64,000 bases of DNA, taken from assembly GCA_964415355.1 (NCBI GenBank), contig CAYPYS010000002.1, forward strand, positions 8,048 through 72,047. The letters run 5' to 3'. The translations under genes were made by a program, and so were the position numbers. The notes beneath the pieces were generated by a model. That model had not been told where the DNA came from and ran no database searches. It worked only from the letters and a program-made list of their open reading frames with translations. Each line of letters opens with the position of its first letter. Within the stretch, counting starts at the first letter, position 1. Source of the DNA: an uncultured Planctomycetia bacterium (GTDB lineage Bacteria; Omnitrophota; Gorgyraeia; Gorgyraeales; Gorgyraeaceae). Positions 1-64,000 of the stretch are shown piece after piece.

Positions 1-86
1 TTTTAACGGGCGCAGGCCTGGACAGAAAAGAGATAGAAGAGGTCTTTAAGAATTCTGAAAAGTTGGTGCGCCGTCTCCAGCCCTAA
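1..86 (+). CDS. 3' end of an upstream gene (partial; ...EKLVRRLQP*). Stop TAA at 84-86 lies inside repeat copy 1
   Basis: open frame running into window start; stop embedded in palindromic element. Confidence 0.3.
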   Translation, partial: LTGAGLDRKEIEEVFKNSEKLVRRLQP

Positions 87-127
87 GTTTACATTTTAAC
101 AATGTTAAAATGTAAACTTAGGGCTGG
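77..127. repeat. palindromic intergenic element copy 1 (51-bp perfect-palindrome variant ccagccctaagtttacattttaacaatgttaaaatgtaaacttagggctgg)
   Basis: read directly; self-complementary. Confidence 0.85.
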
Positions 128-191
128 TCTTGACACAGTGTATTTATTATAGTATGCTTTATGGAAAGTATAAATATAAATGGAGGGGAAT

Positions 192-656
192 ATGATTAAG
201 ATAAGTTCTGCATTTATCATCTTTTTATTTTCAGCCTTTGTTTTAGCTGGTTGCGCTACAGATTACCAGGGTCGTTCGTACAGCGATGATTCAACCAGAG
301 GGAGATCTCTGGGCGTAGCCTCTATATTGCGTTTTGATGATATCCCGGTTCCAGCGGGATTCAAGACGCTTAATAATGAATCCTTTGCGTTTCAAAATGA
401 CGTTACAAGGGTGGCTTTGATCAAGTATTCAGGCTCAAAAAACGCAGACCAGATGGTACTGTTTTTCAAAGAACAGATGCCCCTTTATAACTGGAGCCCG
501 ATCAATATAATAGAGTACGAGCGCAGGATATTGAATTACGAAAAAGGCTCGGAAAGCTGCATAGTGACCATTGAATCCAGAGGCATGAGGAGCATCGTAA
601 CTATAGCTATTTCACCAAAATCAAGGCCAATGAAGGTCGAAACAAAGATAAACTGA
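192..656 (+). CDS. hypothetical lipoprotein (signal peptide plus lipobox LAGC)
   Basis: RBS ggagggg before ATG at 192; N-terminal hydrophobic stretch and LAGC. Confidence 0.5.
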   Translation: MIKISSAFIIFLFSAFVLAGCATDYQGRSYSDDSTRGRSLGVASILRFDDIPVPAGFKTLNNESFAFQNDVTRVALIKYSGSKNADQMVLFFKEQMPLYNWSPINIIEYERRILNYEKGSESCIVTIESRGMRSIVTIAISPKSRPMKVETKIN

Positions 657-669
657 AGCCAATTAAGTC

Positions 670-698
670 TTGACAACGTTGTATATATAAGGTATACT
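670..698 (+). promoter_or_regulatory. sigma70-like promoter (TTGACA-17-TATACT)
   Basis: consensus hexamers with 17-bp spacer upstream of the OMP gene. Confidence 0.5.
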
Positions 699-889
699 TC
701 TTTTTTAATAATAGGGTATGTTTGGATATACCGCCGTAGGCTGCTTTAATCAGGGCGAAGAAGGGAGGGAAAATAAAAACTAGAAAGCCTGAAGTAGTCA
801 AAAAAATTGGCGATATATTTATAAATGAAAAAATAATTTAGGTAATAGCCTAAAGATTTAATAAAGCAATAACCAAGGAGGAAAACTAA

Positions 890-2326
890 ATGAAGAAATT
901 AATGACACTTTGCATAGCTCTTACTGCGATTGCTGTTATAGCAGCACCGGCATTAGCAGAAGTGCAGAATGTAAAGGTAAGCGGAGATATTTCTTCCGCT
1001 GGCGTTTATCGCAATAGCTATGACCTTTTCCCGGCAACCAGAAATTCCGTTACCGGTGATACCAATGAAGATGGTCAGGTTAGCGATAACGACAATTTCC
1101 TTTACACTATAGCAAGAATAAGAGTAGACGCAGATCTTACAGACAACGTAATGGCAACCATTCGTTTGCTCACAGAGTATGATTGGAACACAGAAGATAG
1201 CACATATGATGCTGGCGATGACCTGGATCTTGATCTCGCTAATGTTACTTTAAAGGAAGCTTTCTACGCTCCTTTGACAGTGACTGTTGGTAGGCAGGAA
1301 CTAAGGTATGGAAACGCGTTTATCGTTGGCGATCCAGATACCAATGGTACCTCAAAAGATGGCAATATAACATCAACAGATATGAGCAAACGTAAGTCTT
1401 TTGACGCTATAAGAGGTGTTTTGGATTACAACCCTTATACGATAGATGTTATCTTTGCCAAGATAGACGAAACAAACAACACAGAGGCTTCTGACGAAGA
1501 TCTGTTTGGTGTCAACGCAGCATGGGATGTCGGTAGCTACAACTCAGAAGTAGAAGGATACTGGTTCTATAACAGGGATCAGGATCAGGATACAGTTAAC
1601 GTTGCTAATGACAGCACGTCACCGGGCCACGATATTCACGTATTTGGCGTAAGAGGCAGCCTGGAGCCAATTGAAAATTTGACCTTAATTGGTGAATTCG
1701 CATGGCAGCGTGGTGATTTTGAAACTGCTTCAGATGATGGCACGACTACCAAGAGAGATCAGGATGCAAACGCATTCCAGATAGCTGGAGACTATGCACT
1801 TTCTGGCTGGAATTGGGAGCCGACTATCAGAGCTGGCTGGACGCATTATTCAGGAGAAGGTTATGCTGATGATGGTGATAATGGATCCTGGATACCTCTT
1901 TACGAAGACCAGAGTCATGGTATAGTTGCAAACTACGTATTGAGCGGTATCAATGGCGGACAGAACAGTAACGCTGATATTCTTAACATAGGCGCGACTG
2001 CTACGCCGATGGAAGACCTGACTGTAAGTATTGATTATTACAATTTCTTGTCAGATGAGAACATTGTTACATCTAATACTTCAGCCAATAACAACTCGGC
2101 GCTTAATTGGACCAATCTTACGGAATCCAGCTATAACATGACTGCAGATGACGAACTCGGTTATGAAATAGACATAGCTCTTAACTATGACTATACTGAG
2201 GACGTTCAGATGGGTCTTTCTGCTGGTTTCTTCGAACCTGGCAAGGCATTTGAAGGCGAATCTTCAGGTAACAGGAATGATGAAGACGCTGTTCAGGTGT
2301 TAGCAACATTAGACGTTGCTTTTTAA
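890..2326 (+). CDS. outer-membrane beta-barrel protein (porin-like), signal peptide, C-terminal aromatic residue
   Basis: AGGAGG RBS; N-terminal signal peptide ending ALA-EV; alternating beta-strand pattern; ends ...LDVAF. Confidence 0.5.
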   Translation: MKKLMTLCIALTAIAVIAAPALAEVQNVKVSGDISSAGVYRNSYDLFPATRNSVTGDTNEDGQVSDNDNFLYTIARIRVDADLTDNVMATIRLLTEYDWNTEDSTYDAGDDLDLDLANVTLKEAFYAPLTVTVGRQELRYGNAFIVGDPDTNGTSKDGNITSTDMSKRKSFDAIRGVLDYNPYTIDVIFAKIDETNNTEASDEDLFGVNAAWDVGSYNSEVEGYWFYNRDQDQDTVNVANDSTSPGHDIHVFGVRGSLEPIENLTLIGEFAWQRGDFETASDDGTTTKRDQDANAFQIAGDYALSGWNWEPTIRAGWTHYSGEGYADDGDNGSWIPLYEDQSHGIVANYVLSGINGGQNSNADILNIGATATPMEDLTVSIDYYNFLSDENIVTSNTSANNNSALNWTNLTESSYNMTADDELGYEIDIALNYDYTEDVQMGLSAGFFEPGKAFEGESSGNRNDEDAVQVLATLDVAF

Positions 2327-2360
2327 CATCTGCTAGGTTTAGTTGTTTTAGTTTTGAGAT

Positions 2361-2394
2361 TCCCCGGAGGAGTAATCCTCCGGGGAATTTTTTT
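2361..2394 (+). terminator. rho-independent terminator (tccccggagg agtaat cctccgggg plus T7)
   Basis: 9-bp GC stem followed by T-run. Confidence 0.75.
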
Positions 2395-2395
2395 G

Positions 2396-2436
2396 CCTAA
2401 CTTTACATTTCAACAACGTTAAAATGTAAAGTTAGA
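2396..2436. repeat. palindromic intergenic element copy 2
   Basis: gcctaactttacatttcaacaacgttaaaatgtaaagttagac. Confidence 0.85.
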
Positions 2437-2437
2437 C

Positions 2438-2466
2438 TTGAATTGTCGGATTTTTGTGGCATAATT
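2438..2466 (+). promoter_or_regulatory. promoter TTGAAT-17-ATAATT driving riboswitch leader
   Basis: hexamers with 17-bp spacing immediately upstream of the GEMM aptamer. Confidence 0.5.
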
Positions 2467-2485
2467 CTAATAGAGACAACTGAAT

Positions 2486-2585
2486 ATTTAGGAACGAAAA
2501 GGCAAACCACTTGAAAGGGTGGGGCGCAAAATCACAGGCCTAAAGTCAGGACAGACTAAGGTGGCTGGATCGCCGAAACCAAAAA
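2486..2585 (+). promoter_or_regulatory. c-di-GMP-I (GEMM) riboswitch aptamer
   Basis: GGCAAACCACUUGAAAGGGUGGGGCGCAAAAUCACAGGCCUAAAG matches the Vc2 core (GGCAAACC..GAAAG.GUGGGACGCAAAGCC...GGCCUAAAC); GNRA tetraloop hairpin. Confidence 0.7.
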
Positions 2586-2621
2586 GCCTATTCTCTTAAG
2601 TGGGGGATAGGTTTTTTTATT
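2586..2621 (+). terminator. riboswitch expression-platform terminator (cctat..atagg plus T-run)
   Basis: hairpin then ttttttt just before the start codon region. Confidence 0.55.
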
Positions 2622-2625
2622 TTAG

Positions 2626-3018
2626 GTGTCTCCCATGAAGATCCTAGCGGTTGCTTTAGTAGCTATGCTCTTGAGCTTGAGCATGCCCCTGACATACCTA
2701 TATAATACCCCTGTAGTGTTCAATGGCATGGCGTCTTGGTATTCTGAACAGGACCCAGGCGTTTTAAAGACAACTGCCAACATGGAAACATTTGATGATT
2801 CCAAGCTTACATGCGCTATGTGGGACATGCCCTTTAATGCCCTATTAAAGGTAACTAATGTAGAAAACGGTAAATTTGTCTATGTAAGAGTAAACGACAG
2901 AGGTCCGGCAAAGAGATTGGTTCAAGAGGGGAGGGTAATTGATCTTACAAAAAAGGCATTTTCTTATATAAATAGTTTAGAAACTGGCCTTATTGAGGTC
3001 GAGATTGAGATAATATAA
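2626..3018 (+). CDS. RlpA-like double-psi beta-barrel (DPBB) protein, secreted
   Basis: ASWYSEQ...TANME-FDDSKLTCAM...VRVNDRGP...VIDLTKKAF matches RlpA/3D-domain signature. Confidence 0.6.
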   Translation: MSPMKILAVALVAMLLSLSMPLTYLYNTPVVFNGMASWYSEQDPGVLKTTANMETFDDSKLTCAMWDMPFNALLKVTNVENGKFVYVRVNDRGPAKRLVQEGRVIDLTKKAFSYINSLETGLIEVEIEII

Positions 3019-3043
3019 AATTAAATAAACGGTAAAGTTATTA

Positions 3044-3075
3044 TTCCGGGACTCTTTGGTCTCGGATTTTTTATA
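3044..3075 (+). terminator. probable terminator (tccgggac..gtctcgga plus T-run)
   Basis: stem with one G-T wobble followed by tttttt. Confidence 0.4.
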
Positions 3076-3083
3076 TATGCCGG

Positions 3084-3124
3084 CTTAAGTATACATTTCA
3101 ACAATGTTAAAATGTATACTTAAG
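3084..3124. repeat. palindromic intergenic element copy 3 (gtatac variant)
   Basis: cttaagtatacatttcaacaatgttaaaatgtatacttaag; identical core to the copy at 34325. Confidence 0.8.
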
Positions 3125-3158
3125 AAGAGGAAAGGTGGAAATTTTTTTTATTTTTATG

Positions 3159-3187
3159 TTGACATAGATGTTTAATTAATTTATAAT
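3159..3187 (+). promoter_or_regulatory. consensus sigma70 promoter TTGACA-17-TATAAT
   Basis: perfect hexamers and 17-bp spacer, 45 bp upstream of the PKD-protein start. Confidence 0.65.
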
Positions 3188-3231
3188 ACTTAATAAATAT
3201 ATGAAATAACTTTATTCACAAGGAGGGGTTT

Positions 3232-5781
3232 ATGAGTAAGAAGATTCTGATTTGTGCGCTTGGTTTAATCATCTTTGTAAGTCTAATCGGTGTAAGAGAC
3301 GCTTTATGCTATAGAGTGCCACCTGAAGAGAGCAATGTTCGGTATCTATACGTATTTGGCGAGGATGGTAAAAAGAGTTACGGAGCAAAGGACGAGCCTC
3401 AGATCGTATTTCTAAAGGTCCCGGCAAATTATACAGGGACAGTAGAGATATCTGTTTACGACCCTGATGTCGGTGGATATGTTGACGAAAAGAGCGGGAG
3501 ATGGAATACTGAAACCCGCTTTTCTATTTTTGGAGGAAAGAAAGCGTTTTCGTCTTTAGAGGGTATAGTCGAGGCAGACGCGAGAGATCTTCTTCAGGGT
3601 ACTCTTTTAGACGCAAAGACTTTCGGAGAAGATAAAAAATACGACAAGAAATTTTATCATTTTACCCCGGTCAACGCAACGCAGGGAGAAAAGATAGGCG
3701 CTTTTAGATATTTCAAGATCGTTGCCGAAGGATTGTCAGGCGACGACAACAACGTCTTTTCATTAGACGTTTCTCCTGATGTGGCTGAGGCGTTCAGCTA
3801 TTCTTTATCACTCAGGCTTTCAGAGCGTCGCGGCACAAAGATGATGCTGTATCCTGATATACCTAAGAATGTAGCGCAGATTACTGAACACAATTTCGAT
3901 GTGGATCCTACAGGAGGCTCCATAGATCTTATAAGCGCTTCCAAGGCGTATAAAATAAATGCTTCAGGAACAGGCGCGTGGACTGACACCAAGATAAATG
4001 TTTCTCCATCTGAGGCAGGCAGGAGATGGGTTTATGAAATAACAAAAGATACGCAGCCCAACGCAAACATGGCTATGTACATAACTGCGGCCGATGGTTC
4101 CGCTGTTCCGGTATTTTTCAGGCCGGGAGAAGGCGGACCAAAGATGGTTTTTGTCGAAAGAAAAGCTGGGAAGGTCAAAGAGGCAGCGCCGTGGGAAGAA
4201 TCCAAGATATCATGCAGCACTTTTAAGTTCGATGGTTCTAAGTCATATGACCCGGATGATCAGCAACTGACATATTTTTGGGATTTCGGTGACGGCTCTA
4301 CGAGCAATCAGATCAGGTCAATGCATACCTATAAGGAAGCCGGTAAATATCTTGTTCGTTTAACTGTTACCGATGTATCCGAAGCAGACTGTAACACCGC
4401 GACTACCCAGCAGGTAGTCAAGGTTAACCAGCCTCCGTGCGCTATTGCCACCGGACCCGGTATTTCCTGTATAAACACAGAGATATCTTTTGATGGCAGT
4501 CAATCAACGGATAGCCCGGATGACAAGTTGACATACAGATGGGACTTTGGCGACGGAGAAACAGCTAAAGGAGCAAAGGTATCTCATAAGTATAAAAAGG
4601 GAGGCGATTACGTAGTCACGCTTACTGTAATAGATGATTCAGGCAGTATGTGCGATACAGGCGTAGACAAGTTGAATGTGGCTGTAAACACTCCTCCTGT
4701 AGCAGACGCTGGCGACAATATAATGATTTGTAAGGACAGCCCCTATGATTCGCTGGAGGTTACTTTTGACGCATCGAAATCCAAAGACGCAGACGGACAT
4801 AAGCTTACCTATATATGGGATTTCGGAGACGGAGAAACACAGGAAGGCAAGACAGTGATACATAAATACGAAAAGGGAGGCGACTACGTAGCAAAGCTAT
4901 TGGTTATAGATGAAACAGATACAGAGTGCAACAGGTCGACCCAGACAAAACTTGTCAAATTAAACAGAGCGCCTCTTGCTGATGCGGGCGGAAATTTAAA
5001 TATATGTTTGACGGAAAAGGCTGATTTCGACGCTTCTAATTCATTTGATAGCGACGGAGACGCCCTTACTTATAGCTGGGATTTCGGCGACGGACAGACA
5101 GCGACAGGCAAAAAGGTCTCGCATAAATACGGAAGAGGGGGAGTTTACAAAGCAACCCTTACTGTCAATGACAATACCAGGACAGATTGTTCTGCTGTTA
5201 AGGAGACGATAGTGGTGGACGTTAACTCTTCTCCTGCGGCAAATATTTCCGCAGATGATATCGCATGTGTCGACGAATTAGTGAAATTTAACGGGACCAA
5301 GTCGGCAGATCCGGATGGCGACAAATTGATCTACACTTGGGATTTCGGCGATGGCAATACTGCGAGCGGCAACAATGTAAAGCATTCCTATTTAAAAGGA
5401 GGTCTGTACAAGGCGACGCTTTTTGTTGATGATGGCAAGAACTCGGATTGCTCGGGTTCGACAAAAATGCATTACGTGAATGTAAATACGCCTCCTACGG
5501 CAGAAGCAGGCCCGGATCTTCTTATTTGCGTGAAAGATAAGGTTGACTTCGATGCCACAGCGTCCTACGATCCGGACAATGACAACCTTACTTACTCCTG
5601 GGATTTCGGGGACGGGACAACGGCAAGAGGTCCGAAAGCAAGTCATACCTACAGGGGTATAGGTATTTATAAAGTAGTTCTGACGGTTACTGATGATTCA
5701 GGCACAGAGTGTAACGTGTCGCAAGATACTCTGGTGGCGACTGTCAACGCAGAGCCAGTACCTGTCATAGAAGTTATTTAA
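3232..5781 (+). CDS. secreted/cell-surface protein with about 6 tandem PKD domains and an about 330-aa N-terminal domain
   Basis: repeated TYxWDFGDGxT...HxY...G.Y...LTV.D motif; signal/TM at N-terminus. Confidence 0.7.
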   Translation: MSKKILICALGLIIFVSLIGVRDALCYRVPPEESNVRYLYVFGEDGKKSYGAKDEPQIVFLKVPANYTGTVEISVYDPDVGGYVDEKSGRWNTETRFSIFGGKKAFSSLEGIVEADARDLLQGTLLDAKTFGEDKKYDKKFYHFTPVNATQGEKIGAFRYFKIVAEGLSGDDNNVFSLDVSPDVAEAFSYSLSLRLSERRGTKMMLYPDIPKNVAQITEHNFDVDPTGGSIDLISASKAYKINASGTGAWTDTKINVSPSEAGRRWVYEITKDTQPNANMAMYITAADGSAVPVFFRPGEGGPKMVFVERKAGKVKEAAPWEESKISCSTFKFDGSKSYDPDDQQLTYFWDFGDGSTSNQIRSMHTYKEAGKYLVRLTVTDVSEADCNTATTQQVVKVNQPPCAIATGPGISCINTEISFDGSQSTDSPDDKLTYRWDFGDGETAKGAKVSHKYKKGGDYVVTLTVIDDSGSMCDTGVDKLNVAVNTPPVADAGDNIMICKDSPYDSLEVTFDASKSKDADGHKLTYIWDFGDGETQEGKTVIHKYEKGGDYVAKLLVIDETDTECNRSTQTKLVKLNRAPLADAGGNLNICLTEKADFDASNSFDSDGDALTYSWDFGDGQTATGKKVSHKYGRGGVYKATLTVNDNTRTDCSAVKETIVVDVNSSPAANISADDIACVDELVKFNGTKSADPDGDKLIYTWDFGDGNTASGNNVKHSYLKGGLYKATLFVDDGKNSDCSGSTKMHYVNVNTPPTAEAGPDLLICVKDKVDFDATASYDPDNDNLTYSWDFGDGTTARGPKASHTYRGIGIYKVVLTVTDDSGTECNVSQDTLVATVNAEPVPVIEVI

Positions 5782-5876
5782 AAGTAGTAAGACATAAATG
5801 CTCAACCAAGAGAGGCCCCAGATGCAAAATTTAGGAATAATTTTGTGCGGGGCTTTTTTTGTGATATAATGTTCGC

Positions 5877-7973
5877 ATGTCGGGCACTGGTTATAAAATC
5901 ATGACAAAGAAAAAAGCAATTTTAACAACTTTCCTTTCAATAATGCTTCTCTTGATAGCGCGGCCGTCTTTTGCCCGTAATCTCACCATTGTCTTTACAG
6001 GCGATACGCGCGGGGAAATAGAGAATTGCCATTGCCCTAAAGAAGATTATGGCGGACTGCCCAGAAGGGCCAAGTATATAGACGAGGTCAAGGAAGAGGT
6101 GGGAGATCTATTGCTCCTTGATACAGGGGATGTCTTGCAGCTTTACGCGTCGGATCTCGAAAAGAAGGATACCCTGCATAAGGCAGTTATATCTTTTAAG
6201 GCAATGGATATGATGAACTATTCTGTCATGAATGTAGGCGAAAGCGACTTTGTCTTGGGAGAAGATTTTTTAAGCGAGAGAGAATCAGTTGTTTCTTTTC
6301 CGTTTATCTCAGCCAACATAGTAGACAAAAATACAAAAGAGCTCTTTTTTGAGCCATATTTTGTAAAAGAAATGGAAAATGGCCTTAAGGTGGGAGTGAT
6401 CGGTCTTGTGAATGAGCGGTATGTAGTTAATTCGGATAAGCTGTCCATAATTCCGCATAAAGATGCAATTGACAGGTTCTTGCCGGAGCTAAAGGCCAGG
6501 TCAGACATAGTTATTGCCCTGGCTCATCTGGGATTGCCGTATTCTATAGAGCTTGCAAATTACACCAAAGACATCGATGTTATACTTAGCGGGCACTGGG
6601 ACGCAAATAGCCAGGAACCCATGAAGGTAAACAACTCGTTGGTTATGCCCACGACTTATCATTCGAGGAAGATAGGCAGGCTTAATCTTGAGGTCGGGAG
6701 AAAAGGCGTTTACTCTTATAGATGGGAGTCTACGCCGCTCGACGAAGATTATGACGGAAATACTATTTTTGAAGAGCTTATCGCTACAATGCCAGACTTA
6801 GGAGGCATAGAAGAGAAAAATGTTTTAGGCGGAAGCGAGACGTTTAATGGGACGCCTTTAAGGGTCTTTGTTTTTTATTCTCCTGGCTGCAGGGCATGCA
6901 TTGAGATAGAAAAAGACTTTTTGCCCGGGATCGAGGAAAAATATGGACCCCGGATAGCTCTGGAGCAGTATGACGTGAGCGTGTTAAAAAATTACGAACA
7001 GATGTTAAGGCTTGAGGAACTGTACGGGGTAGAGGAAGGCGGGTATGTCCCGGAGGTCATAGTTTCAGAATATGTTTTAATGGGTAAAGAAGATATAGTG
7101 GCTAATTTAGATGAGACAATACAGAAGGCCTTGATAGAGGCTAGTGAGTTAAAAAAAAACAATAAGGATTCAAAGGTAGAAGCAGTCGAGTATCAGTTGC
7201 CCACCGGTTCTCTTGTTTTATCCAGATTTCAATCGTTTAGCTTGTTCGCCGTCATGATGGCTGGTTTGTTGGACGGCGTAAATCCATGCGCCTTTACCAC
7301 CATAGTATTTTTTATCTCATTTCTTTCTCTCGTAGGATATAAGAGGCGCGAGATGTTTGCCGCAGGCTCTTCTTTTACCGTCGCTGTATTTATAGCGTAC
7401 TTGTTGATCGGCCTGGGCATCTTTAGATTTTTAAGGTCATTGCAAGGTTTTGGCCACGTGATTTATGCTATAAATATATTCATAGGCGGTTCGGCTTTTA
7501 TTCTCGGCATATTGAGTCTGGTGGATTATTTCAAATTCAAAAAAACCAAGGATCCCAAAAGTATCATATTGAAGCTACCGCAGTCTATCAAGAACAAGAT
7601 ACATTCGGTCATAGGCTCTGATTTCAGGCCAGGTCGGAAATCAGGCAAGAGAACGCTGTTGGGTATAGTATGGATCGCGTTTACAGCAGGTTTTATGGTT
7701 TCTGTGTTGGAATCCTTTTGTACTGGGCAGGTATATTTACCCACAATAGCCTTTGTGCTCAAAATGCCGGATAAAAAGACCCCAGCCTTTATATATCTGA
7801 TTCTTTACAATCTCGCTTTTATCGTGCCTCTTATAGTGGTTTTCTTTTTAGGGTTTTTTGGCGCCACTTCAAAGGCCTTTTCAAAATTCATGGAAAGACG
7901 TCTTGGCGCTGTTAAGCTTTGCACGGCCGCACTGTTTTTCCTGCTCGCCTCCGCCCTAATACTCTTCCGTTAA
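5877..7973 (+). CDS. fusion protein: N-terminal periplasmic domain(s) (metallophosphoesterase/thioredoxin-like) plus C-terminal DsbD/CcdA-type transmembrane domain
   Basis: LLDGVNPCAF motif typical of CcdA/DsbD TM region; about 9 C-terminal TM helices; alternative start ATG 5901. Confidence 0.45.
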   Translation: MSGTGYKIMTKKKAILTTFLSIMLLLIARPSFARNLTIVFTGDTRGEIENCHCPKEDYGGLPRRAKYIDEVKEEVGDLLLLDTGDVLQLYASDLEKKDTLHKAVISFKAMDMMNYSVMNVGESDFVLGEDFLSERESVVSFPFISANIVDKNTKELFFEPYFVKEMENGLKVGVIGLVNERYVVNSDKLSIIPHKDAIDRFLPELKARSDIVIALAHLGLPYSIELANYTKDIDVILSGHWDANSQEPMKVNNSLVMPTTYHSRKIGRLNLEVGRKGVYSYRWESTPLDEDYDGNTIFEELIATMPDLGGIEEKNVLGGSETFNGTPLRVFVFYSPGCRACIEIEKDFLPGIEEKYGPRIALEQYDVSVLKNYEQMLRLEELYGVEEGGYVPEVIVSEYVLMGKEDIVANLDETIQKALIEASELKKNNKDSKVEAVEYQLPTGSLVLSRFQSFSLFAVMMAGLLDGVNPCAFTTIVFFISFLSLVGYKRREMFAAGSSFTVAVFIAYLLIGLGIFRFLRSLQGFGHVIYAINIFIGGSAFILGILSLVDYFKFKKTKDPKSIILKLPQSIKNKIHSVIGSDFRPGRKSGKRTLLGIVWIAFTAGFMVSVLESFCTGQVYLPTIAFVLKMPDKKTPAFIYLILYNLAFIVPLIVVFFLGFFGATSKAFSKFMERRLGAVKLCTAALFFLLASALILFR

Positions 7974-8008
7974 CTTTACATTTCAACAACGTTAAAGTGT
8001 AAAGTTAA
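7971..8008. repeat. palindromic intergenic element copy 4 (contains stop TAA of the upstream gene)
   Basis: taactttacatttcaacaacgttaaagtgtaaagttaag. Confidence 0.85.
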
Positions 8009-8079
8009 GCCTCTTCAATTTACCACTATTTAAAAATTATATTTGACGCGAGAATTGTTTTGACATACACTTATCCTAT

Positions 8080-8853
8080 ATGAGTCGTATATTGCTTCTT
8101 ATTTTACTTATGTGCGGGCTGTCTTCCTGTGTGAGCCAGGAGTACAATACTGCTACAGGCACAGAAGATATTATCTTTGTGTCTACCGAGAAAGAAATCG
8201 ATATGGGGCGTAACATAGCAGACGGTATTGAGAAAAACCCTGATATTACGCTGGATCCGGACCCTATAATGACAGAACGCGTCAAGCAGATCGGCGAAAA
8301 GATAGCGTCTGTTTCAGACAGAAAAGAGGTGTCTTATACTTTTAGGGTGATAGACGATGATGACGTTAACGCATTTGCTCTGCCAGGCGGGTATATATTT
8401 ATCTTCAGGGGCCTCATAGAGGAGACCGAGTCTGACGACGAACTCGCTTCGGTAATCGCTCATGAGATAGCGCATGTAGTAGCAAGGCATTCTGTCAAGC
8501 GCTTGCAAGGGGGGATCGGGTTTAATATTTTACAGATATTAATGGCAACCACGCGGGCGCAAAATACAAATAAGATCAACGCCGCTATCGGCCAGCTTGT
8601 AATGGCTTATTCAAGAGAAGACGAGGCGCTTGCTGATAAGATAGCGGTTAAATATTTAAGAGAATCAGGATACGACCCTATGGCAATGATATATTTTCTG
8701 GAAAAACTACAGGAGGTGCGAAGAAAGTCTCCTATCAGGACATACAGCGCGTATCGTTCGCACCCGCTTATTGCTAATCGCATACGAATGGTAAAGCAGG
8801 AGCTTACCGGAGAAGTAGAGTTTAGCGACTACATGAACAAGCCAATAGACTAA
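8080..8853 (+). CDS. M48-family zinc metallopeptidase lipoprotein (BepA/YcaL-like)
   Basis: HEIAHV HExxH motif; ALPGGYIFIFRGL; lipobox GLSSC. Confidence 0.7.
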   Translation: MSRILLLILLMCGLSSCVSQEYNTATGTEDIIFVSTEKEIDMGRNIADGIEKNPDITLDPDPIMTERVKQIGEKIASVSDRKEVSYTFRVIDDDDVNAFALPGGYIFIFRGLIEETESDDELASVIAHEIAHVVARHSVKRLQGGIGFNILQILMATTRAQNTNKINAAIGQLVMAYSREDEALADKIAVKYLRESGYDPMAMIYFLEKLQEVRRKSPIRTYSAYRSHPLIANRIRMVKQELTGEVEFSDYMNKPID

Positions 8854-8888
8854 CTTTACACTTTAACGTTGTTGAAATGTAAAGTTAA
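8851..8888. repeat. palindromic intergenic element copy 5 (opposite orientation; contains upstream stop TAA)
   Basis: taactttacactttaacgttgttgaaatgtaaagttaag. Confidence 0.85.
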
Positions 8889-8904
8889 GAGGAGGAGGAA
8901 GTTG

Positions 8905-9561
8905 ATGCCGAGGATAATAAAAGCGTCTGATTTTAGATCAGAAGACCCGTGGCGCATATTCAGGATCATGTCGGAATTCGTAGAAGGTTTTAACGAGCTA
9001 TCTCAGATCGGGCCAGCGGTTTCCATCTTTGGTTCTGCCAGGACAAAGCCAAAGGATAAATATTATAAGCTCGCTGAAAAAACAGCCGATCTTTTATGTA
9101 AAAATGGTTTCGCGATCATTACAGGCGCGGGCCCTGGCATAATGGAGGCAGCCAATAAGGGGGCTAAGGCTGCAGGCGGCCTTTCTGTAGGGCTTAATAT
9201 AGAGGTACCTATAGTCCAGAAGCCAAATAAGTTTATCACGAAGCTTATAAATTTCAGATATTTTTTCTCTCGCAAGGTCATGTTTTTAAAATACGCTAAG
9301 GCGTTCCTTGTTTTTCCCGGAGGCTTCGGTACTATGGATGAGTTTTTTGAAGCGATCACCCTTGTACAGACAAAGAGGGTAGAGGCGTTTCCGGTTATAT
9401 TAATAGGCAGGGAATACTGGAAAGGCCTTGTTGATTGGATCAAAGGCGACATGTTAAAAAAGGATCGCATAGTCAAGAAAGATCTGTGTATTTTTCAGGT
9501 AGTAGATAGTCCCGAAGAGGCCCTAAAAATAATAAAAGTTTTCTATTCAAACTCAGACTGA
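8905..9561 (+). CDS. LOG-family protein (cytokinin riboside 5'-monophosphate phosphoribohydrolase-like, TIGR00730)
   Basis: TGAGPGIMEAANKGA...PGGFGTMDE motifs; the ORF-track start at 8869 (MLKCKV) is a repeat artefact. Confidence 0.7.
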   Translation: MPRIIKASDFRSEDPWRIFRIMSEFVEGFNELSQIGPAVSIFGSARTKPKDKYYKLAEKTADLLCKNGFAIITGAGPGIMEAANKGAKAAGGLSVGLNIEVPIVQKPNKFITKLINFRYFFSRKVMFLKYAKAFLVFPGGFGTMDEFFEAITLVQTKRVEAFPVILIGREYWKGLVDWIKGDMLKKDRIVKKDLCIFQVVDSPEEALKIIKVFYSNSD

Positions 9562-9617
9562 TTTGTTATACAATGTTATCATTATTAAAGAGGTTCTTTA
9601 AGAGAGAGGGGGTGGCT

Positions 9618-10049
9618 ATGAAGAAGAAAAAAAAGAAGAAGGCCAGGAGACCCGTTAAGAGAAAAAAGAAGCCGGCTAAAAAGACAAAGAAGCGCAGGGT
9701 AGTTAAGAAGGCAAAGAAAAAGTCCATTAAAAGAAAGAAATCGACCAAGGCCAAGAAAAAAGTAGCCAGAAAGACTGTTTTGCCTCCGGGCGCATCGCTG
9801 GAAGAGATAGGGGTCGTGACTCATTATTTTTCTCATGTCGAGGCCGCTGTTATTAAAATGACCAGAGGTTCGCTTTCTCAGGGAGACACAATCGTTATTA
9901 AGGGGCACACGACTGATTTTAAGGAAAAGATAAACTCTATGCAGCTGGATCACGCGCCAATATCAAATGCAGTCGCGGGTCAGGAGATAGGCCTAAAGGT
10001 CAAGGCAAAGGTCAGAGAGCACGACACCGTCTATAAACTTATAGTCTAA
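9618..10049 (+). CDS. lysine-rich histone H1-like protein with C-terminal beta-barrel (EF-Tu domain-2-like) domain
   Basis: RBS gagagggggtgg; (K/R)-rich 60-aa N-terminus; the ORF-track start at 9573 is unlikely. Confidence 0.45.
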   Translation: MKKKKKKKARRPVKRKKKPAKKTKKRRVVKKAKKKSIKRKKSTKAKKKVARKTVLPPGASLEEIGVVTHYFSHVEAAVIKMTRGSLSQGDTIVIKGHTTDFKEKINSMQLDHAPISNAVAGQEIGLKVKAKVREHDTVYKLIV

Positions 10050-10119
10050 CTTTACACCCCGCTTTACTTCCTTAAGGACTCGCGGGGCATGCTTTAACGT
10101 TGTTGAAATGTAAAGTTAG
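10047..10119. repeat. palindromic intergenic element copy 6 interrupted by a 35-bp hairpin insertion (10057-10091)
   Basis: taactttaca [ccccgc...gcggggcatg] ctttaacgttgttgaaatgtaaagttag. Confidence 0.75.
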
Positions 10120-10265
10120 AGATGCTGTATCTTGAATTTCTCGTAGTCGTGTGATATAATTATAGCGAAGCCGATAAAGTTATAAAAATACGCCTGATAT
10201 AAGGCAAAGCCAGATCGCGCTATGCGATCAATCTTTATCGGCTTCTTTTTTTATCTAGCGAGGAA

Positions 10266-12050
10266 ATGGTAAATTACTCTAAAAGAGAAGATATAGGAGT
10301 AATCGAGTTTAACGATACGGATTCCAAGGTCAATCTCCTTTCGCGTGCAAATCTGGATGCATTAACGCATATCATAGATCGAATCATTGAGCAGGAAAAT
10401 CCCTTAAAATCTTTGTTTTTCGTCAGCAAAAAAGAGGATATATTCATAGCCGGCGCTGACATAAAGGAATTAGCAGAAATCCGCACGAGAGAACAGGCGC
10501 TTGAGCTGTGCAGGAAAGGCCAGGAGCTGTTCAATAAAATAGAAGGCCTGGATTTTCCTACCTTTGCGGTCGTAAACGGCGCATGTATCGGAGGGGGATT
10601 AGAGCTGGCTCTTTCTTGCAGGTATATTTTTTCCACTAATAACAAAAAAGTAAGATTCGGGCTTCCAGAGATAAAACTGGGGATTGTTCCAGGTTTTGGA
10701 GGGATCCATCGCCTGATACACAGGGTAGGGCTGCGTAGCGCCAACTCTCTTATTTTTTCAGGTAAGCTTATTAACGTAAAGGAAGCCCTGGATTTAGATC
10801 TTATAAGTCGAATCATCCCTGAGCCGCAGCAATTTTGTTACAAAAAACTCAACTCTTCTATGTGGCGGCCCGTTCACCGCGAAGAACCTGATCGGAAACT
10901 GACAGACGAGATCGAGAAGCATGAAAGAGAGATTTTAGCAGATAAGATACTTCAGGAGCATGCCAAAAATTCTTTTTCCGCGTATTTACTCGCAAGTAAA
11001 TATAAAAATTACAAGTGGGCTGACAATGGAACTGACAGAGAGTGTTCTGTGAATAGATGCGCGATCGCAGGCGCTGGCGCTATGGGCAGAGGTATTGCCT
11101 ATCTAGTAAGCTCTGAGATGGGCATATCAGTTGATTTAAGGGAAATAGACAAGGCTGCCCTGAAGAAAGCCAGGCTGTATATAAAAAGGGTTTATGATGA
11201 CGCGGTAGAAAGGGGCTTGTTGCGCCCGGCCGAAGCCAGGGGCAGATTCAAATGTATAGCCTTTGGAAACGGTTGCCTCAAGGAAGCAGATATAGTCATT
11301 GAAACAGTGACAGAGGACATTGCAACAAAAAAGAGTCTTTTTGCTAAAACAGAACCTGAGCTGCGGAAAAACTGTATCATAGCCTCAAACACATCCTGTA
11401 TCTCTATAAATGAATTAGCAAAATCTCTTGAACGGCCTGAAAATTTTATTGGAGTACATTTTTTTAATCCAGCTTATAAGATGAAACTGGTAGAAGTTGT
11501 TCCTTCAGAGCTTACAGACAGGTCGGTGATAGAGAGGACGATGCTTTTCTTGCAGAGACTCAGGAAAATACCTGTGATCGTAAAGGATAGCCCTGGATTT
11601 CTTGTTAATAGAATGCTCTTGCCTTACCTTAACGAGGCCCTGTTTATGTTGCAGGAAGGACATTCGGCAGAAGATATAGATGCTGCGATGCTTTGGTTTG
11701 GCATGCCGGTCGGACCGTTACGGCTTTTAAACGATATAGGGATAGGGGTGGTTTATAGGGCGAGCAGGATACTGGAGGATGGATTCGGGTCCAGGCTGAG
11801 AATGTCGAAGATGTTAGAGGAATTATTCGATCAAGGCAAGTCCTTAAATGCAAAAAATATTACCCATGACCTGAGGAAGACGCCTTTTCTTAAAAGTAAA
11901 TTATATCAAGACATTGTCAGTAGATTGCTTTTCCCTGTACAGAGAGAAGCTAGGCTTTGCCTGGAAGAGAAGGTCGTGGAGACCAAGGAGATCGTAGACC
12001 TGGCGTTGTTGCTTGGCGTCGGATTTCCCGGTTCCAAAAGGATCTGGTAA
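10266..12050 (+). CDS. fatty-acid oxidation multifunctional protein (enoyl-CoA hydratase plus 3-hydroxyacyl-CoA dehydrogenase), FadB/FadJ-like
   Basis: N-terminal crotonase fold; AGAGAMGRGIAY Rossmann motif; 3HCDH C-terminal domains. Confidence 0.75.
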   Translation: MVNYSKREDIGVIEFNDTDSKVNLLSRANLDALTHIIDRIIEQENPLKSLFFVSKKEDIFIAGADIKELAEIRTREQALELCRKGQELFNKIEGLDFPTFAVVNGACIGGGLELALSCRYIFSTNNKKVRFGLPEIKLGIVPGFGGIHRLIHRVGLRSANSLIFSGKLINVKEALDLDLISRIIPEPQQFCYKKLNSSMWRPVHREEPDRKLTDEIEKHEREILADKILQEHAKNSFSAYLLASKYKNYKWADNGTDRECSVNRCAIAGAGAMGRGIAYLVSSEMGISVDLREIDKAALKKARLYIKRVYDDAVERGLLRPAEARGRFKCIAFGNGCLKEADIVIETVTEDIATKKSLFAKTEPELRKNCIIASNTSCISINELAKSLERPENFIGVHFFNPAYKMKLVEVVPSELTDRSVIERTMLFLQRLRKIPVIVKDSPGFLVNRMLLPYLNEALFMLQEGHSAEDIDAAMLWFGMPVGPLRLLNDIGIGVVYRASRILEDGFGSRLRMSKMLEELFDQGKSLNAKNITHDLRKTPFLKSKLYQDIVSRLLFPVQREARLCLEEKVVETKEIVDLALLLGVGFPGSKRIW

Positions 12051-12086
12051 CTTTACACTTTAACGTTGTTGAAATGTAAAGTTAGG
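12048..12086. repeat. palindromic intergenic element copy 7
   Basis: taactttacactttaacgttgttgaaatgtaaagttaggg. Confidence 0.85.
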
Positions 12087-12095
12087 GATTGAGAT

Positions 12096-13634
12096 ATGCA
12101 TTCCAAAGTAATATCTATTTATAGTATTACGGAGAGGCAGAGCAAAAAAGAGTACGCTATCAATCTCGCAACAGCCCTGTCCATTGTTACCAAAGAAAAG
12201 GTCATGCTTATAGAGGCAGGCCAGCCTTCTGCAAGCATAAGGGAATCGCTCAAGATAGGTAACGGTATATTGAAAAACAGAGTACTACCTACTGACATAG
12301 GACTGGACATCTTAAGCTTAGAGCAGGTCAGATGGAATCAGCTGGGTCAATTTAAAAACAAATACAGATACATAGTTGTGGATGTTTATAGCGATCCTGC
12401 TGCGCTGGATTTTGGCGTATTTCATTTTTCTGATTCAGTTCATCTGTTTTTGGATTCCACCAAAGATGATCTCGAGGGCGGGTATAAGTTTTTTGAAGAA
12501 GTGCTCAATAGAGGGGAAAGAGATATAAATAGGGCGTTGAAGGTCATTGTAAACAGGCTGAATATATTTGATAAGCTTTCTGTCGAGGAGATGTCTTGGC
12601 TGGTCAGGAGGGACATATGGGGCGTAGTGCCTGAACCAGGCGCATTGGACGCGTCTGTAGATTTAAAGGGGAGACCTTTGGTTTTAAGATCCCATGTATC
12701 GGATTATTCTAAGTCAGTGCTAAGGCTGGCGAAGAGAGAGGCTGGGATGCTTTTGGGTCTGGCTCTTGGAAGCGGGGCTGCTTTTGGCCTTGCGCACATA
12801 GGTGTCTTGAATATCCTGGAAGAAAGAAATATCCCGGTGGATATTGTTTCCGGTTCTAGCATAGGCGCGCTTATTGCGAGTCTATGGGGGCTGGGATTTT
12901 CTCCTTCAGAGATGGAACTTATCGCGAGAAAACTTAAAAACAAGCTTAATATAATGAGGTTGATGGATTTTACAATACCTATATCTAGCATACTGGCCGG
13001 CAAGAGACTGAAGGTGTTTTTGATGAATATATTGGGAGAAAAAAGATTTGAAGATTTAAAAATACCTGTTAAGATAATGGTATACGACCTGGCCAACAGG
13101 GAAACACTTACGATAGAAAAAGGCAGACTGGTAGATGCTGTCTATGCCAGCATTGCGATACCAGGCATCTTTAAGCCGAAGGCGGACAGAGACAGATTGA
13201 TAGTTGACGGGGGAGTTTCGGATCCTGTGCCTGTCGACATATTATTAAAGCAAGGCGTTAAAAAAATAATAGCAGTAAATGTTTTGCCGGGCCCTAAGGA
13301 TATACACAAAAGGAATATGCTGTTAAAAAAGAGGGCAGCGAAAGAAACTGATGCGCTATGCCGGGCGCCGTTTTACATAAAATCGGCAGCCAATGTTCGA
13401 AAATTTTTTAGAAAAGTTTTTAACCCGAACATATTTGATATTATCATGACCAGCATGCAGTCGATAGAATACGTTCTTGCCGAGAATAGCTGCAAGAAGG
13501 CCAGCGTGGCGCTGCGCCCTGTATTAGCTGAAGCGACCTCTATAGATTTTCAATTAGTTAAGGATTTTATCAGGACAGGAGAGGGAGAGGCGTTGTCGCA
13601 TATCAAAGAGATAGAAGATCTGATCTCTAGATAA
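12096..13634 (+). CDS. patatin-like phospholipase with about 220-aa N-terminal degenerate ParA/MinD-like domain
   Basis: GSSIGA (GxSxG) and DGG catalytic dyad motifs; N-terminus resembles P-loop ATPase but lacks GKT. Confidence 0.6.
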   Translation: MHSKVISIYSITERQSKKEYAINLATALSIVTKEKVMLIEAGQPSASIRESLKIGNGILKNRVLPTDIGLDILSLEQVRWNQLGQFKNKYRYIVVDVYSDPAALDFGVFHFSDSVHLFLDSTKDDLEGGYKFFEEVLNRGERDINRALKVIVNRLNIFDKLSVEEMSWLVRRDIWGVVPEPGALDASVDLKGRPLVLRSHVSDYSKSVLRLAKREAGMLLGLALGSGAAFGLAHIGVLNILEERNIPVDIVSGSSIGALIASLWGLGFSPSEMELIARKLKNKLNIMRLMDFTIPISSILAGKRLKVFLMNILGEKRFEDLKIPVKIMVYDLANRETLTIEKGRLVDAVYASIAIPGIFKPKADRDRLIVDGGVSDPVPVDILLKQGVKKIIAVNVLPGPKDIHKRNMLLKKRAAKETDALCRAPFYIKSAANVRKFFRKVFNPNIFDIIMTSMQSIEYVLAENSCKKASVALRPVLAEATSIDFQLVKDFIRTGEGEALSHIKEIEDLISR

Positions 13635-13645
13635 AAAGGATCCAG

Positions 13646-14803
13646 ATGGAAAAAAAGACAATAAAGACACTATTAATAGAATTTGGCCCGCAGAATATAA
13701 CGAAGATAGAAAATGTCTTTGCGGGACAAATAGACGTTTCCTACGAGATCTTGTTATTGCAGAAGGAGGAAAAAGTCCTTAATAAAGTCGATAGAGGGGA
13801 CTTTGACGTAATTCTTCTTTCGTGCGACATCCCGGGGTCTAATGGCATTGAAATGCTTTCTGATCTGCAATACAAAGAGCTTAAGGGCCCGGTTATTATG
13901 ATGGCCAATAAGGAGGATGAGGAGTTTTCTGCTCAGGCAATGCGGTTGGGCGCATATGATTTTGTAATACGCAATGAAGGCTTCGAAAAAGGGCTGCCTC
14001 TGGTCATACATAATGCCCTTATAGCCTTTCGGGCAGCAAAAGAAAGAGAGAGATTACAGAATGAAATAGCCGCGAAGAAATCAGAATTAGAGTCGGCGAA
14101 CAAGAGATTAAAGGAGCTGGATAACCTAAAGTCCAGTTTTGTTTCAAATGTGGCCCATGAGTTCAGGACCCCTTTGACTATTATAAAGGGCAATGTTGAC
14201 ATGGTCGTCAAGGGCCGCCTCGGAAATGTATCGCCTGAACAGAAAGACATGCTTGATGGCGCCGTAAATATCGCCAATAGATTATCCAGGCTTGTAAATG
14301 ATCTGCTGGATATATCAAAGATAGAATCCGGAAAACTACAATTAAAGAAAAAACCTGTAAATATAAATGAGATAATCGAGCAGAACATCAATATTTTTGA
14401 TAAGATATTAAAAGACAAAAAGCAGACCCTTAAAAAAGAGCTTGCCAGGAAATCCTTGGTCGTAAATGCCGACCTGGATAAAACAACACAGGTCTTTGTA
14501 AATCTTCTCAGTAATGCCATAAAATACAGTCCAGAAGGCGGGACTATAACAGTAAAAAGCCTGGATTTAGAAAAAGAGATAATGGTGGAAGTCTCGGATG
14601 CCGGCGAAGGAATATGCCTGGAAGATATAGATAAGATATTCGACAAGTTCACGCGCGTGACTGCCGAGAAAAAAGAAGGCACAGGCTTGGGCCTTCCTAT
14701 AGCAAAAGATATCGTAGAGCTTCATAAAGGGAGGATGTGGGTGAAGAGTGAAGCTGGCAAGGGAAGCCAGTTTTACTTTACCCTTCCAAAGTCAGGCGCT
14801 TAA
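13646..14803 (+). CDS. hybrid response-regulator receiver plus histidine kinase (HisKA plus HATPase_c)
   Basis: receiver Asp in LLSCDIPG; H-box VAHEFRTPLT; G-boxes. Confidence 0.65.
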   Translation: MEKKTIKTLLIEFGPQNITKIENVFAGQIDVSYEILLLQKEEKVLNKVDRGDFDVILLSCDIPGSNGIEMLSDLQYKELKGPVIMMANKEDEEFSAQAMRLGAYDFVIRNEGFEKGLPLVIHNALIAFRAAKERERLQNEIAAKKSELESANKRLKELDNLKSSFVSNVAHEFRTPLTIIKGNVDMVVKGRLGNVSPEQKDMLDGAVNIANRLSRLVNDLLDISKIESGKLQLKKKPVNINEIIEQNINIFDKILKDKKQTLKKELARKSLVVNADLDKTTQVFVNLLSNAIKYSPEGGTITVKSLDLEKEIMVEVSDAGEGICLEDIDKIFDKFTRVTAEKKEGTGLGLPIAKDIVELHKGRMWVKSEAGKGSQFYFTLPKSGA

Positions 14804-14814
14804 AGGAGAAGCAG

Positions 14815-14949
14815 ATGAAGAAAGCATTGCTTATGATTTTATTGTTAATTTTGATCCCTGCTGTAGCAACGGGTTGTGCCCGTACGAAGCGCATTGCCAA
14901 TGACATCGATTGGGTTGTCTTTGACGGCGAACCCAAGAAAGACAACTAA
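14815..14949 (+). CDS. 44-aa lipoprotein-like peptide (MKKALLMILLLILIPAVATGCAR...), stop TAA inside repeat copy 8
   Basis: RBS aaggagaagcag; lipobox ATGC; not in ORF track (<60 aa). Confidence 0.25.
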   Translation: MKKALLMILLLILIPAVATGCARTKRIANDIDWVVFDGEPKKDN

Positions 14950-14985
14950 CTTTACATTTCAACAACGTTAAAGTGTAAAGTTAGG
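14947..14985. repeat. palindromic intergenic element copy 8
   Basis: taactttacatttcaacaacgttaaagtgtaaagttaggg. Confidence 0.85.
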
Positions 14986-15025
14986 GATTTTATTCTTAAT
15001 TATAGAGAGACAGAGGAGGACTTGC

Positions 15026-15739
15026 ATGTTTATAGACATGATGAAAGAAGATATAAAATCTGCCAAAGAAAAAGATCCGGCAGTAAAAAACGCTCTGGAA
15101 ATAATATTATGCTATCCAGGGCTTCATGCCCTATGGTTTCATAGAATAGCCAAATTTTTCTATCTGAAAAGGTTTTATGTGATAGCAAGGATCATCTCTC
15201 ATGCATCAAGATTTCTTACGGGGATAGAGATACATCCTGGAGCAAAAATAGGCCGCCGTGTCTTTATAGACCATGGCATGGGCGTTGTCGTCGGTGAGAC
15301 CGCTGAGATAGGGGACAATGTGCTTCTTTATAAAGGGGTGGTTTTAGGCGGCACAAGCCTTGAGAAAGGAAAACGTCACCCGACAGTTGGGAAAAACGTT
15401 GTCATAGGTTCCAACTCGTGTATCCTCGGACCGGTTACGATAGGCGACAATGCAAAGATAGGGTCCGGTTCTGTTGTTATAAAAGACGTTCCTGCAGGCG
15501 CGACTGTGGTGGGCGTGCCCGGCAAGGTCGTTGAGAAAAAGACAATGGAAAAATTAACCCTGGATTTCGAGCATGGTAATTTACCTGATCCTATAGCAGA
15601 TGTTGTGCGCATCATGCTAAAGATGCAGCACGAATTAGAAGAGAGATTAAAGACTATAGAGAAAGATCATAACATAAAGACGAGGGGCATTTTTCACGAT
15701 TACGAAGAGAAGGCCACTGAGGAGTTGCCAGGTCAATAG
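15026..15739 (+). CDS. cysE: serine O-acetyltransferase
   Basis: hexapeptide-repeat LbH region; characteristic N-terminal SAT helix domain ([13 protein letters not shown]...). Confidence 0.8.
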
Positions 15740-15843
15740 ATCGAGGAATTTGACAAAACTCCGACGGGGGTGCTATACTTATTTCGAATTTATACCTTGC
15801 GAAAAAAAGGGGTTTCGCGAGGTGAATGAAAAGGAGTAGAATC

Positions 15844-16044
15844 ATGAAAGGGAAGATCAAGTGGTTTGATAACAAAAAAGGTTATGGGTTTATTGTTCCT
15901 GAAAACGGCAAGGAAGTATTTGTCCATCACACAGCTATAAAGGCAGAAGGTTACAGGAGCCTTGCAGAGGGAGAAGAAGTGGAATTTGATATCGTTCAGG
16001 GCCCAAAGGGAGAGCAAGCAGCTAACGTAGTCAAGCTGTCGTAA
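15844..16044 (+). CDS. cspA: cold-shock protein (CspA family)
   Basis: [17 protein letters not shown]...FVHH RNP motifs; RBS aaggag. Confidence 0.85.
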
Positions 16045-16062
16045 TCTATATAGTAATTTTTT

Positions 16063-16101
16063 ATCCCCGCATCTTTTTATATAAGGTGCGGGGTATTTTT
16101 T
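16063..16101 (+). terminator. rho-independent terminator (ccccgca..tgcgggg plus T-run)
   Basis: GC stem then tattttttg. Confidence 0.65.
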
Positions 16102-16104
16102 GAT

Positions 16105-16392
16105 ATGTCTGATTTTATACGAGTATGGACAAAGATTGATATAAGCGATGTTATGGCCCATCTTCTTATAGTCGGTGAGTCCACGGGAGATTGTGCTAAG
16201 TGTCGGGAACTGGGTATAAATTATTCAGAAGCAACTACCTGCCCGAAATGCGGTACGCCTTTTAAATATATCACTTCCCGGACCAGAGAAGTAACAAGAA
16301 TAAAAAATAAAAGGCCTCATCTAGTATTTATTGATTTCGACGATTACAAAAAGGCAACAGGTAAGTTAAAAGCCAGGGGATTGTTCGGTTAG
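16105..16392 (+). CDS. hypothetical small protein with CxxC...CxxC zinc-ribbon
   Basis: CAKC...CPKC spacing. Confidence 0.3.
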   Translation: MSDFIRVWTKIDISDVMAHLLIVGESTGDCAKCRELGINYSEATTCPKCGTPFKYITSRTREVTRIKNKRPHLVFIDFDDYKKATGKLKARGLFG

Positions 16393-17087
16393 CCTGTTAT
16401 GGGATATTTTATTACAGACCAGAGTACATTGAGCGAACAAAGAGGGTGGAATTTTTTCCCTTCCTTGAAAGTCCTCGCCTTATAAGGGACAGCTGTTTCT
16501 TTTATCTTAAAACCTCTCTTGGTAACTTTCGTAGTAAGCTCGGCGTCGGTTCCAAAGCCTTTGCAGGTAAGCTTCATGCCTTCCAGCGTCTTTTTTCTAA
16601 AAACTTTAAAGCATGTCATGGGGTCAGTGAGATGTATGCCGTTTAGAAGGTTCATCAGGAGCGTCCCGAAGCGATTGGCGAAAAAATATAACGTACTCAT
16701 GTTTTCCGGATGAGCTTTATATAAGAACCTGGACCCATATACGATGTCAGCATTTCCTTCGACAATCGGTTTTAAAAGCACAGGATAGAGAGATGGCCTG
16801 TATTCCAGATCTGCGTCCTGGATTATTATTATGTCTCCGGTGGCGTGCGGTATGCCTGAGGTAAGCGCGGCGCCTTTACCTTGATTTTTTATATGGTGTA
16901 TGACTTTCATGTCTGGAATGACATTTAGAGCCTTTTCAACTGTTTTGTCAGTGGAACCGTCGTTTATGAGAATGATCTCTTTTTCCCGTATACCCATGTT
17001 CGAGAGGTCGAGAGATTTTATTTCTGACAGTATCTCTTGTATGAAAAGCTCTTCATTATACGCGGGAATCAAAATCGAAAGTTTCAT
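16389..17087 (-). CDS. family-2 glycosyltransferase (polyprenol-phosphate/dolichol-phosphate mannosyltransferase-like)
   Basis: MKLSILIPAYNEE..., DxD (QDADLEY); start trimmed to MKLSIL. Confidence 0.65.
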   Translation of the reverse strand: MKLSILIPAYNEELFIQEILSEIKSLDLSNMGIREKEIILINDGSTDKTVEKALNVIPDMKVIHHIKNQGKGAALTSGIPHATGDIIIIQDADLEYRPSLYPVLLKPIVEGNADIVYGSRFLYKAHPENMSTLYFFANRFGTLLMNLLNGIHLTDPMTCFKVFRKKTLEGMKLTCKGFGTDAELTTKVTKRGFKIKETAVPYKARTFKEGKKFHPLCSLNVLWSVIKYPITG

Positions 17088-17169
17088 AGCCTTTATTATA
17101 ACAGAGTATATTTTCTTTGCAACAATATGATTAGTAAAACTTATAAAGGCACTATGAATCATTCTCGGC

Positions 17170-17206
17170 TAACTTTACACTTTAACGTTGTTGAAATGTA
17201 AAGTTA
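17170..17206. repeat. palindromic intergenic element copy 9
   Basis: ctaactttacactttaacgttgttgaaatgtaaagtta. Confidence 0.85.
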
Positions 17207-17247
17207 TTCTGGTTGACCGTGGATTTTTTTTAATCTATAATAATAAT

Positions 17248-18705
17248 ATGGCAACGAGAAAGGTATTGCTAGCCGAGCACGACAAAAACATCGTAGATAT
17301 ATTGACTTATTTGTTGAAGGCATGGGATTACGAGGTCGTCACTGCAACGGGTGGATTGTCAGTCCTTGGAACAGTAAGACGCGAGCAGCCGGACATAATC
17401 ATTGTTGATTTTAACTTGCCGGAAATAGACGGACTGCAGCTTTCCAAACTCCTAAAAGAAGATTTCCTTACTGCCCATATCCCCGTAATAATACTCATAG
17501 ACAAAAAGCAGATCAGAAAGAAGATGCTCGAGATAGAACAGGGCGTAGATGATTATATCGTAAATCCGCCTGATCCTATTGATCTGGAAGTGAGGATGGA
17601 AATGGCGTTGCGCAGGATAATGCACCAGCTCCACGCGAACGCATTGACGAGACTGCCTGGGAATCGCCAGATAGAAAAGATAATCCAGACGAAGCTTGAG
17701 GAGGGCAAGATTTTTTCAGTGGCATATTATGATATTGATAATTTTAAATCCTTCAATGACAAATATGGATACAGAAAAGGGGATAGCGTGATAAGGCATA
17801 CGGCCTATATCATATCAAATACCGTGAAGAAATATGGAAATAAAAATGATTTCGTAGGGCACATAGGCGGGGATGATTTTGTCGTTGTTACTACGCCTAA
17901 GCGGGAAAGATTGATAGCGTCAGAATCAATACTGGATTTCAACAGGTTGACCTCTTTTCATTATAACGCGAATGACAGGGAGAGGGGTTGCATTGTCGCT
18001 AAAGATCGCAAAGGGAAAGTGGTGGAGATGCCGCTCATGAGTATCTCCGTGGCCATAGCAAGCAACAACGAGTGCAAGATACAGAACATCGTGGAGCTCA
18101 TGGAAATAATAACAGAGATAAAGCGACATTTAAAGACGCTTCCGGGTAGCAATTTTTTAATAAATCGCAGGAAGGAAATAAAAAAGGAGTTTACTCCCGT
18201 AGAAGAGTCGTCTGGCAAGGCCCCTCGCAAAGAATATCGAGCGGAGCCGAAATTTAACTACAGACCTTTAGGCCAGATTCTTCTGGAATCCCAGATTTTA
18301 GATCGTAATCAACTTGAGATGGCTTTGGATAAACATTGGAGCACGGGCCAGAAGATAGGCCAAAGCATCATAGATCTTGGTTATGCTTCGTCAGGTGACA
18401 TTGTGAGGGCATTGGAATCACAGCTTAATATACCGCATTATGACATTAGATCTCTGGATAAAAATAATAAGTTAGAGGAGTGCGCAAAGAACATACCGGA
18501 AAGGCTTATCAAGGAGCGCAGAGTTATTCCTATTGACCAGGAAAAGGATGTGATAAGCGTTGTCATGCTAAATCCCAAGGATATTGAGGCCTTAAACGAA
18601 ATAAGAAGTTTTACTGGATGCAATGTTGCGCCGTTTTTTGTTCTTGAAGGTGAATTTGACGAGATATATAAGAGGGTAATGAAAAAAGCCGATAAAGGCC
18701 AGTAG
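17248..18705 (+). CDS. response regulator: REC plus degenerate GGDEF (GGDDF) plus T2SS-E N-terminal (MshEN-like) domains
   Basis: receiver Asp in IIIVDFNLP; GGDDF in place of GG(D/E)EF; C-terminal tandem GspE_N-like segments; the ORF-track start at 17188 (MLKCKV) is a repeat artefact. Confidence 0.55.
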   Translation: MATRKVLLAEHDKNIVDILTYLLKAWDYEVVTATGGLSVLGTVRREQPDIIIVDFNLPEIDGLQLSKLLKEDFLTAHIPVIILIDKKQIRKKMLEIEQGVDDYIVNPPDPIDLEVRMEMALRRIMHQLHANALTRLPGNRQIEKIIQTKLEEGKIFSVAYYDIDNFKSFNDKYGYRKGDSVIRHTAYIISNTVKKYGNKNDFVGHIGGDDFVVVTTPKRERLIASESILDFNRLTSFHYNANDRERGCIVAKDRKGKVVEMPLMSISVAIASNNECKIQNIVELMEIITEIKRHLKTLPGSNFLINRRKEIKKEFTPVEESSGKAPRKEYRAEPKFNYRPLGQILLESQILDRNQLEMALDKHWSTGQKIGQSIIDLGYASSGDIVRALESQLNIPHYDIRSLDKNNKLEECAKNIPERLIKERRVIPIDQEKDVISVVMLNPKDIEALNEIRSFTGCNVAPFFVLEGEFDEIYKRVMKKADKGQ

Positions 18706-18914
18706 CGTCGGCTTTTCATCGCTCGGTAACCCAGCCACCTTATTACTTCTGATCGCCTAACTAACCCTTTGAAATATAATAGGTTACGGCTTATCACTAG
18801 TAACTTAGGTCTGTTGGCTTTGCGCCCCCTGATTTCTCTAGGGTTCGCCCTTATCGGCTACTATAAGTTTATCATAGATTAGAGGTGTTTTCAAGCCATA
18901 CGAGGAGGAGATGA

Positions 18915-19976
18915 ATGGAGAGAAAAAGTTTTAGCATCTTGGTGTTTTTATTGTTTCTCGCGGTATCATTTTTTATTTTTGACAAAGGTTTTGCGTTTGC
19001 AGATGACTGGGATGAGGAAAATGATTACATGAACGGCGGACCCTTAAGAATAAGGAATCAGATGCCTTTGCACCTGATTTATTTGCAGATGGTCCCGGAT
19101 AAGGCGTCAGTCAGAGAGCGTAATAGATTTACTGCGAATGCAAATTATACAGTTTCAAATATTACAGTAAGCGCTTTTACGCCTATTTCATCGCTTTACG
19201 ATATAGATATAGACATGGAGGTTTCAACCGTGACCTTGGATTTCAGGTACGGGCTTTACGATAATCTTGAAATAGGGCTGGAGGTGCCGTATACAAGTTT
19301 TTCCAGCGGATATCTGGATGATTTTATAGAGAGCTTTGAGGATGGGATCGGGGCCAGGACGCCTCGGTCAAGGGAAAGACAGGGCTCGAACGAATTTGAT
19401 TATTCTTTTATATACAACTCCAGAAGCGTGATCTCCATTAAAAAATCCGTAGAAGGCATTGGCGATGTGGTGCTTAACGCGAAATATCAATTTCTGCGGG
19501 ATGAAGGTTGGTTATGGCCAAATTTCTCCTTAAGGTCAGCTGTTAAATTTCCAACAGCAGAAGAGGATGACATGCTGGGCAGCGGGAAATTTGATTATGG
19601 TTTTGGCATTTTGCTGGACAAGCGTCTTTTTAACAGGTTCTTTATATATGGAGGCGCTAATATCGTAGCCATAGAAAAACCCAAGGTTTTTGATGAGCTG
19701 GGCATAGGCGAACATATCTATTCGTATCTCCTGGCATTGGAATATTGTTTTACAAAAAGATTTTCTATATTGACTCAGGTCACAGGAAACACGACCCCTT
19801 ACCCGTATAGCGACACAAATCCATTAGATAATGACAGTCATGACTTTGGCATAGCGTTTAATTATACATGGAAGGAGAAGAGTGACGTATCCTGTCATTT
19901 TGGGATAACGGAGAATATAAGCGCTGCTTCAAGCCCGGATGTTAGTCTGCAGACCGGGTTGACATGGAAATTCTAA
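18915..19976 (+). CDS. outer-membrane beta-barrel protein (unknown family)
   Basis: signal peptide; ends ...LTWKF. Confidence 0.45.
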   Translation: MERKSFSILVFLLFLAVSFFIFDKGFAFADDWDEENDYMNGGPLRIRNQMPLHLIYLQMVPDKASVRERNRFTANANYTVSNITVSAFTPISSLYDIDIDMEVSTVTLDFRYGLYDNLEIGLEVPYTSFSSGYLDDFIESFEDGIGARTPRSRERQGSNEFDYSFIYNSRSVISIKKSVEGIGDVVLNAKYQFLRDEGWLWPNFSLRSAVKFPTAEEDDMLGSGKFDYGFGILLDKRLFNRFFIYGGANIVAIEKPKVFDELGIGEHIYSYLLALEYCFTKRFSILTQVTGNTTPYPYSDTNPLDNDSHDFGIAFNYTWKEKSDVSCHFGITENISAASSPDVSLQTGLTWKF

Positions 19977-20000
19977 AGTAAAAGTATTATAACAAGATTC

Positions 20001-20037
20001 TAACTTTACACTTTAACGTTGTTGAAATGTAAAGTTA
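20001..20037. repeat. palindromic intergenic element copy 10
   Basis: taactttacactttaacgttgttgaaatgtaaagtta. Confidence 0.85.
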
Positions 20038-20052
20038 ATCGCGGGAGGAGAT

Positions 20053-21057
20053 ATGCAATTTAACACACCAGAAGATCTTTTGGGACCCGGAGGGAAGAAA
20101 AAAGAAGGGGCTAACTTTCCTGATATTAAGAAGTATATAGTTCCGGCAGTGGGCGGTTTTTTTGCGCTGATATTTGTTTTTTCAGGCCTGTATTCAGTGG
20201 GGCCTGACGAGGTCGGGGTCATAAGGCGTTTCGGCAAATATATTCGCACGACAAACCCGGGCTTGCACTTTAAGGTCCCGATGGGGGTCGAAAAGGTCAA
20301 TAAGGTCAAGGTGCGTTATATTTTCAAAGAAGAGTTTGGGTTTAGGACGCTGAAGGCAGGGGTAAAGACCAGGTATTCGCCAAGGGAGTATTTTGACGAG
20401 TCTTTGATGCTTACAGGAGACTTAAATGTGCTGGTCGTGGAGTGGATAGTGCAGTTCAAGATAAAGGACCCTGTGAAATTATTGTTTAACATAAGAGACC
20501 CGCGTGAGACGATCCGCAATATATCAGAGGCGGTGATGAGACAGACCGTGGGAAACAGCTCTGTAAGCGAAGTCCTGACCACGAGACGAGTGGAAATAAA
20601 TCAGGAGGTCCAGGATGATCTTCAGAAAATACTCGATTCTTACGAAAGCGGCATCCAGGTCGTGACGGTTAAACTGCAGGATGTCAATCCAGCGGATGAG
20701 GTAAAGCCGTCTTTTAACGAAGTAAACGAGGCAAAGCAGGAAAAAGAGAAAGTGATAAATCAGGCGTGGGAGGCCTATAATAAAGCCATTCCAGCTGCCA
20801 AAGGCGAAGCCGAGAAGACTGTAAGAGAAGCCGAGGGTTATGGCTTAAATAGAGTAAACAGGTCTAAAGGGGACGCCCAAAGATTCATAGACATGCGGGA
20901 GTCTTACGACAGAGCAAAAGACGTGACCCGCAAGAGATTGTACTTGGAGACCATGAACGAGGTGTTGCCAAAGGCAGGCCATAAATACATAATAGATTCT
21001 TCTGCTCAGGGTATATTGCCTCTTCTGAAACTGAATAAAGAAGGGGGTGCAAGATGA
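20053..21057 (+). CDS. hflK: FtsH protease modulator HflK (SPFH/band-7)
   Basis: TM anchor then SPFH domain; overlaps start of hflC by 4 nt. Confidence 0.75.
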   Translation: MQFNTPEDLLGPGGKKKEGANFPDIKKYIVPAVGGFFALIFVFSGLYSVGPDEVGVIRRFGKYIRTTNPGLHFKVPMGVEKVNKVKVRYIFKEEFGFRTLKAGVKTRYSPREYFDESLMLTGDLNVLVVEWIVQFKIKDPVKLLFNIRDPRETIRNISEAVMRQTVGNSSVSEVLTTRRVEINQEVQDDLQKILDSYESGIQVVTVKLQDVNPADEVKPSFNEVNEAKQEKEKVINQAWEAYNKAIPAAKGEAEKTVREAEGYGLNRVNRSKGDAQRFIDMRESYDRAKDVTRKRLYLETMNEVLPKAGHKYIIDSSAQGILPLLKLNKEGGAR

Positions 21058-21992
21058 AGTTATTTATAAATATTGCAATAGGTTTTTTTGTCCTATCATT
21101 GTTGCTTTTTATGAGTGGCGCGCTTTATATTGTCGATGAGACGCAGCAGGTGGTCATTACCCAATTTGGCAGGCCTATGGGCGATCCGATAATAAAAGCA
21201 GGCCTGTATTTCAAATTGCCTTTTATTCAGCACGCGAATTATTTCGATAAAAGGCTTCTCCAGTGGGACGGGAATCCCAATCAGATCCCGACCAAAGATA
21301 AAAGATATATATGGGTCGATACAACAGCGAGATGGAAGATCAGCGATCCTCTCAGGTTCATGCAATCTGTCACAAATGAGACAGGCGCACATGCTAGATT
21401 GGACGATATAGTAGACTCTGCGACAAGGGATTATATAACAAATCACAATTTAGTGGAAGTGGTCAGGAATTCAAACAGGATCATCGAATCAAAAGTCATA
21501 AGCGAACAAGATGAGATAAAGGCTTCTGATGATGCCCTTGATGCTGTCGTGGTCGGTAGAGAAGAGATCACGAGAGGTATATTGGAACAGGCCTCGGTGA
21601 TGGCCCCTCAGTATGGAATCGAACTGGTAGACGTCAGGATAAAGAGGATAAATTACGTAAAAGAGGTCAGGGATAAGGTGTACGAAAGGATGATATCTGA
21701 GAGAAAAAGGGCAGCAGAGAGATATCGTTCGGAAGGGCAGGGAAAGAAGGCAGAGATATCAGGTCAGATGGGAAAGGAATTAAAAAAGATACGGTCAGAG
21801 GCATATAAGACAGCGGAGGAGATAAAAGGCAAGGCAGATGCAGAGGCTATTAGTATATACGCGGACGCCTACAACAGAGACCCCGAGTTTTATTCTTTCT
21901 TAAAGACACTGGATACATATAAAAATACGATCGATGATGAAACTACTGTGATCTTCAGTTCAGACAGCGAGTATTTCGAGTATTTTCAGTGA
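21054..21992 (+). CDS. hflC: FtsH protease modulator HflC (SPFH/band-7)
   Basis: paired with hflK; TM anchor plus SPFH plus coiled coil. Confidence 0.75.
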   Translation: MKLFINIAIGFFVLSLLLFMSGALYIVDETQQVVITQFGRPMGDPIIKAGLYFKLPFIQHANYFDKRLLQWDGNPNQIPTKDKRYIWVDTTARWKISDPLRFMQSVTNETGAHARLDDIVDSATRDYITNHNLVEVVRNSNRIIESKVISEQDEIKASDDALDAVVVGREEITRGILEQASVMAPQYGIELVDVRIKRINYVKEVRDKVYERMISERKRAAERYRSEGQGKKAEISGQMGKELKKIRSEAYKTAEEIKGKADAEAISIYADAYNRDPEFYSFLKTLDTYKNTIDDETTVIFSSDSEYFEYFQ

Positions 21993-22003
21993 CGGGTACG
22001 GTG

Positions 22004-22044
22004 CCTAAGTTTACACTTTAACGTTGTTGAAATGTAAAGTTAGG
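22004..22044. repeat. palindromic intergenic element copy 11
   Basis: cctaagtttacactttaacgttgttgaaatgtaaagttagg. Confidence 0.85.
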
Positions 22045-22053
22045 CGGGCAAAG

Positions 22054-22743
22054 ATGCGGTTACAGACTTTTTTATCTAAGGCTGGGATAGCGTCGCGGCG
22101 GGGCGCGGTCGATATTATAAAATCCGGCAGGATAAGCGTCGACGGCAAAAAAATTTTTGAACCATCGTTTAAAATAGATCCTGAAAAAAATACCGTCCTC
22201 TATGATAAAAAGAGGGTGTTTTTAAAAGAAAAAAAGTACGTAATGCTTAACAAGCCCAAAGGGGTTACGAGCACAAGAAAAGACCCTTTTGCGGAAAAGA
22301 CAGTAATGGATTGTCTGCCTCAGGACTTGAGATATTTAAATCCTGTTGGCAGATTGGATAAAGATACGACAGGTTTGCTTTTATTGACAAATGACGGCGA
22401 ACTAATCAACAAGCTCACTCATCCTAGATTCAATATAAAGAAGCTATATATAGTAGAGCTTGATAAAAGATTGGATCTTGGGCATAAAAATAAGCTGGAA
22501 AAAGGCGTTTTGATAGACGGAAAACCTACGGCGCCTTGCAGTATAGGATATAGAGAGAAAAACAAGGTAGAGATAACGCTGCGCGAAGGCAGGAAGCGCC
22601 AGGTAAAGAGGATGTTTAAAAAAGCAGGCTATAAGGTCGTGGGTCTAAAGAGATCAGGAGAAGGGGCTTTGAGCTTAGGGGCCTTGCCTTTGGGCAAATG
22701 GAGGTTTCTTACAAAGGAAGAGGTGTCCGGGCTTAAAAAATAA
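22054..22743 (+). CDS. pseudouridine synthase, RsuA/RluB family (S4 domain plus catalytic domain)
   Basis: S4 motif; GRLDKDTTGLLLLTNDG catalytic-Asp motif; the ORF-track start at 22024 is a repeat artefact. Confidence 0.7.
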   Translation: MRLQTFLSKAGIASRRGAVDIIKSGRISVDGKKIFEPSFKIDPEKNTVLYDKKRVFLKEKKYVMLNKPKGVTSTRKDPFAEKTVMDCLPQDLRYLNPVGRLDKDTTGLLLLTNDGELINKLTHPRFNIKKLYIVELDKRLDLGHKNKLEKGVLIDGKPTAPCSIGYREKNKVEITLREGRKRQVKRMFKKAGYKVVGLKRSGEGALSLGALPLGKWRFLTKEEVSGLKK

Positions 22744-22940
22744 AATCTTCAATCACCCTTGACTATTCTCCGAACAGTGTGTAAACTATTACATTAAGAA
22801 TTATTGTCTTTTGCTATCTTGTATAAAAAAGAAAGGGGGGAGGAAATAGCAGTTTATACTAGATAGGATTTTTTAAATACCTAGATAATTTTAATAATAT
22901 AAAAATATACTTTTAAGAAAATATATCAAGGAGGGAACAG

Positions 22941-23720
22941 ATGAGATTATTATTAGCAGCACTAATGGTAATTGGTTTCGCAGGCGCAGCTTACGCTGCT
23001 CCGGTAGGACTTACTTCAGAGGCAGACGCAACGAGCGCAGAATGGGCGTATAATGATGTTACTGCGAGCATAGGATTTATCGGTGACTCACTTGAAAGAA
23101 ACATTGACATGGATAGTGGTAATTTTGAAGCATCAGTATACGCAGCTAGGCTCGGGTTGAATATTACAGAAAAATTCAATATCTATGTTGATCTTGGCCA
23201 GGCTCAGGATATGGAAATAAGTGCCATGATTAAAGGTGAAACCATAAAATATGATTTTGATGATGATTTTTTATGGGGAATAGGCGGAAACGCATTGATC
23301 TATCGCTGGGACAATGGCCTTGAGGTAGGCGTGAATGCAGCTTACAGGCAAGCTGATATGACACTCAATAAAGCTGATGTAGACTCCCAGCAGTATGATA
23401 GAGTAGACTTGACCAATGTAAAAGACGGGGAATACTCAGATTGGCATCTAGCTTGTGAACTGGCTTGGAAGACAGAATATCTAATACCATATGTTGGCGT
23501 AAGATATTCAGATATAGAAGTAGATGGATATTTTGAAGAAGGTGGCGAAGCAAAAGATGCCTCAGGAAAGAATTCTTCAGAGAACGTAGGCGCTTTTGTT
23601 GGCTTGACTATTACACCTAAAGTAGAAGGATCTCCAAAGAGCGAGCAGATATCAATAAATGTAGAAGGCAGGTTTATTGATGAAGAAGCCTTTAGCGTAG
23701 GAGTAAATTATAGGTTTTAA
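22941..23720 (+). CDS. outer-membrane beta-barrel protein (OmpA-like N-terminal barrel / porin)
   Basis: signal peptide AYA-AP; ends VNYRF. Confidence 0.5.
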   Translation: MRLLLAALMVIGFAGAAYAAPVGLTSEADATSAEWAYNDVTASIGFIGDSLERNIDMDSGNFEASVYAARLGLNITEKFNIYVDLGQAQDMEISAMIKGETIKYDFDDDFLWGIGGNALIYRWDNGLEVGVNAAYRQADMTLNKADVDSQQYDRVDLTNVKDGEYSDWHLACELAWKTEYLIPYVGVRYSDIEVDGYFEEGGEAKDASGKNSSENVGAFVGLTITPKVEGSPKSEQISINVEGRFIDEEAFSVGVNYRF

Positions 23721-23754
23721 GCAGAGAATTATACACGTGAATAGTTTTTAACAA

Positions 23755-23791
23755 AAAGCGTAGCGGGTTAAAAAGGCCCGCTACGCTTTTT
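23755..23791 (+). terminator. rho-independent terminator (agcgtagcgggt..gcccgctacgct plus T5)
   Basis: 12-bp stem plus T-run. Confidence 0.75.
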
Positions 23792-23815
23792 ATGTTTACA
23801 TAGGGGTGCACTATT

Positions 23816-24877
23816 ATGGAATTAAAGACGTTATTAAAAGGCATGATTGAAAAAAAAGCGTCTGACCTGGTTATTAAGGCGGGCAGTCCGGCATGCATGA
23901 GGATCAATGGGTCTCTTTTTAAGGACGGGGCTGAACTGACAGATAAGTGCGTTAGCGGATTGGTCGATGAGATACAAAAAAGAAGCGGGCTTAATACTTT
24001 AAAAGAGAAAAGCGAATCAGTCCTATCTTTTGGCGTGGAGGATATGGGAAGATTCAGGACTACTGTTTTTAGAGAGAAGGGTAGTTTTGTAATTGTGGTG
24101 CGGGCCGTAAATACCGCTATCCCCACATTCGCGGATTTGAATCTTCCGGCAAAGGTGCTAGAGAGGCTGTGTACTGAAAAGCGCGGCCTGGTCTTGATCA
24201 CCGGCACGACTGGAAGCGGAAAATCCACCAGCGTGGCCAGTATGCTGGAATACATAAATAAAAACATGGCTCGCCACATAATAACGCTTGAGGATCCGAT
24301 CGAATTTATGTTTGAGGATAAGAAATCTATCGTGACCCAGAGAGAAATCAGGGTAGATACAAATAGTTTCCAGAGTGCGCTCGAATTCATAATGCTGCAG
24401 ACGCCTGACACGATATTTATAGGAGACATAAGAAATTCAGAGGTCATGTCAACGGCCCTAACGGCTGCAGAGACAGGGCAGCTGGTAATAGCGAACCTGC
24501 ACACGATAAATACTACTCACACCATAGAGAGGATCGTTAATTTTTTCCAGCCGCACCAGCATGCAGAGATCAGGATGCAGCTCTCTCTATTGTTAAAGGG
24601 CATTTTGTCGCTGAGATTAATGCCTCTTCTGGATGGCAGCGGTCGGGTTCCGGCTTGTGAGGTCCTTATATCAACGCCTACTATAGTGGAGTTGATCAGG
24701 GAAGGAAAGATCGACGAAATAGAATATTATATCAAAGACGGGGGCCTTTATGGCATGCAGACCTTTGACCATGCCTTGCTTAGCCTGTACAAGGAAAAGA
24801 AGATATCGGAAGAGACGGCCCTGGCTTACGCAGACAGAAGAAATGAACTCATAATGAACATAAAAGAACTAAGCTAA
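23816..24877 (+). CDS. pilT: type IV pilus retraction ATPase
   Basis: Walker A GTTGSGKST; PilT-family length and motifs. Confidence 0.8.
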   Translation: MELKTLLKGMIEKKASDLVIKAGSPACMRINGSLFKDGAELTDKCVSGLVDEIQKRSGLNTLKEKSESVLSFGVEDMGRFRTTVFREKGSFVIVVRAVNTAIPTFADLNLPAKVLERLCTEKRGLVLITGTTGSGKSTSVASMLEYINKNMARHIITLEDPIEFMFEDKKSIVTQREIRVDTNSFQSALEFIMLQTPDTIFIGDIRNSEVMSTALTAAETGQLVIANLHTINTTHTIERIVNFFQPHQHAEIRMQLSLLLKGILSLRLMPLLDGSGRVPACEVLISTPTIVELIREGKIDEIEYYIKDGGLYGMQTFDHALLSLYKEKKISEETALAYADRRNELIMNIKELS

Positions 24878-24912
24878 CTTTACATTTCAACAACGTTAAA
24901 ATGTAAAGTTAG
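24875..24912. repeat. palindromic intergenic element copy 12 (contains pilT stop TAA)
   Basis: taactttacatttcaacaacgttaaaatgtaaagttagg. Confidence 0.85.
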
Positions 24913-24920
24913 GAAGGGCT

Positions 24921-26723
24921 ATGAAGAAATTATTTATTTTTTTGTTTTTTATCCTCATAATTGCCGCAGTAACCCTTCTCGTATTCCTTTTGACATTTGA
25001 TGCGAATAAATACAAACCCTTGTTAACAGAAAAAATAGAGCAGGCTATAGATAAAGACGTTAAAATAGGAAATATATCGCTGGGTTTTTTGCCTGCGATC
25101 AAGCTGCGGCTAGACGGAGTTTCTATAAAAGGCCGCAATGAGACATGGGAGGATTCTGATCTGAGGACTTCCTCTATAGAGGCTAATATCAAGCTTCTGC
25201 CGCTCCTGAAGAAGGATGTTCAGATCGAGCACATCGCGGTCAGGGGCATGGATATAACTATTGCAAGGGGTTTTGAACCAGCGTCAGTTAGTAAGGCAGT
25301 CACAGGAGAGGATGAGGATATCGGGTTAGCTGCGATAGGTGCGTTGAATTTTTTGGCAAAATCAGTATCTATAATAGATTCGAGTATTCAATATGACAAT
25401 ATAAAGGTGGATGTCGCAAAAGCCGTGCTTGAAAATATATCGTTATTCGGACCTGTGAATGCCAATGCCAGGCTGTCTCTCTTTGCGAGGGGGGCCGAGA
25501 ACGTGGATTTAAAAGCCGTGTTCTATCCTGAATTAGAAACTAAAAAACCTTATATCAAAAATCTTGACCTAAAGATAGACCTGGCCAGGCTTGACCTTAG
25601 GGGAGCCCTGGATGCGCTTGGGCAGGATGATATTGCAGATAAGATCATTGGGAAGGAATTCAAGGGAGATCTGGTTATAAACTCAGAAAAGATGTACCTT
25701 GATCCAAGGCGGATCTACGAATCGAATCTATATGTCAATCTGTCCGATGTTGAAACAGACCTTGTCCCTGTAAAAGGAGGCATTAGAGACATAGTGCTTA
25801 AAGCTGAGATAGAACGCGGCGACCTGATTATGCAAAAGCTCAGTGGTTCGCTTTCCAGAGGTTCTTTTATAGCCAAAGGCAGCATTAAAGATATTTTGTC
25901 CAGCCAATATTCTAGCCTGGACATCGAATTGAGTGATATTGAGATATCCTCGTTATTTTTTGCTATATCACCTGACAGGCCATACCTGGAAGGGCGCCTG
26001 AGCGCGGATATCCTTTCCTCTGTCAGAGGATTGTCAAAAGAGAAAATCTTTAATACGTTAAAGGCGAAAGGCGCTGTCAGGATAAACGAGGCTGTGTTGA
26101 AAAACATGAACCTTCTGACTGTCGCGCTTGATAAGCTTGATATGCTGCCGGGCCTGGTGCGGAAATTAAAAAGTAATCTGTCTGCTCGTTACAGGGAGCT
26201 CTTGAGGCAAAATTTCACGGTCTTCGAACCTATAGACCTGAATTTTAATGTCGAAGGCGATACATTGTTTCTGCAGGAGACGGTTATAGAGTCGGATGGT
26301 TTTTACATTATATGCGACGGCTATTTGAAAGCGAACGGAGATTTTATAATGGATTCCGATCTGTTTATAGCAGCTGACCTTTCAGATGCCTTTGTGGACG
26401 CGGTCCGTGAGTTTAAGTATTTACAGAATAGACAGGGCATGATAACGATGCCGCTGGATATCTATGGTAAATTTCCCGATGTTGTAGTAAAACCGGATCT
26501 AGACTATGTAATACAGAGACTGGCTGTCTCAAAGGGCCAGGAATTGCTGGAGGATATTTTTAAAGTAAAAAGGCGAAGAAAGCCGGATGATGTGCCTGGC
26601 ACAGAGACAGAGCCTGGATCTGAGCAAGAGGACAGCCAGAGACAAGAGCAGGACGAAGAGATTAGCCCGGAAGAAGCGATCATAAGGACGATATTCGACA
26701 TAATCAGCCCTCCAAGCAATTAA
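24921..26723 (+). CDS. AsmA-family protein (N-terminal TM anchor, acidic C-terminus)
   Basis: N-terminal AsmA-like region following a single TM helix. Confidence 0.55.
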   Translation: MKKLFIFLFFILIIAAVTLLVFLLTFDANKYKPLLTEKIEQAIDKDVKIGNISLGFLPAIKLRLDGVSIKGRNETWEDSDLRTSSIEANIKLLPLLKKDVQIEHIAVRGMDITIARGFEPASVSKAVTGEDEDIGLAAIGALNFLAKSVSIIDSSIQYDNIKVDVAKAVLENISLFGPVNANARLSLFARGAENVDLKAVFYPELETKKPYIKNLDLKIDLARLDLRGALDALGQDDIADKIIGKEFKGDLVINSEKMYLDPRRIYESNLYVNLSDVETDLVPVKGGIRDIVLKAEIERGDLIMQKLSGSLSRGSFIAKGSIKDILSSQYSSLDIELSDIEISSLFFAISPDRPYLEGRLSADILSSVRGLSKEKIFNTLKAKGAVRINEAVLKNMNLLTVALDKLDMLPGLVRKLKSNLSARYRELLRQNFTVFEPIDLNFNVEGDTLFLQETVIESDGFYIICDGYLKANGDFIMDSDLFIAADLSDAFVDAVREFKYLQNRQGMITMPLDIYGKFPDVVVKPDLDYVIQRLAVSKGQELLEDIFKVKRRRKPDDVPGTETEPGSEQEDSQRQEQDEEISPEEAIIRTIFDIISPPSN

Positions 26724-26725
26724 GG

Positions 26726-27055
26726 ATGATTAGAATGGGATCTTACATCTCGATTTTTATTACAGCGCCTGATAAGCGAGAGGCAAAAAAGATCAGCAGC
26801 GCGCTTCTTGATATGCGCATGATAGCATGCGCCAACATAATAGATAATATAGAGTCTTATTTTTGGTGGAAAGGCAAGAAAGAAAAAACCAGAGAGTGCC
26901 TTGTTATCGCCAAGACAAAAAAGTCTCGCCTCAGCAAGATCATTAAAAAGGTAAAATCTATCCATCCTTACGAGGTGCCTGAAATAATAGCCTTGCCGAT
27001 CATAGGCGGGTATAAACAATATTTAGAGTGGATAGATAGGGAGGCCCGGCCATGA
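26726..27055 (+). CDS. cutA: divalent-cation tolerance protein CutA
   Basis: size and conserved CutA1 motifs (IACANI...). Confidence 0.65.
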   Translation: MIRMGSYISIFITAPDKREAKKISSALLDMRMIACANIIDNIESYFWWKGKKEKTRECLVIAKTKKSRLSKIIKKVKSIHPYEVPEIIALPIIGGYKQYLEWIDREARP

Positions 27056-27486
27056 AACTTTCAAGTCCAGAATTCGAGCACAATGGACATATCCCTAAAA
27101 AATTTACGTGTCAAGGAGATGATATAAGCCCTGCGCTGATCGTTGAAGATATTCCTGAAGGCGCGAGGACGCTAGCTTTAGTAGTAGATGATCCGGACGC
27201 GCCAATGGGGACATGGGTGCATTGGGTCGTGTACAATATCTCCCCTGCGATGTCCAGGATCAAGGAAGACAGTATTCCCGGAATACAGGTTATGAATAAT
27301 TTTGGCCGGATTGAATACGGAGGTCCTTGTCCGCCGTCCGGCACTCACCGTTATTTTTTTAAGGTATACGCATTAGATACAGAGCTTAGCCTGAAAGAAA
27401 ATTCTAGAAAAAAAGACCTGGAAAAGGCCATGGAAGGCCGTATATTGGGCAAGGCTGAATTAATAGGTCTTTATAAAAAGCAATAG
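27052..27486 (+). CDS. YbhB/YbcL-family phosphatidylethanolamine-binding (PEBP) protein
   Basis: DDPDAP...HW...GPCPPSG.HRY motifs. Confidence 0.7.
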   Translation: MKLSSPEFEHNGHIPKKFTCQGDDISPALIVEDIPEGARTLALVVDDPDAPMGTWVHWVVYNISPAMSRIKEDSIPGIQVMNNFGRIEYGGPCPPSGTHRYFFKVYALDTELSLKENSRKKDLEKAMEGRILGKAELIGLYKKQ

Positions 27487-27489
27487 GCA

Positions 27490-27993
27490 ATGGATACTTT
27501 AGACGCGATAAGACAAAGACGCTCTGTAAGGCAATACAAGAAGAAATTGCCGTCGGAGAATGATATAAAAACGATCCTTGAGGCTGCGAGGTGGGCGCCA
27601 TCGGGTTTAAATAATCAACCGTGGAGATTTTTGATCATAAAGGATAAGGTCAAGAAAGACGGCCTGGCAAAGTTTACAAAATATGGTGAGATAATAAAAG
27701 ATGCCCCGCTGACTATCGTTGTGTTTATAGATAACGCTGATTCTTACAACAGGGAAAAGGATTTAATGGCCATAGGCGCCTGTATCCAGAATATGATGCT
27801 CGAGGCATATTCTAAGGGCTTAGGGGCGTGCTGGCTGGGAGAGATATTAAATAGGAAAAAAGAGGTAATAGAGTATTTAGATCTTAACGAAGATCTGGAA
27901 TTAATGGCTGTCGTGACATTGGGTTACGGCGACGAAGAGATCACCAAGTCCTGCAGGAAGCCTCTAAAAAATCTCATTCTCAATCTCAAGTAA
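27490..27993 (+). CDS. nitroreductase-family protein
   Basis: RRSVRQY...APSGLNNQPW motifs. Confidence 0.65.
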   Translation: MDTLDAIRQRRSVRQYKKKLPSENDIKTILEAARWAPSGLNNQPWRFLIIKDKVKKDGLAKFTKYGEIIKDAPLTIVVFIDNADSYNREKDLMAIGACIQNMMLEAYSKGLGACWLGEILNRKKEVIEYLDLNEDLELMAVVTLGYGDEEITKSCRKPLKNLILNLK

Positions 27994-28029
27994 CTTTACA
28001 TTTCAACAACGTTAAAGTGTAAAGTTAGG
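27991..28029. repeat. palindromic intergenic element copy 13
   Basis: taactttacatttcaacaacgttaaagtgtaaagttaggc. Confidence 0.85.
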
Positions 28030-28031
28030 CA

Positions 28032-29012
28032 ATGGAGTACTCAATGGCAGAAGGTTTTTATAATTTTCATTCTATAGCGTATGGGATATTAAAGATATTC
28101 TTTTTGCTCGCTATAGGATTTGCGCTTTATACGAAAAAGATCGTAAAAAAAGATTCTCTGGAGGGCCTTAGCAATATATTGATCTGGGCGTGTATTCCTG
28201 CCTTGATCTTTACTAAAATAACGTCTGCGTTTGATCCTTTTTCGTTTCCGAAATGGTGGATCTTACCCCTAAGCTCGATGATCATGGCTTTTACAGGCAT
28301 GGGCATCGGGTATTTATTCCAAAAGCCATTAAAGGGTTTTAAGTCGGGTCGGGAATTTATGATGTCCTGCGCATTCCAGAACTCAGGGTATCTGCCCATG
28401 GCCCTTGTGGCCTTTGTCTGCACAGGCCCGTTCTGCGACAAGGTCCTTGTTTATATATTTCTCTTTCTTATGGGATTTAATATACTTATATGGTCGTTCG
28501 GCCCCGCGTTTCTTTCGAAAAATTTCAGGGGAGATTTTAAGCTCAGCGCTATTTTAAATCCGCCTGTCACAGTTACCATCTTTTCGATCTCATGGGTTTT
28601 TTTAATGGGTAAAGGCAGCGTCCATGATCTAGTTTTTGATCCGTTGGTTATGCTGGGTAATTCGAGTTTTCCTCTGGCGTTGATAGTGCTTGGTGCGCAG
28701 CTCGCAGCTTATCGTGGATTTAAGGCTGAGAACTGGAGCGCATTGGCAAGCTGTTTGTCCGCTAAGCTTATAGCATTGCCTATTATAGCGCTTGGCCTGG
28801 TCAGGTATCTGCCGCTGCCGTACGCCTTGAAGTTTTTTATTTTTTTAGAGGCTACAATGCCTGCAGCCGTAAGTCTCGTTGTGATAGGGCAATATGTCAA
28901 CGCTGACAATAGATTTTTAAGCGGCATTATAGTATATTCGCACTTGCTCGCCGTCATAACTATACCTGCGTGGCTATTGATATTCCGCCTGACCGTTAAC
29001 TTTACGTTTTAA
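28032..29012 (+). CDS. polytopic membrane protein, probably auxin-efflux-carrier (AEC) family transporter; last 5 codons encoded by the repeat arm
   Basis: about 10 TM helices, about 320 aa; C-terminal ...NFTF* from taactttacgttttaa. Confidence 0.4.
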   Translation: MEYSMAEGFYNFHSIAYGILKIFFLLAIGFALYTKKIVKKDSLEGLSNILIWACIPALIFTKITSAFDPFSFPKWWILPLSSMIMAFTGMGIGYLFQKPLKGFKSGREFMMSCAFQNSGYLPMALVAFVCTGPFCDKVLVYIFLFLMGFNILIWSFGPAFLSKNFRGDFKLSAILNPPVTVTIFSISWVFLMGKGSVHDLVFDPLVMLGNSSFPLALIVLGAQLAAYRGFKAENWSALASCLSAKLIALPIIALGLVRYLPLPYALKFFIFLEATMPAAVSLVVIGQYVNADNRFLSGIIVYSHLLAVITIPAWLLIFRLTVNFTF

Positions 29013-29192
29013 CACAAGTTACTCTCTCCGCTCGTAACTTGTTTCAAAGGGGTTTCACCCCTATGACGCTACGCAATGCTCCTCTGCGTCGCATTGCTCC
29101 ATTGTTACCCCTCGAGGGGATGCAGGCATTCCCTCGAGCTCCCCAGTTGCATGGAATTAAAATTCCATGCAATGTTGAAGTGTAAAGTTAGG
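28997..29192. mobile_element. expanded (about 196-bp) structured variant of the palindromic element (MITE-like), copy E1
   Basis: repeat arms at both ends; internal hairpins caagttac/gtaacttg, ggggtttcacccc, gcaatgc/gcattgc, ccctcgag x2, gttgcatggaatt..aattccatgcaa; about 90% identical to copy E2. Confidence 0.7.
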
Positions 29193-29225
29193 CTTTTATT
29201 GACTATTCGCACAAAAAGGTGTAAA

Positions 29226-29777
29226 ATGAATATAATGGATAATAAAGGTATATTGAAACTTTCAATAATGGTCTTGTTTGCCTTGCTTATAGGCACGTAT
29301 GTCATAGGATATTTTATGTATAAAGATTATAGTGAAAAAACCGCGTATTTAAATGACCAGGCCCAGCTTGCCACGGATAGATTTAAGGAGATGGAAGACG
29401 GCATGAGGGATATTGATGTTGTCTTGTCGAACGCGACAGACGAGAACAAGATAGAGATAAGAAAGATGTTGTCACAGTTGGATTCGATGCAGGGGATCCT
29501 TAAAGATTGGGAAACGGAATACAATAAAACTGTTTCAGATCTCAAGGGTGAGATCAGCGATTTAAAAGTCAGCAGGCTCAGGAGGAGAATGGAAAAGCTG
29601 CAGGATGAGATAGATGGTTTCAAGATGGCGATGCAGGATTGGGACCTGAAGATATACGATGACAACAGGGCGTTGACCTATAAAGAAGGCATTGAAGGCG
29701 TGGACCTCGGCAAGATCTCGGTTAAAAAAAAGAGTGACGGCAAGAGAGAGCAGGAACGAGAGACCAAGAAAAAGTAA
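29226..29777 (+). CDS. membrane-anchored coiled-coil protein (unknown)
   Basis: TM helix then heptad-rich region; the upstream portion of the ORF-track call lies in element E1. Confidence 0.4.
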   Translation: MNIMDNKGILKLSIMVLFALLIGTYVIGYFMYKDYSEKTAYLNDQAQLATDRFKEMEDGMRDIDVVLSNATDENKIEIRKMLSQLDSMQGILKDWETEYNKTVSDLKGEISDLKVSRLRRRMEKLQDEIDGFKMAMQDWDLKIYDDNRALTYKEGIEGVDLGKISVKKKSDGKREQERETKKK

Positions 29778-29855
29778 AAACGCGAATTGAGAGCATACTT
29801 ACCTTTTAATATCATCAATCCACAAGTTTTAAAATAAATTAGGCTCTAGGCTTAG

Positions 29856-31388
29856 ATGAGGGATATGGGGAAGTCCGGAGTTACAGGCATAGCGCGGGAT
29901 TATTTTGATTATATGGCGAGGAATTATCCTGTGATGTGCATGAGCGATGAATTTTATTTCTTCCCGAGGGCGAAGAAGGCAATTGAATATCCGGATATCC
30001 TGGATAGCCTTGATGAAGACAAGATCAAGCAGGATGTCTCGCGCATAAAAAGTCTTAAAAGTAGACTCGAAAAAATAAACCTTCCTGGTACAGACATCGA
30101 AGCGCATATCGATTTTTCTCTCCTCAAACAAAGCATGTCGACATTTTTAAGGGAATTCGGCCAGGTCAAGATATGGCAGACAGATCCTAGTATTTACTTG
30201 AAGATTTCCCTTTTGGGTTGTTGTCTATCAATCAAAAGAATTTCTCAAATACCGCGCTTACTGCAAGAGGGAAAGAGGAATTTAAAAAATGTTCCCGCGG
30301 CCTACCTTGAAGTTGCCAGAGAAATGACAGATGCTTCAATAGCATACCTAGGTTTTGTTGATTTTTCTGGCATAGAGACCAGGTCGATAAAAAAGGCAAT
30401 AGAGGCATTGGAGGAGTTTAAAAGATTTTTGATAAAAATGCCTTCGAGAGACATTATTATTAAAGATAAGAGTCTTATAGAAAGCATATTGAGGGATTCT
30501 TTTTCTTGCGATAAGGATCTTAATGAGATCTTTGAGATAGCATACGAAGAATATCGCAGGACGCTCGAAGAATTAAAGGATGTTGCGGGTAGCGTGAAGG
30601 CTGGGGCGGGATGGAAAAATATACTCTCCGAACACAATATGACTGCAAAGACGCCTGAAGCGCTGTTGACTATGTATACTGATGAAATAAAAAAATTAAA
30701 GGGATTTATTAAAGAAAAAGATGTGATCACTATCCCTGAGATGCAGGACATAGCCGTTGAGTTTACCCCTAAATTTCTGAGGCCTATAAGGGCTTCGGCG
30801 TCCTATAGATCTCCGGTCACAGGGGACAGGCGCGAAGCCGCTTATTTTTACATAACAGCTGATTTCAGCAACGTACACAATGAGTACATATTTGTAAGTG
30901 CGCATGAGACATATCCAGGGCATCACTTATTGGATTCTATAAGACGAGGCATGGAGAACCCTGTCAGGCAGCAGGTCGAATCTCCTTTGTTTTACGAAGG
31001 CTGGGCTTCTTATAGCGAAAGGCTTATTGATAGATTAGGGTATATAAAGGATCCTGTGCATAAGTTATTGGGATTAAAACGCCAGGCGTGGAGGGCTGTA
31101 AGGGCAATGCTGGATGTTGGCATCAGGATCGATAAATTAAAATTTAAAGAGGCTGAGGGCCTGCTTATAGATTTAGGCTATGAACCAAAGATAGCCAGGT
31201 TTATGTTCAGGCATTACGCGCTTTCGCCGGGATATCAGCTGTGCTATACTGTTGGTAAATTCGAGATCGACAGGTTAAGGCAGAAATTTTCTTCTAAGCT
31301 GGGCCTGAAAGGATTTCACGATCTACTTTTGCAGGGCGGCGAGGCTCCGTTCGAGTTGATCGAAAAGAGATTAGAAAGACAAAGTTAG
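29856..31388 (+). CDS. DUF885-family protein (putative metallopeptidase)
   Basis: HETYPGHH motif typical of DUF885. Confidence 0.5.
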   Translation: MRDMGKSGVTGIARDYFDYMARNYPVMCMSDEFYFFPRAKKAIEYPDILDSLDEDKIKQDVSRIKSLKSRLEKINLPGTDIEAHIDFSLLKQSMSTFLREFGQVKIWQTDPSIYLKISLLGCCLSIKRISQIPRLLQEGKRNLKNVPAAYLEVAREMTDASIAYLGFVDFSGIETRSIKKAIEALEEFKRFLIKMPSRDIIIKDKSLIESILRDSFSCDKDLNEIFEIAYEEYRRTLEELKDVAGSVKAGAGWKNILSEHNMTAKTPEALLTMYTDEIKKLKGFIKEKDVITIPEMQDIAVEFTPKFLRPIRASASYRSPVTGDRREAAYFYITADFSNVHNEYIFVSAHETYPGHHLLDSIRRGMENPVRQQVESPLFYEGWASYSERLIDRLGYIKDPVHKLLGLKRQAWRAVRAMLDVGIRIDKLKFKEAEGLLIDLGYEPKIARFMFRHYALSPGYQLCYTVGKFEIDRLRQKFSSKLGLKGFHDLLLQGGEAPFELIEKRLERQS

Positions 31389-31428
31389 CCTAAGTTTACA
31401 CTTTAACGTTGTTGAAATGTAAAGTTAA
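31389..31428. repeat. palindromic intergenic element copy 15
   Basis: cctaagtttacactttaacgttgttgaaatgtaaagttaacg. Confidence 0.85.
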
Positions 31429-31440
31429 CGAGGTGTAAGA

Positions 31441-32817
31441 ATGACAAAGGAGTTTTTAGGGTATCACTCTGAATGGAATCTGGGCAGCCCCGGTGGCTGG
31501 GATTACCAGAAAATGGCCCAGGAGATCGGCAAGATCGCATGGGCGAGGATAAAAAAGAACAGCGGCGTGGATGTCGAGCTGGATTTCGATGACCCGATAT
31601 TAAACCCTGTGCCAAATTTTGCAGAGCTTCTTATGAGGGCGCATCAGAGGAATTTTCCCAAAGAAGACGCTTTTATTGCTATTGTGGCGGAGAAAGAGAC
31701 ACTGGATAAAGTAGGAGAAAATATAAGATTTACCGGGTATCTCAACAGCCTTCCGGGCGTCAAGGCGGTTTTGGTCGACCCGACCAGATTAGAACTGAAA
31801 GATGGCAAGGTTTGCGTCGGTGGGGATAGGTTGACAGCTGTTTTTTTGGATTTTAACAACAATGTCATTGTGAGGTTGAAAAAAACGCATAATATCAATG
31901 GGCTTCTGTCAGCTATAGAGCAGGACTTGGTCACGAATCCAAGAGGCATGGAGCCTGTAGGTGCAAAAGGCGTCTTTGAGATAGTGACTTCAGAGTATAA
32001 AGACAAGCTGTCAGATACGACTGTCAGTAGGACGCCGTGGACAAGGCAGTTTTATAAGCGCGCTACGATAGGGCCTGATGGCAAAGATATCCCTGATCTA
32101 GTGAAATGGGTCAAGGATAATTGGGCTGAAATTATATTAAAACCAGTCCACGGCTATTCCGGAAAAGGCATTATTATAGGACACAAGGAACCTGATAAAG
32201 AAGCAGCCTGTGAGCGCGCGCTAAAAGCCGGCGATTACATTGTGCAGCCACTTGTGCCTATGGATCTGTGGGCTGAGGAATTTCCGTGGATAGACAGAGA
32301 CAAGAAAAGACTTTTTATAAAGCGCTGGCAGACTGATTTTCGCTGCTTTATAACAGATGTCGGGCTCATCGGTTTTGTGACAAGATTCGGCGGGATTCCT
32401 ACGAATGTCGGCTGTGGCGGAGGCGTCCAGAGCAGCGCGATACTGCGCTCTAAGATATCCATAAAAGATGCGGTCAAAAGGGTCAATGAGGCGATTTTGA
32501 ATCTTGGGTTTGATTTTGCCTTGGAGCTGCAGCAGGAGATGGACAAGAGATCCGTAGAGATAGGCAATGTTTATTTGCTAGGGCCTTTGATGAACACATT
32601 AAGGCCGCGTATTATTAATGAGGCGCATGTTGGGCAATTAAAAGAATACGCTCAAAATCTATGGAAGGACGCATTGGTTTTAGAGAAATTATGGATAGAA
32701 GGCAAACTTACTAAGTATGCGCAGATCAGCAAAGCAGAGGAGGACATAGCAAAGCTGGCCTCGTGGAGGGGCAAGCCGGCTTTGCTAGCCTCGGATGGCT
32801 TATTCGGCTTTATCTAA
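31441..32817 (+). CDS. ATP-grasp-fold protein (RimK/glutathionylspermidine-synthase-like), function unknown
   Basis: KPVHGYSGKGI and DFRCFITDVG...GGIPTNVGCGGG resemble ATP-grasp motifs. Confidence 0.4.
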   Translation: MTKEFLGYHSEWNLGSPGGWDYQKMAQEIGKIAWARIKKNSGVDVELDFDDPILNPVPNFAELLMRAHQRNFPKEDAFIAIVAEKETLDKVGENIRFTGYLNSLPGVKAVLVDPTRLELKDGKVCVGGDRLTAVFLDFNNNVIVRLKKTHNINGLLSAIEQDLVTNPRGMEPVGAKGVFEIVTSEYKDKLSDTTVSRTPWTRQFYKRATIGPDGKDIPDLVKWVKDNWAEIILKPVHGYSGKGIIIGHKEPDKEAACERALKAGDYIVQPLVPMDLWAEEFPWIDRDKKRLFIKRWQTDFRCFITDVGLIGFVTRFGGIPTNVGCGGGVQSSAILRSKISIKDAVKRVNEAILNLGFDFALELQQEMDKRSVEIGNVYLLGPLMNTLRPRIINEAHVGQLKEYAQNLWKDALVLEKLWIEGKLTKYAQISKAEEDIAKLASWRGKPALLASDGLFGFI

Positions 32818-32853
32818 CTTTACATTTCAACAATGTTAAAGTGTAAAGTTAGG
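32815..32853. repeat. palindromic intergenic element copy 16
   Basis: taactttacatttcaacaatgttaaagtgtaaagttaggg. Confidence 0.85.
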
Positions 32854-32860
32854 GAGGGGT

Positions 32861-33625
32861 ATGAAGGACTGGTGGAAGAAGTTTTTTAATGAGATATATC
32901 TGATCACAGATTCCAGGAGTGTCTGCGATAATGATTTGACGCGCAGGGAAACGGAATTACTGGAAAACATCCTGAAGCTGAACAAGAACGATAGAATTCT
33001 AGATCTCTGCGGGGGGCACGGAAGGCATTCTTTGGAATTAGTGAAGCGAGGTTATAGCGATCTGACGGTACTGGATTTTTCAGATTATCTCATAAGGTTA
33101 GGCAAGAAAATGGCAAAAGAGGCGCGCTGCAAAGTAAAATTTGTGCGTCGCGACGCGCGCTTCAGCGGGCTAAAATCAGACGATTACTCCGCGATATTCA
33201 TAATGGCCAATTCATTCGGTTATTTTCCGGACGAGAAAGAAAATAGCCGTATTTTAAAAGAGGTTCATAGATTATTAAAAAAAGGAGGCAGGTTATTATT
33301 GGACATAGTCGATCCCAGCCATGTAAAAAATAACCTTAAGTCTATTTCCTGGCACGAGGCTAATAGTGACGTGTTGGTGTGTCGGCAGAGGCAGCTCGAA
33401 GGTGATATTGTAAAAGCCAGAGAAATAGTGCTATCGAAAAAAAGGGGGCTTTTGAGAGACGGTTTTTATTGCGAAAGGATTTATAATAAGGATACAATCG
33501 CGCGTCTTTTAAAAACCGCCGGTTTTAGCGCGGTTTCCGTAAAAAAAGGAGTGTCTTTACATAGGCAGAAGAGAGACTATGGTTTTCTGACATCCAGGAT
33601 GTTTGTAACAGCGGTTAAAAAATAA
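32861..33625 (+). CDS. class I SAM-dependent methyltransferase
   Basis: motif I ILDLCGGHGRH. Confidence 0.65.
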   Translation: MKDWWKKFFNEIYLITDSRSVCDNDLTRRETELLENILKLNKNDRILDLCGGHGRHSLELVKRGYSDLTVLDFSDYLIRLGKKMAKEARCKVKFVRRDARFSGLKSDDYSAIFIMANSFGYFPDEKENSRILKEVHRLLKKGGRLLLDIVDPSHVKNNLKSISWHEANSDVLVCRQRQLEGDIVKAREIVLSKKRGLLRDGFYCERIYNKDTIARLLKTAGFSAVSVKKGVSLHRQKRDYGFLTSRMFVTAVKK

Positions 33626-33635
33626 GGAGTCAGAC

Positions 33636-34313
33636 ATGAAGCTATGCAAGGTTTTTATTTTTGCGATATTTTTAATAAGCTTCGCGCTTAGCGGTCGCGC
33701 GACGGCTGGCGAGAACAAATGGGTTGATCTAGTAGAGGAATGCGGCAAGGTTCTGGGCGAGATACAGAAGATGCCTGACCAGAGCATCCCGGAAGATCTT
33801 ATTTTTAAATGTGAGGCTATTGCTATTTTCCCGAATACAATATCTGCTGGCTTGGGCATTGGCGGTAAATATGGCCAGGGCGTAATCATGGTGCGCAATA
33901 AAAGCGGTTCTGGTTGGTCGAGCCCAGCTATCTTCACTCTGGCAGGAGGGAGCCTTGGTTGGCAGATAGGAGGTCAGGCAACAGATATAGTCCTCCTTAT
34001 AATGAACAGACGTAGCGTAGACGGGATATTGCAGGGTAAATTCAAACTTGGCGCAGATGCTGGCGTGTCAGCAGGGCCTGTTGGCAGGAATGCCGAGGCA
34101 TCGACAGATGCGCAGTTAAGAGGCGGGATTCTTTCTTACTCCAGGAGCAGGGGGTTGTTTGCCGGAGTCAAACTAGAAGGAGCTGTTATTAAAGAGCACA
34201 AGGACGGCAATGCTACTCTTTACGGCCAGGCCTTGTCAGCAGACGAGATCTTGATTCGGGGCAAAGGTAGCATGCCTAAAGAGGCAGGCCAGATCGTGAG
34301 GATTTTAAGATAG
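33636..34313 (+). CDS. SYLF (Ysc84/DUF500) domain lipid-binding protein, secreted
   Basis: signal peptide; LSYSRSRGLFAGVKLEGAVI SYLF signature. Confidence 0.6.
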   Translation: MKLCKVFIFAIFLISFALSGRATAGENKWVDLVEECGKVLGEIQKMPDQSIPEDLIFKCEAIAIFPNTISAGLGIGGKYGQGVIMVRNKSGSGWSSPAIFTLAGGSLGWQIGGQATDIVLLIMNRRSVDGILQGKFKLGADAGVSAGPVGRNAEASTDAQLRGGILSYSRSRGLFAGVKLEGAVIKEHKDGNATLYGQALSADEILIRGKGSMPKEAGQIVRILR

Positions 34314-34324
34314 CGCTTCCCTGT

Positions 34325-34361
34325 TAAGTATACATTTCAACAATGTTAAAATGTATACTTA
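34325..34361. repeat. palindromic intergenic element copy 17 (gtatac variant)
   Basis: taagtatacatttcaacaatgttaaaatgtatactta. Confidence 0.8.
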
Positions 34362-34401
34362 TGAGGTGCGGTTGTAGGCTGAAAATGTGAAATTGTGCAA
34401 T

Positions 34402-34429
34402 TTGACTATTTCGCAAAATATGGTATACT
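34402..34429 (+). promoter_or_regulatory. promoter TTGACT-16/17-TATACT driving second GEMM leader
   Basis: hexamers read directly. Confidence 0.55.
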
Positions 34430-34451
34430 TATAGTAGACAATTAAATAAGT

Positions 34452-34545
34452 GCTCCGTAAAAGGGCAACTTATCTGAAAGGGTAAGGCGCAAAGCCAGGT
34501 GCCTAAAGCCGCATGAAGCGGACAAGGTCGACCAGCTGCCGTAGA
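34452..34545 (+). promoter_or_regulatory. c-di-GMP-I (GEMM) riboswitch aptamer no. 2
   Basis: GGGCAACUUAUCUGAAAGGGUAAGGCGCAAAGCCAGGUGCCUAAAGCCGC matches the GEMM core; GNRA hairpin. Confidence 0.7.
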
Positions 34546-34555
34546 GAAGATATTG

Positions 34556-34609
34556 AGCCTTATCCTTTCAGACGGCTATCTAGCTTGAAAGAATAAGGCG
34601 TTTTTTTTG
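34556..34609 (+). terminator. intrinsic terminator of riboswitch expression platform (gccttatcctttc...gaaagaataaggc plus T8)
   Basis: 13-bp stem plus T8. Confidence 0.7.
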
Positions 34610-34635
34610 AAATAAATAAAAGGGAGTGATGAGTC

Positions 34636-35268
34636 ATGGTAGGCAAGACTAATAATAATGGTAATGGCGGGTTAAAGGCAGGCCGCGTGGTAGTAAATCT
34701 CACCCGCGAAGAGCTCGAATTCATAGACAATATAGGCAGGGATGCCTTGTTTACTACAGGGAAACGCCTGACCAATAATAAGATTATCTGTGCCTTTATC
34801 AGTGTTATGAGAGAGATAAAGATAAAGGGTGATGGTTTGTATAATGCCAAGGAGCTGAAAAATAGGATACTTGTGAAATTAAGAATAAAGGAAGAACAGA
34901 GGATATATCCTAGATTTAAAAAAGAAGTGACGGTTTCATGGCGCAAGGCGTCATCGGACGAGAAGCATGAAGAAGGCCTTGCATCTGATATATGTGAAGG
35001 CGGATTTAGGATAGAGTTAAAAGAAGAGAGAAAAATCGGAGAACTTCTTGAATTTGCGATAAATGACCCTGACGAGCCATACAGCCCTATTACGCTATTT
35101 GGTCATATCTGCTGGATAAAAAAACGAGACGAAGATAGCGGATTAGAGGCAGGCATTAAAATAACCGAGCTCGCCGAGAAAGACAGGCCTAGATTTAGCA
35201 GGCTGCTTTACAAGGAATTTTACCCTGGTTTTTATTCTACCAAAAGAAAAGACCTCTCTAAGAAATAA
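34636..35268 (+). CDS. PilZ-domain c-di-GMP receptor protein
   Basis: RIYPR (RxxxR) and DICEGGFRI (DxSxGG) PilZ motifs. Confidence 0.55.
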   Translation: MVGKTNNNGNGGLKAGRVVVNLTREELEFIDNIGRDALFTTGKRLTNNKIICAFISVMREIKIKGDGLYNAKELKNRILVKLRIKEEQRIYPRFKKEVTVSWRKASSDEKHEEGLASDICEGGFRIELKEERKIGELLEFAINDPDEPYSPITLFGHICWIKKRDEDSGLEAGIKITELAEKDRPRFSRLLYKEFYPGFYSTKRKDLSKK

Positions 35269-35290
35269 ATCTCTTTTGATTTTACCCCGC

Positions 35291-35329
35291 TAACTTTACA
35301 ATTTAACGTTGTTGAAATGTAAAGTTAGG
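35291..35329. repeat. palindromic intergenic element copy 18
   Basis: taactttacaatttaacgttgttgaaatgtaaagttaggc. Confidence 0.85.
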
Positions 35330-35368
35330 CGTTGTCTTTGCTCTCCCCGTGTGCTAATATAATGAAAT

Positions 35369-35785
35369 ATGAAGACGTGCACAGAGTACCTGACGTTTAA
35401 TACAAAAAATCGATACGAGATTATAAATATCACTCCTCATGTTGAGCAGGCCCTCAGAAAGAGCAAGGTAAAAGAGGGCCTTTGCCTTGTAAACAGTATG
35501 CATATTACATCCAGTATTTTTATCAATGATAACGAAAGCGGGCTGCACCAGGATTTTATGGAGTGGGTCGAAAAGCTCGCACCTTACAATGTAAAAAAAT
35601 ACAAACACAATCTGACTGGCGAAGATAATGCTGACGCGCACTTAAAAAGGACTCTGATGGGAAGAGAGGTCGTGGTTGCCGTCACTGGCGGCGAGCTTGA
35701 TTTTGGGCCATGGGAGCAGATATTCTATGGCGAATTCGACGGCCAGCGCGACAAAAGGATCCTTGTAAAGATTATAGGCGAATAA
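35369..35785 (+). CDS. YjbQ/UPF0047 family protein
   Basis: conserved YjbQ motifs ([12 protein letters not shown]..., [22 protein letters not shown]). Confidence 0.7.
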
Positions 35786-35795
35786 GGAGGTACTC

Positions 35796-36212
35796 GTGGT
35801 GAAGAATTTGGTGAGGACAAAAGAAATCAGTGTAGGGCTTAGAAATGAAGTCGGCGTATTGGCGCGCATGATGTCATTTTTAGTCAATCACGGGATAAAC
35901 GTAGAGGCGATAGCAGGGTATTCTGACAGGACCGGCACGCAAGGCAGCCTTATATTTATAACCAATAACAATCGAAAAACTATCGCTGAATTGATAAATA
36001 ACGGGTATGATGATATCGAGGAAAGAGACGTAATCGTCGCAGAGCTTGAGAATAAACCAGGGACACTGAAGAATCTTTCCGAGCTCCTTGCCTCTAACGG
36101 CGTGAATATAGAATATATGTATTGTACGACCTGTTCAGGCGGCTGTGCGGCCAAGATAGTATTCGCTGCTTCGAATAATGACGTGGCGTTCGGGCTTCTG
36201 AATTCGAAATAG
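35796..36212 (+). CDS. tandem ACT-domain protein
   Basis: two beta-alpha-beta-beta-alpha-beta-like regulatory repeats. Confidence 0.45.
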   Translation: MVKNLVRTKEISVGLRNEVGVLARMMSFLVNHGINVEAIAGYSDRTGTQGSLIFITNNNRKTIAELINNGYDDIEERDVIVAELENKPGTLKNLSELLASNGVNIEYMYCTTCSGGCAAKIVFAASNNDVAFGLLNSK

Positions 36213-36252
36213 AAATAAAAACACGGGTTAAAAACCAGAAGGAGGGATTATT

Positions 36253-36363
36253 ATGAGTTGGGGATTATTTGGACAGATAGTGTTATTGATAGTGATCCAT
36301 TCATTTGCGAAGTGCTTTGTAAGGTGCATGCACGATACTCTTTGCAAGGTCTGCAAGAAATAA
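36253..36363 (+). CDS. 36-aa Cys-rich hydrophobic peptide (speculative)
   Basis: RBS aggaggg; MSWGLFGQIVLLIVIHSFAKCFVRCMHDTLCKVCKK. Confidence 0.2.
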   Translation: MSWGLFGQIVLLIVIHSFAKCFVRCMHDTLCKVCKK

Positions 36364-36401
36364 CCAGGAAGGCTGAGGCAGAAAACAGAAAGGGAGCGCA
36401 G

Positions 36402-36441
36402 CCTAAGTTTACACTTTAACGTTGTTGAAATGTAAAGTTAG
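36402..36441. repeat. palindromic intergenic element copy 19
   Basis: gcctaagtttacactttaacgttgttgaaatgtaaagttag. Confidence 0.85.
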
Positions 36442-36486
36442 AGAGCTTTCTGCTTACAAAGCGAAGATCGACGCTGGGGAGGCGTT

Positions 36487-37017
36487 ATGCAGGACCAGGG
36501 ATTAAAAGAAACACTTAAAAAGGCGCTGGAGATGGAGGAAAAGGGTTACCGTTTCTACAGAGATTCTTCGAATAAGATAGAAAATGAGATAACGAAAAAG
36601 ACCTTTAAGTTTCTAGCTAATAATGAGCTCTTGCATATAAAGAGCATCAAGGATTTTTACGAGACCCTGGTGAAAAGCGGAGAATTCCCAAAGCTAGCTA
36701 TTGATAAGTTAAGAGACAAGAGAATAGAGGAGCTGAGTATATTTTCAAAGAATATCAATGAGTTAAAGGAGAAAATAAAGCCAAGCGACAGTGACAAGGA
36801 AGCGTGTGAGTTTGCGATAGATTTTGAAAATGCAGGCTACGCTTACTACGAGAAAATGCTAAAAGAGGCGAAGGATGACAATCTGAAGAGGCTTTTGGAA
36901 TTTTTGCTGGGAGAGGAAAAGAAGCACTGTGAGGCTATTATGACATTGCATTCGTTTATAACGGACTCAGCCAACTGGTACATGTATGAAGAAGGGTCTT
37001 TTCCCCAGGGAGGGTAG
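36487..37017 (+). CDS. ferritin-like / rubrerythrin-like di-iron four-helix-bundle protein
   Basis: two E..(H) helix pairs (NELLH, EEKKH). Confidence 0.45.
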   Translation: MQDQGLKETLKKALEMEEKGYRFYRDSSNKIENEITKKTFKFLANNELLHIKSIKDFYETLVKSGEFPKLAIDKLRDKRIEELSIFSKNINELKEKIKPSDSDKEACEFAIDFENAGYAYYEKMLKEAKDDNLKRLLEFLLGEEKKHCEAIMTLHSFITDSANWYMYEEGSFPQGG

Positions 37018-37018
37018 C

Positions 37019-37531
37019 GTGAAAAGCATAGGCAAGGTAACTCTTAAAGGTAATTCCCTCACGCTGGTAGGCGACGGAGGGCGGATCGGAGAAAAAGCGC
37101 CTGAATTCAAGGCGTTAAATAACAGCCTTGAAGAGGTGACCCTCGATAAGTTTAAGAATAAGATCAAGCTGATCGCGTCGGTTCCGTCTTTGGATACGCC
37201 TGTCTGCGACTCGGAAATAAAGAGATTCAATGACGAGGCAGCGGCATTGAGCAAAGACATTGCTATAATTTTTATTTCCATGGATCTTCCTTTTGCGCAG
37301 AAAAGGTTCTGTCAGGATTTTGACATAAGCAAGGTGGAGACCCTCTCTGACCATAGAGATGCTGACTTTGGAGAGAAATACGGGATCCTTATAAAGGAGC
37401 TCAGGCTTTTGGCCAGGGCTATTTTTATCATCGATAAAAAGGACGTGATACGGTATATAGAGCTTGTGCCTGAGGTATCCTCGCCGCCGGATTACGAAAA
37501 GGCATTAAAGGCGTTAAAGGAAAATTTATAG
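37019..37531 (+). CDS. tpx: thiol peroxidase (atypical 2-Cys peroxiredoxin)
   Basis: GTG start after GGAGGG; SVPSLDTPVC catalytic Cys motif. Confidence 0.7.
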   Translation: MKSIGKVTLKGNSLTLVGDGGRIGEKAPEFKALNNSLEEVTLDKFKNKIKLIASVPSLDTPVCDSEIKRFNDEAAALSKDIAIIFISMDLPFAQKRFCQDFDISKVETLSDHRDADFGEKYGILIKELRLLARAIFIIDKKDVIRYIELVPEVSSPPDYEKALKALKENL

Positions 37532-37544
37532 AAAGGGGTCGCGC

Positions 37545-37694
37545 ATGGCTGGATCTACGATACGGGTATTTAAGATGAAGAACCGCAGGGGGTTTGCAGC
37601 GATCTGCTGTGGACATTTGACAGAAGGCCGGACGCGCGAGCAGGCAAAGGACAGGATGCAAAAGGCGTTAAAGAGAAAGAAAAAGAGAATTTAA
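37545..37694 (+). CDS. 49-aa UPF0150/HicB-like small protein (speculative)
   Basis: CCGHLTEGRTREQAKDRMQKAL resembles the HicB/UPF0150 N-terminal motif. Confidence 0.2.
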   Translation: MAGSTIRVFKMKNRRGFAAICCGHLTEGRTREQAKDRMQKALKRKKKRI

Positions 37695-37717
37695 CCTTAC
37701 CAATATTACTACGGATC

Positions 37718-38749
37718 ATGCCTTCCTTTCCCGATATAAAAGATTTCACCTTAAGAGAACTGGAAAAAGATTTTTTGGATCTTGGCGAGCCACGTTATAG
37801 AGCGAAGCAGGTCTTCGAGTGGCTTTATAAAAAGGGTGTGTCTGATTTTGGAAGAATGAAAAACCTGCCATCAGGTTTTATAGACACATTAAATAAGAAT
37901 TATTCCGCGGGCGATATGGGGCTGGAGGAGCGGCGCAGGTCAAGAGAGGGCGCTGAGAAATTTGTGTTTAGGTTGGAAGACGATAAGCTTATAGAGACGG
38001 TTGTGCTATATGCCGGGAAGAGAAAGACAGTCTGTATTTCCACGCAGGTGGGCTGCAAATTTGCCTGTCCTTTTTGCGCGAGCGGGAAGCAGGGCTTTAC
38101 GAGAAACCTCAGGCCTTCTGAGATAACAGGGCAGGTACTTTTTTTAAAGAGCAATTTGCGCTATGATCTTACCAATTATGTCTTTATGGGCATGGGCGAG
38201 CCGCTGGACAACTATGAAAACCTGGCAAGGTCTATAATCATCATGAATTCAGAAGAAGGGCTCGGTATAGGCTCGAGAAGATTCACTGTGTCGACCTGCG
38301 GGATCGCACCCGGCATCGACGAGCTAAAGGGTCTGGGTCTGCAGGTAAATCTCTCGATATCCCTTCACGCGACAAATGACCCTCTCAGGAACATCCTTGT
38401 GCCTGTGAACAGGCGTTATCCGCTCGAGAAGCTTTTTAGGGCGTGCGAGAGGTATATAGAAGGCGTAGGGAGGCTTATAACGCTCGAGTATGTTTTGATA
38501 AAGGGTATAAATGATTCTACAAAGGATGCCTTGAGGCTTGGCGATATAGCGTGGAGGCTGCACGCCAAGGTAAATCTCATAAGATGCAGCGTGGTCGAGG
38601 GATGCGGCTACGAACCGCCTTCTGAAGACAGGGTGGATTTATTCACGAACACGCTTAAAAGGAAAAAGATAAAGGTTACATTGCGTAAATCCAAGGGCAG
38701 TGACATAGGTGCTGCGTGCGGCCAATTAGCCGGCTCTCTTCCCAGGTAA
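37718..38749 (+). CDS. rlmN: 23S rRNA/tRNA (adenine-C2)-methyltransferase RlmN (radical SAM)
   Basis: GCKFACPFCASG CxxxCxxC; conserved RlmN N-terminus. Confidence 0.8.
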   Translation: MPSFPDIKDFTLRELEKDFLDLGEPRYRAKQVFEWLYKKGVSDFGRMKNLPSGFIDTLNKNYSAGDMGLEERRRSREGAEKFVFRLEDDKLIETVVLYAGKRKTVCISTQVGCKFACPFCASGKQGFTRNLRPSEITGQVLFLKSNLRYDLTNYVFMGMGEPLDNYENLARSIIIMNSEEGLGIGSRRFTVSTCGIAPGIDELKGLGLQVNLSISLHATNDPLRNILVPVNRRYPLEKLFRACERYIEGVGRLITLEYVLIKGINDSTKDALRLGDIAWRLHAKVNLIRCSVVEGCGYEPPSEDRVDLFTNTLKRKKIKVTLRKSKGSDIGAACGQLAGSLPR

Positions 38750-38758
38750 TTTTGCTCG

Positions 38759-38956
38759 CCTAAGTTTACAATATAACACAAGTTACTCGCTTCGCTCGTA
38801 ACTTGTTTCAAAGGGGTTTTACCCCTATGACGCTACGCAATGTTTCTTTTCGTCACATTGCTCCACTGTTACCCCTCGAGGGACTGCCTGCAGCCCCTCG
38901 AGCTCCCCAGTTGCATGGAATTTTAATTCCATGCAATGTTGAAATGTAAAGTTAGC
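38759..38956. mobile_element. expanded (about 196-bp) structured variant of the palindromic element (MITE-like), copy E2
   Basis: collinear with E1; compensatory change gcaatgt/acattgc vs gcaatgc/gcattgc. Confidence 0.7.
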
Positions 38957-39144
38957 ACATAATCCCCCTCCTTGAAAGTAAGCGCTTTCTATGGTATACT
39001 AATAATATAAAAGATCATCCACATTCTTTCGGAAATAGTTGTTTTTGTTTCTGACATATCTAAGACAGAGTTAAGTTTTATTTAATATTTTTAGAGAAAA
39101 AATAATACAAAAGGTCGCTTTTTCTTAAGGGAGGTTTTTTCTCT

Positions 39145-41307
39145 ATGAAAACCAAGCGCAGCGTTACTAAGCGCTCTGTGAACGAAGCAGTACGCATGCA
39201 CAAACGTATTGTTGCTGCTTATAACATGACAGAGCGCCCTAGGGACCAGCTAAAAAAACTAAGTGAATGCTTTGCTAATTTCGGCGTAAACCCTGAGGAA
39301 AATATAAATCATCTGGTAAAGGTATGCGGGGAATTAATGGGCGCTGACTGCGCGCTCTATAATCGTCTGGAGGAAGACGCGCTTTATTCAATAGGCGTAT
39401 GGAATGTGCCTGATGGATTCAACCCCTGCATGAAGCCCCCTGAGGGATACATATGTTACGATTTAATCAAAAAAGAAGATGTCCAGATGTTTGTACTCCG
39501 CAATCTCTTAAAGACGAAATATGCGAAGACAGATCCGTATGTAAAAGAATACGGGCTCCGGACATATATAGGGCATGTGGTTAAATTAGGAGATATTCGT
39601 TTTGGCGCGCTATGCGTTGTTTACCAGAAAGACTTTGTTCCTCATAATGAAGAAAGACAGCTGATGGGAGCTATTGCCTCGGCAATTGCAACAGAGGAAC
39701 AGCGCAGGAAAGAAGAAAGCTATATTCGGAGGAGCGAAGAGGAGTTCAGGCTGGCTTTTGAGAGCGCCAAGGATGCCATATTTTGGGCAGATCCAAAGAC
39801 AGGCATTATAATAAGATGCAATAAGGCGGCAGAACTCCTTTTGGAAAAAACAAGAGATGAAATAATAGGCATCCATCAAACAGACCTTCATCCTGCGTCG
39901 ATGAAAAAGTATCACGCTTCTCAATTCAAGGACCACATAAAAATGAAAAGCGCGATTGATGCCTATGCAGAAGTAATAACCAAGTCAGGCAAGATCAAAC
40001 CCGTCCACATAACATCCTCTACTACTATTGTAGCCGGGCGAGATGTTATACAGGGCATCTTCCGGGATATTACAGAAATCAAGCGCAACGAGATGACCTT
40101 AAAACGTATGAACAGGAAACTGTTAGCGTTTAACCGCAGGCTGCATAAATTATCCCTTAAGGATCCTCATACAGGTCTATATAATCATAATTATTTCGGA
40201 GAGATCATAGAATCAGAATTTTATCGCGCCAAGAGAAACGTCCAGCCGCTTTCCATGATAATGATAGATATAGATTATTTCAAATCACTGAATGACGCAT
40301 ACGGGCATTCGTTCGGAGACTTCATCTTAAAACAATTTTCAAGGAAACTCAGGAAGTCCGTGCGGCTGCATGACCATGTCATAAGATTTGGCGGAGAGGA
40401 ATTTGCGATAGTGCTGCCAATGGCCAACAGGACTGATGCCCTGACCCTGGCAAAAAGGATAGCTGGTTTTATGAAAGGGCATAGTTTCGGGAACAAGAAA
40501 AACAGCATCAAATTAAAATTGAGCCTTGGTGTTTGTTCCTATCCTGACGATAACAGCATTTTTAAGAGTTCTGATTTTATCGAGGTGGCAGAGCGTATAT
40601 TGTCGAAGGCGAAGGAACTGGGAGGGGACAGGATATGCGATGTCAAGGATATAAAGGATAACGGATATTTTCCAAACAAGGTGCCGGAAGGATTGAGCGT
40701 ATCATTCATGAAACGAAAGCTTTCAGACATCACTATGCAGGTAAATCAGAGCCTTACAGAATCCATATTTGCTTTTGCAAAAACCATTAAATGTAAAGAT
40801 AGGTATGCCGGGCAGCATGTAGAGAAGACTGTTTTTTATGCCACAGAGATAGCGAAGAAGTTAGCGTTGCCCGAGGAGGATATCAGGATTATCGAGCAGG
40901 CAGCTATATTGCACGATCTGGGCAAGATAGGGATAAGTGAAAAGATCCTGCTCAAGAAAAAAAATCTTACAACTAAGGAATTCAGAAAGATAAAAGACCA
41001 CCCAAAAATAGCAATCGATATAATAAGGCCTATAAAATCCCTGCATGGTTTGATACCGTTGATCCTTTATCATCACGAGAGGTGGGATGGTAATGGTTAC
41101 CCCAGCGGTCTAAAAGGCAGAGAGATCCCGGTCGGCGCGCGCATAATCGCTATAGCGGATGTCTATCAGGCATTGACTTCAGACCGGCCATACCGCAAGG
41201 CGTTTTCAGAAAAAAAGGCGCTTAGTATAATCAGAGATAATTCTGGTACACAATTTGATCCTGAAATCGCATATGAGTTTTTGAATATCTTAGGAGAAAA
41301 GGAATAG
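39145..41307 (+). CDS. multidomain c-di-GMP turnover protein: N-terminal sensor plus PAS plus GGDEF (RFGGEEF) plus HD-GYP
   Basis: RFGGEEF; HDLGK...HHERWDGNGYP. Confidence 0.7.
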   Translation: MKTKRSVTKRSVNEAVRMHKRIVAAYNMTERPRDQLKKLSECFANFGVNPEENINHLVKVCGELMGADCALYNRLEEDALYSIGVWNVPDGFNPCMKPPEGYICYDLIKKEDVQMFVLRNLLKTKYAKTDPYVKEYGLRTYIGHVVKLGDIRFGALCVVYQKDFVPHNEERQLMGAIASAIATEEQRRKEESYIRRSEEEFRLAFESAKDAIFWADPKTGIIIRCNKAAELLLEKTRDEIIGIHQTDLHPASMKKYHASQFKDHIKMKSAIDAYAEVITKSGKIKPVHITSSTTIVAGRDVIQGIFRDITEIKRNEMTLKRMNRKLLAFNRRLHKLSLKDPHTGLYNHNYFGEIIESEFYRAKRNVQPLSMIMIDIDYFKSLNDAYGHSFGDFILKQFSRKLRKSVRLHDHVIRFGGEEFAIVLPMANRTDALTLAKRIAGFMKGHSFGNKKNSIKLKLSLGVCSYPDDNSIFKSSDFIEVAERILSKAKELGGDRICDVKDIKDNGYFPNKVPEGLSVSFMKRKLSDITMQVNQSLTESIFAFAKTIKCKDRYAGQHVEKTVFYATEIAKKLALPEEDIRIIEQAAILHDLGKIGISEKILLKKKNLTTKEFRKIKDHPKIAIDIIRPIKSLHGLIPLILYHHERWDGNGYPSGLKGREIPVGARIIAIADVYQALTSDRPYRKAFSEKKALSIIRDNSGTQFDPEIAYEFLNILGEKE

Positions 41308-41368
41308 TTTTTATCCCTCCCTTGTCTTTAATTCCTTCTTATGATAACATGATAAAAAGGCGTTTGCC

Positions 41369-41410
41369 CCTAACTTTACATTTCAACAACGTTAAAGTGT
41401 AAAGTTAGGC
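41369..41410. repeat. palindromic intergenic element copy 21
   Basis: cctaactttacatttcaacaacgttaaagtgtaaagttaggc. Confidence 0.85.
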
Positions 41411-41417
41411 GAGGAAT

Positions 41418-41708
41418 ATGGACGAAAATCTCTATAATCAGATCCAGGATAGGAAGCTTCATGAGCACGAGGCCTTATGCAAACGTTGCGGTAGCTGCTG
41501 TGGTGTTTTAGAGGGTGACCTTTGCGAACATCTGCAAAAAACGCCTGACAAAGGGTATTTCTGCGATATTTACGAGAATCGTTTCGGGCTGCGAAAGACT
41601 GTAAAAGGCGAACCAGTGCTGTGTGTCCCGATACGTGACATGCTCCACAGGACATGGTGGGGTCGCACCCAGTGCGCTTACGTGAGGCAAGGAGGAGAGA
41701 TAAGATGA
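41418..41708 (+). CDS. YkgJ/UPF0153-family Fe-S/zinc-binding protein
   Basis: CKRCGSCC cluster. Confidence 0.45.
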   Translation: MDENLYNQIQDRKLHEHEALCKRCGSCCGVLEGDLCEHLQKTPDKGYFCDIYENRFGLRKTVKGEPVLCVPIRDMLHRTWWGRTQCAYVRQGGEIR

Positions 41709-42331
41709 GGAAAATATTGCATATTATTGCGACACCGAGAGGCGGGGAGTCGAGGACGCTTAAGGTGAGCTGGGCGTTTTTGGAGACATTGCAGTCAAAA
41801 GGGCATGACTGGGACGTAGACACGCTGAATCTGTTCGAGGAAGAACTTCCAGAGCTTACAGTCAAGAGGGTCGACGGGAAATACGCGCTTCTTGGCGGCA
41901 AAGATTTGTCAGGAGAACTGAAAGCGTCATGGCAGGAGATCGTCGCGGTTATCGAGAGATTTTTATCAGCAGATGCTTATCTGATAAGCTCTCCGATGTG
42001 GAACTTCGGGATCCCCTATCGCTTGAAACATTATATAGACGTGATCATGCAGCCAAGATATCTCTTTAGTTATACTGCCAGCGGGCCTGAAGGGCTGGCA
42101 AAAAATAAGAAGATGGTAGTCGTGACAAGCCGGGGAGGGGATTATAGCTCTAAAGAGATGTCGAAGATGGATCTCGAGGAGCCCTATCTTCGTACTATTT
42201 TTGCATTGGCTGGCATCGAGGATATTGATTTTATAAACGCGCAGCCCATGGACGCGATGGGGCTGGATGTTCAGAAGCAAAAAATAGAAGAAGCTAAAAA
42301 GCTGGCAAGAAGCATGGCAGCGAGTTTATAA
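41705..42331 (+). CDS. azoR: FMN-dependent NADH-azoreductase-like flavodoxin-fold protein
   Basis: N-terminal ILHIIATPRGGESRT; about 200 aa; start trimmed to RBS-preceded ATG. Confidence 0.6.
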   Translation: MRKILHIIATPRGGESRTLKVSWAFLETLQSKGHDWDVDTLNLFEEELPELTVKRVDGKYALLGGKDLSGELKASWQEIVAVIERFLSADAYLISSPMWNFGIPYRLKHYIDVIMQPRYLFSYTASGPEGLAKNKKMVVVTSRGGDYSSKEMSKMDLEEPYLRTIFALAGIEDIDFINAQPMDAMGLDVQKQKIEEAKKLARSMAASL

Positions 42332-42332
42332 A

Positions 42333-42524
42333 ATGCCAGGATATATCTGTCCGAATTGTAAAAAGCCTATTTATGATGACGAGGCCTTGCTGTGCCTTTA
42401 TTGCGGAGACAGCCTTAAGCGCAGCGTAGGCTTTATGGGGAAGTTTAAATATCCGACGCCAAGAGTGATGCTGCTGATTATTATTGCGCTGACGCTCCTG
42501 GCTTTTTTATTATTAATATTATAG
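42333..42524 (+). CDS. small zinc-ribbon protein with C-terminal TM helix
   Basis: CPNC...CLYC. Confidence 0.3.
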   Translation: MPGYICPNCKKPIYDDEALLCLYCGDSLKRSVGFMGKFKYPTPRVMLLIIIALTLLAFLLLIL

Positions 42525-42537
42525 AAAGGAGTGGCGC

Positions 42538-43002
42538 ATGAAAAGAATCGTGCTTTTAGCTTTTGGTTTGGTTTTAATTGTTGCTGCGACAGCAATGGCT
42601 ATTCAACTGCCCGGTGTCGAGAACATTAAGGAAGATATGCCCGTTGGAGCTAAAAAGATCGCAGAGTCTTTTTCCAAGGCAGTGCTGGATAGGATTAGCG
42701 ACAAAACAGGGGTCCTTGAAAAAGATATCGAGGCGTATTTTCTTAGTATGGCCGTGATATTGATAAACGGAGGATTGGAGGTTAAAGAAGCAGAAGAGGT
42801 AATTGATAGGTCACTGCCTCTATATGAGACTTTTCTTGCAGAGATCATGGATGGAAACAAGCCAGATCCTTATATAAATACTTATATTGACAGGGTCCAG
42901 AAATTACTCAAAGAGTTTGGTTTTAGCAATGACGATACAACCAAGCTACTCATTCTTATAAAAAACCATTTCTTTAAACTATGGGAATCTATCGGTAGGT
43001 GA
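42538..43002 (+). CDS. secreted hypothetical protein
   Basis: signal peptide AMA-IQ. Confidence 0.4.
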   Translation: MKRIVLLAFGLVLIVAATAMAIQLPGVENIKEDMPVGAKKIAESFSKAVLDRISDKTGVLEKDIEAYFLSMAVILINGGLEVKEAEEVIDRSLPLYETFLAEIMDGNKPDPYINTYIDRVQKLLKEFGFSNDDTTKLLILIKNHFFKLWESIGR

Positions 43003-43028
43003 TAAGGTGTAAACTTAAGTGAGTAAAT

Positions 43029-44258
43029 ATGAAGAGAAATATTTTAAAACCTGAGCTTGTTTCGCCTGCAGGGGATTGGCCTTCATTGGTCGCTGCAGTG
43101 GAGGGCGGGGCGGATAGTGTATATTTTGGCGTAAAGATCCTCAATATGAGGAACCTGGCGGCTAACTTTGACGTAACAGAGCTTCCGAAGATAATGAAAT
43201 TCCTACGCGATAATGATAAAAAAGGCTATCTGGCTCTTAACGTGATAGTCATGGATAAGGAGCTTGCCAAGGTAGAGAGGATATTGCGCGCTGCGAAAAA
43301 AGCAGACGTAGACGCGGTTATATTATGGGATATGGCTGTTTTTTCTATAGCGAAGAGACTAGGCTTAAAGATCCATCTTTCAACGCAGGCCAGTGTCTCC
43401 AATAAAGAGGCGCTTTTGTTTTTTTCCAAGCTAGGCGCCAGAAGGGTAGTGCTGGCGAGAGAATGTTCCTTGGGGGATATAAAGGAGATCTCGAATTATA
43501 TCGCGAAAAAGCGCTTGAACTGCGAAATAGAAACGTTTATTCACGGCGCCATGTGCGTGAGCGTCTCAGGTAGATGTTTTTTATCCGAACATTCGTTTGG
43601 GAGGTCAGCGAATCGAGGCCAGTGCCTCCAGCCGTGCCGCAGGGAATATTATATTTCCGATGTAGAGGGGGAGGTTTCTTATCGCTTAGGCAAAGATTAT
43701 ATTTTAAGCCCAAAGGATTTGTGCGTGATCGATTTTATTGATGAACTGCTCGCGGCGGGCATGCACGCGCTTAAGATAGAAGGAAGGATGAAGTCTGCGG
43801 AATACACGAGAGTAGTGACGTTTGTTTATAGAAAAGCGATAGATCTTGCTTTAAAAGGTGCGCTTTCAGAAAAGCTAAAAAAGGATCTTAAAAAAGAATT
43901 AGAGGCAGTTTATAACCGCGGATTTTCAAAGGGGTTTTTATTTGGCGTTCCCGTGGGAGAGATAAGTAAAGGCGGAGAACATACTCACGAGAAAGTCTTT
44001 ATAGGCGAGGTGACAAAGTTTTTCAAGAAGATAAGCGTTGCCCGGATAAAGATATTTGATCATGCTTTTAAGGTGGGAGACGATATAATGTTTATCGGGA
44101 AAAACACGCCTGCCCGGGCTGCCTCGGTAAGCCAGATCGAACACAGGCATAAGCCCAGAAAAAAGGCCTTAAAGGGCGAGGAAGTCGGCGTAAAACTCCC
44201 TTTTTTTGTAAGGCAGAACGACAAAGTATTTCTCTGGCGTAAGAAACTTAGATCATGA
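43029..44258 (+). CDS. peptidase U32 family protein
   Basis: EIETFIHGAMCVSVSGRCFLS U32 signature. Confidence 0.75.
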   Translation: MKRNILKPELVSPAGDWPSLVAAVEGGADSVYFGVKILNMRNLAANFDVTELPKIMKFLRDNDKKGYLALNVIVMDKELAKVERILRAAKKADVDAVILWDMAVFSIAKRLGLKIHLSTQASVSNKEALLFFSKLGARRVVLARECSLGDIKEISNYIAKKRLNCEIETFIHGAMCVSVSGRCFLSEHSFGRSANRGQCLQPCRREYYISDVEGEVSYRLGKDYILSPKDLCVIDFIDELLAAGMHALKIEGRMKSAEYTRVVTFVYRKAIDLALKGALSEKLKKDLKKELEAVYNRGFSKGFLFGVPVGEISKGGEHTHEKVFIGEVTKFFKKISVARIKIFDHAFKVGDDIMFIGKNTPARAASVSQIEHRHKPRKKALKGEEVGVKLPFFVRQNDKVFLWRKKLRS

Positions 44259-44668
44259 CTATATTCAATGTAACCAGCGAAAAAGAAGACGTTTTAAAAG
44301 CTAAGATGGAGTCTCTCAACATAAAAGAAAGAGACATAGAGGAAAGGTTTATCCGCGCGAGCAAGAAGGGCGGACAAAAGGTCAATAAGACTTCCTCGTG
44401 CGTTTATCTTAAGCACAGGCCTACGGGAATAGAGGTCAAGTGCCAGAGAGAGCGCTCCCAGGCATTAAACAGGTTTCTGGCCAGAAGGATACTCGCTGAT
44501 AAGATCGAGTCGCTCGTCCTGGGCAAAAAGGCAGCGGAGCAAAAGAGAATAGAAAAGATAAGGCGCCAGAAGAGGAGGCGCTCCCGCCGCGCAAAAGAAA
44601 AGATGCTCAGGTATAAAAAAATCCGATCTCAAAAAAAGGAGCTGCGCAGGCCGCCCGCGCTGGCCTAA
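44255..44668 (+). CDS. arfB: alternative ribosome-rescue factor ArfB (GGQ peptidyl-tRNA hydrolase with basic C-tail)
   Basis: GGQKVNKT motif; about 137 aa; K/R-rich C-terminus; stop TAA inside repeat copy 23. Confidence 0.7.
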   Translation: MTIFNVTSEKEDVLKAKMESLNIKERDIEERFIRASKKGGQKVNKTSSCVYLKHRPTGIEVKCQRERSQALNRFLARRILADKIESLVLGKKAAEQKRIEKIRRQKRRRSRRAKEKMLRYKKIRSQKKELRRPPALA

Positions 44669-44703
44669 GTTTACACTTTAACGTTGTTGAAATGTAAAGT
44701 TAG
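44664..44703. repeat. palindromic intergenic element copy 23 (last copy in window)
   Basis: gcctaagtttacactttaacgttgttgaaatgtaaagttag. Confidence 0.85.
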
Positions 44704-44758
44704 TGTTATGATATTATTGTAAATAAAATGCAGTAAGCAAACAAAAGGAGGAATACCA

Positions 44759-44992
44759 ATGCCATATGATGCTTCTTTAGACAAGGAAATCTTTGGTAAG
44801 GCTGTTGAGAATGACATGGGGAGATTGTCAGTAAAGGTTATGGCTTACAATGAAGGCGTCAAGAAATTGCAGATATCCAGGGAGAGACGCGACGCGGAAG
44901 GCGAATATAAATTTGCCAAATTAGGGAGAATGACAAAGGAAGAGGCGGAGAGTATTGTTCCTTTGATCCAAGAAGCCCTGCCGCAGATGTAA
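44759..44992 (+). CDS. hypothetical small protein
   Basis: RBS aaaggagg. Confidence 0.35.
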   Translation: MPYDASLDKEIFGKAVENDMGRLSVKVMAYNEGVKKLQISRERRDAEGEYKFAKLGRMTKEEAESIVPLIQEALPQM

Positions 44993-45018
44993 GGATTCCG
45001 AAGACAGCTATAAGATAT

Positions 45019-45444
45019 ATGAGAATCAGGGTATTTTTGTTATTGGCTATGGTTTTGTTTTTGAAAAACCCGGCCTTGGCTGAAGCTGGCGTGGGAGAAA
45101 AGCTGGCCGGCGTGACCATTAAAAGCACGGTTAAGGTATATGTAGCAATAACAAACATTGAAAAGACAAAGAAGAAGATCGTTGATAAGATACAAAAAAC
45201 AGATAAAAAAGAATTCAGGGAACGATATGCCAAGCTTTATGAGCTGGTAAAGGATTTGCCTTCGGATATAAAGACTACTTACAGGATCACCCCTGGCATG
45301 ACCATGGAGCAGATGGTTGAAAATGTAAGATCAGTAGATAAGAAGGCGGTATATAAAATAATAAATAGCATGTCCGATAGAACTGTTACAGAGCTTTTTA
45401 AGCAATATCTTAAGGAGATGGGCAAAAAATCCAAAAAAATGTAA
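45019..45444 (+). CDS. secreted hypothetical protein
   Basis: signal peptide ALA-EA. Confidence 0.4.
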   Translation: MRIRVFLLLAMVLFLKNPALAEAGVGEKLAGVTIKSTVKVYVAITNIEKTKKKIVDKIQKTDKKEFRERYAKLYELVKDLPSDIKTTYRITPGMTMEQMVENVRSVDKKAVYKIINSMSDRTVTELFKQYLKEMGKKSKKM

Positions 45445-45470
45445 ACTATGATTACAATTAAATGCGGAAA

Positions 45471-45510
45471 GTAAAACCTTCACGGCGAAAGCTGTGAGGG
45501 TTTTTTATTT
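45471..45510 (+). terminator. terminator cassette copy 1 (ccttcacggc gaaa gctgtgaggg plus T-run)
   Basis: hairpin with G-U wobbles plus tttttt; near-identical copies at 45972 and (minus strand) 55371. Confidence 0.6.
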
Positions 45511-45567
45511 TTGACCCCGTCGCCATAAATCCTGAGATATTGGCCGATTGGTGATCCCTGCGACTTA

Positions 45568-45596
45568 TTGACTATTTTGAAGACAGGGTGTAGAAT
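45568..45596 (+). promoter_or_regulatory. promoter TTGACT-17-TAGAAT (promoter cassette copy A, 45523-45617)
   Basis: about 95-bp block nearly identical to 47284-47387. Confidence 0.6.
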
Positions 45597-45617
45597 GAAA
45601 TTAAGTGGGAGGTGCAT

Positions 45618-45890
45618 ATGGACTGGAAGATATTTTTGGCAACGTTTAGCGCTATATTTCTTGCAGAACTTGCAGATAAGACACAGTTTGTTGGTATTGG
45701 CATGTCAGCGAAGTCAGGGAAACCTTTATCGGTTTGGCTTGGCTCTATATCCGCGTATATCATTGTTACTGCTATCACGGTTTTGATCGGAGCTACTCTA
45801 GGAAAGTACATAAAACCCGAGATCGTAAGATATACTGGCGCATCGCTATTTGTAATAATCGGAATTTTGATGTTTTTCGGGAAAATATGA
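45618..45890 (+). CDS. UPF0016 (GDT1/TMEM165) family membrane protein, single-repeat form
   Basis: ELADKTQ motif; 3 TM helices; ATG 45618 after GGGAGG. Confidence 0.6.
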   Translation: MDWKIFLATFSAIFLAELADKTQFVGIGMSAKSGKPLSVWLGSISAYIIVTAITVLIGATLGKYIKPEIVRYTGASLFVIIGILMFFGKI

Positions 45891-45971
45891 AACCTTGACA
45901 AACCTGTGATCCCGATGTAAACTATGACTACAATTAAATAATGTCCCGTGTTTGAAGGATGAAATCCCGGA

Positions 45972-46012
45972 CAATAATAAAGTAAAACCTTCACGGCGAA
46001 AGCTGTGAGGGT
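45972..46012 (+). terminator. terminator cassette copy 2
   Basis: same hairpin plus T-run as 45471-45510, preceded by the same gtaaactatgaYtacaattaaat block. Confidence 0.6.
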
Positions 46013-46038
46013 TTTTTGTTTTATATAACTCCGTGCTA

Positions 46039-46139
46039 TTACCTAACAAATATATTAGAAGTACTGTTTGTTAGGTAACTTTCCTTATTGACATTTGTTA
46101 CCTAACAATGTATACTATTTAATAGAGTGTTAGGTAACA
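46039..46139 (+). promoter_or_regulatory. operator array: four TTACCTAACAA half-sites forming two inverted-repeat pairs overlapping promoter TTGACA(46088)-17-TATACT(46111)
   Basis: 46039-46050/46067-46078 and 46097-46108/46128-46139 read directly. Confidence 0.55.
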
Positions 46140-46151
46140 AGGGGGTGCAAT

Positions 46152-46469
46152 ATGGGCGTTATAAAAGGAGCCTTGAAAGAAGAGCTTGAAAATTCTCTGC
46201 GCATGAAGAAGGAATATGAAAAGGCCTTAAAGGAGCTTCCGGATGGATGCTTGGCCGAAAAGAAGATACGCGGCCATAAATATTATTATTTAGTCAAAAG
46301 GTTCCATAAGAAGGTCAAATATATCTATAAAGGTAAGCTTTTAAAGGAAGAGGTCGCTAAATACAACGACGCTAAGATCCTAAGGGCTAAATACAGAAAA
46401 TTGCTGTCGCAGGTTAAAAAGCAGATAAGGTTTTTAAGGAGTAGTCTACGTGGAAAAGAATCAATATAA
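46152..46469 (+). CDS. small basic hypothetical protein (candidate regulator/antitoxin of the downstream nucleotidyltransferase)
   Basis: overlaps downstream gene by 20 nt; strongly regulated promoter. Confidence 0.35.
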   Translation: MGVIKGALKEELENSLRMKKEYEKALKELPDGCLAEKKIRGHKYYYLVKRFHKKVKYIYKGKLLKEEVAKYNDAKILRAKYRKLLSQVKKQIRFLRSSLRGKESI

Positions 46470-47124
46470 ACTATGCCTCGAGGTCCTCAAGCGGTTTAAT
46501 AAAGCAGGTATTCTGGACGGATTCATTTTGATAGGCAGCTGGTGCCTGTATTTTTACAAGGCCTATTTCAAGAAAACCCCATATATAGATGTTTCTACGC
46601 TTAGAACCAGGGATATAGATTTTTTAATACCTATTCCGCCAAAGATTAGGAAAAGCGTTGATGTGCCAGAGCTACTCAAGGATCTTGGATTTGTGACGGA
46701 TTTTAAAGGAAGCAGAGGCTACATAAAGCTCGATCACCCTGACCTTATATTGGAATTTTTAGTACCGGAAAAAGGCAGAGGGGATGACAGGCCTTACAGG
46801 TTGCCACAATTAGGTATGAACGCTACGTCATTAAGGTTTCTAAGTTTTTTAATGGATAACGTTATCCGAATCAAGGTAGAAGATTTTTATATCAATGTAC
46901 CGCATCCCGCGAATTTCGCATTGCATAAACTTATTATTTTTCAGAGGAGAACAAAGGAGTATAAGGTTTTAAAAGATAAAAATACAGCTATTGGAGTTCT
47001 AAGGGCATTGCTCGATAAAGGCGAAGGCCATATAATCAAAAAGACACTGGGATCTGTTCCTCAGAAGTGGAAGAAAAAGATTATCAAAGGATTGGAGGGA
47101 GAGAAAGCGCTTCATATTTTCTAA
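46450..47124 (+). CDS. nucleotidyltransferase-fold protein (AbiEii/MNT-like GS...RxxDIDF motif)
   Basis: LIGSW...TLRTRDIDFLIP. Confidence 0.4.
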   Translation: MEKNQYKLCLEVLKRFNKAGILDGFILIGSWCLYFYKAYFKKTPYIDVSTLRTRDIDFLIPIPPKIRKSVDVPELLKDLGFVTDFKGSRGYIKLDHPDLILEFLVPEKGRGDDRPYRLPQLGMNATSLRFLSFLMDNVIRIKVEDFYINVPHPANFALHKLIIFQRRTKEYKVLKDKNTAIGVLRALLDKGEGHIIKKTLGSVPQKWKKKIIKGLEGEKALHIF

Positions 47125-47220
47125 TCTCATCTCAGTCGTACGTTCGAAGGGGTTCACTGCGACTCTAAACAATTAAAACCTTCTTTTGTCAACCGTACCA
47201 CCAAACAAAAGGAGGTTTTA

Positions 47221-47322
47221 ATGCTTATAGCCAAGGTTTTCCGACTTATCCTGATAACCATAATCTTCATAATAGCTTACCTTCCGATCACTATAAATCC
47301 TGAGATATTGGCCGATTGGTGA
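47221..47322 (+). CDS. 33-aa hydrophobic peptide (MLIAKVFRLILITIIFIIAYLPITINPEILADW), type I toxin-like or leader peptide
   Basis: RBS AGGAGG sequestered in hairpin aaaaccttcttttg..caaaaggaggtttt; paralogue on minus strand at 54869-55030. Confidence 0.35.
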   Translation: MLIAKVFRLILITIIFIIAYLPITINPEILADW

Positions 47323-47335
47323 TCCCTGTGACTTA

Positions 47336-47364
47336 TTGACTATTTTAGAGGATGAGGGTAGAAT
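47336..47364 (+). promoter_or_regulatory. promoter TTGACT-17-TAGAAT (promoter cassette copy B, 47284-47387)
   Basis: near-identical to copy A. Confidence 0.6.
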
Positions 47365-47372
47365 GAAATTAA

Positions 47373-48161
47373 ATGGGCAGCGCATATATGAATAAGAAAC
47401 CATTAAGCAAGATGACTCAAGATGAAATAAAAGAGGCAGTTAAAGAAAAATACAGCAAAGTGGCAAAAGAACCCTGCGTTTCGTTTAACTTCCCGGTAGG
47501 AAAGGCTTTTGCTTTAAAAGTAGGTTATCCTAAAGATATACTTGGCAGACTTCCTCGATCCATGTATGAATCCTTTACAGGCGCCAATAATCCTCAACCT
47601 TTTGTGGAGTTAAAAGAGGGAGAAACAGTCTTAGATTTAGGGTGTGGGGCAGGATTAGACCTTTATTTTTATGCAAAAGCAGTAGGAACTAATGGTAAGG
47701 TCTATGGCTTAGATATTTCGCAAGATATGATCAGTAAGGCAAGAGATAATATGGAAGCAGCAGGAGTTAAGAATGCAGAAATTAAATGCGGCCACTCCGA
47801 TAGCCTTCCTTTTGAAGATAATTTTTTTGATATTGTAGCCTCAAATGGAATCTATAATCTATCACCTAACAAAGAAAAAGTTATGAAAGAAGTATTCAGG
47901 GTATTGAAGCCCGGAGGTAGAACTGTTTTTAGTGAAGTTGTTCTAAAAGACAGCCTCCCGGAAAGCATAAAAAAGAATATTGATGACTGGTTTCGGTGTA
48001 TAGGTGGCGCATTGCCTGAAAGAGATTTTTTAGCACTTATGGAAAAGGTTGGATTTAGGAATATAGAGGTTATATCAAAAGTCAGGAATGCCAGAACAGG
48101 TCATAAGTTAGCCATTTGTGCCAACATCCGCGGTTATAAGGGAGGAGTTTTAAATGGATAA
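47373..48161 (+). CDS. ArsM-like class I SAM-dependent methyltransferase
   Basis: VLDLGCGAGLD motif I; DIVASNGIYNLSPNKEKVMKEVFRVLKPGGR matches the ArsM/UbiE-like core, but the GCGNP Cys motif is replaced (TGANNP); alternative start 47388. Confidence 0.55.
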   Translation: MGSAYMNKKPLSKMTQDEIKEAVKEKYSKVAKEPCVSFNFPVGKAFALKVGYPKDILGRLPRSMYESFTGANNPQPFVELKEGETVLDLGCGAGLDLYFYAKAVGTNGKVYGLDISQDMISKARDNMEAAGVKNAEIKCGHSDSLPFEDNFFDIVASNGIYNLSPNKEKVMKEVFRVLKPGGRTVFSEVVLKDSLPESIKKNIDDWFRCIGGALPERDFLALMEKVGFRNIEVISKVRNARTGHKLAICANIRGYKGGVLNG

Positions 48162-48489
48162 GCTTGCAGGAGAAGCGCTTAAATTGGTTGATATGGTGGA
48201 TTATCAAGCTGGGTCTGTGGTGAGCAAGCAGATAATAAAGAAAGACACAGGAACAGTGACTTTGTTTGCCTTTGATAAGGGACAGGGGTTGAGTGAACAT
48301 ACGGTGCCGTTTGACGCCCTGGTTTATATTTTTGACGGTGAGGCAGAGATCACTATAGATGGCAGGCCTAACTTAGTAGGGTCAGGCAATATGATAATCA
48401 TGCCGGCTAATAAACCGCATTCTGTAAAAGCAGCAAAGCGGTTCAAGATGCTTCTTGTAATGATAAAGGAAAAGAACTTAGGTATCTAA
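48154..48489 (+). CDS. cupin-domain protein
   Basis: G(X)5HXH-like EHTVPFDALVYIFDGEA...PANKPHS pattern. Confidence 0.55.
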   Translation: MDKLAGEALKLVDMVDYQAGSVVSKQIIKKDTGTVTLFAFDKGQGLSEHTVPFDALVYIFDGEAEITIDGRPNLVGSGNMIIMPANKPHSVKAAKRFKMLLVMIKEKNLGI

Positions 48490-48881
48490 TGAAAAGACTG
48501 ATAGTATTAATGATAATATTATTATCTATATTTGGATTTTTATTATTTAATAGCAAGGCGCTTCTGATCTACAGGGTAACTGAAGTCAGAGAAGGGGATG
48601 TTCATACGTCGCGCAAGGTGTTCTTTGATTGGGAGACGTTTTTGGATTACCTGAAAGATATTCCTGATAGAGTCATGGGGAGAGTTTTTTTAAAGGGCGT
48701 CAAAGCATCCGGAGATATTAAATTGACCGACAGGGAGCAGGAAAGCATTGGAGAGATAATAAAAGACGTGGGAGTATTGACAGATAAAATAGAAGATAAG
48801 GAAATCGCTGAAGAGATAAATAAGTTGATGGAGAATTACAAGGGCCTGGATGGCCTGATGGAAGAACTTGAACAAAAATAA
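48489..48881 (+). CDS. membrane-anchored hypothetical protein
   Basis: N-terminal TM helix. Confidence 0.35.
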   Translation: MKRLIVLMIILLSIFGFLLFNSKALLIYRVTEVREGDVHTSRKVFFDWETFLDYLKDIPDRVMGRVFLKGVKASGDIKLTDREQESIGEIIKDVGVLTDKIEDKEIAEEINKLMENYKGLDGLMEELEQK

Positions 48882-49422
48882 CAAACGAAGATCAGCTAGG
48901 GGTATCATGAATAAGAAAGGAAATAGCTCTATTATGTTTATATCTACGGTTATCATGGGAATATTGGCTGTGGTGTTGTTATTAGTAGCTTATTATAAAG
49001 GCGTGCATATGACAGGGCTGAATCAGGCCATGCGCATGACCATGCAGATATTGCCTTTGCTTATCTTTGCCTTTATAGTGGCAGGCATGGCGCAGGCGCT
49101 TTTGCCTCACGAGACCATATCCAGATGGATAGGTGAGGAGTCAGGTATGAAGGGCGTATTGATCGGGACAGTGGCCGGGGCAATGACACCTGGCGGGCCG
49201 TATTTGAGTTTACCGATAGTCGCGGGGCTTTTGAAGTCCGGCGCGAGCATAGGCGTGATGGTGGCGTATATTGCCGGCTGGAGTCTTTTGAATATCAGCA
49301 GATTGCCTATGGAGATAGGTATACTCGGGTGGAGATTTACTTTGGTGAGATTTTTGAGCGTTTTAATACTTCCGCCCATAGCCGGGGCCTTCGCGCATTA
49401 TATCAGCAAGGTTTTGAGATAG
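48868..49422 (+). CDS. DUF318-type permease subunit (half-size membrane permease)
   Basis: multi-TM; TPGGPY motif. Confidence 0.45.
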   Translation: MNKNNKRRSARGIMNKKGNSSIMFISTVIMGILAVVLLLVAYYKGVHMTGLNQAMRMTMQILPLLIFAFIVAGMAQALLPHETISRWIGEESGMKGVLIGTVAGAMTPGGPYLSLPIVAGLLKSGASIGVMVAYIAGWSLLNISRLPMEIGILGWRFTLVRFLSVLILPPIAGAFAHYISKVLR

Positions 49423-49916
49423 ACAGATCGTCATTGCGAGATCAATTGCATTGATCCTGCCAGAGTAACTAATAAAGCAAAAGATTAGTATATAGGGGGA
49501 GATTAAGGTTTGCGTAGAGGGTTTTAGCCATATAAACTTGGTTTCTTTATGATTAAGCCTAACCGCCTATAATGTATCTTATGTTAACTTGGTTATATGA
49601 GAAGAAAAGCCATAAGTCTATATGGCTCAATGAGTTGCGTATTTTTGTTAATTGTCTGTGAATAACTCTTTTTCTTCTTTGGTTGGTATATTGCTTGTCA
49701 TTCCCGCTTACACGGGAATCTTAATAGGTAGGTTATTATTACGCGTGTTTTGGCTTATTATAGCCCTTTATAGACCAGATTATTACTAGGTATAGCCTAA
49801 TTACTGCTTCTCCCCCGCTTGTCATCCTCGCGAAAGCGGGGATCCATTAGAAGCTATATTTTTACCCCTTATAAACCCATCGACCCCTAAAAACCAGTAG
49901 TCGATATAAACCTATA

Positions 49917-50453
49917 TTAATCTAATATCAGACGAAATGATTTTGTTCTCTCAAAAACAGTATTCCTTAGCTCCCTATGAACTCTTTGCAAAATTGGCAA
50001 TAGTCTAATTCTTCTAAAGTTATCCCAATCGTCAAATGTTCGATAATCATTATTAAAAACCATATTGTTTAATTCAGATTGCAATTGGGCGATTAAATCT
50101 ACTATCTCTGTACCATAATACAATCCCATCAGACCAAGCTGTAAATAGCTTTCTCTCGTAGCTCTATTAAAATTATCCAAAGAGACTTGTCTTCTTTGGA
50201 TAATTTCAGGATTATTGTTAGTTATGCTACCCTGTTGTATCTGTAGATTAATATTGGCAAGTTCCCACATCGAAATCAACATGAGACACAGACTATTCAA
50301 AATGTTTGTAGCTGTGTTATCCTTAGCAATAAGGTATTTAGTCTTTATGTCTCTTTCAAAGTGAAATTTGGCAATTTGTATAGTAGTGTAAGCAACAATA
50401 ATAGGCGATATAAGGCCGAATACTATTGTTTTAATAATTGCATCGGAAAACAT
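49917..50453 (-). CDS. hypothetical protein with N-terminal TM helix
   Basis: no recognisable motifs. Confidence 0.35.
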   Translation of the reverse strand: MFSDAIIKTIVFGLISPIIVAYTTIQIAKFHFERDIKTKYLIAKDNTATNILNSLCLMLISMWELANINLQIQQGSITNNNPEIIQRRQVSLDNFNRATRESYLQLGLMGLYYGTEIVDLIAQLQSELNNMVFNNDYRTFDDWDNFRRIRLLPILQRVHRELRNTVFERTKSFRLILD

Positions 50454-50571
50454 AATATCCCTACCAATCCTTTTTTAAATACTTATAGTGTTTGTAATAC
50501 TACCTAACAACCCCGCCCCTATCAACCTCTTCCTTGCTGTAAGCTGTGCTAAAATAAGACACTGCTATCGA

Positions 50572-51420
50572 TCACGCTTTAATATTACTGACCTCCCGAA
50601 CAAGTCTAATCCCAGTATACATTCTATCTAAGAATTGTCTTTCTAGTTTCATTTTCTCATACCTATTCCTTGGATGATGGGAAAGATTACGTACTCCTTT
50701 GTAAGATATTAAATCATTGCATAGCGTAACATCAAAATACTTCTTTTGCTTCTTTCGAGCACCGCCTTTATTCCTCCAATTAGGAGCCGATAACAGCTTA
50801 ATTTTTGTTTCAAAATTGTAATTTTGCACCTCTCCAATTGTCGGCACTATTTTTTTTGCCCTTGCCGCTGCTTCCGCTAATGTATCCACTAATCCTTCTA
50901 TTAGCTCAGTTATATCTCTAATCGCATCGATAAAGTTACCTTCGTTGAATTTTTCGCAAATCTTAACAATGTCTTTCCTGTATCTGCCCGGACGATGCAT
51001 CTCTGCTTCTCCGATTCTCATATTGCATTGCACGGCATTGCGATGCACGATAACGTTATTATCACACACCAATAAGATGCCTAAGCCATATTTCTTGGCT
51101 AACGTTAAAAAGCTATGAGAAAAAGAAGTTTCCTTATCATCTGTAGAATGAGGAAAGGCCAAAAATATTTCAATTCTTTCTTGGTTGATCAAGCATTCCT
51201 TAACAAAAGTCTCAAAATATTCTTGTAATTGTGGTTTTTCTTGTATTTCTATAACTAATACTGCTGAGCCGCGTTTATGACACACTAACGCTGGTTTGAA
51301 TTGATATTGGGGAGCAAGTGGTTTTTCGAATGAAATTCTTCTATAGGTTTTCTTTTCATAATATTTAATGAGCGTCTTAGCAATAGACCAAAGATTCTCG
51401 CTTAAAAATTGAAATTTCAT
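50572..51420 (-). CDS. hypothetical protein (unknown; co-operonic with ParB-like gene)
   Basis: 3-nt gap to upstream gene. Confidence 0.4.
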   Translation of the reverse strand: MKFQFLSENLWSIAKTLIKYYEKKTYRRISFEKPLAPQYQFKPALVCHKRGSAVLVIEIQEKPQLQEYFETFVKECLINQERIEIFLAFPHSTDDKETSFSHSFLTLAKKYGLGILLVCDNNVIVHRNAVQCNMRIGEAEMHRPGRYRKDIVKICEKFNEGNFIDAIRDITELIEGLVDTLAEAAARAKKIVPTIGEVQNYNFETKIKLLSAPNWRNKGGARKKQKKYFDVTLCNDLISYKGVRNLSHHPRNRYEKMKLERQFLDRMYTGIRLVREVSNIKA

Positions 51421-51422
51421 AA

Positions 51423-52364
51423 TTAAATAATTTTAGTTATAATCTTATATAATTCTTTCAGCTTATTTGCAACTTCTTTGTCTTCTTTGATCTTGCTGTC
51501 CATCCTTTTTAATTTATTAACTAGAGACTCTATTTCTTTTTTTAAATTCCTTTCTTGGTAAGCATCGGCGACAGATTCATTGTAAGCATCTTCTATCCTA
51601 TATTTTGGATTGTTTATTAACTTTTTAATTATAGGGATTGCTTTTTTACTTGGAACGCCTGCTTTCTCAGAACGAGCTATTTTGCTAACATCTCTTAATT
51701 TAACAATGTTAGATATTACACCATCTTTATACTTTTTAAAAAATCTTTGCATTATTTTTTCTTTAGAGTTACTTTCTAAAACTTCGGGCATATATCTTTC
51801 TATTGCCCTGCTTGCTTTCATGGCCTCCAAAAAGAAATCCTCCGAAAATTTTTGTTCTGCCTTGGGTTTTGAAAGCTCTTTTCTTAATAGATTTAAATAT
51901 TTCGTGGGCAAACTTAGTATATCAAAAGCTCTTTTTGCAGTTGCGGGAGTAATGCCTGTTACCGCTGTTATGTCTTTCAAAGAATAAGGCTTATTTTCTT
52001 TTTTTAATAAATTCTCTATTTCTTTAAGTTTCAGTGCTGTTGCAAACAAGTCCCATTGAACACGAACATTATGTATATTGAACATTCTTAAAATATTCTC
52101 TAGCCTAGTTGGCCTTGGTTCAATTATGGTAGGAACGCGAGATAAATTTAACTTCTTAGCACACAACCAGCGCCTTTCCCCATCAAGTAATATATACCTA
52201 TTACTTTTAACATCTTCATAAATAGCTAAAGGAACTCTAATGCCTACTTTTTGTATAGAATTTAATAGGACTTGGAGCTCTTCTTCTCTAAAAATTATAC
52301 GTGGATTATCTGGATTTCTCTTGATTTTGTCTGGATTAATATTGGCTAATCTGGTTCCTGACAT
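51423..52364 (-). CDS. ParB/Srx-fold (ParB-like nuclease domain) protein
   Basis: NPDNPR...LLNSIQKVG...RYILLDGERRWLCAKKL...VP ParB N-terminal signature. Confidence 0.6.
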   Translation of the reverse strand: MSGTRLANINPDKIKRNPDNPRIIFREEELQVLLNSIQKVGIRVPLAIYEDVKSNRYILLDGERRWLCAKKLNLSRVPTIIEPRPTRLENILRMFNIHNVRVQWDLFATALKLKEIENLLKKENKPYSLKDITAVTGITPATAKRAFDILSLPTKYLNLLRKELSKPKAEQKFSEDFFLEAMKASRAIERYMPEVLESNSKEKIMQRFFKKYKDGVISNIVKLRDVSKIARSEKAGVPSKKAIPIIKKLINNPKYRIEDAYNESVADAYQERNLKKEIESLVNKLKRMDSKIKEDKEVANKLKELYKIITKII

Positions 52365-52384
52365 AACCTGTCTCCTTATTTAAT

Positions 52385-53191
52385 TTAAAAATTTGTTATT
52401 ACTAATTCTGGGACTTTTTTTCTCTTCTTTACATTCCCTGCTATCAAGCTTCTTCTTTTAACAAGAGTTAAATTGAAATTCTTATACAACCTTCTTATAT
52501 AATCGTGCTCTGCATTGCTCATGATAATCTTGCATCCTTTTTTATCAAGCTCAACAACAGCATCTTTTAAGCGATTTTGATCTTTTAATGAAAATATTCT
52601 CGAATTATATTCTATAAAACCATTATTTTTATGTGAAGTAGTATAGGGAGGGTCTAAATAAATTAAATCACCTTCCGTAGTATCTTTTACTGCTTTTTCA
52701 AAATCAAGACCTCTTATAGTTACATTTTTTAATATCTTACTAACATTTTTTAATTTCTCTTCGTCGCAAATCGTCGGATTATCATATCGGCCTATAGGAA
52801 CATTAAATCTACCTTTGGGATTAACTCTATACAAACCGTTCCAGCATGTTTTATTAAGGTAGATAAATCGGGCAGCCCTTCTTAAATTATTTGACAATCT
52901 CTGTGAACGAATGTTGTAATAGTATTTCTTCTGGTAGGGCATATTTTTTAAAAATTTTATAACTCCGCCAACATTTCTTTTTATTTGTTGATAGCTATTT
53001 ATTAATTCTGAATTTAAGTCTGATAAATATGCTTCTTTAGGTTCTAATGCAAAAAACAAAGCACCACTACCCAAAAAGGGCTCAAAATAGCGGTTGTAAT
53101 TTTTTGGAATAATTTTTAGTAGTTCAGGTAATAGAGCTTTTTTGCCACCTGCCCATTTCAAAAAAGGCCTAGTAGTAACTTTTTTACTCAT
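52385..53191 (-). CDS. Dam-family (alpha-class) N6-adenine DNA methyltransferase
   Basis: FLKWAGGKK...EPFLGSGA motif I; DPPY motif IV. Confidence 0.85.
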   Translation of the reverse strand: MSKKVTTRPFLKWAGGKKALLPELLKIIPKNYNRYFEPFLGSGALFFALEPKEAYLSDLNSELINSYQQIKRNVGGVIKFLKNMPYQKKYYYNIRSQRLSNNLRRAARFIYLNKTCWNGLYRVNPKGRFNVPIGRYDNPTICDEEKLKNVSKILKNVTIRGLDFEKAVKDTTEGDLIYLDPPYTTSHKNNGFIEYNSRIFSLKDQNRLKDAVVELDKKGCKIIMSNAEHDYIRRLYKNFNLTLVKRRSLIAGNVKKRKKVPELVITNF

Positions 53192-53242
53192 TTTTGTTTT
53201 TTTAGTCTATTTTTAAAATAAATAGAGCTATGGTTCCGTCTG

Positions 53243-53878
53243 TTAAGGCTCTACTCCTAAAATTAACAAAGGTACTGGTGGGTTATTACGGCCATGACGT
53301 AGAATATTGTATACTTCTCCTTCATAATAAGCTACGCCACTTGACATCTGAGACTGCATTTTCTTTGTTGGTAGGATTTCAACACCAAGATTTATGACCC
53401 CGCCAGAATAAAAAAGCAAGTGCTTAACAAATAAGTCAAAAGCAACAAAGGCATATTTGCCAAACTGTACTTCTACGGCAACTTGTTTTTTTACAAAATC
53501 AGTTTGCTTATATGATGCAATTGGGTGCTTAGTACCGTTTTTAATCAGAAATTCTTTCTGTTTTTTGTAAGATAAAGGAACTAATTCTTGCATTATTTTA
53601 TAATCGGTTGTTACATAGTACTGATAGCGACTTTCTTTCCACCCATGAGTTCTAAATTTATTCCTGAATTTTTCATTAAGCGCTATAGGGCTATATAGAG
53701 GCTTGCCTTTCATGGTTTTCTCTTTGCTGATCTTTGTCATTAGCTTTTTAGCGTCTATGCTGTTTATGGTTTTGATAATCTCATTATACAAACTCTTGTG
53801 ATGGACTATTAAATACTCTTCTCCGTTTAGGTGGGAATGTTTCTGTGCTATACGCATACATAGGCTCCTTTCATCCAC
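53243..53878 (-). CDS. putative type II restriction endonuclease (BglII/BamHI-like arrangement EVQFGK..LGVEILP)
   Basis: position between two MTases; E-x-Q / hydrophobic pattern similar to the BamHI E111-E113 region. Confidence 0.4.
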   Translation of the reverse strand: MDERSLCMRIAQKHSHLNGEEYLIVHHKSLYNEIIKTINSIDAKKLMTKISKEKTMKGKPLYSPIALNEKFRNKFRTHGWKESRYQYYVTTDYKIMQELVPLSYKKQKEFLIKNGTKHPIASYKQTDFVKKQVAVEVQFGKYAFVAFDLFVKHLLFYSGGVINLGVEILPTKKMQSQMSSGVAYYEGEVYNILRHGRNNPPVPLLILGVEP

Positions 53879-54852
53879 TCTTTAGGAATTCTGGCCATTT
53901 TGTCATTAGGAGAAGGATTGTGTATGGGTTTATTGATAGGCCGAAGCTTTAGTTTATTGTTTTTTAACATTAATAAGCGTTTTTTGGCGGTTTCTATATA
54001 TTTTTTGTTGCTGTCTATTCCTATAGCATTTCTGTTGTTTTTCATAGCTGCGATTAATGTCGAGCCAACACCTGCATATGGATCTAATACCCAGCTGCCT
54101 TCTTTTGTTAAAGCGAGGATGCACCGTTCTACAAGTTCGACAGGAAATTGACAAGGATGAGTAGTTTTTTCAGGATGGTTTGCTTTAACATTTGGTATGT
54201 TCCAAAAGCCTTTTTCCCAATCTTTGCTTAAAATCTCCCATACATCAGAAGGATTTTTTCCATTAGGATTTCCAGAAAGCTTTCCTCTCTTGGGGCCCTT
54301 GAAATGTTTTTTTCCAGGATATTTTGCAGGTATACGTACATTATCTAAATTGAAAATATAGTCATTTGATTTAGAAAACCATAGGATTGTTTCGTACCTG
54401 CCTGAGAATCTCTTGGATGCATGTAGTCCGTGCCCAAAATGCCAAATTAATCTATTTCTAAGTTTTAAGCCGTGTTTTTTAAATATATTATAATAAAAAA
54501 TATCAAGTGGGAATATCTCTCCTTTATTAACGTAATTGCCTATTTGCCAACAAATACTGCCTCTTTTAGACGTTAACTTAACAAGCTGCTCGATGACTCT
54601 ACCTTGTTTATCTAAATACCGCTCTATTGATTCTTTATTTTCGTATTCCTTCCCTAGGTTATAAGGGGGAGAAGTAATTATTAGATCGAATTTTCCTTTA
54701 TCTAGTTTCTCTAAATTTCTGAGAGTGTCTCCTAGTATAAGCTTGGTCTCTGTATTTTTATACATATTGTTTATTTTAGTTAAATTAGAGCTCGCCATTT
54801 TCTTGGATTCTCCTGCTGAAGCTTGCCCAAAAAGATCATTAATTAATGTCAT
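53848..54852 (-). CDS. beta-class N6-adenine/N4-cytosine DNA methyltransferase
   Basis: SPPY motif IV near N-terminus; DPYAGVGST motif I near C-terminus; start set at second Met after AGGAGG. Confidence 0.75.
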   Translation of the reverse strand: MTLINDLFGQASAGESKKMASSNLTKINNMYKNTETKLILGDTLRNLEKLDKGKFDLIITSPPYNLGKEYENKESIERYLDKQGRVIEQLVKLTSKRGSICWQIGNYVNKGEIFPLDIFYYNIFKKHGLKLRNRLIWHFGHGLHASKRFSGRYETILWFSKSNDYIFNLDNVRIPAKYPGKKHFKGPKRGKLSGNPNGKNPSDVWEILSKDWEKGFWNIPNVKANHPEKTTHPCQFPVELVERCILALTKEGSWVLDPYAGVGSTLIAAMKNNRNAIGIDSNKKYIETAKKRLLMLKNNKLKLRPINKPIHNPSPNDKMARIPKEWMKGAYVCV

Positions 54853-54868
54853 TTTACACCTCCTTAGG

Positions 54869-55030
54869 TTAATAGTCAATAGCGCTGACTATATTATCTA
54901 ATTCTATATAATAGGACATACTATCTCTTGGGTTTCTTTCAAATGTTTTTGGATTTATTGTTATAGGCAGGTAGGTGATTATAAAGATAGCTGTTATTAG
55001 GATGCTTTTAATAAACTTGGTTAGAAACAC
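54869..55030 (-). CDS. 53-aa hydrophobic peptide (VFLTKFIKSILITAIFIITYLPITINPKTF...), paralogue of 47221-47322
   Basis: GTG start after AGGAGG inside hairpin aaaaccttctttac..gtaaaggaggtttt; shares LIT-IIFII-YLPITINP. Confidence 0.3.
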   Translation of the reverse strand: MFLTKFIKSILITAIFIITYLPITINPKTFERNPRDSMSYYIELDNIVSAIDY

Positions 55031-55223
55031 AAAAACCTCCTTTACGGTTATGTAAAGAAGGTTTTAATTATTTTATAGTCGCAGTTCCCCCTTCCTTAAC
55101 GTACGACTTGAGGATTTTCTTCTCAGGCATATATTGAAGACTAAAGCCACAGGCATCCTGCAAGGGTACGCACTACTATAAGTTGCACCAAAATAGGACG
55201 CCTGCTATTCCGCGTTCTATTGC

Positions 55224-55346
55224 TTATGCTTTTTTGATTCTTTCAACAACAGCGGTTCTTTTCTGCCTTCTCGCTCTTGCTACAGGAATAAATCTACCTG
55301 TTATAGCGCTTCTTCCAGCCAGCCTTGTTTTACTTTTCTTGCTCAT
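55224..55346 (-). CDS. 40-aa basic peptide MSKKSKTRLAGRSAITGRFIPVARARRQKRTAVVERIKKA (speculative)
   Basis: RBS gaaaggaggtgg; directly follows terminator cassette copy 3. Confidence 0.25.
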   Translation of the reverse strand: MSKKSKTRLAGRSAITGRFIPVARARRQKRTAVVERIKKA

Positions 55347-55370
55347 TGCAATCCACCTCCTTTCTCAAAA

Positions 55371-55410
55371 AACAGAAAAACCCTCACAGCTTTCGCCATG
55401 AAGGTTTTAC
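55371..55410 (-). terminator. terminator cassette copy 3 (minus strand)
   Basis: reverse complement = gtaaaaccttcatggcgaaagctgtgagggtttttctgtttttt. Confidence 0.45.
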
Positions 55411-55614
55411 TTTTTTAACGTCCGGGATTTACCCCTTCTTAACTCGGGACTTTATTTGATTATACTTATATTTTACATGCCAGGGGTGGGTTTGTCAAGG
55501 ATTTGCACTCTCGTTAACTCATTTGCAAATCACTTTTTAACCCCGTCTGCCCTCGCCTACCCTTTTCTCTCTATCTAAGACACTGCATCATCGAAGCCTT
55601 AAAGCTTTTCCTCG

Positions 55615-55661
55615 CCCTGTAGTGTTTCGGAGGTCTCTCACGCCTCCGAAACACTACAGGG
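55615..55661. repeat. perfect 19-bp-stem hairpin (ccctgtagtgtttcggagg-N9-cctccgaaacactacaggg), no T-run
   Basis: read directly. Confidence 0.6.
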
Positions 55662-55797
55662 CTCCCAAACCCAAAACACCTAAATGAGATCGCTTCGTCG
55701 CCTACGGCTCCTCGCAATGACGTTCTTCTCGACTCGCTTCGCTCGCTCGAAGAATATTACCTTTCTCTACTACCCCCCCCTATCTCTTCCCCTCCTA

Positions 55798-56160
55798 CTA
55801 CAATATACTAAACATAACCACTACCCCTAAAACCACTGTAAAAACCCCATATACCCGCCAGGCGATGAGAGGGCGGCTGGTGAAGTAGTTGAATGTGGAT
55901 ATTAGGGTGTTCCTGGGGGATATGAGTATGAATAGGGCTTTTATTAGGGATATTATGCCTAAGAGCTTTATGAAGAGCTGGAGGCGTGATGCAGGGTGAG
56001 CCCAGAGGAATAATATGCCTGCTAGTAAAGGCAGTATGAATAGGGGTTTTGTTGGCTTTATTAGCTTGGTATAAAAGGTTTTTGATTTTAAGGGGAATAT
56101 GAGAAATACTAGGCCTGCGAGGAGCCAGAAGACGGAAATTACTAATAGAAATATTTTCAT
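55798..56160 (-). CDS. small polytopic membrane protein (4 TM helices)
   Basis: hydrophobicity pattern. Confidence 0.45.
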   Translation of the reverse strand: MKIFLLVISVFWLLAGLVFLIFPLKSKTFYTKLIKPTKPLFILPLLAGILFLWAHPASRLQLFIKLLGIISLIKALFILISPRNTLISTFNYFTSRPLIAWRVYGVFTVVLGVVVMFSIL

Positions 56161-56168
56161 ATGTCACT

Positions 56169-56804
56169 TTACTCTTTTGGTTCAGTCAAAGTTTCTATTT
56201 CTTCATGGACTGTCTCTGCAGCTTCGGTTGCGACTTCTGCTGGCTCGGGTATGCTTTTTGCTGCAGGTCTCGTTCCCCCAGAGATTTCATGTAAAATAAT
56301 TTTCTTGGTTGCTTCATACTCTGTTTCCGTGATCAATTTCTTATCATATAAAGACTGTAATTGAACTAATTTATCTTCAAGCGTCGCATCTTTTTTTACT
56401 GCTCTTGAAGCGGAAGTCGCTGTAGCATTAGTTAATCTCTTCATCTCTACATGGACGCTTTCCGGGACAAGTTTCCATTGAGCGCCTGTCATAGCATCTA
56501 CTCCCCATCCTATCAAACCACCAAGAAGAATGTTTCCAGCAACAGCACCGCTTATAACATGCATCAATAACACATGTTCTGTTTCATAACCTTCTTTGGT
56601 AAATATAAGGTTATGATCTGTTTTTCTTCGCAGTTTTAAAGTCGTGGGTGTCTTATGGGAACCTGTTCCATCTACGCTAACTGTAGCACCTGGAGGATTA
56701 GTAGAAACCGGGACTCTTTGGTTTGGACCACAAGTAATTGTAGCACAACCAGACATGGTGAGAATAAAAACCATCAAGACTGCACAGATGAAGATTTTCT
56801 GCAT
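56169..56804 (-). CDS. lipoprotein with PEGA-like and C-terminal SHOCT domains
   Basis: lipobox MSGC; LVQLQSLYDKKLITETEYEATKKIIL SHOCT-like; start trimmed to MQKIF after RBS. Confidence 0.5.
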   Translation of the reverse strand: MQKIFICAVLMVFILTMSGCATITCGPNQRVPVSTNPPGATVSVDGTGSHKTPTTLKLRRKTDHNLIFTKEGYETEHVLLMHVISGAVAGNILLGGLIGWGVDAMTGAQWKLVPESVHVEMKRLTNATATSASRAVKKDATLEDKLVQLQSLYDKKLITETEYEATKKIILHEISGGTRPAAKSIPEPAEVATEAAETVHEEIETLTEPKE

Positions 56805-56948
56805 ATAGTGTTCCTTTCTTTTTATCTTCATTATGATATAACAACAAAAAGCAACCCCGACATTATGCCAAGATTGCTTTATATTATAGAAATATTGACT
56901 TCTTTCCCACTCCCACCCCATTGTGGTTATTGTATATATGATACTACG

Positions 56949-56977
56949 TTAGGCTTATTGAGTCAAGGTGAGGCGTG
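56949..56977 (-). promoter_or_regulatory. minus-strand promoter TTGACT-17-TATCAT within a conserved 45-bp module (copy 1)
   Basis: near-identical module at 60950-60998. Confidence 0.5.
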
Positions 56978-57042
56978 TTATGTACTAAATGTGGATAGCG
57001 GAAGACAGTGAGTAAAGGTTAGGTTAACTGTGTAGATAGAAT

Positions 57043-59277
57043 TTATTTGGCATATAAATGTTTTCTAACCAGGTCAAAATCATCTAATGCATCATGCGGC
57101 ATTGCAGCGCCATATCTTTCTATAATAGCTATATACTCCTCCCTTGTATCTCCTTGGACATTATCAGCTATTATAAAAACCGTTCTTTCAGGGATTTCAA
57201 TGCGTTTTCTTATTTCATCTTCTTGAGTCTTGAAATATACAATAATGACCGGAACTTCGTGCGGAGAAATATTACTAATTCCATGTCTAATTTTTTCTAA
57301 TCCAGCTTCATCCGCTAATATGTTACCTTCAAATAAGCTTGCTCCATTAAATAAGACAGGAGTTGCTTCTATTAAAGAAGAAGCGTGTTTATCATATTGC
57401 AGCTCAATATCCTTTTGAACAAAAGCAAGAACCATGGCAGCAATAAGCATTGGCGTGACTTCTTCTTTCGCTACAAGTTCTTGCATTAAAGGCAATTCAG
57501 ATGGACTAAGACCGATATCGTTAAGAACCTCTTGCGGTAATTCAGATAGGTCTAAATCAAAACCTGCAAAGTCTGCTGGTGAAAATTCAAATAAGTTTAG
57601 ACCAAAGCCAGCCCTGTACGCATGCCCTCCGCCCCATCTTCCTTTAGGTCCATTTATACATAAGAAGCTGACATCGATTTCATCAAAATCAGATCTCCGC
57701 GCCAAAAGTACAGCCATGCTATTATCTTCTGCTATATAATAATGTACCAATACTCTGTTGCCAAACTGACCATTATCATTAAGAAGGCCGAATACTATCT
57801 TGTGCACGAGAAGGGTAACGTTACCTTTTTCTGCCGGAATTTTATAAAAATAAACCTTCCTGTTAGAAGCAAGGAATTCTTTTATAGAGCCATCAACCTC
57901 GTTCATGATACCTCTGGACCACTCAAAGAAATCATCTCCGAATCTCCTCTGCATCGTTTCTTCAAGCCCTCTCCTTAAATCTTCAAAGGAACCGCTAGAA
58001 GAGATAACCTGAATGATTTCTTTCATTGCTCCGCGCCTTTTCGCGAGTTCTTCCGGTTTCCAATTAAATAAATAAGTCCCGCATAGATTAAGTAGCCCTG
58101 AAACATGCCTAGCTTCTTCTGAATCAAGATCTTTGTTTAGACTTGGGAAATTTGAAGAAGAATAATCGGCGTAAAGAGACAGTTGTTTTAAGAAATGATA
58201 CCAAGGATCACCTTCTGTCTTCATCAGGTCTGCTTCAAATGCACCTGAAGCATAGCTATCAGGATCCGCTACTTCTCCGATAATAAGGTGGACATTTATA
58301 AGAAATATTTTATCTCTTTCGTATTTATCAATACAATTGTTAAATGTTCCGATGTTATTAGCAGCTATAAACTCCTTGCTCCATTTATGGTGATCCTGCA
58401 CAATGATAGTATCGAAACCAAAAGAATCGCTTAAACTGCCTCTTTTATATCTATCAGGCTCGGGAAGAAAAACATCCCCTACAAAAAGAGCCCTTTTACC
58501 CTTTAATTCTGAAAAATCAATCATCCTTTCATCTTCTTTATAGTGTGACAAAGGCAAAAGACATATATAAAGCTTCCCGTCGTGCCTCGCATCATTAGGG
58601 TCAGTGATGAATTCTACGTCTCTACCTTTGCCTCCTGCTTCATGAACCAGTCTGCGGTATACTGCTGCAGAAAAAGTAAAAGAATCTCCATCTATCGGTA
58701 TTTTTTGATTGTCATGGGGCGATATAACGACAATAGAATACTCATCAATAATTTTCTCTATCAAGTTGTCCAATAGCTGCTTTATCTTATTAAGATTACT
58801 AGCTTTATTTTCCCATTCATGCGCCAGATACTCTTCTGTTTCTATGACACCCTTGTCCCTATTCTGAATCCTGCGAAACTCACTTTCTTCTTTAGGCCAA
58901 AATAATCCATCTTTATATATTGCATAAGTATTTGTTTCAGCGTGATGTATCCAGGCATTTCCATGGACATCCTCTATCACTTGAAGATCTTCATCTTCTA
59001 TAAACTTAGATAACTCAGGGTCTTTTCTTAAACTTTCAAGAAACTGCTGAGGCGAAATGTTTGTTTTATTCTTCAGTATTTTTTGATAAGCGGCTGATAG
59101 TGATGCCCAGAAATATCTAGAGATTGTATTGCTATCACTATTATTAAAATCAAGCTCTTTTCTAAGATGGGTTTTATTGGATAACTCTATACCATAGACT
59201 GCAGCGTTAAAGAAAAGTACTCCAGCTGCAATTATTGATATAATTTTATAAGTTAAGGGTTTACTAAAGTTTTTCAT
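57043..59277 (-). CDS. large exported/membrane-anchored DHH-DHHA1 family phosphoesterase with about 250-aa N-terminal extension
   Basis: DGD, DHH (IVQDHHKW) and GGGH (GRWGGGHAYRAG) motifs; N-terminal TM/signal. Confidence 0.5.
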   Translation of the reverse strand: MKNFSKPLTYKIISIIAAGVLFFNAAVYGIELSNKTHLRKELDFNNSDSNTISRYFWASLSAAYQKILKNKTNISPQQFLESLRKDPELSKFIEDEDLQVIEDVHGNAWIHHAETNTYAIYKDGLFWPKEESEFRRIQNRDKGVIETEEYLAHEWENKASNLNKIKQLLDNLIEKIIDEYSIVVISPHDNQKIPIDGDSFTFSAAVYRRLVHEAGGKGRDVEFITDPNDARHDGKLYICLLPLSHYKEDERMIDFSELKGKRALFVGDVFLPEPDRYKRGSLSDSFGFDTIIVQDHHKWSKEFIAANNIGTFNNCIDKYERDKIFLINVHLIIGEVADPDSYASGAFEADLMKTEGDPWYHFLKQLSLYADYSSSNFPSLNKDLDSEEARHVSGLLNLCGTYLFNWKPEELAKRRGAMKEIIQVISSSGSFEDLRRGLEETMQRRFGDDFFEWSRGIMNEVDGSIKEFLASNRKVYFYKIPAEKGNVTLLVHKIVFGLLNDNGQFGNRVLVHYYIAEDNSMAVLLARRSDFDEIDVSFLCINGPKGRWGGGHAYRAGFGLNLFEFSPADFAGFDLDLSELPQEVLNDIGLSPSELPLMQELVAKEEVTPMLIAAMVLAFVQKDIELQYDKHASSLIEATPVLFNGASLFEGNILADEAGLEKIRHGISNISPHEVPVIIVYFKTQEDEIRKRIEIPERTVFIIADNVQGDTREEYIAIIERYGAAMPHDALDDFDLVRKHLYAK

Positions 59278-59423
59278 AATGTAGGTAAAAAAATAGCCTC
59301 TCCTTTTTGACTATAAAGGAGAAAGGCTTGCCCTGGTTAATACTTAATCTTATCTTATTATATCATATATGGCTTATATCTCCAAGCCATCTCTTCTTAA
59401 ATTTAAGCTTTATCGGATCCGAT

Positions 59424-60779
59424 TTAATGCCGTTTGAAAGAAAATTTGGGCGTTACCTTTACCAGCTTGCCAGCTATTTCCAACACCGGATATGCAAGAA
59501 AGTTAATCGGACCTGAATCAGGGCCCGGCTCGATCGTAAGGTCCCTGCCGCGGCTGAGTTCGAAACGGTTTGCAGGATGATGTCCGAAGTAGTAGGTCGA
59601 AAGGCTCGAATACTTATCGGCCTCGGAAATATCGATAGGGCGCCACTTTTCTTCGGCATAGAACTCCACCCAACAGTGATAACCGTCTATTCCTCCATTA
59701 TTGCGTTCCGAAGGGATTGCCGCGCCTATAGCAAAGCGGGCTGGGATGCCAACAGCCCTTGCCAAAGATATAAAGTAAGCGTGAAAGTCAGTGCAGTTTC
59801 CTGTGCGGACATTGCATGCATAAACAGCGTCCCCCTTACCCCAGCCAGAGCCGTATTTCATGTAGCGCATGCGGTCGATGACGTGATCGTAAATGGCACG
59901 GGCTCGCACAAGGTTGCCCTTCTTGCCTTTGATAATTGTCTTGGCTATGTCTTTAAAATTTTCATCAATTGGGACGAGGCGGTCTGGCTCAAGACTTTTT
60001 TCCCGATCATCGGACTGCGGACTGTATGCGGATTTTTCAATGCGTTCTACCCGATAATGGATATCGATAGTCTTTGCGCTGTCTTCCGGCCCGAGCTCAA
60101 AGAAAAAAATCTTATTACCGTATTCGGTTTCCTCTAGTATGCGGTAATTTTTAGGTGAATCGATGCTGTCTATATTGACTTTCTGGAATGCGTCTGTTGC
60201 CGGAAAAGGAAGCCACATGCGGGCGATATCGCTTATCTCAGGAAGTTTTACTCTATATGTAAACTCAAACGCGTCTTGGCCCGTGATCACCCCGAGCAAT
60301 TGCGGTGCGGCGCCTTCTATGGGGACTCGTTTCCATGTGCCTCTCCAGTTTTGCTTCCACGCGTAGAACGGGATGCCGTTGAGCTTATGGAGGGTCGTCT
60401 CGGTTACAGTCATGGCGCCGGGGTCACCGGAAAGAAAAAAATCCATGTCATATACATCGCCGGATGTGTCTACCATGTCCACGCAGGCAAAATGGCGGCG
60501 CGGACCAAGGTTCGCCAGGTATTCAGTATGAACGCGTACCAGTTTAAACGAATGTTCCTTGTCGCTCGAGGAGAATTTAAAATAGCCTTCTCCTTGCACG
60601 GTCTGCTCTTCGATGTGTTTCTCTATGCCGGTTTGTATGTCCGATGTTACTACATTGGGCGTAGTTTTGCTTGCTTCTACCGGACTACACCCTTCAAGAG
60701 CAGCGCATAGTACGATTGCCACTGCTATTGTTATATGTCGAATGACAGCATATATTTCTAGCATATATTTTTGTAACAT
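59424..60779 (-). CDS. transglutaminase-like cysteine-protease-domain lipoprotein
   Basis: GNCTDFHAYFISLARAVGIPAR plus downstream His/Asp; lipobox LEGC. Confidence 0.65.
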   Translation of the reverse strand: MLQKYMLEIYAVIRHITIAVAIVLCAALEGCSPVEASKTTPNVVTSDIQTGIEKHIEEQTVQGEGYFKFSSSDKEHSFKLVRVHTEYLANLGPRRHFACVDMVDTSGDVYDMDFFLSGDPGAMTVTETTLHKLNGIPFYAWKQNWRGTWKRVPIEGAAPQLLGVITGQDAFEFTYRVKLPEISDIARMWLPFPATDAFQKVNIDSIDSPKNYRILEETEYGNKIFFFELGPEDSAKTIDIHYRVERIEKSAYSPQSDDREKSLEPDRLVPIDENFKDIAKTIIKGKKGNLVRARAIYDHVIDRMRYMKYGSGWGKGDAVYACNVRTGNCTDFHAYFISLARAVGIPARFAIGAAIPSERNNGGIDGYHCWVEFYAEEKWRPIDISEADKYSSLSTYYFGHHPANRFELSRGRDLTIEPGPDSGPINFLAYPVLEIAGKLVKVTPKFSFKRH

Positions 60780-60802
60780 GTATATGACAGTGAAATCAAT
60801 CT

Positions 60803-60928
60803 TTATTCAGGGTGGTCTGACTTTGGATGATCATGCGAAGGATGTTCTGCCCCAGAGTGTTTTTCGCAGCCTACAAGAGACAAGCTGATAACTGTGCACA
60901 TGAGCGCAAGCAACAATAATTTTTTCAT
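60803..60928 (-). CDS. 41-aa His-rich lipopeptide MKKLLLLALMCTVISLSLVGCEKHSGAEHPSHDHPKSDHPE
   Basis: strong RBS gagggggtag; lipobox LVGC; not in ORF track. Confidence 0.4.
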   Translation of the reverse strand: MKKLLLLALMCTVISLSLVGCEKHSGAEHPSHDHPKSDHPE

Positions 60929-60958
60929 GTCTACCCCCTCTCTGTGTTGATCATATAT

Positions 60959-60987
60959 ATGATACTACTTTGGGTTTATCAAGTCAA
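60959..60987 (-). promoter_or_regulatory. minus-strand promoter TTGACT-17-TATCAT (conserved 45-bp module, copy 2)
   Basis: 24-nt leader to the lipopeptide start. Confidence 0.5.
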
Positions 60988-61008
60988 GATGGGGAAAGCT
61001 CGGGGGAT

Positions 61009-64000
61009 CTATAGCGAGGTATCGGTAGGTTTAATATTTTCGATATGTCCAAATGGCTCAAATGTCATTGGGTTGACTAAAATATCTTCTACAAGAAATT
61101 TTTCTCCAGAATCAGTCACCTCGATCCTGTAGCTTCTAATCGGGTTTCTCAAGTTTGGATCTTCTGATCCCTCAGAAAAACCAAAGGTCTCGAGCAGCCA
61201 ATCCGAGGCTTTGATACCGGGCAGTAAGTTTCGTCTTATCATCTCTATTATAGTCGAAAGATTAAAATATCCTCTATTGCCTGCATAATCTGCCGGGCCT
61301 TTCAGCGCAACAGGCCTGCCGTCGTCTTCCCATGTTAGCCCTTCTACTGTAAATTCGCCTTGCACGTCAGGATTTCTATAGCCTATTTTTATCTCACTTT
61401 TGTCATCTGTTCTTACGATTCTTATAGGATAAGCCTCTCTGTCATTCCTTGTTTTATTATCTTCCGATCTTTGCCCTTCAAAAGAAATAATGCTAACGTC
61501 TCTTTCAGTTCTGAATGAAAACCTGCCTGTGCCTATAGAAATCTGAAATAAACGCTTATCGCCCGGGGCTGCGATGCCAGCTTCTATGCTTCTTTCCAAT
61601 GACTCATCGAAGTCTCTAAAAACACTTGATTCATGAAGATCGTAACCAGGCATCTCATCGCCATTAATAGATATGGTCCTGGTAATTTTTAATTTCGAGT
61701 CTTCTTCTAAAGGAATTATCTTTCCCTCTCTCCATTCATATCCAACTATATTGTCAGGATTAGCTATATCTTCGAACACAAGAAAACGAGCCTCATTTTC
61801 CCTGTCCCGGTAAATCCTTATCCTTCCTGGATGGGTCTCGTGCCACGATGGTAAATAAAGACGCCCGTGAAAATTTATGTATCTTTCTTTCTGCTCGTAA
61901 TCAACGCCAAACGTCTTATCCCTAAGATGTTGCGCTACAGCTAGCAATCTCTCTTTGCCCTGATCAAGTGGTATTGAAAATACAGTATCATAAAAATCAG
62001 AAAAAACAGGCATTAAAGTAAGCGTCAATGATGTCTTTCCTTCAATATCTGTCATATCTTCTGTAACCTTTTTTCCTGAAGGTCGAATATAAGTAAGTCT
62101 TAATATACCTTTTTCTTTGATGCACTCCAAGGTCAGCCTGTTTTTAGGATTTTTTATGTCCACAATATCTATTTTTGCCTCGTTTGAAATAGGTGTTTTT
62201 TGGGCAGATATTCGCACCCTTCCGTCTAGCTGACGCGGCAAGCGTATCCTTGCCCCGGCAAAAAGAAAATTCCTTCCAATCGTGATATTAGCCTTTCCGG
62301 AAAACTTTCCTATGCCATAATCAGAAGGATCAAGGTCGTTCGCTTGAAAATGTTTATATAATAATGCTACTGGATTACGGCTTATTCTCAAGCTTGGCAT
62401 AGCTTCTGCTGTTTCTCGTATATTAGGCGGTCTTTTTAATTGTTTTCTCAGTCTAGAAGCAATTCTTTTTATTTCGGAATCGAGCGCTTTTCTCGAATCC
62501 GGACCCCTTACTACTTTTACCAATATTCGACGGCCCTGTTCAAATATTGCCTCGTCAATATTCTTGACCTCGCCATCGACTATTTCAAAATATTCACCGC
62601 CTGCCCGCACATAAAAATTGTTATTATCCCCTATCCTTATCCGCTCCTGCAAATGATGCTCGGATTCATTGAATTCTTGCTTAATCTTTCTGTTTATAGT
62701 ATCAGCCTTAATGCCCGTAGCTTGAAGTTCCTGTATTCTTCGTATTACTATCAATCCCTTGGTCTTTGTTTTTATAGTAAGGATACCATCTTCTACTTCG
62801 AAGGAAATATTTATTAAGGCAGGATATTCTGTTAGAACTTTTTCTTTGCTGATACTTTTAATTCCATCTTCGTTTTTGTTAAAATCCAGGCAAGCTTGCA
62901 TGTACTCTTTGAATAAAAAAGGAGGCATGCTCTCGAAGTTCACTTCTCTAAAACCTTCTTTAGAGCTATCCCATAGGCCATAAAGAAGGCGTAATAAATA
63001 ATACATTTGCTCAAGATCAAGTTCTCGAAGATATTCAAATCCATTATCGAATCTGATATTTGACAGGAATTTATCAAATCTATCGTTCCAATCTAGGTCT
63101 AACTCGTCGTCGATAAAATTAAACGGGTTGTCACGATGGTAAGGGTTAGAATTCGCATGCTTTAGAAAGACTCCATAGAGCCTATAAAAATCTGTCCCAT
63201 TTTTAGTAATGTCATCGAGTATTTCTTTTCTTCTGCTTCCGGGAAGAGACGAATGGGCATTGAGAATCAAATCAACCACAGCTGCTAATCGAAGCGTGCT
63301 CATATATGCCTGTGACTCACCGATAATTATATTTTCTCCCGCAAGTTCTCTTTGCAAAACCGTTGCCTTGTTTATCCCGTTCAAGCAACTCATTGCCAAA
63401 GTAATTTCATCAGTTGTTAAGCTATCGGTTTCCGTTTGTAATTCAGAATGTAAATCTGCCAGGTCGGAAAGCACTCTTATTGGACCATTGTTATTTGGAT
63501 CGAAATATCTGCTTCCAGGGTATGGAATAGTTCTAAAAACAGAGGCCATATAAGAACCTGATTTCATCAAAAAATGTGCAGTCTTGATTATTGAACCAAA
63601 GCTCTGTCCGGGCAAGCCAACCTGTAAATATGAGACAACCACTATCCGGAGTTCTTCGGCAATTGCAATATTTTCAAGTACTTTGTCCATAGCAATTTTA
63701 GAGTCTTTGACGGCATTCATTAGTCCTTCATCTCCGCTTTCTATTCCCAAATATATCGTTGTAAGCCCAGAGTCCTTCATTGCTTCAAGCATTTCTCTGT
63801 CAAGCAAATCCGCTCTTGTGGTGCATGACCAGTAAAAATTATCACCTTCTTTCTCGGCTCGTAATTTATATTCTTTCATTATTGCTATGATTTGCATTGC
63901 TCTTTCTCTGACAAGGCTCCATGTTTCATCTCTGAATGAAAAAGCCCGGACACCCGTGCTATACAATTCCTCTATTTCTTGTCGCATAAGCTCAACGTCG
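61009..64000 (-). CDS. giant radical-SAM-domain protein, 5'-truncated by window end; C-terminal half of rSAM core followed by about 850-aa extension of unknown function
   Basis: ...WSCTTRADLLDREMLEAMKDSGLTTIYLGIESGDEGLMNAVKDS...GLPGQSF matches rSAM strands 4-6; ORF open to window edge. Confidence 0.5.
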   Translation of the reverse strand, partial: DVELMRQEIEELYSTGVRAFSFRDETWSLVRERAMQIIAIMKEYKLRAEKEGDNFYWSCTTRADLLDREMLEAMKDSGLTTIYLGIESGDEGLMNAVKDSKIAMDKVLENIAIAEELRIVVVSYLQVGLPGQSFGSIIKTAHFLMKSGSYMASVFRTIPYPGSRYFDPNNNGPIRVLSDLADLHSELQTETDSLTTDEITLAMSCLNGINKATVLQRELAGENIIIGESQAYMSTLRLAAVVDLILNAHSSLPGSRRKEILDDITKNGTDFYRLYGVFLKHANSNPYHRDNPFNFIDDELDLDWNDRFDKFLSNIRFDNGFEYLRELDLEQMYYLLRLLYGLWDSSKEGFREVNFESMPPFLFKEYMQACLDFNKNEDGIKSISKEKVLTEYPALINISFEVEDGILTIKTKTKGLIVIRRIQELQATGIKADTINRKIKQEFNESEHHLQERIRIGDNNNFYVRAGGEYFEIVDGEVKNIDEAIFEQGRRILVKVVRGPDSRKALDSEIKRIASRLRKQLKRPPNIRETAEAMPSLRISRNPVALLYKHFQANDLDPSDYGIGKFSGKANITIGRNFLFAGARIRLPRQLDGRVRISAQKTPISNEAKIDIVDIKNPKNRLTLECIKEKGILRLTYIRPSGKKVTEDMTDIEGKTSLTLTLMPVFSDFYDTVFSIPLDQGKERLLAVAQHLRDKTFGVDYEQKERYINFHGRLYLPSWHETHPGRIRIYRDRENEARFLVFEDIANPDNIVGYEWREGKIIPLEEDSKLKITRTISINGDEMPGYDLHESSVFRDFDESLERSIEAGIAAPGDKRLFQISIGTGRFSFRTERDVSIISFEGQRSEDNKTRNDREAYPIRIVRTDDKSEIKIGYRNPDVQGEFTVEGLTWEDDGRPVALKGPADYAGNRGYFNLSTIIEMIRRNLLPGIKASDWLLETFGFSEGSEDPNLRNPIRSYRIEVTDSGEKFLVEDILVNPMTFEPFGHIENIKPTDTSL

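Follow-up and report, generated by a model that had tools for sequence, protein, structure and literature searches.

Two independent methylation-based systems and one unrelated small gene probably make up a small defence islet in the window (the whole stretch of 64,000 nucleotides that was analysed). The islet is a 5-kb block of low GC content, 31–35% against about 42% in the flanks, and contains six minus-strand open reading frames between positions 49917 and 54852, all of them at the coordinates given in the preliminary description. The first system is a restriction-modification (R-M) pair, which is routine; the value of the locus lies in the adjoining cassette, composed of a Dam-like methyltransferase, a ParB-like protein and a protein here called X (Dam-ParB-X). 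This cassette is widely conserved and has the appearance of a methylation-guided immune system of a new kind. In gene order, the features are:

53848–54852, minus strand: system 1 gene 1, beta-class N6_N4 DNA methyltransferase, 334 aa, SPPY (PF01555, E 1.8e-54; PADLOC MTase_II, E 4.8e-75)
53243–53857, minus strand: system 1 gene 2, BstYI-like type II restriction endonuclease, 204 aa from Met8 (PF09195, E 4.8e-25; PADLOC REase_II, E 8.7e-74)
53192–53242, no strand: spacer of 51 nt, where the BstYI-like R-M pair meets the Dam-ParB-X cassette, which elsewhere occurs without system 1
52385–53191, minus strand: system 2 gene 1, Dam-family (D12, alpha-class, DPPY) N6-adenine DNA methyltransferase (PF02086, E 9e-60; TIGR00571, 275 bits)
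51423–52364, minus strand: system 2 gene 2, ParB-like protein, 313 aa (PF02195, ParB_N, E 2.5e-15)
50572–51420, minus strand: system 2 gene 3, protein X, 282 aa, predicted effector nuclease with a PD-(D/E)xK-fold N-domain and a HEPN C-domain
49917–50453, minus strand: 178-aa protein, hydrophobic segment at the N-terminus, cargo gene beside the cassette
49607–49628, minus strand: terminator-like hairpin 3' of the last gene of the block, from a consensus scan only, in which such sites occur at chance level

The gaps between the genes, in the same order, are -10 (an overlap), 51, 20, 2 and 118 nt. The preliminary description had placed the first five genes in one operon, with gaps of 20 nt or less between them. 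The common orientation stands, and the consensus scan finds no terminator-like site between genes of the block, so all six genes may be co-transcribed; the spacing does not hold, as the endonuclease and the Dam-like methyltransferase are 51 nt apart, the widest gap among the first five genes and the one at the border of the two systems. Minus-strand terminator-like hairpins are present only at 55065–55032, upstream of the first gene, and at 49628–49607, downstream of the last; both the promoter and the terminator scans yielded site numbers at chance level. A comparison with Rfam gave only a sub-threshold chance match, on the hairpin 55613–55662. The repeat search revealed no convincing direct repeats flanking the island, and with the flanking PEGA gene as a probe no island-free strain variant was found, the contigs either carrying the island or stopping at its edge.

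The endonuclease aligns over its full length, residues 8–211, with BstYI (PDB entry 1sdo; E 2.3e-69) and scores 88.6 bits against PF09195, where the cutoff is 26. Its sequence TDFVK...VEVQF aligns with TDFVK...IEVQF of BstYI and the D...E-V-Q site is conserved, which confirms the E-x-Q motif noted earlier as resembling that of BglII. Endonuc-BglII is the sole Pfam match and no match to the DpnII family is present. The protein had been described as a putative restriction endonuclease of 211 aa; the homology to BstYI supports this assignment, and counted from Met8 the length is 204 aa. Its gene overlaps that of the beta-class methyltransferase by 10 nt, and the latter starts with an ATG at 54852 behind an AGGAGG ribosome-binding site. 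The beta-class methyltransferase is 52% identical to an enzyme paired with a BstYI-family endonuclease on Sphingobium plasmid NZ_CP046255, where the pair stands alone, without a Dam-like methyltransferase. The family matches of both proteins support the presence of a type II R-M system, and by homology genes 1 and 2 are a self-sufficient, ordinary type II pair, with the beta-class enzyme as the cognate methylase. The target of the endonuclease is probably RGATCY; enzymes of the BglII/BstYI family cut this sequence or AGATCT. Neither GATC (observed/expected 1.04) nor RGATCY (86 sites, with about 71–91 expected) is depleted in the window, which is uninformative in itself; with 86 sites present, protection would be needed if the endonuclease is active.

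It had been proposed that both methyltransferases serve the endonuclease, in a methyltransferase-endonuclease-methyltransferase arrangement of the MboI/DpnII type directed at GATC, with accessory roles for the ParB-like protein, X and the 178-aa protein in one composite operon. The shared orientation of the six genes, the short distances between them and the lack of a terminator-like site inside the block would suit such an operon, both systems plausibly centre on GATC, and some RGATCY enzymes of the BglII/BstYI family are blocked by Dam-type m6A at GATC, members differing in sensitivity (PMC10287943, PMC10734518); the Dam-like methyltransferase might therefore also shield the DNA from system 1. 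However, the endonuclease is of the BstYI and not of the DpnII/MboI family, enzymes of its type pair with one beta-class methyltransferase in a two-gene unit, and the 51-nt gap separates it from the Dam-like enzyme. The latter is tied to ParB and X in dozens of loci without a BstYI-like enzyme, and is thus the conserved first gene of Dam-ParB-X in many phyla rather than a second methylase. Homologues of the 178-aa protein, in turn, adjoin neither system. The composite arrangement appears largely refuted by comparative genomics and is very unlikely.

The 178-aa protein, earlier included in the module, matches no family in Pfam, NCBIfam, PADLOC, PHROGs or the PDB sequences. Its homologues fall into 17 clusters, encoded within RHS arrays, in a recombinase islet or in a glycosyltransferase cluster, and in the loci examined they are never located beside the cassette or the R-M pair. 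Its neighbourhoods indicate that it is unrelated cargo and a conserved part of neither system.

The linkage of the cassette genes was assessed in 94 bacterial and archaeal loci, chosen by ParB similarity and with duplicates kept. Of 87 evaluable loci, 64 have a D12 methyltransferase gene directly before that of the ParB homologue, and X follows ParB in 72 of 85, while a BstYI-like enzyme is found in none of the 94 outside the window's own organism. ParB and X co-evolve (r = 0.93), a signal that partly reflects shared phylogeny. In some lineages the class of the methyltransferase or the gene order is altered, or, in archaea, a PRTase-CE effector takes the place of X. On this comparison, the Dam-like methyltransferase, the ParB-like protein and X form a conserved three-gene cassette independent of system 1. 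The earlier suggestion that the ParB-like protein and its 282-aa partner represent an additional defence-like activity is upheld to the extent that they belong to a methyltransferase-linked cassette apart from the R-M pair, with a putative role in defence. The same description had considered that these genes might be housekeeping genes of relatives lacking the R-M genes. They are indeed conserved without the pair, but as a patchy, mobile, methyltransferase-linked cassette and not as housekeeping genes, which supports the defence reading rather than refuting it.

The cassette is present in hundreds of protein clusters from Omnitrophota, Planctomycetota, Verrucomicrobiota, Chloroflexota, Actinomycetota and archaea (Thermoplasmata and Bathyarchaeia), and is absent from model organisms. 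Many of its flanks are housekeeping genes, so that enrichment in defence islands seems only modest. An origin as a phage- or plasmid-derived ParB-methylase module, with an anti-restriction, packaging or partition function and present here as a prophage remnant, would agree with the frequency of ParB-methyltransferase fusions and ParB-terminase loci in phages (PMC4738411, PMC12704722), with the weak matches of PHROG ParB families to the ParB-like protein and with contig L108 of IMG/VR, which carries the full cassette. Yet this is the one full-length case among 33 matches in IMG/VR viral contigs, and tblastn searches of 72,556 plasmids and 50,697 phage genomes with X and ParB retrieved nothing. 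Next to the cassette, neither the window nor the loci inspected have a terminase, a ParA or any further gene of phage type; the sole ParA neighbour, at locus L027, belongs to a true chromosomal ParB of Pelagibacteraceae that is a weak match (36% over 73 aa), and ParA lies beside no cassette locus. Such an origin is therefore very improbable.

The ParB-like protein consists of an N-terminal ParB/Srx nucleotide-binding domain, a central KorB/ParB-like helix-turn-helix (HTH) and a C-terminal helical region, for which no informative structural match was obtained. Its ParB/Srx fold, already recognised in the preliminary description, is confirmed by the PF02195 match, which is its only one in Pfam, and the protein matches ParB, Noc and KorB best. 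Both box I (NPxNPR) and box II (GERRW) are conserved, with DGERRW invariant, so the nucleotide-binding GERR box is kept, and the HTH follows the N-domain. The motif is not the DGQHR of DUF262, and no nuclease domain is fused to the protein, whereas DUF262 usually shares its chain with an HNH/DUF1524 or HEPN domain. Box III reads NIHNVR instead of ENxQR, and the histidine in place of the glutamate means that NTP hydrolysis may differ; the nucleotide specificity of ParB proteins is not predictable from sequence (PMC12704722).

Protein X contains two domains. The first (about residues 1–135) has a PD-(D/E)xK fold with an alpha-beta-beta-beta-alpha-beta core and resembles NucS/EndoMS and SfsA, while the second (about residues 145–282) is a HEPN helical bundle with invariant residues E175, R244 and H249, the last two forming an Rx4H motif (R244-N245-x3-H249). 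Among 79 members of the family, position 58 is acidic in all and E32 is present in 72, the Asp expected on beta-2 is replaced by T/S44 in 71, and no conserved Lys follows E58. The canonical PD-(D/E)xK triad is thus incomplete, which makes DNA cleavage by X uncertain. X has no match in Pfam, NCBIfam, PADLOC, PHROGs or the PDB sequences, and the curated HEPN models of Pfam match none of the 79 members significantly, the best being DUF4145 with E 4e-4, in six members. A third gene of about 236 aa in actinobacterial loci was considered as a divergent X; hhalign gave a probability of 6.6%, limited to the GxG strand region, and for this reason homology is not claimed.

The resemblance of the N-domain to NucS/EndoMS and SfsA suggests another function, in which the cassette serves methyl-directed DNA maintenance, repair or regulation. 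Dam marks and a ParB clamp sliding on DNA would direct a NucS/MutH-like nuclease, or else the ParB-like protein would be a repressor of the KorB kind that works alongside an epigenetic methyltransferase. KorB, which the ParB-like protein resembles, is a CTP-dependent repressor clamp, in E. coli mismatch repair relies on Dam to tell the strands apart, and the housekeeping genes at many flanks point the same way. Against this, the invariant residues of X are located in the HEPN RNase site and not in the nuclease-fold domain, X evolves fastest of the cassette components, its exchange for the PRTase-CE conflict effector is typical of immune systems, and the phyletic spread is patchy, with sharing between bacteria and archaea at 47–48% identity. 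A role in maintenance, repair or regulation is accordingly very improbable.

For an immune function, the following sequence of events can be proposed. The Dam-like methyltransferase, the predicted self-marking component, would methylate the host's own DNA, GATC-type sites being the likeliest targets. The ParB-like protein would bind DNA through its HTH, and its ParB/Srx domain, occupied by CTP or another NTP, would serve as the switch or clamp by which it takes hold of unmarked DNA; it would then recruit or activate its tightly co-evolving partner X. The HEPN RNase site of X (Rx4H), and possibly its PD-(D/E)xK-fold domain too, would degrade nucleic acid, stopping the invader or the infected cell. 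Dam-ParB-X may then represent a new R-M-like class of immunity, in which a ParB-type CTP/NTP-gated clamp, and not a nuclease or helicase, senses unmethylated DNA and licenses a PD-(D/E)xK/HEPN effector, interchangeable with PRTase-CE in archaea; this is put forward tentatively. The outcome of the PADLOC check suggested earlier is mixed: the two methyltransferases and the endonuclease match, as generic R-M models, whereas the ParB-like protein, X and the 178-aa protein have no match in PADLOC-DB v2 at E <= 0.1, which for the first two weighs against a defence role of the cassette. In the accessible literature on defence by ParB, HEPN and methyltransferase proteins, no named system or experimental study is found, only a table line from 2013.

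The same genes could instead form a selfish addiction module resembling a toxin-antitoxin system, in which ParB, methylation or both restrain the HEPN toxin X, which kills a cell once the cassette is lost, with no dedicated anti-phage role. A two-gene toxin-antitoxin system would not need a conserved DNA methyltransferase that can be swapped between classes, a ParB with a DNA-binding HTH and an NTP-binding box is an atypical antitoxin architecture, and the plasmids from which the cassette is absent are where addiction modules thrive, all of which makes such a module rather unlikely. Addiction and defence are not mutually exclusive.

An immune role of Dam-ParB-X would carry the ParB CTPase switch, a paradigm known from partition, Noc and KorB, over to the discrimination of self from non-self, and would link plain Dam methylation to a HEPN effector. 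Should the clamp indeed be the sensor, this would be the first immune role of the canonical partition-type ParB fold and a new coupling of epigenetic self-marking to an RNase or abortive response. The cassette is small and synthesizable, and as an immune system would be a model for how a DNA-loaded clamp triggers an RNase. The division of the block into two systems also illustrates how a reading of the sequence alone can fuse neighbouring R-M-like systems into one by mistake.

Compared with known systems, the R-M pair is similar to the BstYI system of Geobacillus stearothermophilus Y406 (PDB entry 1sdo), to which the endonuclease aligns from end to end with the D...E-x-Q site, and shares with BstYI-family pairs the adjoining beta-class methyltransferase, whose gene overlaps in the window's pair. 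It differs in that it adjoins a second, unrelated system. The methylation made by the pair may be of the m4C or the m6A type.

For X, the nearest description is that of the HEPN family MAE_28990 (Anantharaman et al. 2013), a single table line that names ParB-fold and DNA methylase neighbours and, in the accessible text, gives no architecture, mechanism or experiment. As far as that line goes, HEPN, ParB-fold and DNA methylase genes are neighbours in both cases, both share a conserved Rx4-6H motif and both have been placed among conflict systems; on these grounds X may belong to that family. HEPN proteins embedded in R-M systems (DUF4145-endonuclease fusions, RloC/PrrC and AbiD/F) likewise combine a HEPN RNase with a restriction endonuclease-fold domain and a link to DNA methylases, and have been proposed as second-line or suicide effectors (PMC3710099). 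X belongs to a distinct, uncurated family with another domain order, and its obligatory partner is of the ParB type, not a type I/III R-M complex or an ABC ATPase.

The ParB-like protein shares with the CTP-dependent DNA clamps ParB, KorB and Noc the N-terminal fold, the box I and II motifs, the HTH that follows and a similar size, but lacks a ParA partner, has an altered box III and is encoded in an operon with a methyltransferase and a HEPN protein. GmrSD, SspE, DndB and DpdB (DUF262) are part of systems that read DNA modification, as proposed here, in which a ParB/Srx domain cooperates with a nuclease or effector, and both HEPN and PD-(D/E)xK partners of DUF262 are known (PMC3632139, PMC12839542). 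The cassette ParB differs from these in being of the canonical partition type, with the GERR box and the KorB/ParB HTH, and in being a polypeptide separate from the effector, while the modification that it would read is predicted to be plain m6A, made by the Dam-family enzyme of the cassette itself.

The island is a run of six genes on the minus strand, with a GC content of 31–35% against about 42% in its surroundings. After refinement of the start codons, its genes are located as follows:

53848–54852, minus strand: beta-class methyltransferase, with an SPPY motif and an ATG behind AGGAGG
53243–53857, minus strand: endonuclease, starting at Met8, where BstYI begins in the alignment
52385–53191, minus strand: Dam-like methyltransferase of the D12 family, with a DPPY motif
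51423–52364, minus strand: ParB-like protein
50572–51420, minus strand: protein X (282 aa)
49917–50453, minus strand: 178-aa protein

All six open reading frames of the preliminary description are present, as are the SPPY, DPPY and E-x-Q motifs it named. From the beta-class methyltransferase gene to the 178-aa gene, the intergenic distances are -10, 51, 20, 2 and 118 nt; the spacing of 20 nt or less claimed for the first five genes is thus found at three junctions (-10, 20 and 2 nt) and not between the endonuclease and Dam-like methyltransferase genes (51 nt). A terminator scan of the island found no terminator-like site between its genes, so co-transcription is possible; the numbers of promoter and terminator sites were at chance level. 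At around 49400–50000 gene orientation flips from plus to minus and the cumulative GC skew peaks, placing the island at a switch of convergent transcription and skew polarity, possibly a terminus-like region.

The endonuclease aligns over its full length with BstYI (PDB entry 1sdo, E = 2.3e-69), with the catalytic TDFVK...VEVQF segment kept, while similarity to BglII is remote (E = 0.07). It also matches the Pfam family Endonuc-BglII and the PADLOC model REase_II (E = 8.7e-74), and the methyltransferase upstream belongs to the N6_N4 beta class (PF01555, E = 1.8e-54). On the Sphingobium plasmid NZ_CP046255, homologues of both (52% identical for the methyltransferase, 53.5% for the endonuclease) form an overlapping two-gene unit without any further methylase. 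These homologies and the Sphingobium unit argue that the first two genes are an ordinary, complete BstYI-type restriction-modification pair, of a kind already known. Its target is probably RGATCY, and the SPPY motif favours N4-cytosine methylation. RGATCY enzymes of the BstYI family vary in their sensitivity to m6A in GATC, which blocks MflI, R.Nph3I and the enzyme from A. baumannii A118 but leaves BstYI unaffected (PMC10734518, PMC10287943). Given this variation, the neighbouring Dam-like methyltransferase may functionally cross-protect DNA against the endonuclease.

The Dam-like methyltransferase had been read as the second methyltransferase of the endonuclease's own system; loci without a BstYI-like gene place it instead in a separate conserved cassette with the ParB-like protein and X. 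A search of 5.8 billion sequences gave just six close cluster representatives of X, all directly following a ParB_N protein of about 313 residues, with a D12 methyltransferase in front wherever the contig reaches far enough. Their flanks vary (pP_pnuc_1, AIPR, NT5C), and the BstYI-like gene is absent from all of these loci. With a profile search the X family grows to 196 representatives (at 50% identity), almost all 270–290 residues long. The ParB partner family is larger, with 721 clusters at E <= 1e-10, including sequences from Omnitrophota, Planctomycetes, Verrucomicrobiae and Thermoplasmata; 118 of the best 120 clusters are 310–320 residues long, with 45–65% identity covering 89% or more of the query. 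Gene order was surveyed with HMMs built in this analysis in 94 loci: one full-length viral locus and, with ParB as the anchor, 13 genome and 80 metagenome loci. Some loci in this set are duplicates, and its composition depends on similarity to ParB. X immediately follows ParB in 72 of the 85 loci where this could be evaluated, a Dam-like D12 methyltransferase immediately precedes ParB in 64 of 87, and the junctions often measure -3 to +4 nt. When pairwise similarities were compared over 30 non-redundant complete triplets, the matrices correlated at 0.93 for ParB–X and at 0.58 for both methyltransferase–ParB and methyltransferase–X (Mantel p = 0.001), with X the fastest-evolving component. The near-perfect co-evolution of ParB and X suggests that they form a physical complex.

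The ParB-like protein is modelled with a pLDDT of 89. Box I (NPDNPR) is kept and box II (DGERRW) is invariant, while box III is NIHNVR, its invariant histidine standing where ParB has glutamate. The best alignment is to CTP-bound Caulobacter ParB (E = 4e-11); KorB, pNOB8 ParB-N, sulfiredoxin, PadC and Spo0J are also matched, as are the KorB/ParB DNA-binding domains. In a 2025 experimental survey, the ParB fold was found to bind CTP, ATP or GTP, with a specificity that is not predictable from sequence (PMC12704722).

Protein X has an AlphaFold model (pLDDT 86) with two domains. In 79 members of the family, with identities as low as about 16%, G114, E175, R244 and H249 are invariant, and N245 is present in 77. 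This pattern is the Rx4H HEPN signature, accompanied by an acidic residue upstream. No member has a significant match to a Pfam model, the best scores below significance being to DUF4145 (six members, E = 4e-4), HepT-like_2 and Abi_2. In the nuclease-fold domain, the acidic residue at position 58 is invariant and E32 nearly so, but a threonine or serine occupies the canonical aspartate position and there is no conserved lysine, which makes its catalytic competence uncertain.

The cassette is modular, as is typical of restriction-modification-like and defence systems. In a Dehalococcoidales locus (L025) the order is ParB–X–Dam, and a Thermoplasmata locus (L018) and a viral contig (L108) carry a divergent D12 methyltransferase. 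Two loci, from an uncultured bacterium (L024) and a Bathyarchaeia MAG (L026), are an effector-swapped version, in which a PRTase-CE protein (PF24390, E = 1e-33 to 1e-35) replaces X:

L024, 6262–7068: effector-swapped locus, a ParB homologue flanked by a beta-class methyltransferase and PRTase-CE
L026, 8936–9751: the same arrangement

In six actinomycetotal loci (L017, L019–L023; Microbacterium, Gaiella, Rathayibacter, Lysinimonas, Agrococcus and Rhodoglobus), Dam and ParB are followed by a conserved 236-aa protein with an AGAGLL strand motif and a helical carboxy-terminus. It lacks the Rx4H motif, and hhalign gives no demonstrable homology to X (probability 6.6%). The cultured carriers (Microbacterium, Agrococcus, Rathayibacter and Lysinimonas; among them Agrococcus lahaulensis DSM 17612 and Rathayibacter rubneri) would be convenient experimental hosts.

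That the methyltransferase is obligatory yet interchangeable follows the logic of restriction-modification, in which it would be a self-mark that makes ParB and X tolerable; an addiction module is a less likely reading. The Dam-family enzyme would methylate host DNA, presumably at GATC-like sites, and the ParB-like protein would load on, or close around, unmethylated DNA in a nucleotide-dependent manner and recruit or activate X. The HEPN site of X would then cleave RNA, its nuclease-fold domain possibly binding or cutting DNA, with restriction or an abortive response as the outcome. A methyl-directed maintenance or regulatory module is also less likely. No cassette locus has ParA beside it; the single ParA neighbour (L027) belongs to a weak ParB match that is a true chromosomal ParB. 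Derivation from a phage ParB–methyltransferase module is likewise a less likely account: searches of 72,556 plasmids and 50,697 phage genomes found no copy of the cassette, and just one of 33 viral-contig matches is full length. That one (L108:1–3100, IMG/VR UViG_2585427803_000009), the sole contig of the viral collection with a full methyltransferase–ParB–X cassette, has it at the contig edge. The flanks give a mixed picture, with defence or mobile genes in some (AbiEii, WYL, MmeI-like, AIPR, PD-T4-6, resolvases, type IIG and type IV restriction-modification, PglW, MADS parts, SoFic) and housekeeping genes in many.

The 178-aa protein, previously included in a composite module, is better described as neighbouring cargo outside both systems. 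Its homologues (17 clusters) are located in RHS/YD-repeat arrays, in a glycosyltransferase cluster or beside a recombinase; in the loci examined, none adjoins the cassette or a restriction-modification system. Two lie between RHS/YD-repeat toxin genes (L146:4096–4650, L147:2001–2555), where immunity or orphan cassette genes are typically located. On the plus strand at 46152–47124, some 3 kb from the island, a 105-aa frame overlaps a 224-aa NTP_transf_8 nucleotidyltransferase (PF12281, E = 8.5e-23); this may be a toxin-antitoxin-like pair, adding a defence or mobile flavour to the neighbourhood. At 57043–59277 (minus strand), a 744-aa frame without a Pfam match at E <= 0.01 adjoins a PEGA-domain protein and a transglutaminase-core protein. 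Short palindromic REP-like repeats (GCTTGTCAT...CGGGAATC type; CTCGCAATGACG) occur in the non-coding stretches on either side of the island, and a repeat search found no clean direct repeats bracketing it:

49425–49440, 49693–49720, 49817–49844, 55614–55662, 55711–55726: REP-like repeats and a perfect 20-nt hairpin, non-coding, both sides of the island

The same organism is also represented by metagenome contigs (L010, L014, L149–L157), ten of them with the flanking PEGA gene. Of these ten, six stop exactly at the edge of the island, and in four other contigs (L010, L014, L149, L152) the break lies within the ParB gene. These breaks point to differences between strains or to faulty assembly at the island; none of the PEGA-bearing contigs is an island-free variant.

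Neither ParB nor X of the cassette is in PADLOC v2, and no description or test of the Dam–ParB–X combination was found in the literature searched. We infer that the cassette is an immune or conflict system linked to methylation, in which sensor and effector make an unusual pair; it is of interest because it is widespread, compact and mechanistically distinctive. Its closest precedent, a partial one, is a single entry in Table 1 of Anantharaman et al. (2013), the HEPN family MAE_28990 (named for a Microcystis aeruginosa NIES-843 protein), to which X may belong. The known ParB-fold defence proteins GmrSD, SspE, DndB and DpdB belong to the DUF262 type, mostly as fusions with their nuclease, and are tied to other modifications, whereas the ParB of this cassette is of the partition type, with a helix-turn-helix.

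What the first reader, a model, noticed from the sequence alone, without database searches (positions are those of the whole stretch)
55798..64000. Minus-strand cluster: giant radical-SAM protein, His-rich lipopeptide, transglutaminase-like lipoprotein, 744-aa DHH phosphoesterase, PEGA/SHOCT lipoprotein
- An rSAM-domain protein with an about 850-aa C-terminal extension of unknown function, truncated by the window, is followed by an unannotated 41-aa His-rich peptide with a lipobox (…EHPSHDHPKSDHPE).
- Next come a transglutaminase-like Cys-protease lipoprotein and a large exported DHH/DHHA1 phosphoesterase.
- An rSAM enzyme plus a small peptide plus a transglutaminase-like protease is reminiscent of RiPP maturation loci. 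Alternatively this is an envelope metal-handling module.
- None of the large proteins matches a family I can name beyond domain level.
Basis: partly seen in the sequence, partly recalled or inferred. Interest (0 to 1): 0.6.

Follow-up and report, generated by a model that had tools for sequence, protein, structure and literature searches.

The report
Four unrelated envelope units, not RiPP
The genes are all real, but they are not one peptide-maturation cluster: two Omnitrophota-specific leader-tagged modular enzymes flank a small His-Pro-repeat lipoprotein and transglutaminase-like enzyme pair that is conserved across many phyla and appears undescribed.

Summary
All six minus-strand ORFs exist at the stated coordinates. 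The radical-SAM gene, completed from an identical metagenome contig, encodes 1398 aa: leader, B12-binding domain, rSAM core, bridge and a 580-aa module of no known fold. The 744-aa protein has a DHH/DHHA1 fold and motifs. Across 86 loci with the transglutaminase-like gene, only the small peptide travels with it. The rSAM, DHH, PEGA and 120-aa genes do not.

Two findings emerge:
- **Conserved gene pair.** The 41-aa peptide belongs to a family of signal- or lipobox-bearing (E/D)HP-repeat proteins. One lies upstream of the transglutaminase-like gene in 32 loci, convergent downstream in 19, and fused to its mature N-terminus in 10 (loci of 34–71% GC). No such repeats occur elsewhere in 690 kb. A YHS-domain variant points to metal binding.
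- **Shared leader.** The rSAM and DHH proteins carry an N-terminal leader found in other proteins from Omnitrophota and unlabelled metagenomes (…SNKTxLR[V/K]…). Many of these end in R-T-x-[L/I]. The leader is attached to shuffled cytoplasm-type enzyme domains.

Function is inferred, not shown. Interest is moderate.

The parts
63568..64000 (-). C-terminal part of the radical-SAM core of the 1398-aa protein. The leader, B12-binding domain and CPFRCLYC motif lie beyond the window edge.
   Evidence: Pfam Radical_SAM E 2e-13 on the window fragment. Full gene L001:5575-9771 has B12-binding E 9e-13 and Radical_SAM E 1e-22. Closest solved relative is AprD4, 6fd2, E 8e-19. All NCBIfam equivalogs score far below cut-off.
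62761..63567 (-). Bridge of about 270 aa between the rSAM core and the module (aa 547-815).
   Evidence: No family hit. Only partly covered by any homologue: the module hits cover 59-75% of the 798-aa query, which began at about aa 601.
61009..62760 (-). 580-aa conserved module (aa 816-1398) ending in the tail …PTDTSL, plus the stop codon.
60959..60987 (-). Sigma-70-like promoter match (TTGACT-17-TATCAT) between the rSAM stop and the peptide start.
   Evidence: This is a consensus match only. Promoter-like sites in the region were 30 against 22 ± 5 expected.
60803..60928 (-). 41-aa lipoprotein with (E/D)HP repeats: MKKLLLLALMCTVISLSLVGC|EKHSGAEHPSHDHPKSDHPE.
   Evidence: ORF. Shine-Dalgarno sequence. 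Called by JGI and on record from NCBI. 41-aa orthologue in L098. Family found next to, or fused with, the transglutaminase-like gene in 61 of 86 loci; none elsewhere in 690 kb.
59424..60779 (-). 451-aa exported transglutaminase-like (papain-fold Cys-His-Asp) protein. An unknown N-terminal domain covers about aa 40-270. The core spans 59631-59951.
   Evidence: Pfam Transglut_core E 2e-23. 6079 homologues at E ≤0.001 among the 8000 candidates scored; the best 120 listed are 65-100% identical and carry Omnitrophota, Marinimicrobia and Planctomycetota labels. Mean column identity is 73% in an 18-sequence alignment, with C329/H368/D383 invariant. Closest solved structure is 3isr, core only.
59297..59324 (-). 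Terminator-like hairpin with a T-run after the transglutaminase-like gene.
   Evidence: pattern match only.
58843..59277 (-). Leader plus leader-proximal domain of the 744-aa protein (aa 1-145): MKNFSKPLTYKIISIIAAGVLFFNAAVYGIELSNKTHLRKELDFNN…
   Evidence: 65% identical to the N-terminus of P0014, an 896-aa Omnitrophota protein with an unrelated body. About 20 further proteins of 109-1834 aa share it.
57550..58839 (-). Divergent DHH/DHHA1 phosphoesterase domain (aa 147-576).
   Evidence: Family alignment A3: the DHH triplet and two glycines of GGGH are invariant, and the PxDxD and GD motifs are present. Pfam DHH reaches only E 0.055, in 2 of 8 members. AF2 pLDDT 77.6, pTM 0.83. Foldseek top 10 are RecJ, GAN, PAP phosphatase, GdpP and NrnA at E 5e-7 to 7e-5, prob 1.0. 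The same domain occurs inside mosaic proteins of about 4000 aa with HD_4, deaminase or MBL domains.
57046..57402 (-). 120-aa C-terminal domain of the 744-aa protein (aa 626-744), ending …RKHLYAK.
   Evidence: Shared with the C-termini of P0146 (1222 aa), P0149 (1522 aa) and P0160 (432 aa), E 3e-25 to 2e-6.
56169..56804 (-). PEGA-domain lipoprotein with a SHOCT-like C-terminal segment. The likely start is M40 (start codon at 56804, lipobox LTMSGC); the longest ORF reaches 56921.
   Evidence: PEGA E 1.3e-7, above threshold; SHOCT 22.8 bits, below its gathering score of 27. AAAGGAA lies upstream of M40. Promoter-like site at 56966-56938.
55798..56160 (-). 120-aa multi-pass membrane protein, 8 bp downstream of the PEGA gene.
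   Evidence: ORF. No family hit. Called in the public contigs.

Best explanation
The 8.2-kb stretch is not one system. It is four adjacent units of envelope-directed proteins in an Omnitrophota genome.

**(1) and (3): the 1398-aa B12-radical-SAM protein and the 744-aa DHH/DHHA1 phosphoesterase.**
- Both belong to a class of modular proteins whose labelled members are all Omnitrophota. Members share a nearly identical Sec-type N-terminal leader: M-x-[K/N]-[F/I]-[K/R]-K, a hydrophobic stretch of about 18 residues, [A/V]-Y-[G/S], then …L-S-N-K-T-x-L-R-[V/K]-[P/x]-[L/M].
- Many also share an R-T-x-[L/I] carboxy-terminal tail.
- These proteins recombine conserved non-catalytic modules with interchangeable cytoplasm-type enzyme domains. 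The modules are the 580-aa module, the 100-aa leader-proximal domain and the 120-aa C-terminal domain. The enzyme domains include rSAM, SAM-methyltransferase, HATPase, Nudix, DHH and HExxH.
- Inferred mechanism: the leader sends them across, or anchors them in, the inner membrane. The conserved modules and tail act in sorting, docking or delivery, and the enzyme domain is the payload. They look like small relatives of the giant mosaic proteins of this phylum.

**(2): the 41-aa (E/D)HP-repeat lipoprotein and the transglutaminase-like Cys-His-Asp enzyme.**
- These form an autonomous two-gene unit conserved across phyla.
- Inferred mechanism: the membrane-tethered, disordered His/Glu repeats bind a divalent metal (Cu or Zn type) and serve the periplasmic enzyme as an accessory that supplies, buffers or regulates.

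**(4): a PEGA lipoprotein with a small membrane protein.**

**Shown versus inferred.** Shown: gene content, domain identities, leader and tail conservation, and the gene-pair linkage including fusions. Inferred: export, metal binding and every biochemical role.
For: **Composite nature**
- Neighbours of the module family are gyrB/gyrA…hisG and other leader-bearing genes.
- Apart from the peptide, neighbours of the transglutaminase-like gene differ in every lineage.
- Each unit is preceded by a promoter-like site, and a terminator-like hairpin follows the transglutaminase-like gene.

**Leader class**
- 39 of 42 collected proteins have the L-R motif at residue ~22-48 after the same leader. 20 of 42 end in [S/T]-x-[L/I/V], whatever their last domain is.
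- Payload domains come from Pfam.
- The 744-aa protein resolves into three separately conserved modules.
- The DHH fold is supported.
- Published descriptions of Omnitrophota long proteins report mosaics of methyltransferase, HATPase, HAD, Nudix and radical-SAM domains, 94% with a signal peptide or TM helix.

**Gene pair**
- 32 upstream, 19 convergent and 10 fused among 86 loci. 47 repeat segments lie within 800 bp of the gene and 0 elsewhere. Locus GC ranges from 34 to 71%.
- About 40 of 48 peptides have a lipobox.
- Metal hints: one variant is a YHS-domain lipoprotein with a DHPKSDHPK tail. Another carries Cys/His-rich repeats. A designed (E-h-P)3 cyclic peptide, with D-His, was built to bind metals through His and Glu and crystallised with Co2+ (PMC9648172).
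Against: - No experiment or expression data. Promoter and terminator matches are pattern hits only, and 30 promoter-like sites were found against 22 expected.
- Export of a B12/[4Fe-4S] enzyme through Sec is biochemically awkward. The leader could instead be an uncleaved anchor or mean something else. No signal-peptide predictor was available, so topology rests on the positive-inside rule applied by eye.
- The two leader-bearing genes flank the peptide/transglutaminase pair here. A local functional link in this one lineage therefore cannot be excluded.
- Metal binding by the EHP repeats is an analogy plus one YHS fusion. The transglutaminase fold needs no metal.
- The module model is only of moderate confidence (pLDDT 71, pTM 0.48), so 'no known fold' is provisional. 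The AlphaFold database library could not be searched.
Confidence: 0.7

Rival explanations
1. **RiPP-like locus.** The giant rSAM enzyme modifies the His-rich peptide, the transglutaminase-like protease trims it, and the remaining genes export it or confer immunity.
For: The gene order rSAM-peptide-protease is seen here. The peptide's H-P-S triplets weakly resemble His-Xaa-Ser repeat precursors: NF038309 HxsA3 scored E 0.0036 on a homologous peptide. A small rSAM-SPASM gene lies two genes upstream of the pair in L015, and a B12-rSAM gene lies nearby in L098.
Against: - The peptide/transglutaminase pair occurs in 61 of 86 loci. A CxxxCxxC screen of 84 of them flagged rSAM candidates in only 8, of visibly different kinds.
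- The module family never neighbours a transglutaminase-like gene.
- No SPASM or RRE domain is present.
- The peptide carries a lipoprotein signal, so it is exported and lipidated rather than modified in the cytoplasm.
- In 10 loci the repeats are simply the N-terminal tail of the enzyme.
- The HxsA3 score of 17 bits is far below its cut-off of 65.
Confidence: 0.04
2. **Secreted effectors.** The leader-bearing modular proteins, including the rSAM and DHH proteins, are delivered into prey or host cells. The leader, 580-aa module and R-T-x-[L/I] tail are trafficking elements. The enzymes work only once inside a foreign cytoplasm that supplies SAM, reductant, B12 and nucleotides. This is a sharper version of the payload idea in the main explanation.
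For: - A conserved N-terminal part with swappable enzyme bodies is the architecture of polymorphic effector systems.
- The payloads need cytoplasmic cofactors, yet the leader predicts export (note).
- Omnitrophota are reported as predatory or parasitic, with secretion-system loci next to giant mosaic genes.
- Leader-bearing genes cluster side by side.
Against: - No secretion-system genes lie in the 64-kb window where it was annotated.
- No immunity-like genes were identified.
- No rSAM effector is known to me (own knowledge).
- The 2026 preprint reads many such proteins as membrane-anchored with cytoplasm-facing domains.
Confidence: 0.2
3. **Substrate or pro-region.** The (E/D)HP-repeat lipoprotein is not a metal binder. 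It is the substrate, pro-region or inhibitor of the transglutaminase-like enzyme. The repeats would be cleaved into short peptides, cross-linked to another envelope component, or would occupy the active site until a pH shift protonates the histidines.
For: - There is tight genetic linkage and N-terminal fusion directly before the enzyme's first conserved domain. This is the position of pro-peptides in papain-like proteases (the comparison is from general knowledge).
- The only conserved element is the tripeptide, with variable spacers, as expected of a recognition site.
- 16 of 51 peptides end in Lys.
Against: - The C-terminal residue is not conserved (K 16, N 10, E 9 of 51), which argues against an Lpp-like cross-link.
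- The YHS-domain and Cys/His-rich variants point to metals.
- No Gln, the transglutaminase acyl donor, is conserved in the repeats.
Confidence: 0.25
4. **One metal-handling operon.** The whole six-gene stretch is a single envelope metal-handling operon.
For: All six products have signal peptides, lipoboxes or TM segments. The peptide is His-rich. DHH enzymes use Mn2+ or Co2+ (general knowledge).
Against: There is no co-conservation beyond the peptide/transglutaminase pair. No transporter, P-type ATPase, RND or metal-sensor gene is present. Separate promoter-like sites and a terminator-like hairpin divide the units.
Confidence: 0.06

Closest known systems
Giant / very long mosaic proteins of Omnitrophota (bioRxiv 10.1101/2023.11.21.568195; bioRxiv 10.64898/2026.06.07.730766)
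   Same: Same phylum. Same repertoire of cytoplasm-type enzyme domains (methyltransferase, HATPase_c, Nudix, HAD, Radical_SAM) strung together behind a signal peptide or TM segment. The DHH-like domain of the 744-aa protein also occurs inside proteins of 2695-4091 aa.
   Different: These proteins are 400-1800 aa, not above 10,000 aa. The passages of those papers retrieved by term search mention neither the shared leader (…SNKTxLR[V/K]…), the R-T-x-[L/I] tail, nor the 580-aa module. The papers were not read in full.
DHH/DHHA1 phosphoesterases (RecJ, NrnA, GdpP catalytic domain, archaeal PAP phosphatase, GAN/Cdc45)
   Same: Two-domain fold and the motifs DxD, D, DHH and GGGH.
   Different: Sequence is too divergent for Pfam: best E 0.055 in 2 of 8 relatives and none for this protein. 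It is embedded between a leader domain and a 120-aa C-terminal domain and is predicted to be exported. The substrate is unknown.
Class B (B12-binding) radical-SAM enzymes; nearest solved is AprD4 (6fd2)
   Same: B12-binding domain plus rSAM core with CxxxCxxC.
   Different: It reaches no equivalog cut-off: 64 bits against 500 for AprD4. It carries an N-terminal Sec-like leader and about 850 aa of C-terminal extension, including the module.
Transglutaminase-like putative cysteine proteases (Pfam PF01841; structure 3isr)
   Same: Core domain with the Cys-His-Asp triad.
   Different: This is a distinct ~445-aa exported family with an unknown 230-aa N-terminal domain. It shows unusually high cross-phylum conservation (65-80% identity) and is linked to an (E/D)HP-repeat lipoprotein in most loci examined. 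No curated NCBIfam model exists.
His-rich metal-binding tails and small periplasmic metal binders, e.g. YHS/TRASH-domain proteins and the GHHPH repeats of histidine-rich glycoprotein (general knowledge)
   Same: Short repeated His-containing units in a disordered, exported polypeptide. One family member carries a YHS domain.
   Different: The repeat unit (E/D)-H-P-[S/T/A/K] matches no curated family. Metal binding is untested.
HxsABCD His-Xaa-Ser repeat / radical-SAM peptide system (NCBIfam NF038309 and relatives)
   Same: Short His-containing repeats; an rSAM gene happens to be adjacent here.
   Different: 17 bits against a cut-off of 65. The peptide is a lipoprotein, and no HxsB/C-type SPASM maturases are present.
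Polymorphic toxin / effector systems (conserved N-terminal trafficking part, variable C-terminal enzyme)
   Same: Modular logic: constant leader and modules with a swappable enzyme domain, and genes clustered side by side.
   Different: No immunity genes or dedicated secretion genes were identified nearby. The payloads are not recognised toxin domains.

Membership tests
RiPP biosynthetic gene cluster (rSAM maturase + precursor + protease) | Maturase and precursor peptide are co-conserved across genomes. | tested here: not met
   The peptide travels with the transglutaminase-like gene in 61 of 86 loci. No relative of this rSAM gene appeared in 84 loci, and a CxxxCxxC screen flagged candidates of different kinds in 8. 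Module-family loci lack both the peptide and the transglutaminase-like gene.
RiPP biosynthetic gene cluster (rSAM maturase + precursor + protease) | The rSAM maturase carries a SPASM/twitch or RRE peptide-recognition domain. | tested here: not met
   Only B12-binding and Radical_SAM domains were found. The RiPP rSAM ApyD model scored 34 bits against a cut-off of 750.
RiPP biosynthetic gene cluster (rSAM maturase + precursor + protease) | The precursor is a cytoplasmic leader-core peptide. | tested here: not met
   The peptide begins with a lipoprotein signal (LVGC lipobox), as do about 40 of 48 relatives.
His-Xaa-Ser repeat protein HxsA | Score above the NF038309 cut-off (65 bits). | tested here: not met
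   Best score 17.1 bits, on a homologue. There was no hit on the window peptide.
DHH/DHHA1 phosphoesterase superfamily | Conserved motifs DxD, D, DHH (DHH domain) and GGGH (DHHA1). | tested here: met
   IPIDGDSF, FVGD, QDHHKW (D295-H297) and WGGGHAYRAG (549-556) are present. The DHH triplet and two glycines of GGGH are invariant across 8 family members.
DHH/DHHA1 phosphoesterase superfamily | Two-domain DHH fold. | tested here: met
   AF2 pTM 0.83. The Foldseek top 10 are all DHH-family structures, at E 5e-7 to 7e-5. The DHHA1 part of the model has low confidence (pLDDT <50 from residue 380).
DHH/DHHA1 phosphoesterase superfamily | Pfam PF01368/PF02272 gathering score. | tested here: not met
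   No hit for this protein. The best hit among relatives is E 0.055.
Transglutaminase-like superfamily (PF01841) | Pfam gathering score and the Cys-His-Asp triad. | tested here: met
   83 bits against a cut-off of 23. C329, H368 and D383 are invariant in 18 sequences.
Class B B12-binding radical-SAM enzymes | N-terminal B12-binding domain plus an rSAM core with CxxxCxxC. | tested here: met
   PF02310 E 9e-13; PF04055 E 1e-22; CPFRCLYC.
Class B B12-binding radical-SAM enzymes | Assignment to a characterised equivalog (AprD4, HpnJ, PhpK, BchE and others). | tested here: not met
   All scores are 13-64 bits against cut-offs of 360-775.
Bacterial lipoproteins | Lipobox [LVI][ASTVI][GAS]C at the end of a signal peptide. 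| tested here: met
   41-aa peptide: LVGC. PEGA protein: MSGC. The transglutaminase-like protein has an atypical LEGC, and most of its homologues lack the Cys. Lipidation itself cannot be tested here.
PEGA / SHOCT domain proteins | Pfam gathering scores. | tested here: inconclusive
   PEGA scores 31.8 bits against 20.8 (met). SHOCT scores 22.8 against 27 (not met).
Omnitrophota giant mosaic proteins | Phylum, SP/TM N-terminus and an array of unrelated enzyme domains. 'Giant' size is above 10,000 aa in the 2026 preprint. | tested here: inconclusive
   Phylum, leader and domain repertoire fit. Size does not (744 and 1398 aa).
Known anti-phage defence systems (PADLOC) | A match to a defence-system protein model. 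| tested here: not met
   The only hit is a generic rSAM-core match to candidate PDC-M51A (31.6 bits). The other four proteins gave none.

The most novel reading that the evidence does not exclude
The shared N-terminal leader (…[A/V]-Y-[G/S]…L-S-N-K-T-x-L-R-[V/K]-[P/x]-[L/M]) and the R-T-x-[L/I]-COOH tail would be the two ends of an undescribed protein-sorting code so far seen only with Omnitrophota labels. This code would route cofactor-dependent, cytoplasm-type enzymes (B12-radical-SAM, SAM-methyltransferase, HATPase, Nudix, DHH) out of the producer's cytoplasm. Possible destinations are a prey or host cell, or a PVC-type internal compartment. The 580-aa module of unknown fold would act as the docking or delivery device. 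This would make the window's protein the first candidate for an exported radical-SAM enzyme.
Probability: 0.15. Interest if true: 0.85.

Novelty: new variant of a known kind. Interest (0 to 1): 0.5.

Why it matters
**(E/D)HP-repeat lipoprotein / transglutaminase-like pair**
- The enzyme family is large: about 6000 homologues passed E ≤0.001. The listed members are 65–80% identical between phyla, so it is under strong constraint. No curated family matches it, and two text searches of the held paper library found nothing relevant.
- The partner peptide and the fusion give a concrete handle for experiments on metal binding, proteolysis or cross-linking.

**Leader, tail and modules**
- They offer a sequence-level rule for finding one class of Omnitrophota proteins and ordering it.
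- They sharpen an open puzzle for this phylum: why enzymes that need SAM, ATP, B12 or Fe-S clusters sit behind export signals. The answer bears on whether these bacteria inject enzymes into prey.

**For genome scanning**
- An rSAM gene next to a small peptide and a protease can arise by juxtaposition alone.

Tried and rejected
- **RiPP cluster.** Rejected on co-conservation, domain content and the peptide's lipoprotein signal.
- **HxsA-type peptide.** Rejected: 17 bits against a cut-off of 65.
- **Anti-phage defence system.** Considered because a restriction-modification island is adjacent. PADLOC gave only a generic rSAM hit.
- **Phage or tail-fibre origin of the 580-aa module.** No relatives in IMG/VR. 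No structural match in BFVD, TM ≤0.12.
- **Internal repeats in the module.** It looked repetitive by eye, but self-BLAST found none.
- **Sequence-only detection of DHH.** Failed with Pfam, NCBIfam, and PDB phmmer and profile searches. Only motifs and fold succeeded.
- **Braun-lipoprotein-like cross-linking through a C-terminal Lys.** Weak: Lys is terminal in only 16 of 51 peptides.
- **A third conserved gene beside the pair.** Glycosyltransferase, desaturase-like and PdxJ neighbours recur only in one ~46-49%-identity clade (soil-derived, judging by eye), which is lineage synteny.
- **Secretion genes in the window.** None were seen in the annotated parts. One look-up, for window 17188-18705, found no record.
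- **Literature.** Searches for EHP repeats or a His-rich partner of transglutaminase-like proteins found nothing relevant.

Full report
**Observation.**
- The rSAM frame remains open to base 64000.
- An exact-protein look-up recovered the same sequence on JGI metagenome contigs (L001-L006). The proteins are also on record from an NCBI contig of 224,657 bp.
- L001 supplies the missing 5' end.

**The rSAM protein.** The complete protein is 1398 aa. It contains, in order:
- a hydrophobic leader (MLNFRKLLNLKPIALLVVIVLIFTSNAYSLESNKTTLRVPL…);
- a B12-binding domain;
- an rSAM core with CPFRCLYC;
- about 850 further residues.

It reaches no curated equivalog. The best score is AprD4, 64 bits against a cut-off of 500, and the nearest solved structure is 6fd2.

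**Taxon.** The nearest labelled relatives of three different genes are 'Candidatus Omnitrophota'. The only two hits to the C-terminal module among 185,579 species genomes are Omnitrophota MAGs.

**The C-terminal extension.**
- A search with residues 601-1398 found just 12 proteins, all 58-68% identical over the last ~580 residues.
- This module stands alone in proteins of ~635 aa. Elsewhere it is joined to a class I SAM-methyltransferase, an HATPase_c domain, an LMW-phosphatase-like region or unknown domains. It can sit at either end of the protein.
- An AlphaFold model built from 13 sequences is of moderate quality (pLDDT 71, pTM 0.48). It shows a mixed α/β multi-domain body.

**The 744-aa protein.**
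- The word-indexed search found almost nothing.
- The exhaustive HMMER search split it into three independently conserved parts:
  - residues 1-145 are shared with about 20 proteins of 109-1834 aa;
  - residues 147-576 are shared with about 10 proteins, three of them 2695-4091 aa long;
  - residues 626-744 are shared with three proteins that end the same way (…KKHLYAK).
- The central part fits the DHH-family motifs (PxDxD, GD, DHH, GGGH), with the DHH triplet and two glycines of GGGH invariant.
- Pfam barely sees it, at E 0.055 in 2 of 8 members.
- Its model (pTM 0.83) retrieves only RecJ, GAN, PAP phosphatase, GdpP and NrnA as its ten best PDB matches.
- In the giant relatives the domain sits beside HD_4, cytidine-deaminase or metallo-β-lactamase domains.

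**A shared leader and tail.**
- The rSAM protein and the 744-aa protein have near-identical N-termini.
- I tabulated 42 proteins: the module family, the leader-domain family, their neighbours in other MAGs, and the two window proteins.
- 39 of them have the same leader. It runs M-x-[K/N]-[F/I]-[K/R]-K, about 18 hydrophobic residues, [A/V]-Y-[G/S], …L-S-N-K-T-x-, then L-R at position ~22-48 (mostly 33-40).
- The leader comes in two flavours: LRVP[L/M/I/V] and LRKxLDFN.
- 20 of the 42 end in [S/T]-x-[L/I/V], mostly R-T-x-[L/I], whichever domain is last.
- Such genes lie side by side in other MAGs.
- In the 64-kb window only the 744-aa protein matches the leader pattern, because the rSAM N-terminus lies outside the window.
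- Two preprints describe Omnitrophota long proteins as mosaics of methyltransferase, HATPase, HAD, Nudix and radical-SAM domains. They report that 94% carry a signal peptide or TM helix.
- The window's two proteins look like small members of that world. The leader, tail and module did not appear in the passages of those papers that my term searches returned.

**The peptide and the transglutaminase-like protein.**
- The 451-aa protein belongs to a large family. 6079 of the 8000 candidates scored passed E ≤0.001, and the best 120 listed are 65-100% identical. Labels include Omnitrophota, Marinimicrobia and Planctomycetota.
- The Cys-His-Asp triad is invariant.
- Its neighbours differ from lineage to lineage, with one exception.
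- In 86 loci (80 from a metagenome scan), a small signal-bearing ORF with repeated (E/D)-H-P-[S/T/A/K] is arranged in one of three ways:
  - immediately upstream on the same strand in 32 loci;
  - immediately downstream and convergent in 19 loci;
  - replaced in 10 loci by (E/D)HP motifs fused to the mature N-terminus of the enzyme itself.
- 15 of the remaining 25 loci lack enough flank.
- Segments with three or more such motifs number 47 within 800 bp of the gene and none elsewhere in 690 kb read in six frames. The loci range from 34 to 71% GC.
- About 40 of 48 peptides have a lipobox.
- The window peptide has a strong ribosome-binding site and a 41-aa orthologue in another Omnitrophota MAG.
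- The peptide is therefore a real gene. It is functionally tied to the transglutaminase-like protein, not to the rSAM enzyme.

**What the repeats do is inferred.**
- In one locus the partner is a lipoprotein with a YHS metal-binding domain and a DHPKSDHPK tail. In another it carries two Cys/His-rich repeats.
- This favours metal binding, but a substrate or pro-region role is not excluded.

**The cluster as a whole.**
- Clustering all ORFs from 84 loci shows no recurrence of the rSAM, DHH, PEGA or 120-aa genes near the pair.
- A CxxxCxxC screen flagged rSAM-like candidates in 8 loci, of visibly different kinds.
- Each unit is preceded by a promoter-like site, and a terminator-like hairpin follows the transglutaminase-like gene. 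These are pattern matches only.
- PADLOC finds no defence system.
- The best reading is four juxtaposed units of envelope-directed proteins.
The metal-handling alternative survives only for the two-gene pair.

**Limits.**
- No signal-peptide predictor, expression data or AlphaFold-database fold search was available.
- The census of the leader class rests on 42 proteins reached through two query proteins.

Noticed in passing
window 2491-2577 (+), 34454-34543 (+), 18722-18859 (-): Three c-di-GMP-I riboswitch aptamers above the Rfam gathering score (73, 62.5 and 54 bits) within 64 kb. A PAS-GGDEF-HD protein (39145-41307) and a PilZ protein lie nearby. This genome appears to make heavy use of c-di-GMP signalling.
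   Followed up: no
window ~50500-54900 (-): A low-GC island (32-34% against ~42%) lies directly downstream of the finding. It holds a BglII-like endonuclease with an N4/N6 methyltransferase, a Dam-like D12 methyltransferase, a ParB_N-like 313-aa protein and an unknown 282-aa protein. It looks like an inserted restriction-modification element.
   Followed up: partly
window ~49400-50500: Gene orientation switches from the + strand (1-49.4 kb) to the - strand (49.9-64 kb). GC skew changes sign at the same place, and cumulative skew peaks near 50 kb. This convergent point could be a replication terminus or simply the island boundary.
   Followed up: no
L003:2921-5155 (equals window 57043-59277): In one metagenome sample the 744-aa gene is called as two ORFs of 124 and 573 aa (P0140, P0013). 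This suggests a frameshift or stop variant in the population, or an assembly error.
   Followed up: no
L008:13132-17916; L010:4710-7121 and 9080-12568; L011:1601-5860: In other Omnitrophota MAGs, two or three leader- and tail-bearing genes of unrelated bodies sit next to each other between gyrB/gyrA and hisG.
   Followed up: partly
L015:4288-5094: A short rSAM-SPASM gene (268 aa as called; a longer ORF of 329 aa starts at 4105) and a 137-aa membrane protein lie just upstream of the EHP-peptide/transglutaminase pair in a related genome from the same sample series. The arrangement is not conserved elsewhere.
   Followed up: partly
L033:5577-5828; L021:500-790: Partner ORFs of the transglutaminase-like gene combine Cys/His-rich segments with an EHP tail. 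In L033 the segment HxCxxxCKDGxHVC…GEKGHxC occurs twice. They have no Pfam match.
   Followed up: partly
window 55224-55346 (-): A 40-aa, very basic ORF (MSKKSKTRLAGRSAITGRFIPVARARRQKRTAVVERIKKA) is called as a gene on the JGI contig. It is followed by a terminator-like hairpin at 55065-55032. Its function is unknown.
   Followed up: no
window 59424-60779 and alignment A2: The transglutaminase-like family is unusually conserved for an exported protein of unknown function. Mean column identity is 73% in 18 sequences labelled Omnitrophota, Marinimicrobia and Planctomycetota. This suggests either strong constraint or recent horizontal spread.
   Followed up: partly
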